DNA of 64,000 nt from Takakia lepidozioides (GCA_030704615.1 CM060734.1:7750001-7814000), one strand, 5' to 3'. Positions 1-64,000 are shown, counted from the stretch's first letter. Translations and numbers: made by a program. The notes: generated by a model from the letters alone, not told the origin.

Positions 1-2450
1 TGCGACTATTTCTCTCCACAGGACTTTGCTAGTGGCTTCTCTCAGCTATTTCAGATTTGCTCCTTTATTGCTGCTGGCCGTATCCCTGCCCCAGTGGCCC
101 GTCTCCTTGGGGCCTCCAGATTGTTGGCTATGAGCAAATCCTCAGGTACTGGCATCCGCCCTATCGCAGTTGGAGAGGTTCTTTACCGCCTTGTCAGCCG
201 CTCACTTTGTCTTCAGTTTCGAGATGCCTTCTCCGGACACCTCTTTCCTCACCAGTTCGGGGTCGCCACTCCAGGAGGTTGCGAGGCGATGGTTCAGGGG
301 ATTCGTGCAGCTCTTGATCTTCATCCGGATTGGGTGGTTCTCCAGGTCGAAGTCACCAACGCTTTCAACACTGTGTCACGAGCGGCTATCTTTCAGGAGC
401 CCGGAGGAGATTTCCACCAGCTCATTCCGTTTGTTTGATTATTCTATGCATCCACCACTCCCCTATTCTACAGTTATCATTCTCACCTAGGTGAGTGCTC
501 CATCATTCAGTCCGAGGTTGGGACCCGCCAAGGCGACCCTTTAGGAGGACCTTTGTTTGTCATGGCTCACGTCCGCGCCCTCACGGCTTCTGCACAAGTA
601 CACTCATCTTGTCTTTTTCCGTCGGTGGCAGACAATACGCACATTATAGGCCCTGCCTCACAGGTACTTTCAGCTTACCATCATTTTGTCACCCAACTCT
701 CTGCCGTGGGCCTTTCAGTGCAACCTCGCAAATGTGCGGAGTGGTCTCCGTCCGGTCTTCCTGCAGATTTTGTCATCCTTGCTCACTTCATTGCTCCGCC
801 CAATGGCATCAGAATCCTGGAAGTCCCTTTTGGCACCACCCAGTTCACAACGTCCTTCTTGGAAGATGCACTCCATTAGGATGTCACCTACGCCGATCTC
901 CTTCCTAGGCTCGGAGATGTACAGGTAGCATATGGAATCTTGACCAAATGTTTCCTTCAGCGTCCTTCATATCTCTTGCGTACTGTTCCACCCAGCCCAG
1001 ATTTCCTACACCTCTTATCTGGGTTTGATACTATCATGATGACTATCTTCGGGAGATTGTTAGGACCAGGAGCTCTGGAGGGTGCTCAGGGACTTTTGCC
1101 ACGTCAGCAAGCCACGTTTCTTCCGGTGGTGTGGGTCTTTTGTCCACTGTCACTACCGCCCCGTCAACTTTCCTCGGAAATTAGGCGTTGGTTACGCCAG
1201 CCCTCGCTTCACGATTTCTCTATGACCATCGTTCTATCCTTATGGACGCCATTGCACATGTCGACAGTGGCATTTTACCCTTCCAGCAGCATCTCCGCTT
1301 TGCACGAGATCTTCTTCCGGCACCGACGCGAGCATGTCTATCACCATTTGAGCAGTTGGTTGTTCAAGGCCTCGACCATCTTCAGGAGTCTATTTCCGAG
1401 CGCGTGCACCGTCATTCCTTTTCCGACATGCTCTCAAGTGCTTCTTCTGAGTTGCATTGAGCCCGACTTCTATCATGCGCAGGACCCGGAATAGGGGCAT
1501 GGTTGGCAGCACGACCTACTATCGCATCTTTTCGCCTCTCATCCCCTATTTTCACCACTGCGCTCCGTCTTCGACTCGGTTTGCCTCATCCTTCGGCATT
1601 GGGCCTTCAGTGCTGCATCTGTCTTCAGCCCATCGATGACCTTGCCATCCATCTCCTCCGCCGTCCATGTGGTGGTGAGCGCACTGCGTCTCATGATATG
1701 GTTCGCGATGCGGTGACATCTATTGCTCGGGAGGCAGGGTATCATGTACTGCGTGAGCAACCACATCTACGACCCACTCTACACGCCGCCGTGTTGACAT
1801 CGTCCTATTTAGAGATGGTTTGCGTACCCTAGCGGCTGTTGTTCTCGCCCACCCCACTCGAGCGGATCTGCTATTTCGCGCAGCTACCACACCAGATACG
1901 GCAGCCACTATAGCAGCTCAGGCCAAGGAGTGCGACTACATCGATCGTCACCCCACTGACAGATTTCTTCCGCTGGCGGTCGAGATATTTGACTCATTGC
2001 ACCGGCACTTCGACGATTTCCTGCGGACATGTGCACATCATGCAGCCAAGAGCGGGTCCACTGGCATCCCACATGCCTCCGTCCTTGTCGCATACTATCG
2101 ACAACGTGTTTCAGTTGCTTTACAGAGAGCACAAGCCATATCTATTTTGCATCGGGCTTGGCTAGCTCCGCGTCATCTCATCTTCCGCCTATGCCTGACA
2201 CTTTGCCTATCTCCTTGCTTGATCTCCTCCATGCTGTTGGCTGGGAGGGTCGCTCTGCTTGAGTAGCTTACTATAGCTTCTGTTTTCGTCGCTGGTTGAG
2301 TAGCTTACTATAGCTTTTGTTTTCTTCTCTAGCTGAGTTGCTTACTATAGCTTTTTGTTTTCTTCTCTTGTTTCTTGTTCCTTCCCCACCCTATTTTGGG
2401 AACTTCTCATCCTATGCACGTTCACCCATTGTACATGTTGTAAATAAAGT
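1..2450 (+). mobile_element. Degenerate non-LTR retrotransposon, RT plus C-terminal restriction-like endonuclease (CRE-clade-like); runs off the window start
   Basis: Frameshifted pieces read GIRPIAVGEVLYRLV, PHQFGVATPGGCE, V(E)VTNAFNTVSR, GTRQGDPLGGPLF and ADNTHIIGP (RT). They are followed by CCICLQPIDDLAIHLL..C and HDMVRD (zinc knuckle), RRVDIVL..VVLAHP..AKE (RLE-like) and RQRVSVALQRAQA. The 3' region has three copies of TTGAGTAGCTTACTATAGCTT (about 2259-2355) and AATAAA near 2443. Confidence 0.8.
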
Positions 2451-3354
2451 CTTACACGGTTTCATCCAACCATCTTTGCAGCTTAAGTCATTGGGGATTT
2501 GGCATTTCAGGATTTTCTTACTAGCAGATGTATAGGGCAAGAGAACTTTAGTGATGGTGCCCATGTGCGTAGTTGATGGACAAGGGGTTTCGCTAGTGTT
2601 GCTATTATAGCGCACACAGCTGAGAGCTAGGCCGCACGCGCTTGTATCTGGAGACAGTCTGATGTGTGTTTCTGGGGTAGAGAGATCACACATGCATAAA
2701 AGTTGTGAGGAACAGAGGGCTCAAAGGAAGAGTGGGTCTAGTGGTGTGGTGGTTTCTGAGTGGATTGAGCTAAGGGCTCACGATTGGGTTGAGATTGTCT
2801 CACCAAGATGACACCGATTCACAAGGGGGACGGGATCGTGGAGTGGAAGCTAAGGTATTGTGAGAAAAGGGCAGGGCGCCTGTGCGGCTCTGCTGGATGA
2901 GAAATGCGAATGTAAAGGAGAAGTTCCAGAGCTGGACGCGGAAGTCTCGGGGCATGAGACGGTTTCCAAGCTAAATCTGCGATTCAGGGTCCGCAATGTC
3001 TGGACTGCGATGGGGCCGATTCGGGCTTCTAAAGAATTTCTGAACTCTAGCTGGGCCTCTAGGATGTTTGAACCACATACTTTGAACGATAGCTGCGAGT
3101 CACACATGTATACTTCTGGTCGCCCTCCTTCCATTCACACTTTCTTCTTTTGTCATTCTCAAGTTCTGTTCTGTATGTTAAACCTCTTGACCGGCCATAG
3201 CTTTCCGAACAGAACATAGAACATGGGACGTATGTGACAGGAGCGCAAAAAGGAAACTGGAAAGCACTTCGAGCGATAGCTCATTATTGGTCGCCGGCAC
3301 TCCACCTCATACCCAGCAGTAGCATATATCTTGAAGTTTTAGCACAAGAGCTCC

Positions 3355-3789
3355 ATGGATTTGGTGGAAGGGCCACTGAAGGCTCTATCAGCAGATTTTA
3401 GTAGTCTCCTGGCCAATGAACAGGTCTTCAGTGACGTGACATTTGCTGTGGAAGGGCGCCATGTTCATGCCCACCGATGTGTGCTGGCGGCCCGGAGCCC
3501 TTTCTTTCGCATGATCTTCTGTGGAGACGTGCAATGGCACAAGAGCAGCCAACCTGGTGCCATTGCACCAGTGGTCATCCCTGTCGGCATTGTTGGCTAT
3601 GATGTCTTCATGTTGTTGCTCCAGTTTCTTTACAGCGGCCAACTTTCCATTCGGCCCCAGGATGGGTCAAGGGGTTGCAAAGACAAGACCTGCGGGCACA
3701 CCCCCTGTAGCTCAGCAGTGGAATTTACCCTTGAATTCTTGAATGCTGTCCATTTCTTTGGTGTTGACCAGCTATCTACTCTCACACAG
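3355..3789 (+). CDS. BOP: BLADE-ON-PETIOLE/NPR5-6-like gene, exon 1 (BTB/POZ domain)
   Basis: FSDVTFAVEGRHVHAHRCVLAARSPFF...VGYDVFMLLLQFLYSGQ...FGVDQLSTLTQ closely matches the BOP1/2 N-terminus. The GT donor at 3790 falls after LTQ, the intron position known from BOP genes. Confidence 0.93.
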
Positions 3790-3959
3790 GTCAGTGCAGA
3801 CTCCTTTCTTTTCTCCGCATCTAGTAGATAAGTATGTATGTGTTTTTGAATGTATAGGTATGCATTGGAAGCAACAATCTAACAGAGGCTTGACTTATGG
3901 GAATCAGCCTGATAACTTTACCACCCCTCCCCCCACCTCTCTCTGTCTGTCTCTGATCA

Positions 3960-4030
3960 GTTCTGCCAAAACTGGGCACAGGGTCTATAGCCACATGGCT
4001 ATGGCAAACAACGTCTCGCGAGTACATTCT
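3960..4030 (+). mobile_element. Very short 3'-end fragment of LINE family A
   Basis: AACTGGGCACAGGGTCTATAGCCACATGGCTATGGCAAACAACGTC..GAGTACATTCTCTC matches the 3' terminus of the longer copies. Confidence 0.75.
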
Positions 4031-4040
4031 CTCTCTGATC

Positions 4041-5880
4041 GTGGCATCACGCTTCTCAATGCTGTTGGCAAGATATTTTGCAGAGTTATAAGTACTCGTC
4101 TTGAGGTTGATCTGGAATCTAGAGTTTGTTTTCACGAAGGCTAAGCTGGCTTTCGGCGAAACAGGGGCTGTGTGGACCATATCTTCGCTCTAAGCCAGAT
4201 TATCCAGGGAAGGAAAAAAGAAGGGAAACCCACTTATGTTGTTTTCTTGGATGTCAAAAAGGCTTATGACACAGTGTGGAGAGATGGTCTATGGCTCCGC
4301 CTCTGGTCTTGCGGAATCAAGGGAAAAATGTGGAGAGTTGTCCATAATTTGTATGCTCACACCAAAAGCTGTGTCACTGTTAATGGACAGAAGTCTAACT
4401 TCTTTGACATAGACCAAGGTGTAGCTCAAGGATGTACCCTCTCCCCTCTGCTCTTCAATGTTTTCATCAATCAACTCCTCGAGGATGTGGAACGTGAGGG
4501 ATTTGGGTCAAGGGTGGGTGATGCCACCATTCCAGCCCTTATGTTTGCAGATGACTTCGCAGGCATAGGGGAGACTCCTTCCAACCTCCAGGAATTGATT
4601 GATTGCGCGAAGAGATACTCTGATCTTTGGGAGCTAGAGGCTAATATAAGTAAATGTGCAGTGGTGGCATTCAATGACAGAGGAGAGGGAGGAAGTGATC
4701 TTAAGTGGCAGTGGGGTAGCCAAGAGATTCCAGTCCTCTCTTCCTACACATACCTGGGATTTGTGTTTTCCTCCAACTGTAACTGGGATGCACATATCCA
4801 GAAAGTTGTTCAAACTGGCAAGGGCAAAGCGCCGAGTCTCACTAAATTTTTCCACTGCAGAGGGATTAACTCTGAGGTCAAGAAAACCTTGCTTTGCCAT
4901 GTTATTAGACCTGCCTTGGAGTACGGATCTGCTATATGGGTTGATAACTCCAACCAGGCTAAGTCTCTAGAATCCATTCAAGTGGGGTTGCTTAAGGAGT
5001 GCATGTCAGCATGCTCCAAGACAGCCAATGTGGCTGTTCAGGGTGAGTTTGGCATCCCTTCCTTAAGCTCCCGACGAGATGAATTCAAGGTCAGATGGTG
5101 GGGTCAGTTGCAACACATGTCCAACACCAGATACCCTAAGTTAATCGTCTCTATATCTTGGAAACAGGACCGCCCTGTCAAACAGGCTAAGTCCTGGCAG
5201 AAGAGAGTAGAAGAGATTCTCAAGGATCTGAATCTGGACCCGCAAGTCTTGACCTTGCTGGATAAATCTGACTTAGAGACTGTAGTGTCCAAAGCCATGT
5301 CTGTTACCAGAAAATTGTCTGATGCAAATGAAGTTGGGCAGAAAACTTCCCTGAACCTGTTTCCAGTCTGTGACATGGGGGAGGATATCATGGATGACCT
5401 AGGTCTACCCAATCTCGGCACCAGACTGAAATTTAAACACAGGGCAGGAAGCCTACCTTTGAACAGTAAACAGAAGCAGAGAGGAAAGGGAGAGTGCAAT
5501 TGCCCGTTGTGTGGGCAACCCGAAGACAATATTCATTTTCTGATTCACTGTCCGGGGTACTCTCACCAGAGAGAAGCTCTCCTCCAATCTATCAAGAGAA
5601 TTGTGCCTGTACCTCTGTTTACCAACTTTGAAAGTCTCGAGGCTGAGCCAAAAGCCCAGGCCCTTCTGAGGCCTAGTTTTTGGGCAAATCACACACAGCA
5701 GCTTGTGTGAAGGGATTTCTAGAGGATATCTGGAAAACCCGAATCAATTCTATGTATAAAGGTAAGTCTTACTACCAATGTCAGCCCCTGACAGAGGTAG
5801 GTTCTGTCCCTTTGGTTTCCGCTCAAACTGGGCGCAGGGTCAATGGCCACAAGGCTACGGCAAACGTCTTATGAGTACAT
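4041..5880 (+). mobile_element. 5'-truncated LINE family A copy (RT plus CCHC; RTEX/L2-like) in BOP intron 1
   Basis: ORF 4172-5710 has FLDVKKAYD, GVAQGCTLSPLLF, LMFADDF, YTYLG and CPLCGQPEDNIHFLIHCP. TCTCTCTGATC on both sides (ending 4040; 5881-5891) looks like a target-site duplication. Confidence 0.92.
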
Positions 5881-6423
5881 TCTCTCTGATCACCTATGGC
5901 ATTTTTGTACCAAAACAGCACACAGTTGTGAGGGGTTTCTAAAGGATGCAAGACTCGGTCGTTTTTTGAGTTGGCAGAAGTTTAAGAGAAGTGCACATTC
6001 TCTAGCTCTGCCAGTTACCCTTTTGCCAGTAAGTATTGGATTACCCAGTCTGGAGGTGAAAGTGCTTCAATCAATCTTTCCAACTGATCTAGCTTTTGGA
6101 TTCACAACTCAGACTCGGCGAGACATTTTCTGGTCTATGTATTAGGAAGGGGGCTTTACTTTCGAAGCGTGTGAAACAACCCCTTCTGCTGCGCAGAAAG
6201 TTTGTGGATGGTCTTCACGGCAAAGCTTGGAGCGACTAGTATCAGTTTGCAACAGTTGTAAGCTGCATCTCATTGTAAGTTGCAATAGTTGTAAGCTGAA
6301 AGACAATGGTCATTTAGTCCAATCAAGCCACAGAAAAATCACCCTAACTTCATGTTTCCTTATCTTCAATTGAAGCCTTCTCTGCCATGGCCGCCAAGTG
6401 CTTCTGCCACCAAAAGATGTCAG

Positions 6424-6762
6424 TTGGCTATGCGCATTCTAGTGGTGGCAAGGAAGCAAGATGGACTACACTTGTGGAACTTGTGTTCAAAGCTTGTGGC
6501 AAAGTCAGGTTTATCAACTGAGATCTTGCACAAATATTTGCCAATGGAGGTCAATGCAGATATTGAGTCCATACTGCGGAAGGCAGGATATGTTTTTGAA
6601 GCTAGCACGTCAATCAGTGCATTGATGGAGCAACAGACCAAACGAATGCAAAAGGCTGTGGATTCATCAGACGTAGAGCTTGTGAAGATGATGGTGATGG
6701 GAGACTTGACCTCGACAAGGCATTTGCCCTTCATTATGCAGTTAGCCATTGCAGCAGGCAAG
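6424..6762 (+). pseudogene. BOP: BOP-like gene, second coding segment; damaged (short deletion and frameshift)
   Basis: MRILVVARKQDGLHLWNLCSKLVAKSGL...KRMQKAVDSSDVELVKMMVMG. After a frameshift near 6703 the alternative frame reads LDLDKAFALHYAVSHCSRQ (BOP: LNLDESLALHYAVESCSRE). The expected SMVEKASIEDV segment is absent. Confidence 0.85.
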
Positions 6763-6899
6763 GATATGCTTTGTTACGTAAATTGAATTATTGTAGCTTT
6801 GGCGTCTTGTGGGATGCAGCTCTTGGATGAACCACAAGACTCACCAGCCAGGCGCAGCATGCACTTCTTGCAGTTTTGTCAAGGAATGCTAGGTAGCGG

Positions 6900-7715
6900 A
6901 ACGCAAAGGGACAGAAACTACCTTTGTCAGGGGCTGAAGCCGGTAGTATGACTTACCTTGAAACATGCAATTGATCCGAGTTTTCCAGATATCCTCTAGA
7001 AATTCCTACACACAAACATCAATCTGTTGTGAGTGAATTGCCCAATAACTAGACCCCAAAAGGACCTGGGCTTTTGGCTCAGCCTCGAAATTTTCAAAGT
7101 TGGTAAAGAGAGGTACAGGAACAATTCTCTTGATGGAATTGAAGAGGTTGTCTCTCTGGTGAGAGTACCCAGGATAATGAATCAGAAAGTGGATATTGTC
7201 TTCAGGTTGCCCACACAATGGGCACTTACAATCCCCTTTCCTCTCTGCATCTGTTTGCTGTTCAAAGGTAGGCTACCTGCCCTGAGTTTCAATGTCAGTC
7301 TAGTGCCAAGAGTGGGTAAACCCTTGAGGTCATCCATGATGGCCTCACCCATGTCACAGACTGGAAACAGGTTCAGGGAAGTTGTCTGCCTAACTTCATT
7401 TTCATCAGACAATTTCCTGGCAACAGACATGGCTTTGAGAACTTCAGCCTCTAAGCCAGATTTATCCAGCAGGGTCATGGCTTGCGGACTTAGATTCAGA
7501 CCCTTGAAAATCTCTTCTACCCTCTGCCGCCAGGACTTAACCTGTTTGACAGGGCGCTCCTGCTTCCAAGATATAGGGTCGATTAACTTAGGATATCTGA
7601 TATTAGTCATACATTGCAGCTGACCCCACCAGCTGACCTTGAATTCATTGCGTTGGGAGCTTAAGGGAATGCCAAACTCACCCGGAAATTAGCTGTTTTG
7701 GAGCATGCTGACAGA
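6900..7715 (-). mobile_element. LINE family A 3' fragment, inverted, inside the BOP gene
   Basis: Minus-strand ORFs 7182-7610 and 7006-7218 match the C-terminal half of the family A protein (RYPKL, LKLRAGSLPLNSKQ, CGQPEDNIHFLIH). Confidence 0.9.
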
Positions 7716-8058
7716 GGAAGGAGAGAAAGACCCTGAATGACGAGCAGTGTCTCCTCTTTGTGGCTGATGTAGTTTTGGTGTCTCACTCTGCTACTTTTGT
7801 TGGGGTTGTAAACTAGGATGATATTGAAGCTCACTTTCCTGGCATTCCTGATTTGGGGCTTTTGTCCCTTTCCCCCTGTAGGATAAGAGAGGGAGTGGTC
7901 TATTTGGAATGGAGGGAAGCACCATAAATGGAAAGGTCATCTTGCTCGGAAGTTATTGTCCATCTCTGACTTGAGAGGGCACTTGTTTTCCCATTGCAAC
8001 ATATTTAAAGTGTTGAAGCTGACAAAACTTTTGTTTGTGTGGAAATATTCTCTGAAAA

Positions 8059-8565
8059 GTGGTAAAGAACTTGCTAGAGCTTGGTGCAGCCAGTGTGAAT
8101 CTGCAGGGCTCTGACGGGTGCACTCCACTGCACCTGGCTACTGAACTCGTTGATCCAGAAATGACTGCCATGCTGTTGGATAACCATGCGGACCCAAATA
8201 TTCCAACTCCAGGTGGGCTTACCACAATTGACATACTGCGAAACTGTGCATCTAAACCTCTCACTATTGGAGGGTTCACCTCTGGCATCAGAGGAGATAA
8301 CAACCGATTCAGACTTTGCTTGGACTTTTTAGAGAGGGCAGGAGCTGGGTCGTCTGCGCATGTGAGTTTGACGAGAGGGGAGGGCAGCCCAGTGTCCATC
8401 TTGACAGAGCATGAGAGTGGCGCACTTGTAACCGAGGAGAGTGAGAGACGCTTGGCATCCCTGTCTAGAGCAGTGAGCTGCACCCCTGCCCACAGCAATC
8501 TACTCAGCAATAATGACTTCTACTCATCGTTCTCCCAAGCCAAAGGTGAGTTGCGCGTGTTGTAA
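8059..8565 (+). CDS. BOP: BOP-like gene, third coding segment (ankyrin repeats and C-terminus)
   Basis: VVKNLLELGAASVN..GCTPLHLATELVDPEMTAMLLDNHADPNIPTPGGLTTIDILR...NRFRLCLDFL directly continues the BOP ankyrin region. An AG lies at 8058-8059 and the stop ends at 8565. Confidence 0.88.
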   Translation: MVKNLLELGAASVNLQGSDGCTPLHLATELVDPEMTAMLLDNHADPNIPTPGGLTTIDILRNCASKPLTIGGFTSGIRGDNNRFRLCLDFLERAGAGSSAHVSLTRGEGSPVSILTEHESGALVTEESERRLASLSRAVSCTPAHSNLLSNNDFYSSFSQAKGELRVL

Positions 8566-9868
8566 TAAGGAACCTTCAGCCTCATAGTGCATCAGTTGCT
8601 GTGGGCTTCGAAGATAGTGAGAAACTTTGAATTGGGGGCATCTTGCATTTGTGTCCACTGGTCCAAGCAACAGATATGCATGCATGTGGGTGTCTGGTCT
8701 TCAGACAGTCTCACAGTGATAGTAAATTGGAACACTGCCTAGACCATTTATCCAAAGATACTTTGATGTACAAGTTGGTTGGATGTTTAGGGTATGTTGC
8801 GTGACGCACGCAATAAACCTCACTCCACAAATTGGGACAGTGCATGGCAGTGATGGAGAGAGAGAGGAGACAAGCAATTCAACATCAAGACTGCGAGACT
8901 CATTTGCTCTAATGTTCTCATCAAATGACCAACATATTGAAGCTGACTCGAAAAATCCAAAGTGTAACAGCACCTTCATGGAGAATTCAAGCCTGGAAGA
9001 TTGCCAAAGGCCTAGCAAGGTGCCTCGCTTCTTTCTTGACCTTAAAGATCTACCTGTGTTGAGGGAGGTAGTGCTAAAGGACATTACAAATGAGGGTTTG
9101 GATACCACAAAATGTGGCACCACTCTCCATGTTGTGGATGAGGTCATCCTCGACTGGCAGCTTCTTTTGCAGGAACAGTAGGTCCCTTAGCAGCCCTAAT
9201 GAATTTTGTTCCATGCCTTATGAAAAGAGGCGGGGAGGTGGGAAGAGAGAGCATAGTGGAAACTCTGACAATATTCTAGACTGGAATTTGATGGTTGAAG
9301 ATGTGGGTATCTTTTGTTGCTGAATCTTGGCAAATTACACAAATTTTGCCAGACCCCTAGGAAGAAAGTCCTAATAGCCTGTCAAGGTTGTCTTCAGAGG
9401 ATTTTGTCCAGCAGATTAAGTGCACATGGTTGTATTATATATCATACTGCAAGCAACGGAACAATTAAAAAAATTGAGCACTTTTTCTGTTGGAACTTGT
9501 TTTGTTAGGTTAGAAGCATGCAAATGTATGTTTGCAACACCTCCCTGTTCCATTTTGTTGGGTACCTCTATTGACTTAGTACCCTCTCTTTGCCCAAAAC
9601 CTGGCAATGGGACTATCATATCACATGAAGCTTACCAAAAATAGGCCATGTTCCTTCTGTGAGAGAACCTGGTGAATGCAGACATCCAAAATAGCAAGGT
9701 CATCCAAGTACTGCTCACATCTCAACCAATAATCACCAAACCATTGACTTCCATACTGCTGTGGATGGAGTCAGTGACTTGAGCACCAAAAAGTTACTTT
9801 GGTTTCAATAGAGAAGCAAGCCTGAACAAGTTCTGAGATGTAAGAGGGCAAAACTTTGGAAGATCCAA

Positions 9869-12800
9869 CTACAGAAGGCCTAACTTCCGGAGCTCTTGTT
9901 CAGCAGCTTCATGATTCACCTTTTCCACCTCAAATTTGACTGGGTCTGGAGCCACATCTCCCTGCAAAGAAAGAACATAGTGAACAGCATTTTAGGTTGC
10001 CCTGTCAACTTCCAAACAAAAACACGACCCTTTTCTGTTAGCTTTGTGCAAATTGAGATTACTAAAACCATAACCATACCCCTGAAGTCTGCCTGAGGAC
10101 TCTTGCATGACCACGAACACCGACCAGGAGAGGGCTGCAGACAACAAGAGCGGGGACAGAAGCAGCAAAGCGAGAACAGAAAATAACTGACACAACTGCC
10201 ATTATTGCTCAATAGACCCACAGCTATCACATAATTGATAGATGATACTGTATTTCTTTAAGGGCATTACCAGCTCATAGCTGTCATACGGCAGCACCAT
10301 TGGATCAAGCTTCCATCCGGAAACCCCCTGTTTGTATACAAAACACCTGCAGCATTATCAAATGTTGCTGTTTGTCAGTGTAACGACCAGTTGCAACCAT
10401 ATACACGCCAACCCAGTCAGAATGACTAAAGCTACTCCCCGCATACCAGCCAAGTTCCATATTCATCACAAATGCTATTTGCTGGTGCAGGATGGAAATG
10501 TCTGCTGTCAGTTCTGTCTTCGATTTTTGTGACTACCCTGGAGGTACATATACACTCTACAGTCAGTTCTTAGTTTCCCAGAGCACCAACTTGCTGAGAG
10601 CCAATGGTAGTTGACTGGAAAATGCAACTTCCTCCCAAGATCAAGAAGCAGTTATGATTGAATTGTTTGACAGAATGATGTTCAATAATGACGCCCTGAC
10701 CTGACGCAAACTCACAACTACTCAGCATCTTTCACTTGTCCCTACTGGATTTAACCTTCAGGTCAATTGTGTTGGCTTCAAGCTGTTGGTTTCTTATAAA
10801 ATGACCGTAGAGCTGTACTACTACCATCCACCACCCACTAAGAACATGTATGCTCTAATACTTGAGCCAATACTCATTGCCAAAGAACAATTGCTAGTAA
10901 ATACTGGCTCTTTAGTATTAGCCAAGCTATGCACACGAACAACTGATGTCATTGAGTCGAGGGACGGGCAAATGACAAAGCAGATACCTTTTTAGGCCCA
11001 CATCATGAGCCAGGTGGGCAGCCCAAGACGCCCGCCTGCTTGTTCTACCTGCATAAAGTAATCTGATGTTAGCAGTTCTGCACTCAAAGGCAGGATCAAC
11101 AAGGATCAACCATGCTACAGGACCAACATAATAAAAAAATCAAGAATTCTGTGAAGCCCCTAGCTGACAAGGAAAGACTAGAGTATGCAGACTCTATCCC
11201 CTAGAGTCTCAAGCGTGCTACGCCTTGCCAGAAAGCAATATATCACGCCATCCTGGTTCGCAATAACAATGTAAACAACCTGGACTACAAACACATGGCC
11301 TAGTTAGTCTCTGTTAACAGACAACACAGTGGTAAATTCATGATAGAAGATAATTGAGCATATGCTGATTCTTTGACTTCCTGCTTGTAACTGAGCTTCA
11401 CCTCCTAATGAGCACGGTTACAACAAACATTGCCAAGGAGATACAAAAAGGGGGAGACAGGAAGATGGCCTTACAATGCAGAATGACAAGGTCATCACAC
11501 TTTAATTTGGGGAAATGGAAAATCTTTTCCCATCCAGCAGAGTCCATAACTAGAGCCTTTGGCCACTCCTCCACTGCAAAGGACAATCCCGTGCCAAGAG
11601 AATGATGAGGAAACCCGAATACTCCCCAGTGAGCATAAGTTTGTCTGGAACAACAGATTTTGCACAAAACTGTCTGCTGGTGATGGACAAAAGGAGCATG
11701 AACAAAGTGAAAACATCCAAGAGGGCCTTTACCCCAGCTACACACCATTCCCCAAACCTCAAAAAGAGAGAAGAGTGTGGTAGCCTTGTGGTCATAGAAT
11801 TTCTTGGCCTTCCTAAGTTGTAGTCAAGGATTGTAGTTTATACAGCTTGACATGGCTAATTCGCTCTTCAAAACAAAAATTAAAGATAGATGAATCCTGG
11901 GAGCGACCACCAGGAACGTACAAATCTATTATTCCAACTGATGTGGGTGAGTGAGACAAAGAGAAATGCCCATCAACAACCATGCCCTTGCTGCCTAATG
12001 AACTACAGCCGGAAAAATAAACATTACCACAAAAACCCTTTCTGCTATACCTGGAACATGCAAAGACCCCTGGATATGGCCATAGAGAGCTCGCTCATCA
12101 TGCCTCCGGACATCAATTAAGTGCGGAGCACTTGAAGCAGGTCCATTCTCCTCCCCCACTGCATCTGTCTTTTGCAGTAGCGTAGCAACGGCATCCCTGT
12201 ATCAACCTAACAGCTATAAAACACATGACCTTCTGTGGATACATTAGCATGGTTACCCTAACGAGAAAAGGGGCATCAGAACTTCCAAAGAGCTCTAGGA
12301 AAACGCTGTGTTCTCTGTCTCTCTGTCTCTGTCCACAGGCGAAGGCGGGTAGTGCTCACCTGCTGAGATATTGAAGGCCTTCAGAGGTACCCGAAGAGAC
12401 AGTAGAGCGCAAGGCCTGGATCCCCCCCTTCAACACACAACACCTGCACGCTCAGCCATTGCAATCACAGACGCTCCTCAGCAAAGTCAATGAGGCAACC
12501 ACAGCTAGACAAAAGCTTTTGACTTTGGATAATAAAATGTTTGATTTATTCCTGCACGAATGGGCTTCCACTCCCATTTACCTTGACAGAATCAGTATTA
12601 TTTAGCTGAAAGAGGAAAAACTGATCTCTACCAGCTGTAGCTAATTTTTGGAGTGGGAATAACAGAAAGTAAGAGTAACAAGCCTTTCTACATATTCATT
12701 GCTGAAGTAATCATTTCCGTGGTATGATTTCTTAATAACACGACATGTATGTACCTGTCTACCAAAATTCAGATTTGAAGGGGTTACCAAGAGCAGAGGA

Positions 12801-13005
12801 TTGGAAGGACTATCTTACCACATTTACCTCTTACCAGGACAGCTCCATGAAACAACAAAATGTAACAACATTAGTGCTCTACATACTCAAAATTCCAGTT
12901 TGATGAAAGCCATTAAGCAGTCCAAGAGTGTGGCAGCAAAGAGAGGGAGAGAGGGAGAGAATGTACTCATAAGATGTTGTTTGCCGTAGCCTTGTGGCCA
13001 TTGTG

Positions 13006-13048
<43 letters not shown>

Positions 13049-16000
13049 GGTGAGGGCTTCGAAAGTTATGAAGGTGCCTGTGAGACCTACTACCTAATTG
13101 ACTTCATATGGCTTCATATGACTTCATACTGAAATGGTAGACACTCTGAGCCTTGATGACCTAACACTTAGTCTTTCCCAAAAGCATCCTAGGCTTTAGG
13201 GTGGTTCTTAGCCACACATCGTTGAAATTGCTTTCAGACAAACTTATAAAACTATATGTGCATTATCGTAGTTCACTTATGGGTGTTTTTCTGACAGAAG
13301 ACCTTCATAGTTTGAGAACCTACAAGAGACAATACAAAGCAGGGAGGCTCCACTTTGTATTTGGATATGACTGCAAAAGCAGAAGAAAAGTGTAAATTGA
13401 AAGTAATTGCTGGTAACTGGAGATGGAGGGAGGATATAAGCGTATGAAGAGAAATATATTACCCATTGTAGCCAAGGTCTGCAGCAGCAGCTGCAGTGCG
13501 CTGGGCCCGCTTACCCCTTGTGGATAGAAACACCAGCAGATTACCCCTACCAGGTTTCTTTATGGCAGGAAATCTGTTCTCCCAATCGGCTGCAGGGAGC
13601 TGCAAACAAGCTCTAACCTCCGTTTCTACATCCATCCACACGCACAGTTGTATTCTTCACAACTCTTTCTCGGAACGATCACATCATCTTAGAATTGAAA
13701 TCCCTGTCTGTCTCTCTCAACTTTAGTTTGAACAGACAGGGAACTTGGCACATGTTCCAACATGCTGTGCAGCTGTGTGTCTGCGTCTCTCTCTCTCTCT
13801 CTAATACTTTGAAAGCAGCACATATCTGTTTCTTCTATTTCTCTTCGGAGAAATTTGATTGTCTATTCTGGATTATCCTTTCTTATGCCAAAGTGGAATT
13901 AGGGTTTTGTGCCTCCCATTATCTGCTACTACTACATACATGGTCTGGGAAAACAGAAAGGAGAATGGTACTTCCGTGCAGGTTCCTAATGACCCAACAT
14001 GACATTTGGCGAACTAATCTTTGATATCTTGTGCTAGGTCCTGTAGCAGCAGCATACTGGAGTATATGTGAACACCTTCTACATGATCCAGTCAATGTAC
14101 ATTGCTCTTCTGGCTGGTCTACTGTAGCCGATGCCTTGTGTCAGAATTAGGAAACCTAAAAATGAGAACAAAGTTAGTGCCAACCACTTGACTCTTGATG
14201 AAGTCGAGTCACTGGCACTCCTTAATTCCAGCCACTTGACTCTAAGAAGTCAAATTAGTGGTAACGTTCTATCAGCTGCTAGTATGCACCATATGAACAA
14301 GGGAAGTATGACAGAAACAGTACTTCTGTCACAATCTTTTGACCAAGAGAGGCCTCTGGAATTTCTTCTCGGCTTCATCATTCTGAGGTACCAGTGGCAT
14401 TGGCTCCAGCTTTGCTGAAGATATCGTAGCCTCTTTCTACTCAAACGCTTCGGGTGGTGGTGGCTAAGTGATCTGCTCCTATGACTCCCTTGCATGGTTG
14501 TACACAAGTGGGGTTTATGCTCTGATATTGGACATTATACTTACTGGTTCACTTTGGAACCCAAGAGGACCTGCCATTCACCTGGCACATCCTCACTAAC
14601 CCACATCATACACTTGTGGTGCTTTCTGGGACGGGTGCAGGTGAGGGCCTCTCTTCTTCTCTGGCTTTTTGGGTTTGTGTCTGAAATCACAGAGCTGGAT
14701 ATGGAGTTGTCTTGCAGATATGAGAAGGTTGCTTACTTGCAGTGAGCAACTAATGTTATGGTGCCACTACTTAGGAGAGGACTTCAGGAAGGAATAATGC
14801 CTTCTCCAGGGATCCAACCTAGACTCTGAGAGTTTTTCAATCTGCTAGGTCAGTGATGTAGTGCAGAGTCACCAAGAGGGCTGCGGCCAGCAACCTCGCC
14901 TTCATTGTGTTGGTCGAGCTCCCTATGCAGTTATACGGAAGCCATGGCTTGTTTGTTGACACGAACAGGAAGTTACACTCAGCCCTTATATGTGCTTTGC
15001 AATTACTTGGTGTTGTGTGAACGGATATGCGCAACATCACAGACTGGTCTGCCTCAAACTTTCAAGGTTCTATGCAATGTCACACCTTTACTATTACTCT
15101 TGCAATCTTTCACTTGCTTAGATCTGCATGATGGACAGCGATAGCAAGCATGAAGACCTGCTACTCACCTCACGCATCCTCTCTAACACACATTCTGCTG
15201 GATCTGGTGGTTTTTGGGACGGGCGCAAGTGAGGGTCCTTCACCTTTCATGGGTCTCTAAGCTTGACAACAGCCTCATGTTTCTGAGGGAAGTATTTTAC
15301 GGAAGTAATCTACCCTTGGGATCTGATACCAGAGGGTTTTGAAGACCCGTCTTGACTTGGATCAATCTCAGTTTACAGCCCAGCGGAGTGGTTTCATTTG
15401 AATACTGTGTTTGTTTTGTTTTAAGACATGGCAGTACACCCCATTCGGGCAATGGTGGAAGACTTGGATTTGTCTCAGTTTTGAGATATGTGATTTTCAG
15501 GGAACTATTTGTGTTGACGCTACTTTGATGAAACCAAATTATCCTCATAGAGAAGTACTAAGCTCAGACATTTACTGTGGATAGAGATCTCTATGGTTTT
15601 AAGCAGGCACCGGTTTGCTTTAGTAAAGGCTAAGGCTAACTTGGAGATCACTGACCTACAGTCCACATGCTAGCCCACATGCTAGTCCTCAATTTCGGTT
15701 TCTGGAAATCCCTGTATGACAGTACAGTGAATATGAATATTGTTCAGTATGATGACTGTCGCTATCAAAAGGTGGTTTTTGGAAGGGATTCTAACAAACC
15801 CCACCACCCACCCCAATCACCCAGAAGTGTGAAAAGAATCAGGAGCTGTGGTTTAGGAGAAGGGTGATGGTGCCTTGCAATGCAAGGCTGTTTTGTCCTG
15901 GTTTTTTTCAAGAAAATTCTGATCTGGTCAAGTCCTGACAGATCCTTGTTGTGACAACACAAGCCCTATCTCTACTCTCCGTGCTCCCTAGGAAGCCTAT

Positions 16001-19000
16001 TTTCAGTGGGTGGACTTGATATGGAAGTAGATAAATGTCTCTGTGACTAAATGCCAGCCTTGTGACATTGTGTCTTTGTTTGTTTCGACCTGAAGCACTC
16101 TGCTTTGGGTAAGGTAGTACACTGGATTTAGTTGGAGAGACTGGGGCCTCTCACTCTTTGAATATGTCTACGCAGGCCATTCCCTGCGGCTCCTTTGGAA
16201 TGACGATCTCTGGATGGCAACAAGCGGACCCCTACCGCTTTGGATGCAGCCCCTCCGCTCAAAGTGGGCAGTTGTATGCTCAGTCTGGCATGTTCGGCAC
16301 CTGGGCTAGGGTTTGCCCTTGTGCTTGAACATCTAGCCTGCTAATTTTGAAAATTCAAATACCGTCCATACTTCCGAGGGTGATTCCTTGAACCTGGGAT
16401 GCCAAAGCTAGAGTTTCATGTGTAGTTTTTGGGGTGAATCCCAGGATGGACGATGTGTGATTTAAAAGTACTTGCTCAAATTTAGGCTTGGATCATGTGA
16501 ATGCACCATCTAAAGGCTTTGTATCAGAGGTGCATTGGAGGTGACAATGCCTGATAATGCTACAAGTAGAGATTCACTTCAAACTACTCTCAGAGAAGTT
16601 TGACCCCTGACTGGTTGGAGAGCAGTCGTAGACATTGGTGATTGTGGACTTTAAACTGGACGTTTCCAATTCGTCTGAAGCCCTGCCCCAGAAATTGCAG
16701 ACATACCTATGTCTGCAGGGATTGATCAACGAGCGAAAGAAGGGTATGGCATGCTCAATGGCATGCCAATCCTTAAAGTCTATGCGAGACGATCAAAGCC
16801 TACATGCAATGGAAGAGACCCACCAATGCAGAATTGCAGGGTGTCTAGGGGAATTCAAAAGCCACCTAAAGCCTACATGCAATGGAACAGACCCACCAAT
16901 GCAGAATTGCAGGGTGTCTAGGGGAATTCAAAAGCAACCTAGATGACATACAATTTGTATGGAAAAAGCTGGTCTACGGCTGGGCACCTTCAACTTCTGT
17001 GAGCTAACCAAAGGAAACAATTTGAAGTGGGAAAAGTTCTTCAAGCAAATGCATTCACATTTACGCAGGGCAGTAGATGTGGAAACCTCCAGACAAGCTG
17101 GTTGGGGATGTCGGTGGATATAAATGGTTCGGTAAGATGTGTGCTCTCAAGGCTGCCTCGGCTAAGCGTGAAAGGTGTGGGATTCTTTGTCCGTGATTTC
17201 CTATGTGATAATTGTGAAATCATCAGCAAGGAACTTCGGTATGAACATAGTATCTGGTGGAGACTGAAATTCAACGGCGGTGCGAGGACTATGGACCTCT
17301 TTGTGGGATGTGTGTACATGCCTACCTAGGAAACCCTTAGTGTTGACACCAATAAAGCCTTTGAAGATGTCAAGCTGGATTGTGCTAAGTTCCTCACCAA
17401 AGGCCATATGTTCTTGTTAGGGGACTTTCAGGCCCAGGTGGGAAAGGGTCTACAACAAGAAGATGTCACCGGGCTTTTTGGTGAGGATGAGCAGAGTTCA
17501 AATGGTAAACGACTTACCAAATTGATGGTATAACTTCAGCGTCTGACCTTGAACAATAGGTCCATAGAAGACCCTTTGCAGTGGACTCGTGAAAAAGCCC
17601 AAACTGGGGAACGGTCCATTGTTGATTATCTCGTCCTGGATAAGGAGTTGTTTCCCCAGTGTGCCAAAGTGGCGGTTGATAGAACCGATATTGGATCTTC
17701 TGACCACTTTCTTGTATGGAAAGGTGTTTTCCACCAAGAGATCTGTGAAACGTTCGACTCGAAAGTGGCAGATAGAAAATTTCCAGAAGGCAGAGGTTCA
17801 GACCAGTGTTGGCCGGGTACCATGTTTTGAGCCCTCTTCCGGTCCCGGTTATAGCCTACTCTTTGAAAAAAATGGAGGGCCGGGGCAGGGTATACCAATA
17901 GGTTTAAAAAACATCTCGGTTACAGGTTCTCATTAAACAAATGAATTTTTTTTTGTCCGGTTCTCAATCTACCGGTTATGTCATCTTAAAAAATGCCGGT
18001 TCCATGGTACCGGTTATGGGATTCATCCATTTTTTTTTTAAAAACTTTTTCTAGACTTTTTGTGTATGTGTGTAAAACTACACAAAGAGGGATGTGGCCT
18101 GGTGGTAAGCCACTCGTCTGTTGGCCTATGGATCTGATTTTCAAATGTTCAACCCCTGTCATCTATCTCTGGGGGCTCTGCCCTTGTAATACACTAAGCT
18201 TACAGCTTACAACTATTATTTTAGCCAAATGCCCAACTAATTAATTTCCTATCTACTTGGACATTCTCCCTAACCATTGTAAATGTATTGTAACTAGTAA
18301 GACATAACATTCCCCTCAGGATCTGTCCATCTGTAATGTTCTTAATTACCATCATCAACCCCCTACATGTATTATCTAGAACCGCCTCTACGACATCCAC
18401 ATTTGTTCCGGATCTTGCTCCGGGTATAACATCCTTACAATCACGATGCCGGTTCTCTAGCCGGTTAGGAAGCTCGATGGCTTTTGCCGGTTCCCTTCCA
18501 TAGCCGGTTCCTACTGGGGCTACACTTTCCGGTTGTGCATATGTGCATAACCGGCAAATAACTGCCGGATGTGCATGTCCAGATGCCATACCCAGCCAAC
18601 ACTGGTTCAGACAGATTATGTCCAGACCTTAAATGAGGCCCTCCCACACTTGATCCAATCACTTCCAAGACCTCTCTTCTTGCTTAGGTGATGCAAGAAG
18701 CAAAGTTGAAAAAACTCTGCATTCTTGGGAGAGTTTCATTACCTCTCTGGCTGAGAAGATCATTGGGACGAAATTAGTTGTCTGCAGTAAATTGGTGGAC
18801 CAATGAATTCAAGCTCAAGATTGCTGAGAGACGGGCACTTTATAAAGACTGCTGTAATAGAAAAAACGACAAACATCTGTCGTCTAGATACTTGCGCAAA
18901 GATGTTAACCAGCTTGTAAGAGCTCAGAAGAAAGCTTACTGGGAAAAGTTGTACCAAGACATCAACTTGAACCACCATGGTGGTAATGATTGTGTTACGG

Positions 19001-22000
19001 TCAATGGACAGAAGTCTAATTTCTTTGAAATTGACCAAGGTGTAGCACAAGGTTGTACCCTCTCCCCACTGCTCTTCAATATTTTCATTAGTCAGCTTCT
19101 TGAAGACGTGGAAAGTGAGGGATTTGGACTAAAGGTGGGTGATGTCACCATACCAGCTCTTATGTTTGCAGATGACTTCGCAGGCCTAGGGGATACCCCA
19201 TCCAATCTCCAGGAGTTGATTGATTGTGCGAAGAGGTTCTTTGACCTGTGGAGGCTAGAAGCTAATGTTAGTAAATGAGGGTGGCACTCAACGACCGTGG
19301 GGATGGAGGAGGGGATCTCAAATGGACATGGGGCGACGAAGAGATTCCTGTACTCCCTTCCTACACTTATCTTGGTGTTGAGTTTTCCTCCAACTCTAAC
19401 TGGGATGTGCATATACAAAGAGTGATTCGATCAGCTAAACGCAAAGTTTTGGGTCTCGCTAGATTTTTTCACAGCAGAGGGATTAACACTGAAGTTAAGA
19501 AAGACCATGCTTTGTAATGTTATAAGGCTGGCCTTGGAGTACGCATCTGCGGTGTGGGTCGACAACTCCAACCATGCTAAATCCCTAGAATCCATTCAAG
19601 CTGCGGTGCTCAAAGAAAGCATGTCAGCTTGTTCTAGAACAGCTGATGTGGCTGTTCCGGCTGAGTTTGGCATACCTCCCTTAAGCTCTCGACGTAATGA
19701 ATTCAAGGTCAGATGGTGGGGTCAGTTGAACCGCATGCCTAATACCAGATACCCTAAGATAATTGAATTTATTTCTTGGAAGCAACCTGTTAAACAGGCC
19801 AAGTCTTGGCGAAGAAAAGTAGATGTGATTTTCAAGTATCTGAATATCAGTCCTGATGAATTGACCTTACTGGATGAAGCTGAACTGGGGGGGGTTGTGT
19901 CCAAAGTCATGTCTGAAGCCCAAAGACTGTCCGATGAAAATGAAGTTAGGCATAAAACTTACCTTAACATGTTTCCAGTCTGTAATATGGGCAAGGACCT
20001 TAAGGATGATCTCAAGGGCCTACCTACCCTTGGCACTAGACTGACATTTCAACTCAGGGCGGGAAGCCTACCTTTGAACAGTAAACAAATGCAGAGAGGA
20101 AGAGGAGATTGTAATTGCCCGATGTGTGGGCAACCCGAAGACAATATCCATTTTCTGATACACTGTCCGGGATATTCTCACCAGACAGTGACCCTCTTCA
20201 CGACAATCAAGAACATTGTCTCAGCACCTCTGTTCACCAACTTCAAAATCTTGGGGCTGAGCCCAAAGCCCTGGGCCTGTTGGGGTCCAACTTTTGGGCT
20301 GCTCACACAGCAAACTGATGCTTGTGTGAAGGGCTTCCCAGATGATATCTGGAAAGCCCGAACTAATTGTTTGTATCACGGTGAGTCATACTACCAGAGT
20401 GAGCCCATCACAAAGGTAGTTTCCGGTCCCTCTTGTTCCCCCCATCTGGGCAGGGGGTCTATAGCAACAAGGCTACGGCAAACAAAGTCTTATGGGTACA
20501 TCTCTATCTCTCTCTCTCTCTCTCTCTCGCTCTCTGTGGTAGCAGTGGTAGCATTCAACGACAGAGAGAGGGAGGAAGTGATCTTAAGTGGCAGTGGGGT
20601 AGCCAAGAGATCCCGGTCCTCCCTTCCTACACTTACCTGGGCGTTGTGTTTTCCTCCAATTGTAATTGGGATGCACATATCCGGAAAGTTGTTCAAACTG
20701 GAAAGGGCAAAGCTCTGGGGCTCACTAAATTTTTCCACTGCAGAGGGGTCAACTCTGAGGTTAAGAAAACCATGCTTTGTCGCGTTATTAGACCTGCCTT
20801 GGAGTACGGATCTGCAATATGGGTTGATAACTCCAACCAGGCTAAGTCTCTAGAATCCATTCAAGTGGGGGTGCTTAAGGAGTGTATGTCAGCATGCTCC
20901 AAAACAGCCAATGTTGCTGTTCGGGGTGAGTTTGGCATTCCGTCCTTAAGCTCCCGACGAGATGAATTCAAGGTCAGATGGTGGGGTCAGCTGCAACATA
21001 TGCCCAACACCAGATATCCTAACCATGAGTGTTGGGTGGCAAAGCCAGAGGCCCCAAAAATGCAGTCTCTAGGGTGGGGGCTGGCAAATGATTGGATGTT
21101 ATCGACTCTATATCTTGGAAACAGGACCGCCCTGTCAAACAGGCTAAGTCCTGGCAGAAGAGAGTAGAAGAGATTCTCAAGGACCTGGACCTGGAGCCGC
21201 AAGTCTTGACCCTGCTGGATAAATCTGACTTAGAGGCTGTAGTATCCAAAGCCATGTCTGTTGCCATGAGATTGTCTGATGAAAATGAAGTTAGGCAGAA
21301 AACTTCCCTGAACTTGTTTCCAGTCAGTGACATAGGGGAGGACATCTTGGATGACCTCAAGGGTCTACCCACTCTCGGCACTAGACTGAAATTTAAACTC
21401 AGGGCAGGAAGCCTACCTTTGAACAGCAAACAGAAGCAGAGAGGAAAGGGAGAGTGCAATTGCCCGTTGTGTGGGCAATCTGAAGACAGTATTCATTTTC
21501 TGATACACTGTCCGGGGTTCTCTCACCAAAGAGACGCTCTCTTCAAATCTATCAAGGGAATTGTGCCTGTACCCCTGTTTACCAACTTTGAAAGTCTCGA
21601 GGCTGAGCCAAAAGCCCAGGCCCTCCTGAGGCCTAGTTTTTGGGCAAATCACACACAGCAGATTGATGCTGTGAAGGGATTTCTAGAGGATATCTGGAAA
21701 ACCCGGATTAATTCTATATATGAAGGTAAGTCTTACTACCAACGTCAGCCCCTGACAAAGGTAGGTTCTGTCCCTTTTGTTCCCGCTCAAACTGGGCATG
21801 GGGTCAATGGCCACAAGGCTACGGCAAACAACGTCTTATGAAACAATCTCTCTCTCTCTCTCTCTCTCATCTCCTGACAGAGGTAGTTTCTGTCCCTTAG
21901 TGTTCCGCTCAAACTGAGCGCGGGGTCAATGGCCACAAGGCTACGGCAAACAACGTCTTATGAGTACATTCTCTCCAATACTTTTGAAAGCAGCACATAT

Positions 22001-25000
22001 CTGTTTCTTTCTGCTAAGACAAAAAGGAGAATGGTGCGTCTGTGCCCGACCAGGGGAACATCTGTCCCCTCTGCTAATGGAAGTCGAAGAATACAACCAA
22101 GAGCAATAAAGTGACAAATCATGGAGAACTTTTCTTGCGAGTGAAGAATGATGAGACATGCACCCTCAGGGGGTTCATAGTATAAAACAAGAAGTTCATC
22201 AAAAAACTAGTGCATAACTTATGGAAATAACCAGAGGACGTGCTGAGCACAAGATAGAGATAGGTCGCAAGGACAAAAAGCAGACAGAAACTCGAAGGAT
22301 GGATAATGACCAAAAAAGGGCTGACACGCCTCAAACAGTTAGAATGAACTCATAAGACGTTGTTTGCCGTAGCCTTGTGGCCATTGACCCCGTGTCCAGT
22401 TTGAGCGGAACACAAAGGGACAGAACCTACCTTTGTCAGGGGCTGACGCCGGTAGTACGACTTACCTTGGAATAAACAATTGATCCGGGTTTTCCAGATA
22501 TCCTCTAGAAATCCCTTTCCACAAGCATCAACCTGCTGTGTGTGGTTTGCCCAATAACTAGGCCCCAAAAGGGCCTGGGCTTTTGGCTCAGCCTCGAGAC
22601 TTTCAAAGTTGGTAAACAGAGGTACAGGCACAATTCCCTTGATAGATGTGAAGAGAGCGTCTCTCTGGTGAGAGAACCCGGGACAAAGAATCAGAAAATG
22701 AATATTGTCTTCAGGTTGCCCACACAACGGGCAATTGCACTCTCTCTTTCCTCTCTGCTTCTGTTTGCTGTTCAAAGGTAGGCTTCCCGCCCTGAGTTTA
22801 AATTTCAGTCTAGTGCCGAGAGTGGGTAGACCCTTGAGGTCATCCATGATGTCCTCCCCCATGTCACAGACCGGAAACAAGTTCAGGGAAGTTTTCTGCC
22901 TAACTTCATTTTCATCAGACAATTTCCTGGCAACAGACAACAGCCTCCAAGTCAGATTTATCCAGCAGGGTCAAGACCTGCGGGCTAAGATTCAGATCCT
23001 TGAGAATCTCTTCTACTCTCTTCCGCCAGGACTTAGCCTGTTTGACAGGGCAATCCTGCTTCCAAGATATAGAGTCACTTAACTTAGGATATCTGATGTT
23101 GGACATATGTTGCAGCTGACCCCACCATCTGACCTTGAATTCATCTCGTCGGGAGCTTAAGGAAGGGATGCCAAACTCACCCCGAACAGCCACATTGACT
23201 GTTTTGGAGCATGCTGACATGCACTCCTTAAGCACCTCCACTTGAATGGATTCTAGAGACTTAGCCTGGTTGGAGTTATCAACCCATATTGCAGATGCAT
23301 ACTCCAAGGCAGGTCTAATAACGCGACAAAGCATGGTTTTCTTGACCTCAGAGTTGATCCCTCTGCAATGGAAAAATATAGTGTGACCCAGCGCTTTGCG
23401 CTTGCCAGTTTGAACAACTTTCTGAATATGTGCATCCCAATTACAGTTGGAGGAAAACTCAACGCCGAGGTATGTGTAGGAAGGGAGGACCGGGATCTCT
23501 TGGCTTCCCCACTCCCACTTGAGATCACCTCCTCCCTCTCCTCAGTCGTTGAATGCCACCACTGCACATTTACTGATGTTAGCCTCTAGCCCCCAAAGGT
23601 CAAAGTATCTCTTTGCACAATCAATCAACTCCTGGAGATTGGAAGGAGTCTCCCCTATGCCTGCAAAGTCATCCGCAAACATATGGGCTGGTATGGTGGC
23701 ATCACCCACCCTTAACCCAAATCCCTCACTTTCCACATCCTCGAGGAGTTGATTGATGAAAACATTGAAGAGCAGAGGGAGAGGGTACATCCTTGAGCTA
23801 CACCTTGGTCTATGTCAAAGAAGTTAGACTTCTGTCCATTAACAGTGACACAACTTTTGGTGTGAGCATACAAGTTATGGACAAATCTCCACATATTTCC
23901 CTTGATCCCACATGACCAGAGTCGGAGCCATAGACTCCACAGTGTCATAAGCCTTTTTGACATCCAAGAAAAAAACAAAAGTGGGTTTCCATTCTTTTTT
24001 CCTTCCCTGCATAATCTGGCTTAGATATGATCCACACAGGCCCTGTTTCGCCGAAAGCCAGCTTGGCCTTCGTGGAAACAACCTCTTGATTCCAGATCAA
24101 CCTCGAGACGAGTACTTATAACTCTGCAAAATATCTTGCCAACTGCATTGAGGAGTGTGATGCCTCGGTAGTTCCCCGGTTCTTCTCTGTCACCCTTCTT
24201 GTATAGAGTGACAATGACCCCCTGTCGCCAGCGAAAGGGGCTCATTTCAGTCCTCCAGACAAGATTAAAGAGAAGTACAAGGGCCTCTATCACGGGATCG
24301 CCGCCGTGCTTGATAAGCTCGTTGACTATGCCATCAGGTCCACCAGCTTTATATCCGTTTAAATGCGCAATCGCTTCCACAATCTCAGAAGAACTAATGG
24401 GAACGTTGTAAGCCTTTGAAATATACTCCAATTCATCAGGGCTGTCTTGAATCATAGGAACAGTTTTCCAACTGTGTCCTTCCATTATTCAGAGGACCCC
24501 TCAGTGTTAGACCTAGGAATTTCTGCCAAGGATACTGTAGGGGGTTTCAAAGGTTTTGACAATGTCGACCGTTGAAGTACCCACTGCACCCTTAGCAGTG
24601 CTCAGCACTTGTACTTGCTGACAGTTTTTTGGCTTTGTACAAACGTTGAAGGGCCAACCAGAATCTCTTGTCATTACCACCATGGTGGTTTGAGTTCATT
24701 TCACTGTATAGCTTGTCCCAGTATAATTTCTTCTGAGACCTTACAAGGTGATTCATATCTTTGCGGATCTGGTAGTACTTAGCCCACAATTCTTTGTTGA
24801 TTTTCAAATTGCAGCACTCTTTATAGAGGACTCGTCCCTCAGCTATCTTGAGTTTAATCTCATTGGTCCACCAATTAACAGCTCTACCGCAGACAATTAG
24901 TTTCCTCCCAATGATCTTGTCAGCCACAGAGAAGACGAAACTCTCCCAAGAATCCACTGCTCTTTCAACTTCATTTCATGCATTGCCAGAGCGAGACTGA

Positions 25001-27849
25001 AGGTCTTGAAGCGAGTGGACAAAATGAGGGAGAGCCTCTTGCAAGGCCTGGACATGCTCAGCCTTGACCTCTTCATTTTGGAATTTTTCTATGCGCCACT
25101 TCCGAATCGAACATTTCACAGATCTCTTGGTGTTGGGAAAACACCTTTTGATCTCAGTCCAAACCAGGAAGTGGTCAGATACCAATCAGTTCTGTCGATC
25201 CAACACATTGGCACTCTGGGGAAACAAATCTTTGTCCATTATGATATAATCCACAATGGAACGTTCCCCAGTTTGGGCTTTCTCACGAGTCCACTGCACT
25301 TGGTCTCCGTTTGACCTATTATTCAAGGTCAAAAGCTGAAGTTCTTCTAGACAGTTTATTAACCGTCTACCATTAGAATTCAGCTCATCCTCACCAAAAG
25401 GCCCAGTGGTATCATCCTGATGAAGACCTTTGCCACCCGGGCATTGAAGTCACCCAATAAGACCACCTGACCTTTGGCGAGGAACTTAGCACAGTCCAGC
25501 TTTACATCTTTGAAGGCTTTGTCTGCGTCAGCACTAAGGGTCCCCTCTGTGGACATGTAAACATAACCCACAAAGAGGTCCTTCGTATTCATGCCGCCCT
25601 TCAATTTCAGTTTTAGCCAAATACTGTGCTCATACCGCAAACCCTTGTTGATAATTTCACAATTGTCACACAAGAAATCACGGACAAAGAAGCCAACCCC
25701 TTTTTTACCACGTTTGGCAGAGGCTGCCTTAAGAGCGCACATCTTACCGATCCATTTATAACCATTGACATCTCCAACCAGTTTGTCCGAAGTTTCCCAT
25801 GTCTCTTGCCCAGCAATATCATTTGCCCGAACAACTTGTCCCACTTCGAATTGTTTCCTTTGGTTTTTCAGCCCTGAGAAATTGAAAGTGCCCAGCCGCA
25901 AGCCAGCCCTTTGCATATGAACTGTTTGTCGTCTAGGTAGCCTATGGTTGCTCCTGGACGGCTAACCATTCTGCAAAGGGGGGACAATTACCCCGTGTGT
26001 AGAAGGATTGGTAAACAATTCAGAGTACCAAATCCTTCAGTCACATGACGCTCACGCTCAGCACTCTTAGGGTCAGCTTGTCTGTCTGACTGCTTGGAGT
26101 CAACCTCATCCAGTTCATCAAACCGGTTAGAAACTTTCAAGTTGAAGTCCCTGCCCTTGGTTGTCTTCCTAGAGCGCCTCATTGAATCACCAATGTCTAA
26201 GACCGCTCTCCAGCCAGTCAAGGGACGAACTTCTTTGAGATTGAATTGTTGTGAGACTCTATAGTAGCATTTTTGGGCATTGCAACCTTCAAGTACCTCT
26301 GTTATCAAGTCTCGAGATGGAACCATTAGCCATACAATCCAAGCCTAAGCTGGAGCATGTAATTTTAAGGGACACATCGTCCATCCTAGGATTGACCCCA
26401 AAAACTACACATGAAGCCCTAGATTTGGCATAAGTAACCAATTCCCAGGAATCACCCTGGGGAGCGTTGTTATTGATAAGAGGTAATGTATTGGTAGAAT
26501 TCTCAGGCTATAAGTTTAAGCACAAGGACCAACCCTAGCCCAAGTGCCCAATTTGGGCGGAGGGGCTGCCCCCAAGCGTTAGGGGTCGGCTTGTTACCAT
26601 TCAGAGATCACACTCTAGGGAGCTGCAGGGAATGGCCCGCGTAGGCATATTCTAAAAAGGGAAGGCCCCAAACTCTCCAACTAAATCCAATGCACTACCT
26701 TACCTGAATCAAAGCGCTTCAGGTCAAAACAAACAAAGAAACGGGGTCACAAGGCCGGCATTTAGTCATAGAGACATTTATGTACTCCCGTGTCAAGTCC
26801 ACCCAATGGCAATAGGCTTCCTAGAGGACAGGGAGAGACCTCAAACCGTTAGAAATAGACACAGAGGAGGAAGAGAGCTTTCACTAGAGCACAAGCGACA
26901 GGGAAAAATAGGTATTGTGTACTTTCTCTCCGATAACTACAGAATCAGGGGAAGAGAAGGAAAGGGTGGTAGTAATGAGCTTACCAGGGATGTTGATGGC
27001 AACGTCAAGAGGTTGCGGATCTATACGCACAGCCTGGGGGTACCGAACGTCAATCAGCAAGTATGGAGTGGGGTCGAGCTCTACAAGCTTTCTCACAGCC
27101 AGTGGACGTAAGTGAACGAAGTGGGGGGTATCGACAGGTCGGGATGGCGTGCTGTTGATAAGTGACCCGCTAATATCCCCTGATTGGTTCTGTCGGCGCC
27201 TTGCCAGCACTCTACGCAGCTGGCGCACACCCCACGCCAACAATGCAATCTGAGACAGACCCAAAACATCCTCAATTGGGCAGGTTTATGAGGGATTCGA
27301 GACTTTGATATGTGCCCTAAGAGTATTGAAGCATCCAACGGGACGTTACCATGAATTTCATTTCCTCCCACTGAGAAATTTCGTGATACACTTCAAATCA
27401 GCTAGGGTTTCCACGATAATGAAAACACAGACCTTGATCTCTCAGAGCCAAACTTCATCATCATCGTTTAACTGTTCGAAATCAAACTGATCAATTTTTC
27501 TAGCTTCCCATCATTGTATTTTCTTTGTACCATCTAATTCACCAGCCACCCGAACTATCAATTCGCGGATGCATCCACGCACAATTGTCCATGGAGGAAA
27601 TCATTCGTCTGGGATCACTGAGCTGATCATGGGCTCTACATGCTTGATTCAAACGACTAATGCGATCTCCGAACACAAACACAGTCAGCTTCTTACCTCC
27701 AGCAGAAAGGTGAGAGAACCTCCAACATTTTGCACGCGCAACCGCCCCCTCTTCTTCTCCGGCTGCGAGGTCTCGTCGTCTGGCTGCTCCGACAGCCCCC
27801 GGCTGCTCGCGAGCACATGTGGATCGTCCCGGGGATCCTCCATCGCCAT
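9869..27849 (-). CDS. Tandem rhodanese-like domain protein with a probable N-terminal membrane segment; 9 exons, 379 aa
   Basis: Hand-built exons: 27849-27697, 27249-26985, 13625-13463, 12443-12360, 12196-12051, 11573-11475, 11048-10988, 10346-10271 and 9961-9869. All introns are GT-AG, phases are consistent, and the 1140 nt have no internal stop. Domain 1 reads YLLIDVR..AINIPE..LVFLSTRGKRA..ADLGY..VLKGG. Domain 2 reads HLIDVRRHDERALYGHIQGSLHVP..VILHCRTSRRASWAA..GLKRCFVYKQGVSGW. Confidence 0.9.
12959..13003 (-). mobile_element. About 45-bp 3' tip of LINE family A embedded in a (GA)n microsatellite
   Basis: AATGTACTCATAAGATGTTGTTTGCCGTAGCCTTGTGGCCATTG is the reverse complement of the family A 3' end, with GA repeats on both sides. 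Confidence 0.8.
13007..13045. repeat. (GA)n microsatellite
   Basis: Directly visible dinucleotide run. Confidence 0.95.
15969..20500 (+). mobile_element. Near full-length degenerate LINE family A copy (APE endonuclease-RT-CCHC) interrupted by a hAT MITE
   Basis: The 5' region matches the reverse complement of about 26400-26838. Endonuclease relics are RLGTFN, GDF, IVDYL and SDHFLVW; RT shows LMFADDF. It ends in a CT-rich tail at about 20500-20535. Confidence 0.88.
17804..18604. mobile_element. Non-autonomous hAT-type element (MITE), 801 bp
   Basis: TIRs CAGTGTTGGCCGGGTA / TACCCAGCCAACACTG; exact 8-bp TSD GTTCAGAC (17796-17803, 18605-18612); many subterminal CCGGTT motifs. Confidence 0.93.
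20536..21845 (+). mobile_element. 5'-truncated LINE family A copy directly behind the CT tail of the previous copy
   Basis: ORFs 20433-21167 and 21092-21841 are near-identical to the 4650-5874 region. A foreign insert of about 75 bp lies at about 21023-21098, and a (CT)n tail at 21847-21868. Confidence 0.9.
21872..21975 (+). mobile_element. Short 3' fragment of LINE family A
   Basis: CCTGACAGAGGTAG...GGCCACAAGGCTACGGCAAACAACGTCTTATGAGTACATTCTCTC. Confidence 0.85.
22345..26838 (-). mobile_element. Full-length (about 4.5 kb) degenerate LINE family A copy
   Basis: APE motifs RLGTFNFSGL, GQETWE, LLGDFNARV and SDHF; RT motifs KAGGPDGI, NYRGITLL and MFADDF; C-terminal CPLC..H. The 16-bp TSD CCTCAAAC(A/C)GTTAGAA lies at 22329-22344 and 26839-26854. 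Confidence 0.93.
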
Positions 27850-28494
27850 CGCTCCTCCTCTCTCTCCTCAGGCTCTCCTGCACTGCTGCAGTGATGTGTC
27901 CGCTTCTACTGGAGTACCAACCATCCAGTATTCCTCATCTTGTTCATCCGTCCCTCCCATCTTGGAATTACCTTCATATAGGTAGGAAAGTGCCTCCACG
28001 GAGGTTACGATACTAAAATCGACTAAAATCGACTACCACTCATAACTAAGGCTCTAGAGCTTAAGCGTTACCTTCAGAAAGGTAATCTTCTCCATTTGTC
28101 ACACATCTACTACTCAAGTGATCCTGGGCTCAAATCCTGGAAACGACCATCTCCATGCTTTATCCTAGTACTTAGGTACTACCTAAAACATGTCCCCTTA
28201 TGGTCAGGAGGTGGTTTTTCTGCCATTTTTGCCCCTCCGTTAAATGGCAGAATATTCAAAGTAGGTAGGAGAATGCCCCATAAAGTCGCAGAATGCACGA
28301 GTAGTTGGCAGAATGCTCGGGTCCTCCATGTTTCGGGTAGTTTCTATAGCAGGCAGGTACCTAATTGTTTTTGCGAGGCAACTATGATGTTTCATCTACT
28401 TCACTGTTTCCTCTACTTGCATGCAACTTGGTGAACCTCAACAGTCGTGCTGTGATTCATGAAATTGTCTCTGAAAGATAACAGGAACCAGTAA

Positions 28495-28620
28495 TGCCAT
28501 GGTCATCTGTGTTCTCAAGGCATGTATCAGCCTAGGTAAAGAGGTCCATGCTGACATCGTCAGGGATGGAGTTGATCCAGTTGTTGCTCTGGAGGCTAAT
28601 TCCCTTGCTACTATGTATAT
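28495..28620 (+). pseudogene. Relic of a PLS-class pentatricopeptide repeat gene
   Basis: From 28502 it reads VICVLKACISLGKEVHADIVRDGVDPVVALEANSLATMY, matching the L-to-S motif pattern VLKAC..GK.VH..I...G...N.L..MY. There is no intact ORF. Confidence 0.65.
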
Positions 28621-29096
28621 AACACAAAAAATTTAAACAAAAATTGAAGTGCTTCGAAGTTGAGCATCAAAGTGTACTTGGCTGAGATAGGCTGAGACAT
28701 AGAAAACATGTTCCCTAACTTGAGCAGAGGGTGACCGACAAATTGGTGCATGCTATTCATTATTTATCATGTGCACAACAGCTCCAGCTCTAGCAAAATA
28801 ACATAGACCTAATTTTGGTCTCACATTTACCTAGGCCTTGAATGAGGGATGCTAGATCGTGAGCGGTGAGCCTGTGCTCACATGAGCGGTGCTGCCCCAG
28901 GTTTCTTGTAAAAAGGTACTGTACGCAATTCCGCGGATGGCACCCATAACCGCGAGCAGGATGTCCATGTAGGCATGCCAGTGACAAGGTTATATGAAGA
29001 GCACAAATGCCAAAGATCCAACCGATTGTTGCGACATTGACAGTGGGCACAATGAAGATTACTAATTAAGGGGAAGGTGGTATAGTAGATGGGTAA

Positions 29097-29890
29097 TTAG
29101 GGTTTTTTTAGGGTTTTTAGGATTTTTTTTTCCCCGCAGATGCCACTGAATTTTTTTCTTGTTTTTTCGGGTTTTTAGGGTTTTTAGGGTTTTCATAGGG
29201 GGTTCCTAGGGGGCTTTTATTTTCCCCGCAAATGCCACTGAAAGTAGTGTGCGCTGCCGCACACCACTTTCAGAGGATTTTATTTTTTTGGATTTTAAGG
29301 GTTTAGGGTTCTTAGGGTTTGTTTTAGTGTGCGGTGCCGCACACCCCTTTTCAGGGTTTTTTTTTTTTTTTTTTGAGTCTTTTAGGTTTTTTTTAGGGGT
29401 TTTAGGGTTGTTTAGGGTTTAGGGTTTAGTGTGCGGTGCCACTGAAAGAGGTGTGCGGTGCCCCACACTCCTTTTCATGGGTTTTTTAACTTTTTCTTAG
29501 GATTTTTAGGGTTTCTTAGGGTGGGTTTAGGGTTTTTTAGGGTTTTTTTGAAGTGTGTGGTGCCACTGAAAGAGGTGTGCGGTGCCTTACACCCCTTTTC
29601 AGGGGTATTGTTTTTTGTTTTGGGGGGGGGGGTTTAAGGTTTTTTTAAGGGTTTTTTAAGTTTTTCTTTTTTTCTTTTTTCCCGCATATGCCTCTGAAAG
29701 TGGAGTGCGGTGCCGCAGACCACTTTCGGGGTTACTTTTTTTGGGGTTTTTTTAGGGTTTTTCCCCCCAGAAATTGATGTGGGGTACCGCACACCACTTT
29801 TAGGGGTTTTTTTTAGGGTTTTTTTGCCCACAGATGCCGCTGAAAGTAGTGTGCGGTACACTTTCAGGGGATGTGTTTTTTTTTTTTTTT
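29097..29890. repeat. Array of about 35-bp hairpin units separated by degenerate TTTAGGG/T-G-rich tracts
   Basis: About seven or eight full or partial copies of TGAAAGTRGTGTGCG-GTGC-CGCACACCMCTTTCA, with TTTAGGG and TTTTAGGG between them. Confidence 0.85.
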
Positions 29891-32767
29891 GGGCAATTGC
29901 CACTCACAATGGAGTCGTCTTGTTTGCAATATGCAGCATAAGTCAGCTTTGACAGTCCTATCTATTCATTGAACCCATGGGCTCTTATTTCATAATGGGG
30001 TCTAATTCCTCATATTGTACATGCCTATTCCAATGGTTATAGGTCCAGCAGGAATAGGTACTCTTTCTTCGACCGCCCGTCATGTGGCATTTGCTGACAT
30101 GGCCTTCGCTCGTGCTGACGTGGCATCCGCTCACGCTGATGTGGCCTGAGCGTGGGTTCACGCCGCGTCAGCCCCGCATGAGCGTGTGCTCACGCCTCAC
30201 CACTCGCGCCGTTGCGTCGCTCGCCTTGAATGACTAAATGGCATATGACAGCAGATGAAGACTTAAAGAACGACTTTCTCCCAATCAAGATAACACGGCC
30301 AGATCGGCTTGTATCTGATTCAATGCTGCTGAAGTCCTAACTTCATGCTCTATCAGGTTACTTAGTACTGCAAGTGAACAGAGAAACTAACACGTAACCC
30401 AGAAACAAATCACAAGAATAGTTTGTATGATCACGGTCTCATCAAAATCTAGTTCAGCATCAGGTGAAGTGCAACTAAAAGTGAAACTCATCAACTATCC
30501 ATCACGCTTTTCGAGCACAGTTTTGAGAAGATCAACTATGTTGAACGGATCCTCGTCCCGCGGAGCAGTGCTCCGCCCCCTCCCTCATGCTCTTGCTCCT
30601 ATCTTTTAGCTATGCCTATCTTTAGGGTTCCGCTAAATTCCTCAATCACTTAGTTGCGGTCCCGCCGAGCCTCCTGGAGAAGGGAAGAAGTGTACCAGGT
30701 ATGCATGCGAGGCCACCCTTTTGGCCGGGGAGACTTCATGCCCAAATATTTGAGGTCCTACTTGCGGTCGCGGGCTGCACTCCAGTGGGAGTTGGGGGCC
30801 CGGTGTGGGATGGTAGATAAACCCTCCTGCTGCTCGCCTGTTGAAGGGGGCAGAGCCCGATCCACCATTAGAAGGCTCGAGTTGAGGTAGAAGGTCGCAT
30901 ATGGTACCTTACGACAGGTGTAGAACGGCGAAATCCGCACTAGAGGAGCCAGAAAATAGCTTAAAAGAAGCGCAATGAAGTAGATGTAGGGAGCATGCTT
31001 GCAACGGGTGGAGAAGTGGCGAGGCCAATGCTTGAGAACACAACGGGAGGTAGCAGAGGCCTTGGATAAAAACAGCTGCCGCGCCAGTACCCCACCCAGG
31101 CTTTAAGCTCTCAAAAGCACCCTCCCACCCCTCGAGCTCAAGGGATATGCATCCTCATCGCATCAGCTTCGCTCTGTACGACATCCACAGCCCGTCGAAA
31201 GGCTAAAGGGTGGCTCACGGCGAAGGGCTACATGTTCTCTGCTGGTTTGCACCCTGAAACACGCCAGTCCCTTCTACCTCACAACCCTGCTACTGGCGTT
31301 CTAGCTAGTTCCTGGGATCTACGATATACAGGCGCATCTGTCTCCCCTCCATCAAAGAAGACAGCTGCTGCTACAAGAGACTACCTTCGAGGCCCCTCCA
31401 CACCCTCGCCACTGCAGCGTCACCCCGACAAGGCTCTATGGAGGTCAAGTTCATCATGGGAGTCCAAGAATGGCCGCAGCTGGCTGCAGGCTTGGGCATC
31501 TGGGCTCACCAGGAGCCTCACGTACCGAAGGGTAGCTAACATACAACCTGTTGATGACAGGCCGGGCCCTTTGGGATGATCTCACCCCCCAGCCAACATC
31601 GTCAGACGATTGCCCCCGACTATCACATGCACAATCGACTCTCAGGGAACTCTCTTAACCCCCCCCCCCATTTATACTCGTCTCTTTCTGTCCAATCTCC
31701 CCTTAGATCCCAATGGCTCACCACTAGAATCTGTCTCCCTACCAGGATGTACCGTGCTCAATTCCTCTCATACACTCGCCTTTGGCAATTACATTTCTTG
31801 CAGGCTCACTCTTTCAATTCTCAAGTACAGCTACCGATCACTGCCCGGGCCTCCCCACACAATGACGTGTACAAAGGGCCACACATCGAATCCTGCTGCA
31901 CGGCCGCTGATATGGGCCCTCAAGCCCACTTCTACATTTCACTACCTCAGGCAGCTCTTACTCACGCCGCCACTGTATACTACTTTTTGCAACTTATTAC
32001 CTGTATGTATCACTTACCTCTCAATCACAAGATTTTGTCCTCTCTTCCCACTCGCCCACAGTATACTAATCATGCCCCACTTGTTCTTGCCTCTCCTGTT
32101 AGCTTTCACAGGCAAACCACCCTCTGCTCAATCCTCTTCCATACAGTCAATCCTCCCATGCTTAATCTGGTACACTCATTAACACCCATTCCCAATCACC
32201 CGTACACACTACATCCCCTCACTCTCTCATGGTCTTCTCACTCCCTATATCACATTACACCATACCCTCCCATCCGCTCGGAATGTACTTCACCAATTAC
32301 ACGGGTAAGCCCTTACTATCCTCCTAAATCTTCTGCTAGAGTTCTCCTATCATATAACAATACACCACTCTTATCTCTCTACGCTATCAAAATGCACCAC
32401 TGCCCCGGTAGTCACTCTCGGTTGATTTTCTTTCGTGCAGTTACAGACTCAGCTCTCTTCCTCCAAGGCATGCCTAGCTTCTCAACGAAAGCACACGACA
32501 CACACTGGATACATGGACCTGCATCACATGCAGGCCTTTCCATACATGGACTTGTTTTCTTTATATGTAAATGTTCTCCTACACACATTTCATTCCCAGC
32601 TCCCTGAGCTGCTTATATCTTCACATCTTTTTCACCAGCTCCCCGAGCTGAGTCCATCTCTCTCCACTACTTCTCAGCTCCCCGAGCTGCACATCACTAC
32701 ATCACTACGTACAAATATGCCCAGCTCCTCGAGCTGTACACTACTCTACAAAAAAAAGCCAGCTCCC

Positions 32768-33285
32768 CGAGCCTCTTGTTGATGAACTTAAGAAGCTATG
32801 GAGGGGGGTCCCGGCATTGGAAGCTTCACTTGACCCTGTGGCCGGACAATCTTTTCACATGAGAGACATCTTGCTTTGGACAATGCATGATTATCCAGGT
32901 ATATTATGTTCCCCATCAACAACCCGTGTACATTCACTTGTCAATGCCGGATAATATCGATGAGAATTGGGATTGATTGAAGTAGCGGCGACAGTCTTGT
33001 GCACCGTAGTGGGGTAGATGACATTATGGGCCATGCACATAACAACTTTTTATTTTTGCTAATGTGGCAGGATGTGTAGTACAGGACTAACTGTTTGCTC
33101 GGGGCTAAGCACCAAAGGGTACCATGCATGCTTGCATTGTGGCGATGATCTTGATGCATATAGCTCCCGCCATCTTCACAAGATGGTGTATCCCAACTAC
33201 CGCAAATTTTTTCCTATGAGCCATCGATGGAGAAGAAGAGAGAAACACTTGTTTGATGGCAAAGATGAAGTATGTCCTCCCAAAA
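32768..33285 (+). mobile_element. CACTA/EnSpm Tnp2 (Transposase_21-type) fragment with an intron
   Basis: EPLVDELKKLWRGV...FHMRDILLWTMHDYPG, then a GT..AG intron, then LTVCSGLSTKGYHACLHC...YRKFFPMSHRWRR..FDGKDE. Confidence 0.85.
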
Positions 33286-33369
33286 CAAAAAACAGCTCCA
33301 TTAGCTGCACACTACTATACACCAACATACCCAACCCCCCGCAATATTTAGTGCTGTATACGTATATAC

Positions 33370-34121
33370 CAGTGTTGGGCAGTTCTTGCCTTTGTGAAGG
33401 AACCTTCGGTTCCGGTTCCACAAATTTTTGAAGAGACGGTTCCGGATCCGGATCCGGTTATTTCTTATTAAGGCGGTTCCGGTCCGGTTCAGGTTCCGAC
33501 TTTTTAACATGGGGGCGGTTCCGGTTACCGGTTAGTTGCTGGAAAAAAAACACCGGTTCTTGGTTAGGTTCCGGTTCTTGTTTAAAAATATATTAAATTC
33601 TTTTAATTTTTTATTCTTCTGGAAAATTAGATGAACTGATCTGATTGGTCATACTGAGAATTTTCAACTAAAACCAGGGAATTTATTAGTAAAACAGAAG
33701 TAAATAAACTTATATGTTTTTTGTGATTGTCTTTTATGGTATATATAACTAGTTATATACGCATGGTCTCCATTAAAAACGAAAAACCAGAGATTTTATA
33801 AGTTGTCGTACGGTGTAACAAAGAACAACTAAAACAAACTAACTACATAAGGATCTTAATTCAAAATACAAAACAAATTAAACATGTGTAATTCTATGGT
33901 TACTTTTTATGGTGCAGCAAAAGCACAACTAAAAAAAACTACATAAATTTGGACCGGAACCGGAACCGCTTTGGAGCTGGAACCGCCGGTTCCGGTTCCC
34001 ACACAATCCCCAATGAGCGGGAGCGGTTCCGGTTCTGCACAGGCGGGTCCGGTTCCGGTCCGGTTCCACATAACCGGAACAGGCGGTTACCCGGGGCCAG
34101 GCGGGTAACCGCCCAACACTG
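33370..34121. mobile_element. Second non-autonomous hAT-type element (MITE), 752 bp
   Basis: TIRs CAGTGTTGGGC / GCCCAACACTG; exact 8-bp TSD GTATATAC (33362-33369, 34122-34129); dense CCGGTT/AACCGG subterminal repeats around an AT-rich core. Confidence 0.93.
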
Positions 34122-35396
34122 GTATATACCCCACCTTCCAAGGCACACACACCCTCCCATCCCCACCCACCCGGTTCCCTACACTCTGCAATTTTCTTTT
34201 ACATACACACCCAACTGTCAAGAGATCACTACCCCTCTTTATTCATATGTATGACAACAACAATACTCAATGCGCAGAACTGCCGCAACAGTCACAAAAA
34301 ATGTCACCCTTACAAGACTGGGACCCCAACTACCTACCACCTATACATGAACAGTCATCTACTGCCCATGCCCATGCCCAACGTCCACACAACTATACCA
34401 CATGCCCCCAACCTGCTGCTCGCATCACACAAATTGGAACCACAACTCATTCTTGAAATGCCCCCATCCCAAATCCTACCTCCATCACATATCCTGGCAT
34501 GACACCCCCACAACCTGCACCCCCAAAACGCCAATTAAAATCTGCAAAACACCCCAACCCACTTAATCTGTGGTCATCTATCATCATATCCCCCAACCCC
34601 ATGCAGACCACAACTAACCCCCCCACCCCACCCATAACTACATCCTATATTTCCAACACAGTCTACCACAGTCACTGGACCCCCCAACCCACCACAGATA
34701 GTAAATGACAGGCATATCTACTCCTTAACTCGCACACATTCCCTCACACCATACACCCCGTATATCTCAATACAGTAAAGCATCACTGCTACGCATTACA
34801 CTCACAGCAGCCACTACATTACACCTCCCAGGATAAGCACATCATATGGACTGGCATTATAACACCTGACCACCCTAGAAAGCAGCACTGGCCCATGATT
34901 CTGGCCAAAAGACACTTACTCTTTAATACGCCCTTCACCACCTGAACTAAACAGCTTTTTGCACCCTATCAAAAAAGTCCACATTTCCTCCTCCCCTTAC
35001 CACCCCACCCCCCTTTCATCTTATTTCCCTGGCTCACAGGACCAACTCGAGGCGCCTGATAGCCCTTGCTCTTGAATCTCCATTATCACCACACTGCCCC
35101 ATTACACCTCGCCACCCTCCAAATCCGCCCAGCCGCCATCCCTACACAAACAAATAACGGCCATCATTAAAACGATACCCAGCAGCTGCCAACGCTCACC
35201 CAAACACCACCCCGCCCCCGCCACCTCCAGACGACCACAAACACTTCATATCGCAGTTCACATACCTCACGCGCGCACGTCTCTCCAGTGTTGCCGTCGC
35301 CTCTGCTGTAGTCACTCACTCACCCACTACTCCCTCCCACCACGCACTAGCCCACTCCACCCCCCCACACCCTCTGCATTCCCCATCAATATTTGT

Positions 35397-37709
35397 ATGT
35401 CTACTTCCAAAGCTGGAGGAATTCAAAAGCGAACAGGTAGCATACAAAAACAACCCCGGTCCAAAACCAGTATAACCACCCGCAGTCGAAAGTCCAGCGA
35501 CCATCCACCCTCCACCATCAAACCCATCATGGCGACCCATCAATCTGAAGGCGATGAGGATATGGAGCAGCTCCCTGAAGGTGCGACTGACGTCAGCGAC
35601 ATGCACTCATCCGACGCACTCTTCTTCGCGGCAGAGCGAGCTTACCAGACCAGCTCTACGCAGAGCCCGGCAAAGCCAGCTAACCAAATTGCAAATGGCA
35701 ACGCGATTGCTACACCCCTACCAACGGCCAGCACCCCCAAGCACCAACGGACTCCTCCGCCTACAACGCTCACATCGCCGGTGGACCTACTGATTCTCAA
35801 TCTAAGGACAAAGCGCCCTCCCGATGCACTCAATAGGGAAGCAGACATCAGCCACTCAGACCCCAAGAAATCCAAGGGCCAACACGCACAAGACCAACTC
35901 CAAGGCATGGACACATCAAGCCCACCCACCCACCCCCAATTCTGGGTGGGATACCAAGCACTCAAATACCAGGCAATGGAATCGCAACTCCCCACCATTG
36001 TCGAAGAACGGTCAGGCTTTGAACTCCAGAGTTTAGGCCTCAGCTTGCCCGAAATCGAAGAACTACAACATTGCCCGAAGGCTTACCCACACGTCCCGCA
36101 GCTATTCTTCCCAATAGTGAGGCCAGACGGACGTGACGGCCAATTCTACCCCCTTACACAGCTCCCAAAAGGTACTGCCATCGACCTTGTGTCTGGCCTT
36201 CCGGAGGCCCCCCCTCACATCCTCATCCGTTTTGATTCGGACATAGAGCCTGGTCCCTTGCGCAAGGAGCAAGCTCTCATGCGTGCCCGTAAAAGATTCG
36301 AGGTCATGAATATCCCGCTAGGGACCAGGCTGTACTCCCCAATCATAGCATTCTCCAAGCATGGCAGTTCAACGTGGAATGGCGTCATCAAAGTGGAGCT
36401 GCTCAACCCCGCCACTGATGGACTCGCCCTGTTGCAAGGTAATCGAGCATTCGTCCTCATTATGGCCTCCGGGATGCCTCTGCAAGGGAAAATCGAAAAG
36501 GCTCATGAACTGTCGGCAACACCAGACTACCTATCACTACACCTGGCGAGCGAGGTCCTTCTAGGTACGGTGGCCAACAAACTTACCATGCATCTAGCCA
36601 CTGAAACATACTCACAAGGAGACGAGTTCGAAATCTTGTACGTTGCCAAGACTGGACCCCACACCAAATTCTGCTTCATATATGTAGCCTCCTTGGACAC
36701 CAAGACACGGATGTTGGCTTACGGTGTGCGCATCAATCACATGCTCATCAAGCCTCAACTCCGAGTTAAACGGACCAGTATGATGGGCATTGCTGCAACC
36801 GCATAGGAAATGTCAGTTGAGAGAGATGCCCTCACATTGGTGGTTAAGAACCTCAACCCACTCCATTCACAAGCAACCACGGAAGACGCTGTCCGCCACA
36901 TGATGGGCAAAGACAACGTCGAGCAAATCCTTTTCAACAAAGTCGCCAAATCGGAGAAAACTCGACACAACGGTATGATCCTTATCATCTGCAAGAATCC
37001 CAGTGTCTACACCCAATGGTGTAACCGCCCACACGTTCTCATAATTGACAAGTACATCCGTTTTGAGCCACACACACGGAGCTTGAACGGATCCGAGCCA
37101 CCTGCTGCCGAAATTCTGGAGCGTCTATGGGTGGCCAATATCAACCAAGCATTGGCGGACACTATCAACTCTATCAATATCAAGCCTGACACAAAACTCC
37201 GAAACGGCCATGAATCCATGATGACAGAGATTGACAGAAAACTCGCCGCCCACGCCTTTTAAGTCAAAACCGACATCAAGGAAGACCTTGCTGCCATGGA
37301 ATCCAGAGTTGCCATCACAATGACAGCCCAACAGGAAACGCACCGAGCTTACCTGGTAACACTTCAAGACTCCATCACCAAGAACATGGTGGCCAATTTG
37401 GCCAGTTTCTATGACCACGCAAACAAGTATCTGGAGCAGCTACCTCTACCACCGGGTTTCTCCAGTCCGCAAGGAGGGAACAACATCCCCAGCCACATAA
37501 CGACTACCAAAGCTCCCGGGGCAGCGAGCATCATTGAGTTACCACCAATTCCCCCCCCCCCCGCCATGACTCGATGGGCGCACTCAAAGGCATGTCCCCG
37601 GCCCTGCTGCTTACGGCACCACCACAACACCCCCCACAACCCAACCACCCGCCCAGCACCCTTCCCGCCACGAATGTCTAAACCGGAAGAAGATGCACGC
37701 AGCACCTGA
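35397..37709 (+). pseudogene. ORF1/N-terminal region of LINE family B; one reading frame broken by two stops
   Basis: ORFs 35397-36806, 36810-37262 and 37296-37709 share a frame and are separated by a single TAG and a single TAA. They include an RRM-like stretch (LVVKNLNP) and lie upstream of an APE-RT region with the same C/A-rich strand bias. Confidence 0.65.
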
Positions 37710-38364
37710 TCAAGTCCCTGCAACCAGGCCCCCCACGGGTCAGGCTCTATCATTCGGCATGTGATCGTTCTACTTTGTTTGTGGATTCTATCCCAAACCA
37801 ATTTTGAATTCTCCCTACCTCTTCAGCAATACAATGAATCCACTGCGACTAGCAGCTCACCCTTTATGCCCCACTCCATCACCTCCACACTACCTTACCA
37901 CACCACGTTACGAAACACCACCATCAATCGTCATGCTCATTACAACAGTCAAGCCCGTCTTGATACACTATCGCGGACCCTGCCAGAGCACTTGCGTGCC
38001 TCATGTGCCTTACCCCCTCCATACTCGTAAGGCCCCACATAATCGTCCATTTGTACCCCGCCTGCCCCACCCAACCAATGCCACCCACGTCAACATACCC
38101 CAACCTGGACACGTCCCCCTCTCAAATCAAATCAAATCTTCCCCCCATCATCCCCCTGTCATCCATAACCGACACCCCATCCACACGTCCGTGCATACAT
38201 CCATCCAACCCCCAATCCATAGCCACCTTATTCCCTACAACCGCGGCTCCTCCCAAACGCCCCTGCACAACGTCATCCAGGAGCAAACCCCCCTCCAAAG
38301 ATTTCATCCACACAGCCTACTGAAATGCGGACCTCATCCAACTCCCACACCCACCCCCAGAATA

Positions 38365-38826
38365 AGGCGGACGAAAAAAAAAAAAAAAAAATTTCCTCTC
38401 CTACTTTGTTCGCGAAGCGAATCGGCAAGAGAAAAAAAGCAACTCCCTGGCTGCCTTTATTTGCTTGACGAGGACGGTGAAAGGTGGGGGGCTGGGCCCT
38501 TTTTAAACGTAGTTGCTTGGAGGAGACCTGAGGGCGCAGCTTTGGATTGACTCTTGAGGGAGCTCCACCTACCAACGTAACCAATATACCCCTTGGGAAT
38601 GGAAGACGATATGGCATAACGCCAACTCCGAACATGACCGATGTTCCGTTTCGTCTATGCAAGCCCAGCCCTGGGGGGTCCCGGTCCGATCGCAACCCCG
38701 GTACCCGAAATAGTGGGATGGGGCAACTACTTCAAATACTCCGAATGCAGCAATGTATTCCGGAGACTAGACCATGACATCTTTCAAAAGATCCGAGCAT
38801 GGGTGTACCGACGGCACCCAACATGG
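38365..38826 (+). other. Organelle-like insert containing a group II intron maturase (domain X) fragment
   Basis: 38701-38825 reads VPEIVGWGNYFKYSECSNVFRRLDHDIFQKIRAWVYRRHPTW, the I.GW.NYF..F..LD..I...W..RRHP signature. Composition shifts abruptly relative to the flanking C/A-rich LINE. Confidence 0.75.
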
Positions 38827-39199
38827 CCTACATTATCATCCTCGCCCGAATTACCTATACCCCTGGATACCCTCTAACCTATCATCACACCCCGCCCACA
38901 GCCGACCCTGGCCTCACATCCACACAGGCCAGACGTACTATAGAACTAACTATGCATATGCTCTACTCCTCCACCCTCCCCCACACTACATTGCCACTAG
39001 TTCCACTATAACCCAAGACACTGCCTAGCAAGTCATATCCAAACATAATACACCACCTATGAACCACCCCACCGCCCATAAATACATAAACCTGTCCCCC
39101 ACAACCTCCCTCATAACACATTGTCCCCATGGCAGATATCGCCTGCAGCCGTTAGCATCCAAACACTCCCTCCCCCCACCAAATGAAACGCCCTACTCC

Positions 39200-41650
39200 C
39201 CCCAAATGACCTCTACCCAACATGCACACTCACTCTGCATCACCACCTGGAACGTGGGTTCCTTAGCCACAAGCATTCAAAGCCTCATCCACCTTCTATC
39301 CGAATCTGTTTCCCCACATGTCATCCTCCTACAAGAAACTAAACTCAACACTAACACCCTCAATAGTTCATACTTGAACAAACTCCTTCCAACATATTAT
39401 ATGCTATACGACAACCCCCTCACTGCTACACAATGTCTTTCTCGCCGATCCGCCCCGTATCACCCCCCCCAGGGGGTGTCGCTCTTGGCATCCTCCGCAC
39501 ACACCACTCCTCTAGCACCACCACCAAAACCAATATACCTATCCCCTTACGCTCACACCTCCAAATTATCCAAATAAATTTGTCTGCCATCCCCCCCATC
39601 ACGCTTATCCACCTATACATGCCCTCACACCCCGATGACCTACCGCTGATCCCCGACATCCTACAAACCATTTCTGACACCGTCACCCAGCCAACAATAC
39701 AACAGCACAATATTATATTAGTTGGCGACTTTAACAGAGATATAGCACTCCTTGGTCACACTCATAATGGCGTACACATATCCCCCTCCCCCACGGACCG
39801 TACATGGGCAACATTCATCCAGCAACACCAATTCCAATACATCTTTGCTGACTACCACTACTCCAGACAAGGCGGACTCAATTACTCTTCCCTTAGCCTC
39901 CTAGACGGATTCTACCTTAATTCTCACAACAGCGTACCCTAACACCTACGCAGCCATATTCACATCAACAGCATCTGTAACTCCGACCACTACCCAGTAT
40001 CACTCACCTTCCCACCGTCCCTCATACCCTTCCGACCCATCCCGTCTATTCACACCCCACCCCCCCCAATCCCGGATATTGTCCCCACTACCACAACGTA
40101 ACATCGATATCTTCCAACGCCTCTTCCATATAGCCGCCACAACCCACATACTACAATTATCTAAAATCCTCTCCCATGACAACATAACACTACTCCCCGA
40201 AGACACCTGGATACAAGCTGAGTGCACACTTACCAATATTATGAACATAATAACCACATGCGTTCTCACCTCATGTTGCGCCCCCCCCAGACGTGCCACA
40301 AACCCCCCGCTCTATACAAAATGGCGGCTATCTCACACGCACACAAAAATGTATATGGACTTCTCACCTCAACACCTACCACACAATCCGAGGGGCTCTT
40401 GCTACCATCCCCCAATCACTCACAACCCATCCTATTAACAACTGGAGATCCGACCCCCGCATTACCTGCCTTGCCACCCTCGCACCCTACCACACACTCC
40501 TACCCCCACCTATAGAACCCTCCGCCAAACCTAAATGGTGCGCAGCCCTATCCAAAATAGGTAGAGAAGCAAAGAAAGTTGCATACAACATTACCAAACA
40601 AAAAGCCACAGACAACCACAAAAAATTCGGTTCTTCCTTCAACCAACTACTGCATGATCACCCCAAAAAAGCACACAAAGTCATCTTCAACCCCTCACTT
40701 AACCCACCCATAGACTGCTTTTGCCATCGCCATGGCCATCTAATAACCGACCCCATGGCCATTAATCAAGAAATATGGGCCCAAGCCTCCTCATCCTACA
40801 CGCCCACCGTCTCAAACTGCCTACACCCAAACTTACACGCCCATACATGCATGTGTAAAATAAAACACTACCCATGGCATGACATAGATGGCTTCACACT
40901 AGAAAAACGAGGCTCTCCGATCGACCGCATTCTCGACTCCTTCACTATTGATATCTACGAAACATGTCTCAAAGCTCTATCCAAATCCAAAGCCCCAGGC
41001 CCTGACTTTATACCCAACGCCATCCTCCAATCACTCGACCCACACCTGCACCACCTCATCTTCACCTTCTTCCACCTATGCTATCAACTAAAACATATCC
41101 CGCACTCTTGGAAACACAGTCGCACCATACTGCTATTCAAAAAAGGTGACCCCACCGATCTCAATAATTATAGGCCCATTGCACTAGCCAATACCATATA
41201 CAAACTATTTACAAGTACACTAACTACAATGCTCTCTGCCTATGGGGAGCAACACCGCATCCTCAGTGACCCACAAGAAGGCTTCCGAGCCACAAAAAGC
41301 ACAACCAGGCAGATACAATACGTCATCTCCACATTAGAAGATGTCAAACTCACCAAACAAAACATCTACCTTCTCTACATAGACTTTAAAAATGCCTTTG
41401 GTTCCCTTGATCATGGCCGTCTCCTTGCCGTCGTGACTGACCTCGGCTACCCCACACACGCAATCTAGCTTATCGGCAATATCTACACAAATAGCACCAC
41501 GGAATATGCAGGAGCCTACTACGGCTCCACCCCCCCTATTCCAATTCTCCGCGGTACCATCCAAGGTGACACCCTCAGCCCCTACTTATTTATAATCTTC
41601 TTAGAACCCCTCCTTCGATGGCTTGCATGTGGGAATCTAGGATACCACTA
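39200..41650 (+). mobile_element. LINE family B APE endonuclease plus RT, frameshifted and 3'-truncated (Dualen/RandI-like or L1-like)
   Basis: TWNVGSL, LLQETKL, LVGDFNR, LLDGFY and SDHYPV (APE); KAPGPD, NYRPIALANTIYKLF, QEGFR, IDFKNAFGS and RGTIQGDTLSPYLFIIFLEPLLRWL (RT). Confidence 0.88.
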
Positions 41651-41743
41651 CAGACATGTACTGAAGCACCACTATGTTATTGCTTCATTCTTACTCAATT
41701 TCCGCGCATAGTATGAAATGCAGACAAGCAGTACGCCTACTAC

Positions 41744-41869
41744 TTAACCGGTCACGGACCTGTCACGCTGCAGAAGAGTATGGACTTCATCAGGTGATAG
41801 CGTGTCTTGGTGAATGTACTGGTCTCTTTTGGGGTCACAACACATCCTGCGCACAAAAATGTAGTACAA
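41744..41869 (-). pseudogene. C-terminal relic of a second SWIM-domain gene copy
   Basis: LYYIFVRRMCCDPKRDQYIHQDTLSPDEVHTLLQRD aligns with LYYIFLRMMYCDPKRDQIIHQATLGPGEVQTLLQRD of the 55669-56244 ORF. Confidence 0.85.
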
Positions 41870-44842
41870 AGGCCGCAACGACGTCTTTGAGATTCGCAAA
41901 CGGGTAGAGATCAAGGAGGAATGGGTTTACATGTTGGCTGGTCTTGCACACAATGTACAGCCTCTCATAAGTGCACGAAAGTGGTGGGCGTTTGATTCCG
42001 TTAGTACGTGGTGGCGATGTCTGCCAGACTGCCCTGTGGATTATACCTTTGAAGTTTCTGACAAGGAATCGGCAATTATAGGAACTCAGCTTTTGGTTTG
42101 CGGACAGTACTCTAGAGGTTACATGGTATGGAGGTATGATCTAGAAATCAATGAATAGTCTTCAGCGCCAAGAATGATTCAAGATCGATGTCTTTGTAAG
42201 TTAGCAAATGCAGGAAAATATGCTTATATTGCTGGAGGATCTCACCAGTAGACGACTCTTAGAACAACGCTACAACTCGCTACTTCAAGCATGGGAACCT
42301 CTCCCCGATCTCAACATAGCATGGGAAAGGGAGCTAATGGGAAAACAAGGATAAATGTGAACTGCTGGATATTGGTTGATCAAGGGTAGCGATCCCCACG
42401 TCCCAAACGGATGAATGACATGGATGAGGAGCAACATTCATGAGGATTTAAAACGGCTCATGTATCAACTCAAGTTGGTCATGTCCCTGGATGGATGAAA
42501 GTTATAGATGGATGAAAATTATGAGGAAGAATGAAAATGGATGAAATCAGCGGATGAAACCATGGATGGATGAAATTATGGGCTGGATTTCTGGACGGAT
42601 GACAATGGATGGAGGAAAAACACGTGGTTCGATCTGGTCCGTTCAGGTGGAGGGTGCAGATCTGAAGGATTTTTTTTTTAAATTATATCTTATATTAATG
42701 AACACTCTAGGGAAAATTAATTAAAAAGTTTAACTAGGTGTCGGTGCTTAAATGCACCAGTGCTGATTTATTATTATTTTTGAGAAAGGGATGAATGAAA
42801 GTCGTCAAAACAAGTGAAGGATGTAGGGCAACGGACTGGTATAAATCAGCCGGCGAAAGGGAGAACAGCAACAATCAAGTTCTTATTTCTCTCGCTCCCT
42901 CTCTTCCTCTTCGCTCTCTCCCTCTTCGTTTTAGTGTAGGCTAGATGTTGTAGTGAAGAAGAACGGTGTATAGTGAACCGGTTTTGATTAAATATTACAA
43001 CCGCAAGCCGTTGGGATCAAGGTGTCGTATTAGTGGACGTGAGTTGTGTGGTACGCCGAGACTTGCATGATTGAAGTAAAGAAGCTTGTTATTGTCTATA
43101 TTTCATTTGAGTATTCGTGTACATACCCTCTTATAATCTGATAGGTCGTCCGTACCATAGCAATCCAGATCAGTCCGTGAGCAGAATTCATCAAACCTGC
43201 ACCATCAGCGACATCAATTTGGGACTAGTGCTCGGGTGAGCACCGTGTAAAGAAAATCTACCTCGACTAGTTGATTATTTTGTATAAGATTACCCTCTAT
43301 ACCTATTTGGAGTTCTATAGAGAAAGACTTGAGTCTGAATTTCAGGTATCCTAGACAGTCCTAGATTTACGCCGAGCTAGGGGAAACGACCTTGGAAATC
43401 TAGCACTCCTAAGCTACCGCCAAATCGTTGTAAAGAAGTGTCTCGTTTTGGTTGGTTGTTTTCTTTTTCTTCTTTCTTCCCTGCTCTGTTCTCTTCTATC
43501 TTTTCCATGTAACGAGCCTGGGATAAGGCGGCTAGTCATCAGAATACCGCCCTATCGATTTTCAACTGGGAAGTCATACTAGGATGTGACTTGGTTGTTT
43601 TCTTTGTTGGCCCATCACATCCAGTCTTATTGCTTAAATTACTAACTTCAAGCTGAGACCTTAATTAGTGTTTGGATGATCTAGAAGAGGTGCTGATTGA
43701 ATCTCATAGAAGAAAGAATGTTAACGGGAATCTGATTCAAATTTAAGGAAAACAAGTAGTGAGTGCAGAATTATGAATTTTTGAACAGGGACAATCCATG
43801 ACTGCAAATAGTTTTGTTATTATTATGAGCAGCTACGATTTGAGTTAAAAACCTTTTTATGAACCTTGATTCACAAACTAATTCCAGAATCTTGTTGAGT
43901 AAAGCTTAGGTTAGAGCTTCTGCTTTACAGCAAATGAATTGAAGAATGTAGCAAGGACTTACGAATTTTTGAAAACATGGAATTCTAACTGCCAAGAGTG
44001 AGATTTGACTATTGTGTTTAAATAACTGAAAGAAACCTTTTTATAATGACATCTCTAGGCTAGTTTGATGGTTAGTCTGATTGTTTGGGCTTCTGAGGTT
44101 GGGGGTTCAACTCTTGCTGGCCGCAGCTTATTTAGTTTTGCTCATCTGTTCAGAACCTTTGTAATAGCCCTATAAGTACTTAGATAGACAAGTTAGTTTT
44201 GAATATAACTTGAGGGACTTATCGGTTAGAGATTTTGTTCGCACATGCGAGGTTGGGGTTTCAAATCCCAATAGTCACCGCCGCCACACTGCTTTCCTCT
44301 AGTTAGTTTTTATTCTCTTCTTTTATTTTGGTTATAGTAATATTGTTTGTTGGGCTGATCTTTTCCTTAGAATGATCTAATTAATCATATCTTCTTGACT
44401 CACCTAAGTTAATGTGTACTAGTAAAAACTAAATAAATCGGTATCTCTATCTTTTGAACATATACATAAAGTTATTCAAAAAGAAAAGAAATAATAAAGT
44501 CGGTTAATTGAAATTAATTTGTTGTTGTTTACTGAATAATTAATATTTACACTAGAATATCTCTCTTCTAAAATAACCATAACCCTTTATACTGAGAGTA
44601 ATTATACATTCGCATTACTTATTTCTGGACTATTGTTTTCGTAAATACGTCAATGAGTTAATACTAATTGTTGGTTACAAATTACAAACGCAAATACTTA
44701 TAATATAGAAAAATTATAATCCACACTAACAGCACCCTTGGGGCTAGGCGGCGCCTTCGGGACCTAACCTAGCTCTGTCTAACACGAACCCTAAATTAAG
44801 TATGCAACTGTTAATGGGGTGCATTAATGATTGACATATTTT

Positions 44843-44859
44843 TGGTGCGTCTGCCGGGA
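44843..44859 (+). promoter_or_regulatory. Putative tRNA-Asp-type primer binding site after an LTR-like end
   Basis: TTGACA-TATTTT-TGGTGCGTCTGCCGGGA resembles the Athila-type PBS TGGCGCCGTTGCCGGGGA. Confidence 0.45.
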
Positions 44860-44956
44860 GATAGACTAGTTGTTTTGAAAATCTTGTTTGTTGTTTTGAT
44901 GATAAACTGTTTTCCAAAGTATTCTCAACAAGTGAAAATGGCTGTGCAGAAGAAAA

Positions 44957-45739
44957 ATGGTAGCACACGATCGGTTCTTTGTATCATTTGAGATGAGAGT
45001 GCAGGGGCATTACCGTACCATCTCCTCATGTCATTTGGGGGAATGGGACCCCGAGGATCAGCGTGAAATCATTCATTGTTGTTTGAGTAAAATCCTCAAA
45101 ATCGCTGAGGAGTATCGAGGGGACTGGATCGCAGCAAATGTAGGCCCTCCCAGACCAGAGGCGTATACAGCACCAATCATTAATTCTTCCGCTTCTACAC
45201 TAGGTGGCCAGGCTGTTATGAGCCACCATTTCTGGGGTACTTCACCCTTGAGTAACCAACCAGTAGAAGTGCATCTGAAATGGCAGATAATATATCTGGA
45301 TGTTTGTCCCCTGTGTAGGATCATTGCGGATAACGGTCTGCAGCATACTACCTTCTATCTCAGGCATAGTGTGGATCAATTCGTAGCAGTGTCAACCAGT
45401 AGCGGTAGCACTACTCCTGTTGATAGGAAACACGATTGGGTTTGTTGGTTATTGGGATACAGTGTAGAGGATCTGTTACAGCCACCCTTGTCTCATCCTA
45501 TCGGGGACATACAACTGGTACCACCGCCAATGTTTTATGGCTGTGGGAAGGGCACGACAGCTGAATTAGTTTTCTTGTTCATTCAGTTACATTATATCAG
45601 TGTTACTGAGTTAGTACGCAATACTTGCATCCGAGGGACGCCAGCTGATCCGGGATTTATATGCCCCTGCGGAAGCCCCTGCTTCTTCCAGTTATGCCTT
45701 GAGCCCATGGAGTCCAGATATGGAGTTCTGGGGCATTGA
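44957..45739 (+). CDS. Unknown 260-aa ORF, probably a retrotransposon accessory ORF
   Basis: ATG-initiated open frame 100 bp downstream of the PBS-like site, with CPLC and CPCGSPC motifs. No family recognised. Confidence 0.35.
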   Translation: MVAHDRFFVSFEMRVQGHYRTISSCHLGEWDPEDQREIIHCCLSKILKIAEEYRGDWIAANVGPPRPEAYTAPIINSSASTLGGQAVMSHHFWGTSPLSNQPVEVHLKWQIIYLDVCPLCRIIADNGLQHTTFYLRHSVDQFVAVSTSSGSTTPVDRKHDWVCWLLGYSVEDLLQPPLSHPIGDIQLVPPPMFYGCGKGTTAELVFLFIQLHYISVTELVRNTCIRGTPADPGFICPCGSPCFFQLCLEPMESRYGVLGH

Positions 45740-45910
45740 CATTCCCAATGTTGTAGATGGGCTTGCCAATTCTGTGGATGAATGGCTTGATGGATTTCCT
45801 GACATATCAGGATCAGTCGAGGTGGTAGATGAAACCGAATAGATACATCTACTAAGGCTTGTTGATATCATAGTGTTTACATTTCCACAGATTGTATACA
45901 CCTTCTGCTG

Positions 45911-48900
45911 CTATACAACAGAATTTTGATATAATACGAATCGCGGATTATATGCAATGGGGTGATCATGGCCTTCTGTATCAGGTTGACACAAAGCACA
46001 TCCAACTGCAATTGCTGAAGCGTCAACATACACATGAAAAGGTCTGTCCCAGACTAGTGCTGCCAAAACTGGTACTGAGATCAGTTTTTGCTTTAGGTTC
46101 TCAAAAGCTTGTTGGCATCCTGTATCCCATGAGAAAACTTGATTTTTTCTGAGTAAGTGGGTTAGGGGAATGGCTTCTGAGGCGTAGTTTCCCATGAATC
46201 TTTTGTACCACCCTACGTGGCCTAAGAAACTCCTGACTTTTGACACTAAAAGTTGAGCAATAGCCTTGACCTTGGATGGGTCAGTAGCAATTCCATGTTT
46301 GGACACAATATGGCCTAACAAGAGTCCATGGGTAACAGTAAAGACACATTTCATTGGGATCAAGGAGATACCAGTCTCCCTGCATTTGAGAAAGCACTCT
46401 CGAAGTGCGGTGATGTGACTGTGGATTTCTCCATGGCAACAAAAATCATCTAAGAAGATAGCCATGTTCCTTCGAACAATATCGGAAAATGCATAGGTCA
46501 TCACCCTTTGAAAGGTCAGGGGTGCGGTGCATAGACCGAATGGCATGCGTGTGTAAGCAAAAGTGCCGCATGGAGAAGTGAAAGTCGTCTTCATTACATC
46601 TTTTGGATCAATAAACACTTGGTTGTATCCTGAAAACCCATCCATGAATATATTTCTTTCCCTGCCACTTCCTCTACTAAGGAGTCAAGAAAGGGCAACG
46701 GAAAATGATCTTTATGAGTGACATCATTGAGAGGACGAAAATCCACACAGACCCGCAAGCCTCCAGTTTTCTTTCTTACAATCACCCTTGGTGAAACCCA
46801 TTCTGAAGTTTCAACAGGGAAGATAAAACCAACAGCTAATAATTTCTCAATTTCCGTTTTGATTAGCAAAGCCAAATTTGGATTGACCCTTCTTTCCCGC
46901 TGTCTTCACGGTCGTGCCTGCGGAACTAAAGGAATTGCGTGCATTGCAATGTATGGAGGAATCCCTTTCAGTTCAGTATAGGACCATGCAAAAACATCAT
47001 GGAATTCTTTGAATAAAACCTGGTACTCTAGGACCTGCTCTGGAGTCAACTAAGCTCCTACCTTTACCATTCTGGGAGGTTCGTCTCCTACTGACATGTC
47101 TATTGTCTGAGTCTTAGGTTCAGAAATGAATTATGACTCTGTGATTTGATCTGCCAATGCAGGAGTATTCGTTCGCTGTAGGTAGGGAATGGACGGAGCA
47201 CTATGTCTCAACACGTCCTGTACTAATTCGTCTTCGTCAATGAGTCTGAGATCAAGGGTCTCATGGTTTTTATCCTGAGGGAGAGTGCTATTATCCATGC
47301 TAACTTGGTCAGAGTTGATTGTGAACAACTCTACCAAAATCCCTCTCTCTGAAAATGGTAGTTCCATACTTGTCATGGTCTTCCCTTCCACATGAATCAT
47401 ATTCACGATTTCTTCCCTACCATATAAGCACTAAAGACAATCGGAATCGGAATTACACTCATACAACCCTGGGCCTAATGACTTGACCACATCCCCCAAC
47501 AAGTCCCCTCATCAATCATCTTGGGTCTTTTAGGTACCCAAGGCGTAGTTATCACTCTGTTGATTTGCACTTCAGGTTCTTCTTCAGTATGAAGATCTTC
47601 CTCACTCAAATCTTCCAACTCCTCATCTGATCCTATTGCACCGAATTCATCTTCATCAGTTAAGACCTTGGGTACAGATGAGAGGAATGACACTGTCACA
47701 CTATTGGGTTTGACACCATAAGTGATGGTTCCCTTAGCCCAGTCTGTACATGCTTGAGCTTGAACCAACCATGGTCTGCCCAATAGTAATGCATACGAGT
47801 ATTCATCTGACGGACAATGACTTGGAAGTCCATTGTGTATGCAGAACCCCCGGATTGCATTTGAAGATTGGAAATTTGACCCACTGGCCTAATTCTGCGC
47901 TGATCTGCCAATCGGATAATCAATGGGGATTTACCAGTCATGTGTAAGCCTAGTTTCTCCATTGTGGAGAGTGGCATGATGTTCACCGAGCTTCCACCAT
48001 CTACCAAGCAATGTTGAATAAAACAGTCTACAATCTCCACCTCAATCTCTATTGGTCTAGGGTCTATTCTTGCATTGACATGATGCGATACTGGGAAATT
48101 CTCTCGTCTTTTCCTGACCAATGAAGCCTTCATGGTTTGTCTGACTGTAGGAGCAAGAGCAACAAGCTGAGCTACTGAAATGTTGGCCTGCACTTGGCAC
48201 AGGTCATGCATCAAGTTATAGGGCTCAAGCTCATTGGTAAATCTCATGGTGGTAGACTTCATTTTCAGAATTTGAGGACGTTTCGTTGTAGTGTTAGCTA
48301 TTTTGACTGCTGACACTTTCGGTCGCATCACTAGTGACGGCAACGGAGTGGACACCTTACCCGGAGAGTCACTCCCTTCAAATACCACAGATTTTCCCAT
48401 ACTGGCTTCATTCTCATTGTGAAGAGTAGTAGCAATCTTTGTCACATCATCCTTCACAACTTGAAAATCCATTGGTTCTTTGTCCGAAGATGAGGTAGGT
48501 GTAACCTTTGGAATTACCTCTTCCGGCGCTCATACCAACATCTCTTGTTGTTGGCGAGTCATCACCACACATGTGTTTTCCTCACGTTCCTCCTCTTTTG
48601 GCATGCTTGACAGTTCGGCGTGTATCCAATTCACATTAGGTTGCGATGGTAACATCTGCGTGACTGGACCAGAGGAAGTCCCTGCTTGTGGAAGAGGTTG
48701 TGTGGATGTCGATGCTTGGTTGGACCCTTGATTCCTCTCATCCTGAGATCGTCGCCATGGAAGTTGACTTTGCGTTTCCTGCATCACAGAATTTGTAAAT
48801 GACACCGTAGGTTGATGACTGAATTGAGATTGCTTTGGGGGATTGGAATTTGGATCTCTTTGTAATATTTGCGGAGCAAAGTACATCCCATGTTGGGGTG

Positions 48901-50150
48901 GTAAATTTGCCGGAGGCACCTGATTATATTGATCAGGAAATGGCGCTCTTTGACCTTGTAGATTTTGATCAACTTGCCATTGGGTTGTAGGTTTTGGCCT
49001 CTCAATATTTCTCGTTCGACAACGCTCCAAAGGATGTCCTACTAAACCACAATGAAGACATGTGACATCATTCCAACAATCTTCTGTTCTATGACTGGAC
49101 CGACCACACTTTCCACATGGCGGATAACGGTTTCGTGGCCTATACCCCTGTCCTGGTGGAGGATTCTGGGATGGAGGAGGTCCCCTTTCATGGATTGGGT
49201 TGGGACAATGTTGGGGATCATGGCCTGACCCTCGACAATTATAACACCATAACTTGGACGCATAAGGACCTATCTCAGCTAATGGAACCTGAGTATCCCT
49301 GTGATGGACATAACTAGAAACCTGTTGACCAATGGCACTAACTCTATCCCCCATGGACTCAACAGCTCTCAACACAGATGTTAGTTGTTCCTCAAAATGT
49401 CCCATCCGATCATTGCTAGAGGATCCCGTATATGATTCAGCAGGAACTGACTGAAAGTGCCTTGCTGGGTTTGAGGGGGTGGTGGTAGCCACCAAAGGCA
49501 TTGCAGATGTCACCGTGGCAGCAGGAACCATCCCTCCAGTCATTGTCGGTCTGTAATAGGGCGGGGGAGGTGTCCCAGAAACTGCAAGCGTTGGATTAAC
49601 CGCAATGTATGAAGGGAGTGCCATCTCCGGCATCTTCGCACGTTGAACCTGACGATGCATGTTGTCATGTTCTTTCCCTGAGTTGATCGCATCTGCTAAT
49701 GTAACAGGTCTCTGTTGCAACACAAACAAGTGAATATCCTCTAGTAACCCACTCAGAAAGCAATCTTTCAGAACCCCATCATCCAAGGGTGTTAGAGGAT
49801 TCTGTAATCGCATTAGCTCTTTGACATGCATCTCAAAATCAACAACTTCCTCGTTTGGTCCCTGTCTAATTCTGGCAAGGGCCATAAGAACACTTGTTGG
49901 AAGGAATTTAGTCCTCCACAGTCTTTGGCACATTATTACCAGATCATGCGCATTTGGTTGCCAGTGGCAACTCGGACTAAGGTTCTTCCAGACAATCGAC
50001 CCATTGAGGATCATCATTTTGCAAGGTACTGGTCTGAGGCAGGCACCATGTTGAAGGAATTAATTGTCTTCTAGGTTGTTCATGGGTACATCTACACCAA
50101 GACTAGGAAAGTATCTAGTATTGTCATGGGCTGTGGATTCTACCATGCTG
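45911..50150 (-). mobile_element. Ty3/gypsy LTR retrotransposon internal region (gag, protease, RT, start of RNase H), degenerate
   Basis: Gag has three CCHC knuckles (CYNCRGSGHDPQHC, CGKCGRSSHRTEDC, CLHCGLVGHPLERC). Protease motif LVDGGSS; RT motifs RVCVDFRPLN, DGFSGYNQ, MPFGL and FLDDF; RNase H motif VYVDASAIAVG. Confidence 0.93.
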
Positions 50151-50317
50151 CTTGTTTCATTGTGCGTTATCACATTGAGCAGCAGAAGATGCAATCACGA
50201 TTTCTGAGTTATTCCAGTGGGGATCATTAGGTCTTACCTTCAGTTCCACCTCATATGTATTTGTATGATGCGAAAGTCATGATGCAAAAGGATTCCTAAC
50301 TTTGTTCATGGTTTAAT

Positions 50318-50863
50318 TTGGCTTGGAACAACTTGGCCAAAGAGAAATTGGGCCTTGATGATATTTTCTATAAGGGACATGAAGCCTGGAAATACTTACT
50401 TTGTTCCAAAGTCATTGGCACACCTCTTACCTATACGGCCAAGGAGTTCAGGGAGTTCACACATTTTGCTTGCAAGCGATTAAAGCAAGTGGTACAGTTT
50501 AAGCTTCCAGACATGGTGGGCCAACACTATATGCTATGCAGGATTCCTGAGGAGCCACTTAAAGTTCGGCCACCGAAACACCTCAGGGGGGAAGATGATT
50601 CTGATACTACTGGTTCTTCAGAGGAACCTTTTGACATGGTGGATGACTATGCACTCCAGATGGCAGAGAAGAAACGACGGGGATCTCCTATGCCTGAGAG
50701 GTTACCTCGTTATCAACCACAGGAGGGTCAGACATTTCCATTTGGTGCTCAATCGCCTCCATCAGCCAGTGACAGGGCTCGAGCTCGCACACAGAGCCCT
50801 TCAAGAGACTCTCACCGACAAAAGGGTGCTCGCTCACAAAGGTTTGCTGATCCTAAACAGTAA
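50318..50863 (+). CDS. Unknown ORF immediately upstream of a polypurine tract (3' accessory ORF of an LTR element)
   Basis: 181-aa open frame ending about 20 bp before the PPT. No family recognised. Confidence 0.35.
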   Translation: MAWNNLAKEKLGLDDIFYKGHEAWKYLLCSKVIGTPLTYTAKEFREFTHFACKRLKQVVQFKLPDMVGQHYMLCRIPEEPLKVRPPKHLRGEDDSDTTGSSEEPFDMVDDYALQMAEKKRRGSPMPERLPRYQPQEGQTFPFGAQSPPSASDRARARTQSPSRDSHRQKGARSQRFADPKQ

Positions 50864-50901
50864 ACCGTGAGGACACGGCTTTTTGAGAGGGGGAGGGGTA
50901 A

Positions 50902-51674
50902 TGTTAGAGGGCTGTTTGGGACTTAGACACTTTTATGGGCTCTGTGGGGTACCCTTAATTTTTGCGCAGACTTACGGATGGTAGACTTAGACCAACAGAG
51001 GCCTTAGGGGTGACAGACACAGGCTTTAGGGGTGGTAGACAGGCTTACACACTCGGTCACAGTCTTACACAGTCTGTCACAGTCAATCACAGCCTATCAC
51101 AGTTAGTCACAGTCTATCACAGCTCGGCACAGCTTCGCACAGCCAGTCACAGTCTGACATAGCACGACACAGCCCGACACAACTTTACACAGTCAGTTAC
51201 AGTCCAACACAGTCAGTCATAGCTCGGCACAGTCACAGCCCGACACAGCTTGGCACAGCTCGTCACAACGTACATAGGGAACGGTTATCATTAGCAGGGA
51301 ACGACTGTGTGGGAACGACATCTGCAGAGGGAACGTGTTACTTCAGGGGTGACAGTTAGTTAGTTAGGCGGTTAGAACAGCTTGCAGGTAGATTAGGCAG
51401 AGCAGCAACATGAAGGGGATCACTTTTCGGGGAGCACTTCTTGATCGTGAGCAAAGGAGATCAGGCGGAGAACAAGAACGGAACCAAGGATGGAGAGATG
51501 ATTTGATCGATGCTTGAATCATACAAGCTGTAGAATCGTACTGTAGAACAGATTAGAGACACTATGGCTACGGTCTGATACTGAACAGAGATTAATATGA
51601 TACACATACCTTACCCACACTGTGTGACGGAGAGGGAGTGGGAGTCCTGCTTAGACCTGGCGTCCTAAGCAACA
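50902..51674 (+). mobile_element. Long terminal repeat (3' LTR) preceded by a PPT
   Basis: PPT GAGAGGGGGAGGGG at 50885-50898, then TGTT...AACA termini. An internal 10-bp periodic CACAG repeat runs about 51055-51270. Confidence 0.7.
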
Positions 51675-51889
51675 TTGTTGGGCCCCGAGGTTGAGTGCGG
51701 ATGTCCATATCTGATCTCCATGAATCCCCGTCGCCTCCTGGGAGGTTGTCTTATTCTCTTCACCGGCTGATTGTGGACATCACCCTCGAGACAGTCCCCC
51801 CGATGGTGTAAGGGTGTCAATCTTATAGCTTCTTGCAATGCTTTCCCAGCTTCCAGCAGTTCCTTCATATCCCCCTCGCCCAACTGCTT

Positions 51890-52845
51890 CCTTGTGCCGT
51901 AATAGAGATGAACAGTCCCGACATGACAGTTTGAAATCCTCGGGATGGATGAATTACGACGTCGCAAAAGGGATGAACAGGCACAAAAGCGGACAAGAAA
52001 AGGATGTCATACCCATATTACGGCGTCGTAATAGGGACGAACGGGATGGCAATCAAATGAGAATGGCATGATCTGGAGGAATTTAAGGCGTCGTAATAGG
52101 GATGAACAGTCCCAATATGAACAGGCACGAAAGCGGACAAGAAAGGGATATCACACCGCTATGACGACGTCGTAATAGGGGTGAACGAGATGACAATCAA
52201 TTGAGAATGACATCATCTAGATGAATTCATAGATTTAACACACATTGAACGTAGCTAATTTCGAACACCCCATCCCGGCGACGGATGAATTTCGGCGCCG
52301 AAATAGGGATGAACTTACTCGTGAGTAAAAGCGAATTTCCACCCATGGATGAATTTCGGCGCTGAAATAGGGATGAACGAACCTGTGAGCAAAAATGAAT
52401 TTAAACCCATGGATGAATTTCGATGCCGAAATAGGGATGAAGATATGCGTGAGTAAAAAATTATTTCGACCCACGAATGATTTTTGGCGCCGAAATAAGG
52501 ATGAACATACCCTATATCAAGAAGGAATTTAAACCACGGATGAATTACGGCGCCGAAATAGGGATGAACGTACCCGTGAGCAGATGGATAAATCACGATG
52601 TCGCAAAAGGGTTGAACAAGCAAGAATGCGGACGACAAGGGGACGGAACCATTGGATTGCGACGTCGTAATAGGGACGATCGGGCCCATCACGTCGAAGA
52701 AAAACCCATACACACACACACAACCTCCTTCATGGATGAATTTTGGCGCCGAAATAGGCCAATCCGGAGGAACCACCACCCGGAAAAAATAAAAATAAAA
52801 TAAAATAAAAGGTCACGGATGAATTTCGGCGCCGAAATAGTGATG
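51890..52845. repeat. Tandem array with palindromic core GGATGA-ATTTCGGCGCCGAAAT-AGGGATGAA, unit about 60-65 bp
   Basis: More than ten copies of the core or its variant ATTACGRCGTCGTAAT. Confidence 0.9.
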
Positions 52846-52869
52846 AGACGATCCAAGGTTGATGTCCCC

Positions 52870-53780
52870 ATCAACGCTTCTTTTGTTTTTGAGGTCGCCC
52901 TTCGAAAGCTGCAACCGCCTCGGATGCGTTTCCCATTTCTGACCCAAGTTGTCTCCACTTGATGATAGCCCTTCCATTTCACGAGATACTCCGTTTCTCG
53001 ATTCTTGAACCTCCTCGATTTAAGCACTGCCTCCACCTCGTACTCGGGTTCATTTTCATGATCCAACAGTACAGGTGGCGGACGCAACACTTGATGCCGA
53101 TTCGGACGCGCTTCATCTTTGAAGTATGGCTTCAAAAGGGAAACGTGGAATACTGGATGCACCTTGCTGTTTGTTGGCAGCTCCAATTCATACACTTCTT
53201 TATTCATAACCTTCCGGATGTGAAAGGGCCCCGCATATGGAGGTACGAACTTCGGACTCACTTCCGGAGGTAATAAAAAATTCTTGATGTTCAACCAGAC
53301 CTCTGTGCCTGCCTCAAATTTAACTTTCCTCTGCTTCCAATTCGCCTGCCGTTCATACCGTTTCCTAGCTTTGGCAATGTTGTACTTTGCAAGCTCCAAC
53401 AAACGCTCGCGTTCTTCCAATACCGCTGCTACTGCCGGCTCCTCACTGTCTTGGGCGGCCCAACTTGTCGGCACCAGAGGTGCTTTTCCATAGAACAATA
53501 CGAAAGGGGAAACTCCAGTTGCGGAGTGTTCTGTGTTATTATAACAGAACTCTGCCGCATCCAAGTGCTCTACCCAGTCCGACTGGTCTGCCGACACATA
53601 ATTCTGCAAGATCTGCTTCACCACGGAGTTCACTCTTTCCGTTTGGCCGTCCGTTGTAGGTCGGAAGGTCGTGCTCATCTTGAGCCTTGTCCCTATCTTC
53701 TTCCAAAGTGCCCTCCAAAATTTACTTGTAAACTTTGGATCGCGGTCCGAGACAATATCCTTCGGTTGTCCATTACAGCA
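52870..53780 (-). mobile_element. Chromovirus (Ty3/gypsy) integrase C-terminal half with chromodomain; 5'-truncated
   Basis: PKDIVSDRDPKFTSKFW, TDGQTERVN, YAGPF, HPVFHVSLLKPY and EYEVEAVLKSRR..EYLVKWKGY..TW. Confidence 0.93.
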
Positions 53781-53969
53781 AAGGGGACGAGTGCAGCTAC
53801 GACGTGAGCCTAGCCGCGTGAGCCCAGGAGCTCGGCTCACGCTTTGCCCTCTAAGCGTGAGCCCAGGGGTTTAGTGGAGGAAGAAGCAGGCCCCATACCC
53901 GAGTCCTCTGTTTAGAGAGGGTCCTATTGTCGTAGAAGCAGTTATAGCGCTTAAAAAAAGAGGTATAGA

Positions 53970-55330
53970 AAGAATGGAATGGTCATTGTGAAACTTACTG
54001 AGGTTTTCTTATTGAAGAAGAGGTGAAAAAAAAAAGCTGGGTGAGTCATCATGAATCTTACTTAGGGATTCTTGCATGAACAAGAGGCAAGAAAAGTTTG
54101 GATGCTCATTGTCAAGCTATCTGTCGTTTCCAGTTTTTCATCCATGGTGGATGGATGATGGATGGATGATGGATGGATGAAATATTGAAGGAGAGGTTTA
54201 AAATAATGAGGATGGGCAAGAACATGCCCCAAAATATGAGCCCTCATTGTGAAACAGACAATGGTTTTTGTTAATATAGATGAGGTGAAAATTAAACAGA
54301 TGGTCATCTTCAAGCTTATTTAGGCTTTGTTTGTGAAGATGTGTAACAAAATGAGCGGTTCATTGTGGAACTTGTTTAGGTTTGTGTTATTGAAGATGAG
54401 GTGAAAAAAAAACACATGGTCATTGTGATTGCTTATTTAGGGTGTCTTTGTGAAGAAGAGGTAAAAAAAACATTGAGCTATCATTGTGAAACTTGTTTAG
54501 GATTCTGTTATTGAAGAAGAGGTGAAAAAAAAATCAGATGGTCATCTTGAATGCTTATATAGGGTTTGTTTGTGAAGAAGAGGTGAAAAAAAAGTTAAGC
54601 TCTATCATTGTCAAACTTGTTCTGGTTTCTGTTATTGAAGAAGAGGTGAAAAAAGAAATCAGATGGTCATTATGAATGTTTATTTAGGGTTTGTTTGTGA
54701 AGAAGAGGTGAAAAAATTGAGCTCTTATTCTCAAACTTGTTAAGGTTTCTGTTATTGAAGAAGAGGTGAAAAAAATATTAGATGGTCATCATGAATGCTT
54801 ATTTAGGGTTTGTTTGTGAAGAAGAGGTGAAAAAAAAAGTTGAGCTCTATCATTGTCAAACTTCTTCAGGTTTCTGTTAGTGAATAAGAGGTGAAAAAAA
54901 AACCAGATGGTCATCATGAATGCTTATTTAGGGAATAAATTAGGGATTGTTTGTGAAGAAGAGGTGAAAAAAAAACTTGAGCTCTACCATTGTCAAACCT
55001 CTGCAGGTTTCTGTTATTGAAGAAGAGGTGAAAAAAATTGAGCTCTATCATTGTCAATCTTGTTCAAGTTTCTGTTAATGAAAAAGAGGTGAATAAAAAT
55101 CAGATGTCATCATGAATAAATTAGGGTTTGTTTGTGAAGAAGAGGTGAAAAAAAAACTTGAGCTCTATCATTGTCAAACTTCTTCAGGTTTCTGTTATTG
55201 AAGAAGAGGTGAAAAAAAAATCATATGGTCATCATGAATGCTTATTTAGGGTTTGTTTGCATAGAGGACGTGGAAAACAAATGAGCTGTCATTGTGAAAC
55301 TTGTTCAGGTGCCTGTTATTCAAAGAAGAA
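53970..55330. repeat. Satellite-like tandem repeat: about 125-bp dimer of two related subunits of about 62 bp
   Basis: Recurrent TGAAGAAGAGGTGAAAAAAA followed alternately by TCAGATGGTCATCATGAATGCTTATTTAGGG and TTGAGCTCTATCATTGTCAAACTTGTT. Confidence 0.9.
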
Positions 55331-55668
55331 GTCGTGAAGCTCATTTACGCAATGCTTCTGTAGAGGCCCTGAAAAAATAAAATGAGCTTTCATACTAACA
55401 CTTGTCCATGTTTGGCAGGCCCTCGAACAAAAAATGGTTTTTTTTTTTTTTTTTTTTCTTGGCCCGGGGCAATATTGGGGGTGGGGGCAGAAGTGGTGTA
55501 CGTTGACGCACTCAATTTTATAGGCTCGTTAACCAAACCCGATGAAAAAATAAACTATCTTTCATGACGAGACATCGCCTGCTTGTCTAGATTTAAGAAC
55601 TGTGTATACATGTTCTACAAACAAGGCAGCCCTTTCCGACATTGCAAAAAATCGCAACATATGCAACA

Positions 55669-56203
55669 CTACTCGATATTGCCAATGTCTCGTTGCAAAA
55701 GTGTCTGTACCTCACCAGGACCTAGTGTCGCCTGGTGAATGATTTGGTCTCTTTTGGGATCACAATACATCATGCGCAAAAAGATGTAGTAAAGATGCTT
55801 GCAGGGAACCCATTTCCTTCTCTTTCCTAGAGCTTCCTCACGCATGCACACGAAGTCGGGACAGGTACACCCCGGAAAATTTCCCACCGTCACCTGATAG
55901 GCCCTGTCGTGCAAAACAGACCCAGATGTGACCAAAGTATAAACCCGTCCATACCCAGGTGAAGGTACTTCCATAGTTCCTGTTACCCGAGCCTGAAGTA
56001 GTCTGGCCGATTCCACCTTCGCATCGTGATCAGGCCCCGAAGCCACCCGATGCACTGTTTTGCCATTCCTTCTCGTGGGATGCGAAGTATCGTCTGGAGG
56101 AGGCACCATAGCAGCAAGGCCACCAAGAGTCGATGCCACAGATCGGTGCAGACGAAAGCCGACGTCCTCCAACTTGTCAATCTCCAGTTCGTCAATGATC
56201 ATC
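55669..56203 (-). CDS. SWIM zinc-finger protein, terminal exon (N-terminus missing)
   Basis: YQVTVGNFPGCTCPDF...WVPCKHLYYIF is the CxC..CxH SWIM signature. A probable acceptor TTTCAG lies just before MIIDE. Confidence 0.85.
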
Positions 56204-56456
56204 CTGAAATCATGATCATGAAAAAATTGAGTATGTTGACGCACTCAGTTCTCGGGGGGGGGGGGGGGGGGGGGGGGGTTCCCCCAAAACCCGCCGGGTA
56301 CCCGGGGTGAAAATCCGGACCCGCACCTCTCGTCGATGATCATCCTGAAATCATGATCATGAAGAAATTGAGTGCGTTGACGCACTCAGTTCTCCCGGGG
56401 GGGGGGGGGGGGGGGGGGAGGGAACCAAAATTAATTAATTAATTAATTAAAAAAAA

Positions 56457-57788
56457 TTGGGTATCATACAATCTGTCACGATGAGTTGTCGCCGGGAGCT
56501 GGCAAGCTACTTGAAAGCCTCGGGGATGCGGATTATCAAGACCTGGAACTGTGTCAACAACCTATATCTGACGAAGGGGGATTGCCCAGGGCAGAAGGTG
56601 GGTTTCAAATACTTTGTTTTTATGCCTTATCTGTTGAAGTTCCACTGTACTGACTGTTATGAAGTCATGCTGTTCGCACTGCCTGAATTGAGTGCTTCAA
56701 CGCACTCAGTTATGGCGGTGCATGAGCAATGACTCTGAACCAGTTCCATCCAGAATGGGTCTGCACTCCCACCCAGATGTGCTATGAAACATTCCTCACT
56801 AATTATTGTCCTCTTCATCGCAGACCCATCTATTTGAGGCCGTGTGTCTCGTGAGGGTACATCCACTGTTGACTCCCACCACAGTGGTGGAGTTCAAGCT
56901 TCATGGGAGAGGATGTTTCATAAACGAGAGGTTCGATCCTGTCATCGACAACATGCACTACAACTATGTCGACTCCAACGTATGTTTGCGAAAGCCAAAT
57001 GGAACTCCTTGGAGAGGGGCCCGTGAAAAAAGCCCGACTTTTATCCAAACGATCATTGAGAGTTGTTCTCGGCCAGGGGCCCGCATCATAGATCTCACTC
57101 TTGGCACAGGTTTCTCTTCTTGCCTTTGTCATCGATTTATTTTCTTCTGCACCTTCTTTACTCAATATTCTAAAACACTAATTCCTTCAATCTGTCTCTT
57201 GCAGGCGTTTTTTACCATGCTTGCAAGGCAGGTGGCAGGCACTTGTTTGGTATGGAAGGAGATGCAGATATTTTCACTGGCCTCCTTGCCGAGTTGCAAG
57301 GGGGCGCGTCTACCTCCAATGTCAAGGATGTCACTGCGCAAATTGATATCCTCAACGGAGACGACAAGGACCTGGACAATGACTTTTCATGTGAGTAAGT
57401 TCATTTTCTGTCTATTTGATCCCTGTGTATATGCTCTGTCGCGTCCCCTTCTGTTGTCTGATTGTTACCCAAATGGTACATTTCTGATTGCAGGAATGTG
57501 AACGCACTCCCGTGGCCCCTGTCTTCCATATACTTGAGGGACTTGTGCTGGAGCCCACCTCCTAATTATGTCCTTCCCGATTACGCGGAAGGCATTGCTC
57601 GTGTGCAAGCAGCTGTGCTTTCTCCCCTACCCTTGCGTTGGAGTTCCAGGAAGACGCTCAGGCACCTCCGCGCAAAGGTCTTCATAGATGATAGTGCAGC
57701 AGTTTCAGGTTGTAGCAGTACTTCTAGCAGTTCAGCAGATTCAGGTGGTAGCAGTAGCAGTGTTGACACCACCTACGGATGTACTTGA
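56457..57788 (+). CDS. Spliced, N-terminally truncated protein with N6-adenine/N4-cytosine DNA methyltransferase-like C-terminal motifs
   Basis: Exons ..56597, 56824-57109, 57205-57394 and 57494-57788 are all GT-AG with consistent phase. The product reads WRGAREKSPTFIQTIIESCSRPGARIIDLTLGT|GVFYHACKAGGRHLFGMEGD, matching K..L...I...S.PG..V.D...G.G....A....GR...G.E. Confidence 0.75.
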
Positions 57789-59536
57789 GGGCATTCATTT
57801 ATGGAACATGAGGGGACACACTCTCCGTTTTCTGTTGCACCACCATTTCTCTTCCCACCATCCGTTGTAATGAGCACGGACTACAATGAAATTCACATCC
57901 CTGAATTGAAACATTCTCTCCCCCGCGTCCTGCGAATTTGAAAGTGTTTTCCTTCTAAACATTGCTCTCCAATTCAACCATGTGCATTCAATAAATTTTT
58001 TTCAACAAAGATGAATATGTGCATAGTCCAGTAGACAGTCATTCGACATATGCCATCACACCAATATATTGGTTGGATGGATGGAGGATGAATGTTTTTG
58101 GATGGATGAAGCCAGATTGGATATGACCTGTGGATGAATGTTGCATGCATGGATGGTCCTATGGATGATGTCAGTGCGTAGTATCATGCACAGGGGCGGG
58201 ATGGCGAGGTTCACTGTCGGGGTTGAGGTAGGTCCCTAAGGCTGACAAGGGTTAGGGTTTCTGTTTGGGGTTGCAGGGTTAATATGGATGAAGACGTGTT
58301 TCTGCGGTAATGGATCCTCTTCCACATAAATAGACGCCGCATCTTTCCCAAAACCATGCCACGTGTCCTGGGCTCACGCCAGGCTCCTGGGCTCACAGGC
58401 TCCTGGGCTCACGTGGCTAGGCTCACACTCTAGCATCCCCCCAAAGGGGACCGGACTACATGGATTGTCTTCACCTACCACACCCAATCTCATGAGCTTG
58501 TTGAGAGGCCAATCAAGGTTCCAACTTCTTGGTGACAACACTGCAACATGGCAGCAAATGGCATAGATTGCATGCATACTTGAAGCTTACCTTGGCTTGT
58601 GAGGCCATGCGTAGTTGTCAGTTCAATATATGAATAAAAGTGTTTATTGAGCAAAAGTTCCAGTTTGTGTGCAATGATGATTTCTGTTGAATGTGCACTT
58701 TTGCCTGAGAGGGTCCAGCACTCTTCAATCTTGTACCAAAACTGAAATCTTGCACGCTCGCCCCCACGCCTCTCGTCAAACGCCGTAGTCAATCATTTGC
58801 GCAGGGCACCTGCACCGGTCTGCAGCCTTCTGACTGCATACCGTTGGCAGTTATTGCCAAAGAGCAGGGCCACATTTCGTAGACCAGGTTCATGAAAACT
58901 CTGACAGTGGATTTATGGGAGTGTGGGCTCGCCGAATTCGTGAATAGGCTTCCTCGGTCGTCCAGATGGGCCCTGCATTGCTTTGTTTGGCTACATTGCC
59001 GCTTCTCCCAGGGCGCTTGCCCGGACGCCGAGTCATCTGTGCGCATCTGCCATGGCTGCAAACTCGAGCGCTATAGTGTACTGCCCTCCTCACAAGCACA
59101 GAGCGACATTTTGGTGCAGAGGGGGAGTATGTCGGGTTGCCAAAAAATATCTCTGCGTCCAATACCACCTGAAACCGGGGTCAGTGTTCCTGGAGGAGGA
59201 AATGATGGATTCAAATGGAGTTGTAGTCGAAAATATTGTTGTGCTCCAGGACGATTTCGGTGACGGCAGGGAATGGTGAGTTCCACCATTGGACAACGTC
59301 ATATACAGGGCTGTTTGAGACTTCATTTTCCCGCCAAATGCGCCTTCTTGTTGTCAAGTTATTTTACCACTAGTGTGAAACTAGCTAGGAAATAGCTAGC
59401 TTTTACATATTGACATTTGGGATTGGCCCAAGTGTCAATCCAGGGGTCAAGGCAGATTTAGGCCCTGGAGTGGTTATCTTCACGGCAAGCGCGGGAGGCT
59501 CATCTTTCTCGAGTTGAGCCTCACCGCGCCTAGCTA

Positions 59537-59554
59537 TGGCGCCGTAGTGTGGAT
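59537..59554 (+). promoter_or_regulatory. Putative primer binding site of the downstream gypsy-type element
   Basis: TGGCGCCGTAGTGTGGAT resembles a tRNA-Asp PBS; a gag ORF follows on the same strand. Confidence 0.4.
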
Positions 59555-60389
59555 TCCCCATGGCGTGGGGTGCACTTGGCTTGACTTGTATTTGAGTGAT
59601 GAGGTTATATATGCATGAGTTTATGCTTCAGCTTTGTGAGCTCGCATGAGCTTGTGCTTGTATTCTTCCTCTTTATCACTCGAGAAAGATGAGCTCGTAT
59701 CTATGAGTGCTAGATACGAGTTAGTTGTAGCACTTGTGGTTTTTGCTTGAGAATGAGAGAAACCAAGTTGTTATGCAAGGAGCACCGTGGAGCTCTTGGT
59801 TGTTAGAAGCGGAGGCGATGTGGGTTACGAGGTGGTAAACCTTGGCATTCGATCTTCAGCTTCAGAGATGAAAGCACCATACTGTAGGTAATTCCAGAGC
59901 ACCTTGATGGTTTCAGATTGTGTACATGCATGAGCAAGCACGATTGGGAAGAGGACCAGTCAAGAGCAGGTTATAGTGGCTTTGGTGGCAAAGCTGAGAA
60001 CTGGACTTGGGAATGCGAGCTGTCATTGTGTGAAGGATTGCAAGACCAAGCGAAAGGGCTGATTTGGCTTGGGGCAAATCAGTGCACTTTGTGGAGTATG
60101 GTGAGATTGGGTTTCAATCTCGAGCTTCAGCATTGAGAGGGCTCTTGTCATGGCGAGAGCAGGGCTGGAACAGGAGCTAAGAGGTGCGGCAAGGCCATGG
60201 AATGTGCACCTAGGGTTACAGAGCTTGGAAGAAGAGCTCTTGCACCACAAGAGAAGTGTCTTGTGGCTGGAAATGTAAGCCTTAGGGTTTCAGGAGCTTG
60301 GCAAAGGCTATGGAGTGCTTAGTCTTGTCTTAGAGAGCATCAAGGAGCCAAGGAGCCAAGATAGGGGGCTGATATCTCTTGTGTGAAGA

Positions 60390-60780
60390 GGTTGCATGTG
60401 TGGAGCATGTATTCAGCTCATTGAAGCTTCCATCTTCAAGCTTGGAGGGCAAGCAAGGAAGAGGGAAGGGCTGACTTCCCTTATGTGAGGGCAATGCATG
60501 TGTGGAGCATGCTATCAGCCTGGTGAAGGCTTGCACTTTCAGGTGTGGGAGTGCAAGAAAGGAAGGAAGGGGCTGGTTTCCCTGTAGGGCATGTGGAGCA
60601 TGCTTTCAGCATGCTGAAGCTTGTATTTTCAGGTTTGTGGGTGCAAGAAATGAAGCAAAGGAGCTGATTCTTTTATGGTGAGAGTGGGGCATGTGTGGAG
60701 CATGCCTTCAGCCCATTGAGGCTCTTGTTTTCAAGCTTTAGAGAGCTAGAACGGAAGGTCTAGGGCTGGTTTCCACTTGG
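60390..60780. repeat. Four degenerate tandem units of about 100 bp
   Basis: GCATGTGTGGAGCATG..TCAGC..TGAAG recurs near 60394, 60497, 60589 and 60689. Confidence 0.7.
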
Positions 60781-61212
60781 AGTGAAAGAAAAGCACTTGT
60801 AGGGCCTATGTGAGTTGGGGTTTCAACTTCAAGCTTGAAGGGAGCGCAACTCTTGAAGCAGCAGATGTAGGGGGCTGGAAGAGGCTCTAAGACAGATGCT
60901 ATGGCCAAGGAGAGTGCTTGAATGAGTGCTCACAAGGGCTGGGAACCAGCAGGGCTTGGTTGTTTGCCATTGAGTTTAGTGGCGTGTTTGGGTAGGCTAA
61001 GTGAGAAAGAAGGCTTGGTTTGTGGCAACCACCTCATGGCTTAGGGCTACTATGGTGGTGTGTGGGAGCCGAAAGAGCAAGGATACCTTGCTGATTTCCT
61101 CACAGCCACCATAGCTCGGTGGAAAGAAGCCTAGAGTCCAAGAGACACAAACCCTAGCTTGGCGTGGCTAAACCCCTTGGAGAAATGGCTAAACTGCCAG
61201 AGCGGCCATGTG

Positions 61213-62900
61213 TGGGGCTGTGACAGGCTGTGGCAAGCTGTGACGGGCTGTGACAGGCTGTGGCAAGCTGTGACAGGCTGTGCCCTGTGCCCTGTGGGGC
61301 TGTGACGGGCTGTGTCAGGCTGTGACAGGCTGTGCCCAGTGGCCTGCTGTGACGGGCTGTGCGGGGCTGTGACAGGCTGTGCCCTGAGGCCTGTGGGGCT
61401 GTGACGGGCTGTGACAGGCTGTGCCCATGGCCTTTGGGGCTGTGATGGGCTGTGAGGGGCTGTGACAGGCCGTGCCTGAGGCCTTTGAGGCTGTGATGGG
61501 CTGTGATGGGCTGTGATAGGCTGTGCCCTATGCCCTGTGGGGCTGTGATGGGCTGTGTCAGGCTGTGACAGGCTGTGCCCAGTGGCCTTTGGGGCTGTGA
61601 CGGGCTGTGCGGGGCTGTGACAGGCTGTGCCCTGAGGCCTGTGGGGCTGTGACGGGCTGTGACAGGCTGTGCCCATGGCCTTTGGGGTTGTGATGGGCTG
61701 TGAGGGGCTGTGACAGGCCGTGCCTGAGGCCTTTGCGGCTGTGACGGGCTGTGACGGGCTGTGGCAAGCTGTGACAGGCTGTGATGGGCTGTGACAGGCT
61801 GTGCCCTGTGCCCTGTGGGGCTGTGACGGGCTGTGTCAGGCTGTGCCCAGTGGCCTTTTGGGGCTGTGACGGGCTGTGCGGGGCTGTGACAGGCTGTGCC
61901 CTGAGGCCTGTGGGGCTGTGAGGGGCTGTGACAGGCCGTGCCTGAGGCCTTTGAGGCTGTGATGGGCTGTGATGGGCTGTGACGGGCTGTGTCAGGCTGT
62001 GACAGGCTGTGCCCAGTGGCCTTTGGGGCTGTGACGGGCTGTGCGGGGTTGTGACAGGCTGTGCCCTGAGGCCTGTGGGGCTGTGACGGGCTGTGACAGG
62101 CTGTGCCCATGGCCTTTGGGGCTGTGATGGGCTGTGAGGGGCTGTGACAGTGCCTGAGGCCTTTGCGGCTGTGAGGGGCTGTGAGGGGCTGTGACAGGCC
62201 GTGCCCATGGCCTTTGGGGCTGTGACGGGCTGTGAGGGGCTATGACAGGCCGTGCCCGAGGCCTTTGGGGCTGTGACGGGCTGAGAGGGGCTGTGACAGG
62301 TCGTGCCTGAGGCCTTTGGGGCTGTGACGGGCTGTGAGGGGCTGTGACAGGCCGTGCCTGAGGCCTTTGAGGCTGTGGTGGGCTGTGAGGGGCTGTGACA
62401 GGCCGTGCTTGAGGCCTTTGAGGCTGTGGCGGGCTGTGAGGGGCTGTGACAGGCCGTGCGTGAGGCCTTTGGGGCTGTGATGGGCTGTGAGGGGCTGTGA
62501 CAGGCCGTGCGTGAGGCCTTTGGGGCTGTGACGGGCTGTGAGGGGCTGTGACAGGCCGTGCCTGAGGCCTTTGAGGCTGTGACGGGCTGTGAGGGGCTGT
62601 GACAGGCCGTGCCCATGGCCTTTGGGGCTGTGACGGGCTGTGAGGGGCTGTGACAGGCCGTGCCTGAGGCCTTTGAGGCTGTGACGGGCTGTGAGGGGCT
62701 GTGACAGGCCGTGCCCATGGCCTTTGGGGCTGTGACGGGCTGTGAGGGGCTGTGACAGGCCGCGCCTGAGGCCTTTGGGGCTGTGACGGGCTATGAGGGG
62801 CTGTGACAGGCTGTGCCTGAGGCCTTTGAGGCTGTGACAAGCTGTGAGGGGCTGTGACAGGCTGTGCCCAGTGGCCTGTGGGACTGTGACGGCTGTGACC
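61213..62900. repeat. Minisatellite built from a 10-bp GGCTGTGA(C/G/T)N unit with higher-order units of about 54 bp
   Basis: Directly visible, e.g. GGCCTTTGGGGCTGTGACGGGCTGTGAGGGGCTGTGACAGGCCGTGCCTGA repeated. Confidence 0.97.
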
Positions 62901-63395
62901 AGTGAGCTGTGTGGGCCTGTGCTGGTCTGTGGTGGCCCGTGTTGACCTGTGGATGGCCTGTGCTGACTCGTGGAGGCACTGGTGGACTAAGGACTGGCAT
63001 GTGGTCTGGAAGGCCGAATTTTGAAGCTCGTGGAGGGCGGTTTGAGGAGTATCTTCATGATATTCCCATGGTCATGCAAGTTCAGGTGTAGGCTATGTTA
63101 GGAACTTAGTATTCCAAACCATAAGCCGCAACAGGTTCTCTACCCGGTTACCTTGTGGAGAGGGGGTTAGGGACATGTTCATGACCGGTTGAGTGTCAAC
63201 ACGGAGGTGCCACTAGTTGCTGGGGACAGTGCCGGTTCGAGCACTAGCGATACTAGTGGGTACACGAGACGAGGTGTGCGGTTTAGGCCACCTTCACCTC
63301 CTGTGTCTTCCACAGAAGGTTCTGATTCGGATTGTGAATCAGGAGGGCTCATACCGGCGGTGCAAGTTGTTTCTTTTCCATTATTGTGGGACACA

Positions 63396-64000
63396 ATGGA
63401 GGAGATGTATGGAGCTACCAAGGGGCCACGAAGGTACTCTGGGGCGGTGGGCACCATTGAGTTGGATGATTTTATCCAAGAGTTTGATAGTTGGTGTGAT
63501 TTGCAGCAAATGCGCAATCCACAACTATTTACGCCGTTCATGGCATGGAAAGGGCTATTTCAGCACCTTGAGAGGCCGCCTATGGATGATTACCATGAGT
63601 TCAGGCGGGGGCATGAGGTTGAGATCGAGGAGTGGAGGATGTACTGGTCACCCGACTATGTCTCCATCACTAGGGGCACTAGAGCCACGAGGGCAGTGGC
63701 TACACCTGCCGCTGCACCGGCAGCTTCAGCAAGCAACAGTGGGACTGGTGGTACAGTAGCTACGACGTCCACCCAAGCCACTACCGCACCAGCACTAGCA
63801 CCCGTGCCTGCCTTCAACCCTGTTGTGGAGTTCTTCGAAGAGTTGAGAGGGAACTACCAAGGGGTGAGGACAGAGAAGTTGCGGAGCTTGCAAGAGTTCC
63901 AACGGAAGCCGACCGAGAGCTTGAGGGAGGCTTTCACTCGCATGAGGCGCTTGATAAATGTAACCCAAGGGGTTACGGAAGCTCAGGCAGTCCAATTATG
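63396..64000 (+). mobile_element. LTR retrotransposon gag N-terminus; runs off the window end
   Basis: MEEMYGATKGPRRYSG..ELDDFIQEFDSWCD...LRSLQEFQRKPTESLREAFTRMRRL fits the retrotransposon gag Q...ES..E...R motif. Confidence 0.8.

Follow-up and report, generated by a model that had tools for sequence, protein, structure and literature searches.

A probable non-autonomous, Mutator-like DNA transposon carrying a transposase remnant and an intron-bearing orphan gene in Takakia lepidozioides

A number of transposons carry genes for chromatin modifiers, viz. VANC in VANDAL, SET in Phytophthora MuDR and TET/JBP in KDZ elements. Chromatin-modifier passengers have been described for MuDR, Harbinger and KDZ elements, and those of the KDZ elements include genes for DNA modification (TET/JBP) (PMC12730594). 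The target site duplications (TSDs) of Mutator-like elements (MULEs) are 8-11 bp in length and a SWIM finger is common in their transposases (PMC6446971), and in two MULE lineages, Phantom (aphids) and Rehavkus, minisatellites follow the transposase ORF (PMC6446971, Table 1). The TSD is 8 bp in Zisupton and Dileera and 7 bp in Kyakuja (PMC12730594, PMC11343200), and the canonical order in Zisupton is an N-terminal Cys cluster, the transposase and a C-terminal SWIM (PMC11343200).

The element described here occupies positions 53789-58441 (~4.65 kb, bounded by terminal inverted repeats, TIRs) in a stretch of Takakia lepidozioides DNA of 64 kb, the whole of which is referred to as the window. Similar to non-autonomous MULEs and Pack-MULEs, it has TIRs, reiterated subterminal words and a flanking repeat within the range of 8-11 bp (PMC6446971), it lacks a catalytic transposase, it contains apparently foreign, gene-like DNA with introns and its parent transposase has a C-terminal SWIM. 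However, in contrast to typical non-autonomous MULEs, its TIRs are short and imperfect and the catalytic domain of its family is missed by the Pfam MULE model. It also differs from a pure Pack-MULE in that a transposase tail of 170 codons is kept, and the putatively captured segment is a complete spliced ORF for which no parent gene, of the host or otherwise, was found in the databases and related loci searched. The original prediction regarded this locus as a novel element architecture. However, it does not represent a new type of element but a fairly ordinary deletion derivative, its SWIM ORF being a transposase remnant and its (+) gene being without detectable relatives. In our assessment, it is probably a non-autonomous cut-and-paste DNA transposon, derived by internal deletion from a family whose transposase is ~1,100 aa long and ends in SWIM.

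Ends of the element and its insertion site

The features of the element and its surroundings are as follows (window coordinates; a dot indicates no strand).

41756-41869, -, second, isolated fragment of the same transposase C-terminus, 38 codons
52689-53786, -, left flank: stop-free 3' part of a Ty3/gypsy pol, 5'-truncated at the insertion
53779-53788, +, left 10-bp direct repeat CAAAGGGGAC, putative TSD, abutting the left TIR end
53789-53900, +, left terminus: ~43-bp TIR (53789-53831) with core 53804-53831, then the subterminal zone
53804, 53818 and 53857, +, GTGAGCCYAG words, left subterminal
53955-55332,., internal satellite, AT-rich (GC 33%), with a submonomer of 61 bp and a higher-order unit of 125/244 bp
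55669-56202, -, SWIM ORF: 177 codons from the first ATG plus stop, 5'-truncated C-terminal transposase remnant
56189-56418,., putative deletion-junction zone: 89-bp tandem duplication, G runs, palindromes
56481-57788, +, four-exon orphan gene of 295 codons, the "MTase-like" gene of the original prediction
56481-56597, 56824-57109, 57205-57394 and 57494-57788, +, exons of the orphan gene
58330-58441, -, right terminus: ~43-bp TIR (58399-58441) with core 58399-58426, plus the subterminal zone
58368, 58387, 58403 and 58417, -, GTGAGCCYAG words, right subterminal
58442-58451, +, right 10-bp direct repeat CAAAGGGGAC, putative TSD, abutting the right TIR end

The predicted 28-bp subterminal inverted repeats with reiterated motifs are present. 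The two copies of the 28-nt core show 27/28 matches (96% complementary) and run outward to the element ends, giving an imperfect TIR with 34/43 matches and with GTGAGCCYAG words at both ends; further inward the TIRs can be aligned, with indels, to ~110 bp. Exact copies of the word GTGAGCCCAGG are found twice on the left (+) and three times on the right (-) and nowhere else in the 64 kb, a count which was reached in 0/100 shuffles, and the looser form GTGAGCCYAG is present in 3 and 4 copies at the element ends with 1 copy elsewhere in the window. The length of the flanking duplication, which the original prediction had left to be defined, is exactly 10 bp at the ends of this single copy: the window holds just two copies of the exact repeat CAAAGGGGAC, one per TIR end, and they most likely represent a TSD. 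The left end was also predicted to cut a chromovirus integrase. On the left flank this is borne out, as the truncated pol there contains the end of the integrase core (positions 64-102 of the Pfam rve profile) followed by SH3_Tf2-1 (1.2e-13) and Chromo (1.2e-8) domains. However, from the right end of the element to the window end there is no ORF of an integrase, an RT or any other retroelement component, and therefore a clean split of one target is not demonstrable.

Two other interpretations of these boundaries need to be considered. The case which the original prediction named as its own refutation, viz. that two separate insertions lie side by side, each contributing one of the inverted repeats, in place of a single element, is extremely improbable: no evidence in its support was found, and it is rejected by the occurrence of the same 43-bp terminus at both ends, the mirrored word family and the common 10-mer that is absent elsewhere in the 64 kb. 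We consider it quite unlikely that the 10-mers are TSDs of an earlier site, carried along with the element (e.g. by copying into a double-strand break) into a gypsy integrase with a second breakpoint ~25 bp to the right, and not a duplication of the present target. With both 10-mers removed, the left-flank CNGQPKDIVSDRD is continued in the same frame by the right flank (...HVVR), whereas keeping one 10-mer breaks the frame. However, the in-phase right flank amounts to 4 residues only, with stops 6 and 11 codons upstream, and a real integrase (L061, ...IICRYGVPK) fits about equally well with the reading in which one 10-mer is kept (PLCCNGQPK). Further, the mechanism required is unusual. The interpretation of CAAAGGGGAC as a duplication of the present target is favoured.

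The SWIM ORF and its parent transposase family

A SWIM gene on the (-) strand had been predicted inside the repeats, together with the statement that no transposase is visible. The SWIM gene is present, in a reading frame spanning 55669-56244, and retains the CxC...CxH zinc ligands intact (C112-T-C114 ... C134-K-H136). In an alignment of 28 relatives (A2), C112 and C114 are invariant and H136 is nearly so, and a Cys at position 134 is absent in some; with the Pfam SWIM model (PF04434), the relative P0001 passes the cutoff (21.2 vs 19.6 bits), whereas the window copy, at 10.5 bits, is below it. An exhaustive HMMER search identified 311 relatives of this ORF, the closest of which is P0001 (60% identity, with query residues 6-173 corresponding to 279-444), and in the best matches the SWIM part is C-terminal in ORFs of 440-480 aa and in a fern protein of 672 aa. 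The final ~170 residues of the ~1,100-aa relatives are the part to which the SWIM ORF aligns, and the ORF begins within a block that is conserved in A2 (WPVK.GT.LT..E..LE.AGF), which agrees with its predicted origin by deletion from a larger family. Judged from its sequence, it is the C-terminal leftover of the family's own transposase, and the appearance of a SWIM gene without a transposase arises because this ORF is what remains of the transposase. Other parts of the transposase, inclusive of the catalytic part, were not found by tblastn in the 64 kb, where the matches are C-terminal only. The element is thus not autonomous, being a deletion derivative whose movement would depend on a full-length relative.

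The longer relatives, in which a catalytic ORF was to be sought, do contain a candidate for it. A set of 69 related metagenome loci (686 kb), representing distant relatives from other organisms, was fetched. In 33/69 of them the SWIM ORF is preceded, in the same orientation and at a distance of 34-70 bp, by an N-terminal ORF, and such N-terminal partner ORFs are also represented by P0172, P0175 and P0176; a D..D..CxxH..E core, read by eye, is found upstream in 33/69 loci and in the fern. This reading is ours and is based on the conserved blocks MFDHVKR, GFMAD and C.FHW, then SCNLAE, in alignment A5; the domain order in the relatives is a Cys-rich N-terminal region, the catalytic core and SWIM. 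Many copies of the family are decayed and stop-rich, as is expected of a transposon, and intact ones are found in a fern as well as in metagenomes from peat and moss. Based on the upstream catalytic core and the many decayed copies, the ~1,100-aa protein is therefore interpreted as a transposase. The Pfam MULE model (PF10551) detected no match in 11 N-terminal ORFs of the family at E<=1, nor is a MURA-type DDE transposase (PF10551/Transposase_mut) detected in the element itself, and the Pfam KDZ and CxC models found no match in any relative searched. Elements of this kind would thus be left unnamed by automated annotation of bryophyte and fern genomes, as both sets of domain models miss the family. 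The features of the N-terminal part of the fern protein in the atlas are nearest to MULE clusters (scores 0.84-0.88), which serves as a lead only. Two AlphaFold models of the catalytic part have pLDDT values of 40 and 53, with the core below 50, and therefore lend no support to an RNase-H fold; no TIR or TSD was definable in any relative examined. The isolated second fragment of the transposase C-terminus in the window shows 71% aa identity to P0001 and 78% to the SWIM ORF and adjoins a truncated LINE RT.

The four-exon gene

The gene predicted to be methyltransferase-like holds up as a coherent four-exon gene model. Its exons sum to 888 nt, in frame and intact from ATG to stop, and are separated by three GT-AG introns of 226, 95 and 99 nt, whose donors are GTGGGT, GTTTCT and GTAAGT and whose acceptors are all CAG after pyrimidine tracts; the GC content is 50-54% in exons vs 35-45% in introns. 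However, no exon matches any methyltransferase model or protein. In searches conducted exon by exon, no match of any kind was detected in Pfam, NCBIfam, PHROGs, PADLOC or PDB, and N6_N4_Mtase (PF01555) or other methyltransferases were not found there even at E 10; a word search and searches of prokaryotic genomes and viral contigs also gave no match, and the best hit in the 69 related loci had an E of 0.06.

The motif order of this gene resembles that of the beta-class N6/N4 methyltransferases. Read by eye, it contains GDC in exon 1, a tetrapeptide at the (D/S)PPY position, and KSPTFIQTIIESCSRPGARIIDLTLGT, with which exon 2 ends and which runs on into VFYHACKAGGRHLFGMEGD of exon 3, read as a ...D.T.GTG/GR..FG.E block; DLTLGT and the start of exon 3, in phase across intron 2, may fit AdoMet motif I (FxGxG) plus GR..(I/F)G.E by eye, without statistical support. 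However, the catalytic motif IV, (D/S/N)PP(Y/F/W), is not conserved, since at the expected distance after GDC exon 2 reads ...LVRVHPLLTP..., in which HPLL occupies the DPPY/SPPY position. The gene also differs from the beta-class enzymes in having a much shorter inter-motif segment and three spliceosomal introns. The likeness consists, at the level of sequence, of short motifs only, with the catalytic tetrapeptide not conserved. The proposed joint travel of SWIM and methyltransferase genes is not supported, as no exon of this gene occurs in the 69 distantly related loci and nothing marks it as a methyltransferase. Being an intact, intron-bearing orphan inside a defective element, the gene is a candidate either for a captured gene or for an accessory gene of the transposon, and a methyltransferase-derived passenger, if true, would be of interest in view of the transposon-borne chromatin modifiers already known.

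Classification and origin of the element

The element likely belongs to the Mutator superfamily. The MULE characteristics found in it are TIRs, a C-terminal SWIM finger (CxC...CxH, with P0001 above the Pfam cutoff) and a flanking repeat of 10 bp just outside the TIRs, which is seen in a single copy with target continuity not demonstrable. Because the Pfam MULE model finds no member of the family, this assignment is based on the 10-bp repeat, the by-eye reading of motifs and the weak atlas lead. According to the preferred explanation, the transposase gene would have lost ~2.8 kb on its 5' side, the place of which is now taken by a junction followed by a 1.3-kb segment with the oppositely oriented spliced orphan gene. 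The two copies of the 89-bp tandem duplication at this junction (56189-56277 and 56330-56418) are 93% identical, the start of the SWIM ORF lies inside the duplication and each copy terminates in a G run of ~25; an 18-bp palindrome, GAGTGCGTTGACGCACTC, is present here at 56229 and 56370, with more copies at 55496 and 56690. The 1.3-kb segment is most likely acquired DNA, either Pack-MULE-like or filler DNA from abortive gap repair, and the GTGAGCCYAG repeats are putative binding sites that would allow the element to be mobilised in trans by a full-length copy at another place in the genome. The intact four-exon frame counts against this explanation, as it is unexpected for a random captured fragment.

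If the (+) gene were instead a regular second gene of the family, viz. a DNA-modifying or anti-silencing passenger divergent from the transposase, then nothing but the 5' part of the transposase gene would be missing from this copy. The gene, with its canonical splice sites, is arranged head to head with the transposase remnant over a 280-bp zone with repeated palindromes, and a deletion within a divergently transcribed transposase gene would yield exactly this layout; the known passengers of MuDR, Harbinger and KDZ (PMC12730594) and the by-eye likeness to the beta-class motif order also speak for it. However, the gene lacks matches in the related transposon loci and in databases, it has HPLL in place of DPPY/SPPY, and a 4.6-kb contig with both transposase ORFs (P0175 and P0148) has little space for a second gene, and we thus regard this reading as unlikely. 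A placement of the family in the KDZ/Zisupton group, to which the original prediction had drawn a link, would account for the order of Cys-rich region, catalytic core and SWIM in the relatives, which is the canonical Zisupton order (PMC11343200), and for the failure of the Pfam MULE model. However, the flanking repeat is 10 bp and not 8 (Zisupton) or 7 (Kyakuja), the Pfam KDZ and CxC models also lack a match despite the Cys-rich N-terminal region, the atlas neighbours are MULE clusters and the element is without a TET/JBP gene or any confirmed gene for DNA modification; this placement is rather improbable. There is likewise little probability that the parent family constitutes an unrecognised DDE transposon lineage of mosses and ferns, missed by the Pfam MULE and KDZ models alike, and that this copy carries a genuine, spliced passenger gene descended from a beta-class methyltransferase and deprived of the catalytic motif, the product of which could serve the element e.g. 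in DNA binding or against silencing. Our preferred explanation remains an internal-deletion derivative of a Mutator-like family.

The predicted internal satellite of 1.35 kb is present inside the TIRs and is placed between the transposase 3' end and the left TIR. A tandem array in this position is also described for Phantom and Rehavkus, with which the element was compared by description, and the satellite may represent a subterminal array of the type known from some MULE lineages. Some relatives are similar in this regard, as tandem arrays occur 0.8-2 kb downstream of the SWIM end in five distinct related loci, although they have only the short word ATCCATCC in common with the element. The well-formed array extends over 54231-55318 with periods of 61/125/244 (TRF), and degenerate copies begin at 53955 (self-BLAST); among the latter, to the left of the well-formed array, a cluster of three GGATGGATGA words is seen at 54149-54180. 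A cluster of GGATGGATGA-type words is also present at 58075-58109, inward of the right terminus.

Ends and interior of the element

The DNA between positions 53789 and 58441 of the window is a single element of 4,653 bp, which is bounded by terminal inverted repeats (TIRs), carries reiterated subterminal words and is flanked by a 10-bp duplication. Its parts and its left flank are as follows.

Features of the element and of its left flank (window positions)
52689-53786, minus strand: 3' part of a Ty3/gypsy pol gene, 365 codons without a stop, comprising the end of the integrase core, SH3_Tf2-1 and a chromodomain
53779-53788 and 58442-58451: 10-mer CAAAGGGGAC, in direct orientation
53804-53831 and 58399-58426: core inverted repeat of 28 nt
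~53955-55332: AT-rich satellite, GC 33%, period 61/125/244; well-formed part 54231-55318
55669-56244, minus strand: SWIM ORF, 177 codons from the first ATG (56202)
56189-56277 and 56330-56418: 89-bp tandem duplication, 93% identical, in a junction zone of 280 bp with G runs of ~25
55496-55513, 56229-56246, 56370-56387 and 56690-56707: 18-bp palindrome GAGTGCGTTGACGCACTC
56481-56597, 56824-57109, 57205-57394 and 57494-57788, plus strand: exons of a four-exon gene; three GT-AG introns with pyrimidine-rich acceptors

The core inverted repeat (27/28 positions complementary), the reiterated motifs at both ends and the internal satellite are all present as the original prediction had described them. 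When the two ends are aligned, their similarity extends imperfectly for 15 bp more outside the core, reaching 53789 and 58441, where the left terminus reads GAGTGCAGCTACGAC and the right terminus, as reverse complement, GGGGGATGCTAGAGT; inward of the core the ends stay alignable, with indels, over ~110 bp. The exact word GTGAGCCCAGG is present twice at the left end and three times, inverted, at the right end, and the window has no further exact copy; the looser word GTGAGCCYAG occurs in 3 and 4 copies at the left and right ends, respectively, and once elsewhere in the window. The 10-mer abuts both ends, and these are its sole two copies in the 64 kb. Due to the end similarity, the subterminal words and the shared 10-mer, this region should be interpreted as one element and not as two neighbouring insertions, the case that had been named as refuting the original prediction.

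Another word, the 8-mer ATCCATCC (reverse complement GGATGGAT), has 5 copies in the element and 6 in the remaining 59 kb; all of the element's copies are on the transposase-sense strand and are restricted to the two subterminal zones (54149-54180 and 58075-58109). Two related metagenome loci (L002/L003/L006, ~6190-6705, in L006 11732-12247; and L008/L011, ~12046-12417) have 107/111-bp tandem arrays filled with this word in that orientation, located 1.2-1.6 kb past the SWIM end. Possible interpretations are that the family conserves the word in its subterminal zones or that it is simply low-complexity sequence. The palindrome GAGTGCGTTGACGCACTC (8-bp stem, 2-nt loop) is confined to the element. 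One of its four copies follows the SWIM stop, two precede the SWIM start inside the tandem duplication, and the fourth lies within the first intron of the four-exon gene; either a regulatory role or an origin as a scar of repair is possible.

The SWIM reading frame and its transposase family

The Pfam SWIM match of the window copy is sub-threshold, a word search with the ORF, restricted by length and word index, gave no match, and a search of PDB sequences gave chance matches only. However, an exhaustive HMMER search with the same ORF identified 311 relatives, of which 77 fell below 1e-10. The best match, the protein P0001, is 60% identical (query residues 6-173 aligned to 279-444 of P0001), and a whole set of proteins of 440-480 aa starts with MPSCNLAE and ends in the domain of the SWIM ORF. 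One relative, annotated as a hypothetical protein, is from the fern Adiantum nelumboides, and a search with this protein led to N-terminal partner ORFs of ~645 aa (P0172, P0175 and P0176). A scan of JGI metagenome contigs (alignment A4) yielded 69 related loci, totalling 686 kb. In 33 of these the SWIM ORF is immediately preceded, on the same strand, by the N-terminal ORF; where both are intact they are separated by 34-70 bp, a length like that of a short intron. Many of the metagenome copies are riddled with stops and a few are intact, a mixture that is characteristic of transposon populations. Within the N-terminal ORF a Cys-rich region precedes the conserved blocks MFDHVKR, GFMAD and C.FHW; SCNLAE opens the C-terminal ORF. 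By eye, we take these blocks to be the D..D..CxxH..E signature shared by Mutator-type transposases and related DDE enzymes.

In the alignment of the SWIM ORF with its relatives (A2), the start of the window ORF falls within the conserved block WPVK.GT.LT..E..LE.AGF.L, and tblastn searches of the whole window with the relatives detected no further part of the transposase except a 38-codon tail fragment at 41756-41869. On these two grounds the reading frame described earlier as a SWIM gene, whose existence is borne out, is the 3' remnant of the transposase gene of this family rather than a separate gene, and the statement that the element has no visible transposase does not hold. The element itself, in which the tail is all that is left of the transposase, is non-autonomous, and its deletion breakpoint lies at ~56190-56200, where the tandem duplication has its edge, in agreement with the earlier proposal that it is a deletion derivative of a larger family.

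The isolated fragment at 41756-41869 (minus strand) corresponds to the transposase C-terminus, with 71% aa identity to P0001; a truncated reverse transcriptase of the non-LTR (LINE) type (40800-41640) directly adjoins it, and no TIR words are found near it. Intact, stop-free ORFs for the catalytic part of the transposase are present in four of the peat/moss metagenome contigs.

Intact catalytic-part ORFs of the family (locus: positions)
L033: 2199-3731
L025: 24-1256
L023: 2-1060
L005: 1-1029

These ORFs are 64-65% identical to each other. The family's presence in this form suggests a recently active transposase in some organism of these samples.

In regard to superfamily, Mutator-like elements (MULEs) have TSDs (target site duplications) of 8-11 bp, transposases often with SWIM fingers and, in some lineages, minisatellites after the transposase ORF (PMC6446971). 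The TSDs are 8 bp in Zisupton and Dileera and 7 bp in Kyakuja, and the Zisupton transposase likewise joins a Cys cluster and a SWIM domain (PMC12730594, PMC11343200). The 10-bp repeat of the present element favours Mutator. In a language-model atlas the N-terminal part of the fern protein is nearest to MULE clusters (scores 0.84-0.88), which is taken as a lead only. None of the eleven N-terminal ORFs of the family matched the Pfam MULE or KDZ/CxC models, and the family thus passes undetected by standard domain models. The N-terminal profile A3 gave only chance matches to PDB sequences, and AlphaFold models of the catalytic part (alignments A3 and A5) had pLDDT values of 40 and 53, the core staying under 50. 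The TIRs and TSDs of the relatives were not found by inverted-repeat scans, by paralogous-copy boundaries or by inverted upstream-downstream matches, nor do the fetched loci contain GTGAGCC clusters. Due to the lack of Pfam matches, the poor structural models and the undefined ends of the relatives, the element is here termed Mutator-like, without a claim that it is a proven member of the superfamily. Helitrons were ruled out, as the flanks are not A|T and the terminal hairpin signature is absent, and hAT, CACTA, PIF and piggyBac by their unfitting TSD lengths. The original prediction was thus largely right in what it observed; its interpretation as a novel architecture should be replaced by that of a non-autonomous, Mutator-like deletion derivative.

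The four-exon gene and the origin of the present copy

The four-exon gene is a good model: its exons sum to 888 nt and are in frame throughout from ATG to stop, with GC of 50-54% in exons and 35-45% in introns. In exon-by-exon searches there was no match to Pfam, NCBIfam, PHROGs or PADLOC at a cutoff as loose as E 10, and only chance matches to PDB sequences (exons 2 and 3); exon 2 gave no match in a word search and nothing in prokaryotic genomes and viral contigs. By eye, the order of motifs is GDC in exon 1, HPLL at the DPPY position in exon 2, and IIDLTLGT followed by VFYHACKAGGRHLFGMEGD across intron 2. This order recalls, with no statistical support, the arrangement in beta-class N6/N4 methyltransferases, but the catalytic motif of these enzymes is not conserved here. 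The element carries an intact orphan gene, and the methyltransferase ancestry proposed for it originally is putative.

As to how the present copy came about, the transposase of a full-length relative would bind the GTGAGCCYAG words and cut at 53789 and 58441, with reinsertion by a 10-bp staggered cut. The present copy would have arisen by loss of ~2.8 kb of the transposase gene, and the junction duplication, the homopolymer and the palindrome may be scars of the kind that interrupted gap repair leaves. The 1.3-kb segment bearing the gene was most likely gained during such repair; less probably, it is a resident second gene of the element, as the idea of SWIM and methyltransferase genes travelling together had it. 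This co-travel is not supported: none of the four exons matched the 69 related loci (best E 0.06), these relatives being distant, their SWIM parts no more than 56% identical.

Insertion site and flanking retroelements

The left end was earlier said to cut an integrase. A gypsy integrase is indeed present at the left flank, its similarity to integrases stopping a few codons at most from the left 10-mer; however, in none of its frames does the right flank, up to the window end, encode an integrase, RNase H or RT. Three-frame reading, Pfam searches of ORFs, window paralogues and the integrases of the fetched loci also provided nothing usable as a continuation, except for the distant L061. If both 10-mers are omitted, HVVR of the right flank is in phase with CNGQPKDIVSDRD of the left flank, as would be expected if the insert came with old TSDs attached, whereas keeping one 10-mer, as a TSD demands, breaks the frame. 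However, this in-phase reading is backed by four residues only, and the L061 integrase (IICRYGVPK) fits the alternative reading PLCCNGQPK about equally well. Because it invokes the ordinary mechanism, a true TSD within an already truncated gypsy fragment is the more probable interpretation, and arrival with old TSDs the less probable one. 

Several other repeats lie around the element. Just to its left, at 45911-50017 (minus strand), lies another LTR retroelement, with a gag that has zinc knuckles (48530-50017), a protease-like ORF (47696-48472) and RT (45911-46645); the gypsy fragment at 52689-53786 is unlike the integrase of this retroelement. On both sides of the region, in opposite orientation, there are satellites with a 10-bp period and CACAG[CT]C as their basic word (50995-51232, plus strand, and 61215-62965). 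The right one extends over 1.7 kb, shows periods of 10/51 bp and contains long ORFs derived from the repeats. The two satellites may be internal arrays of the LTRs of retroelements that point in opposite directions. The gypsy chromodomain is followed downstream by tandem repeats (144 and 64/128 bp; 51973-52582) with the palindrome ATTTCGGCGCCGAAAT, which probably belong to the 3' region or LTR of the gypsy element.
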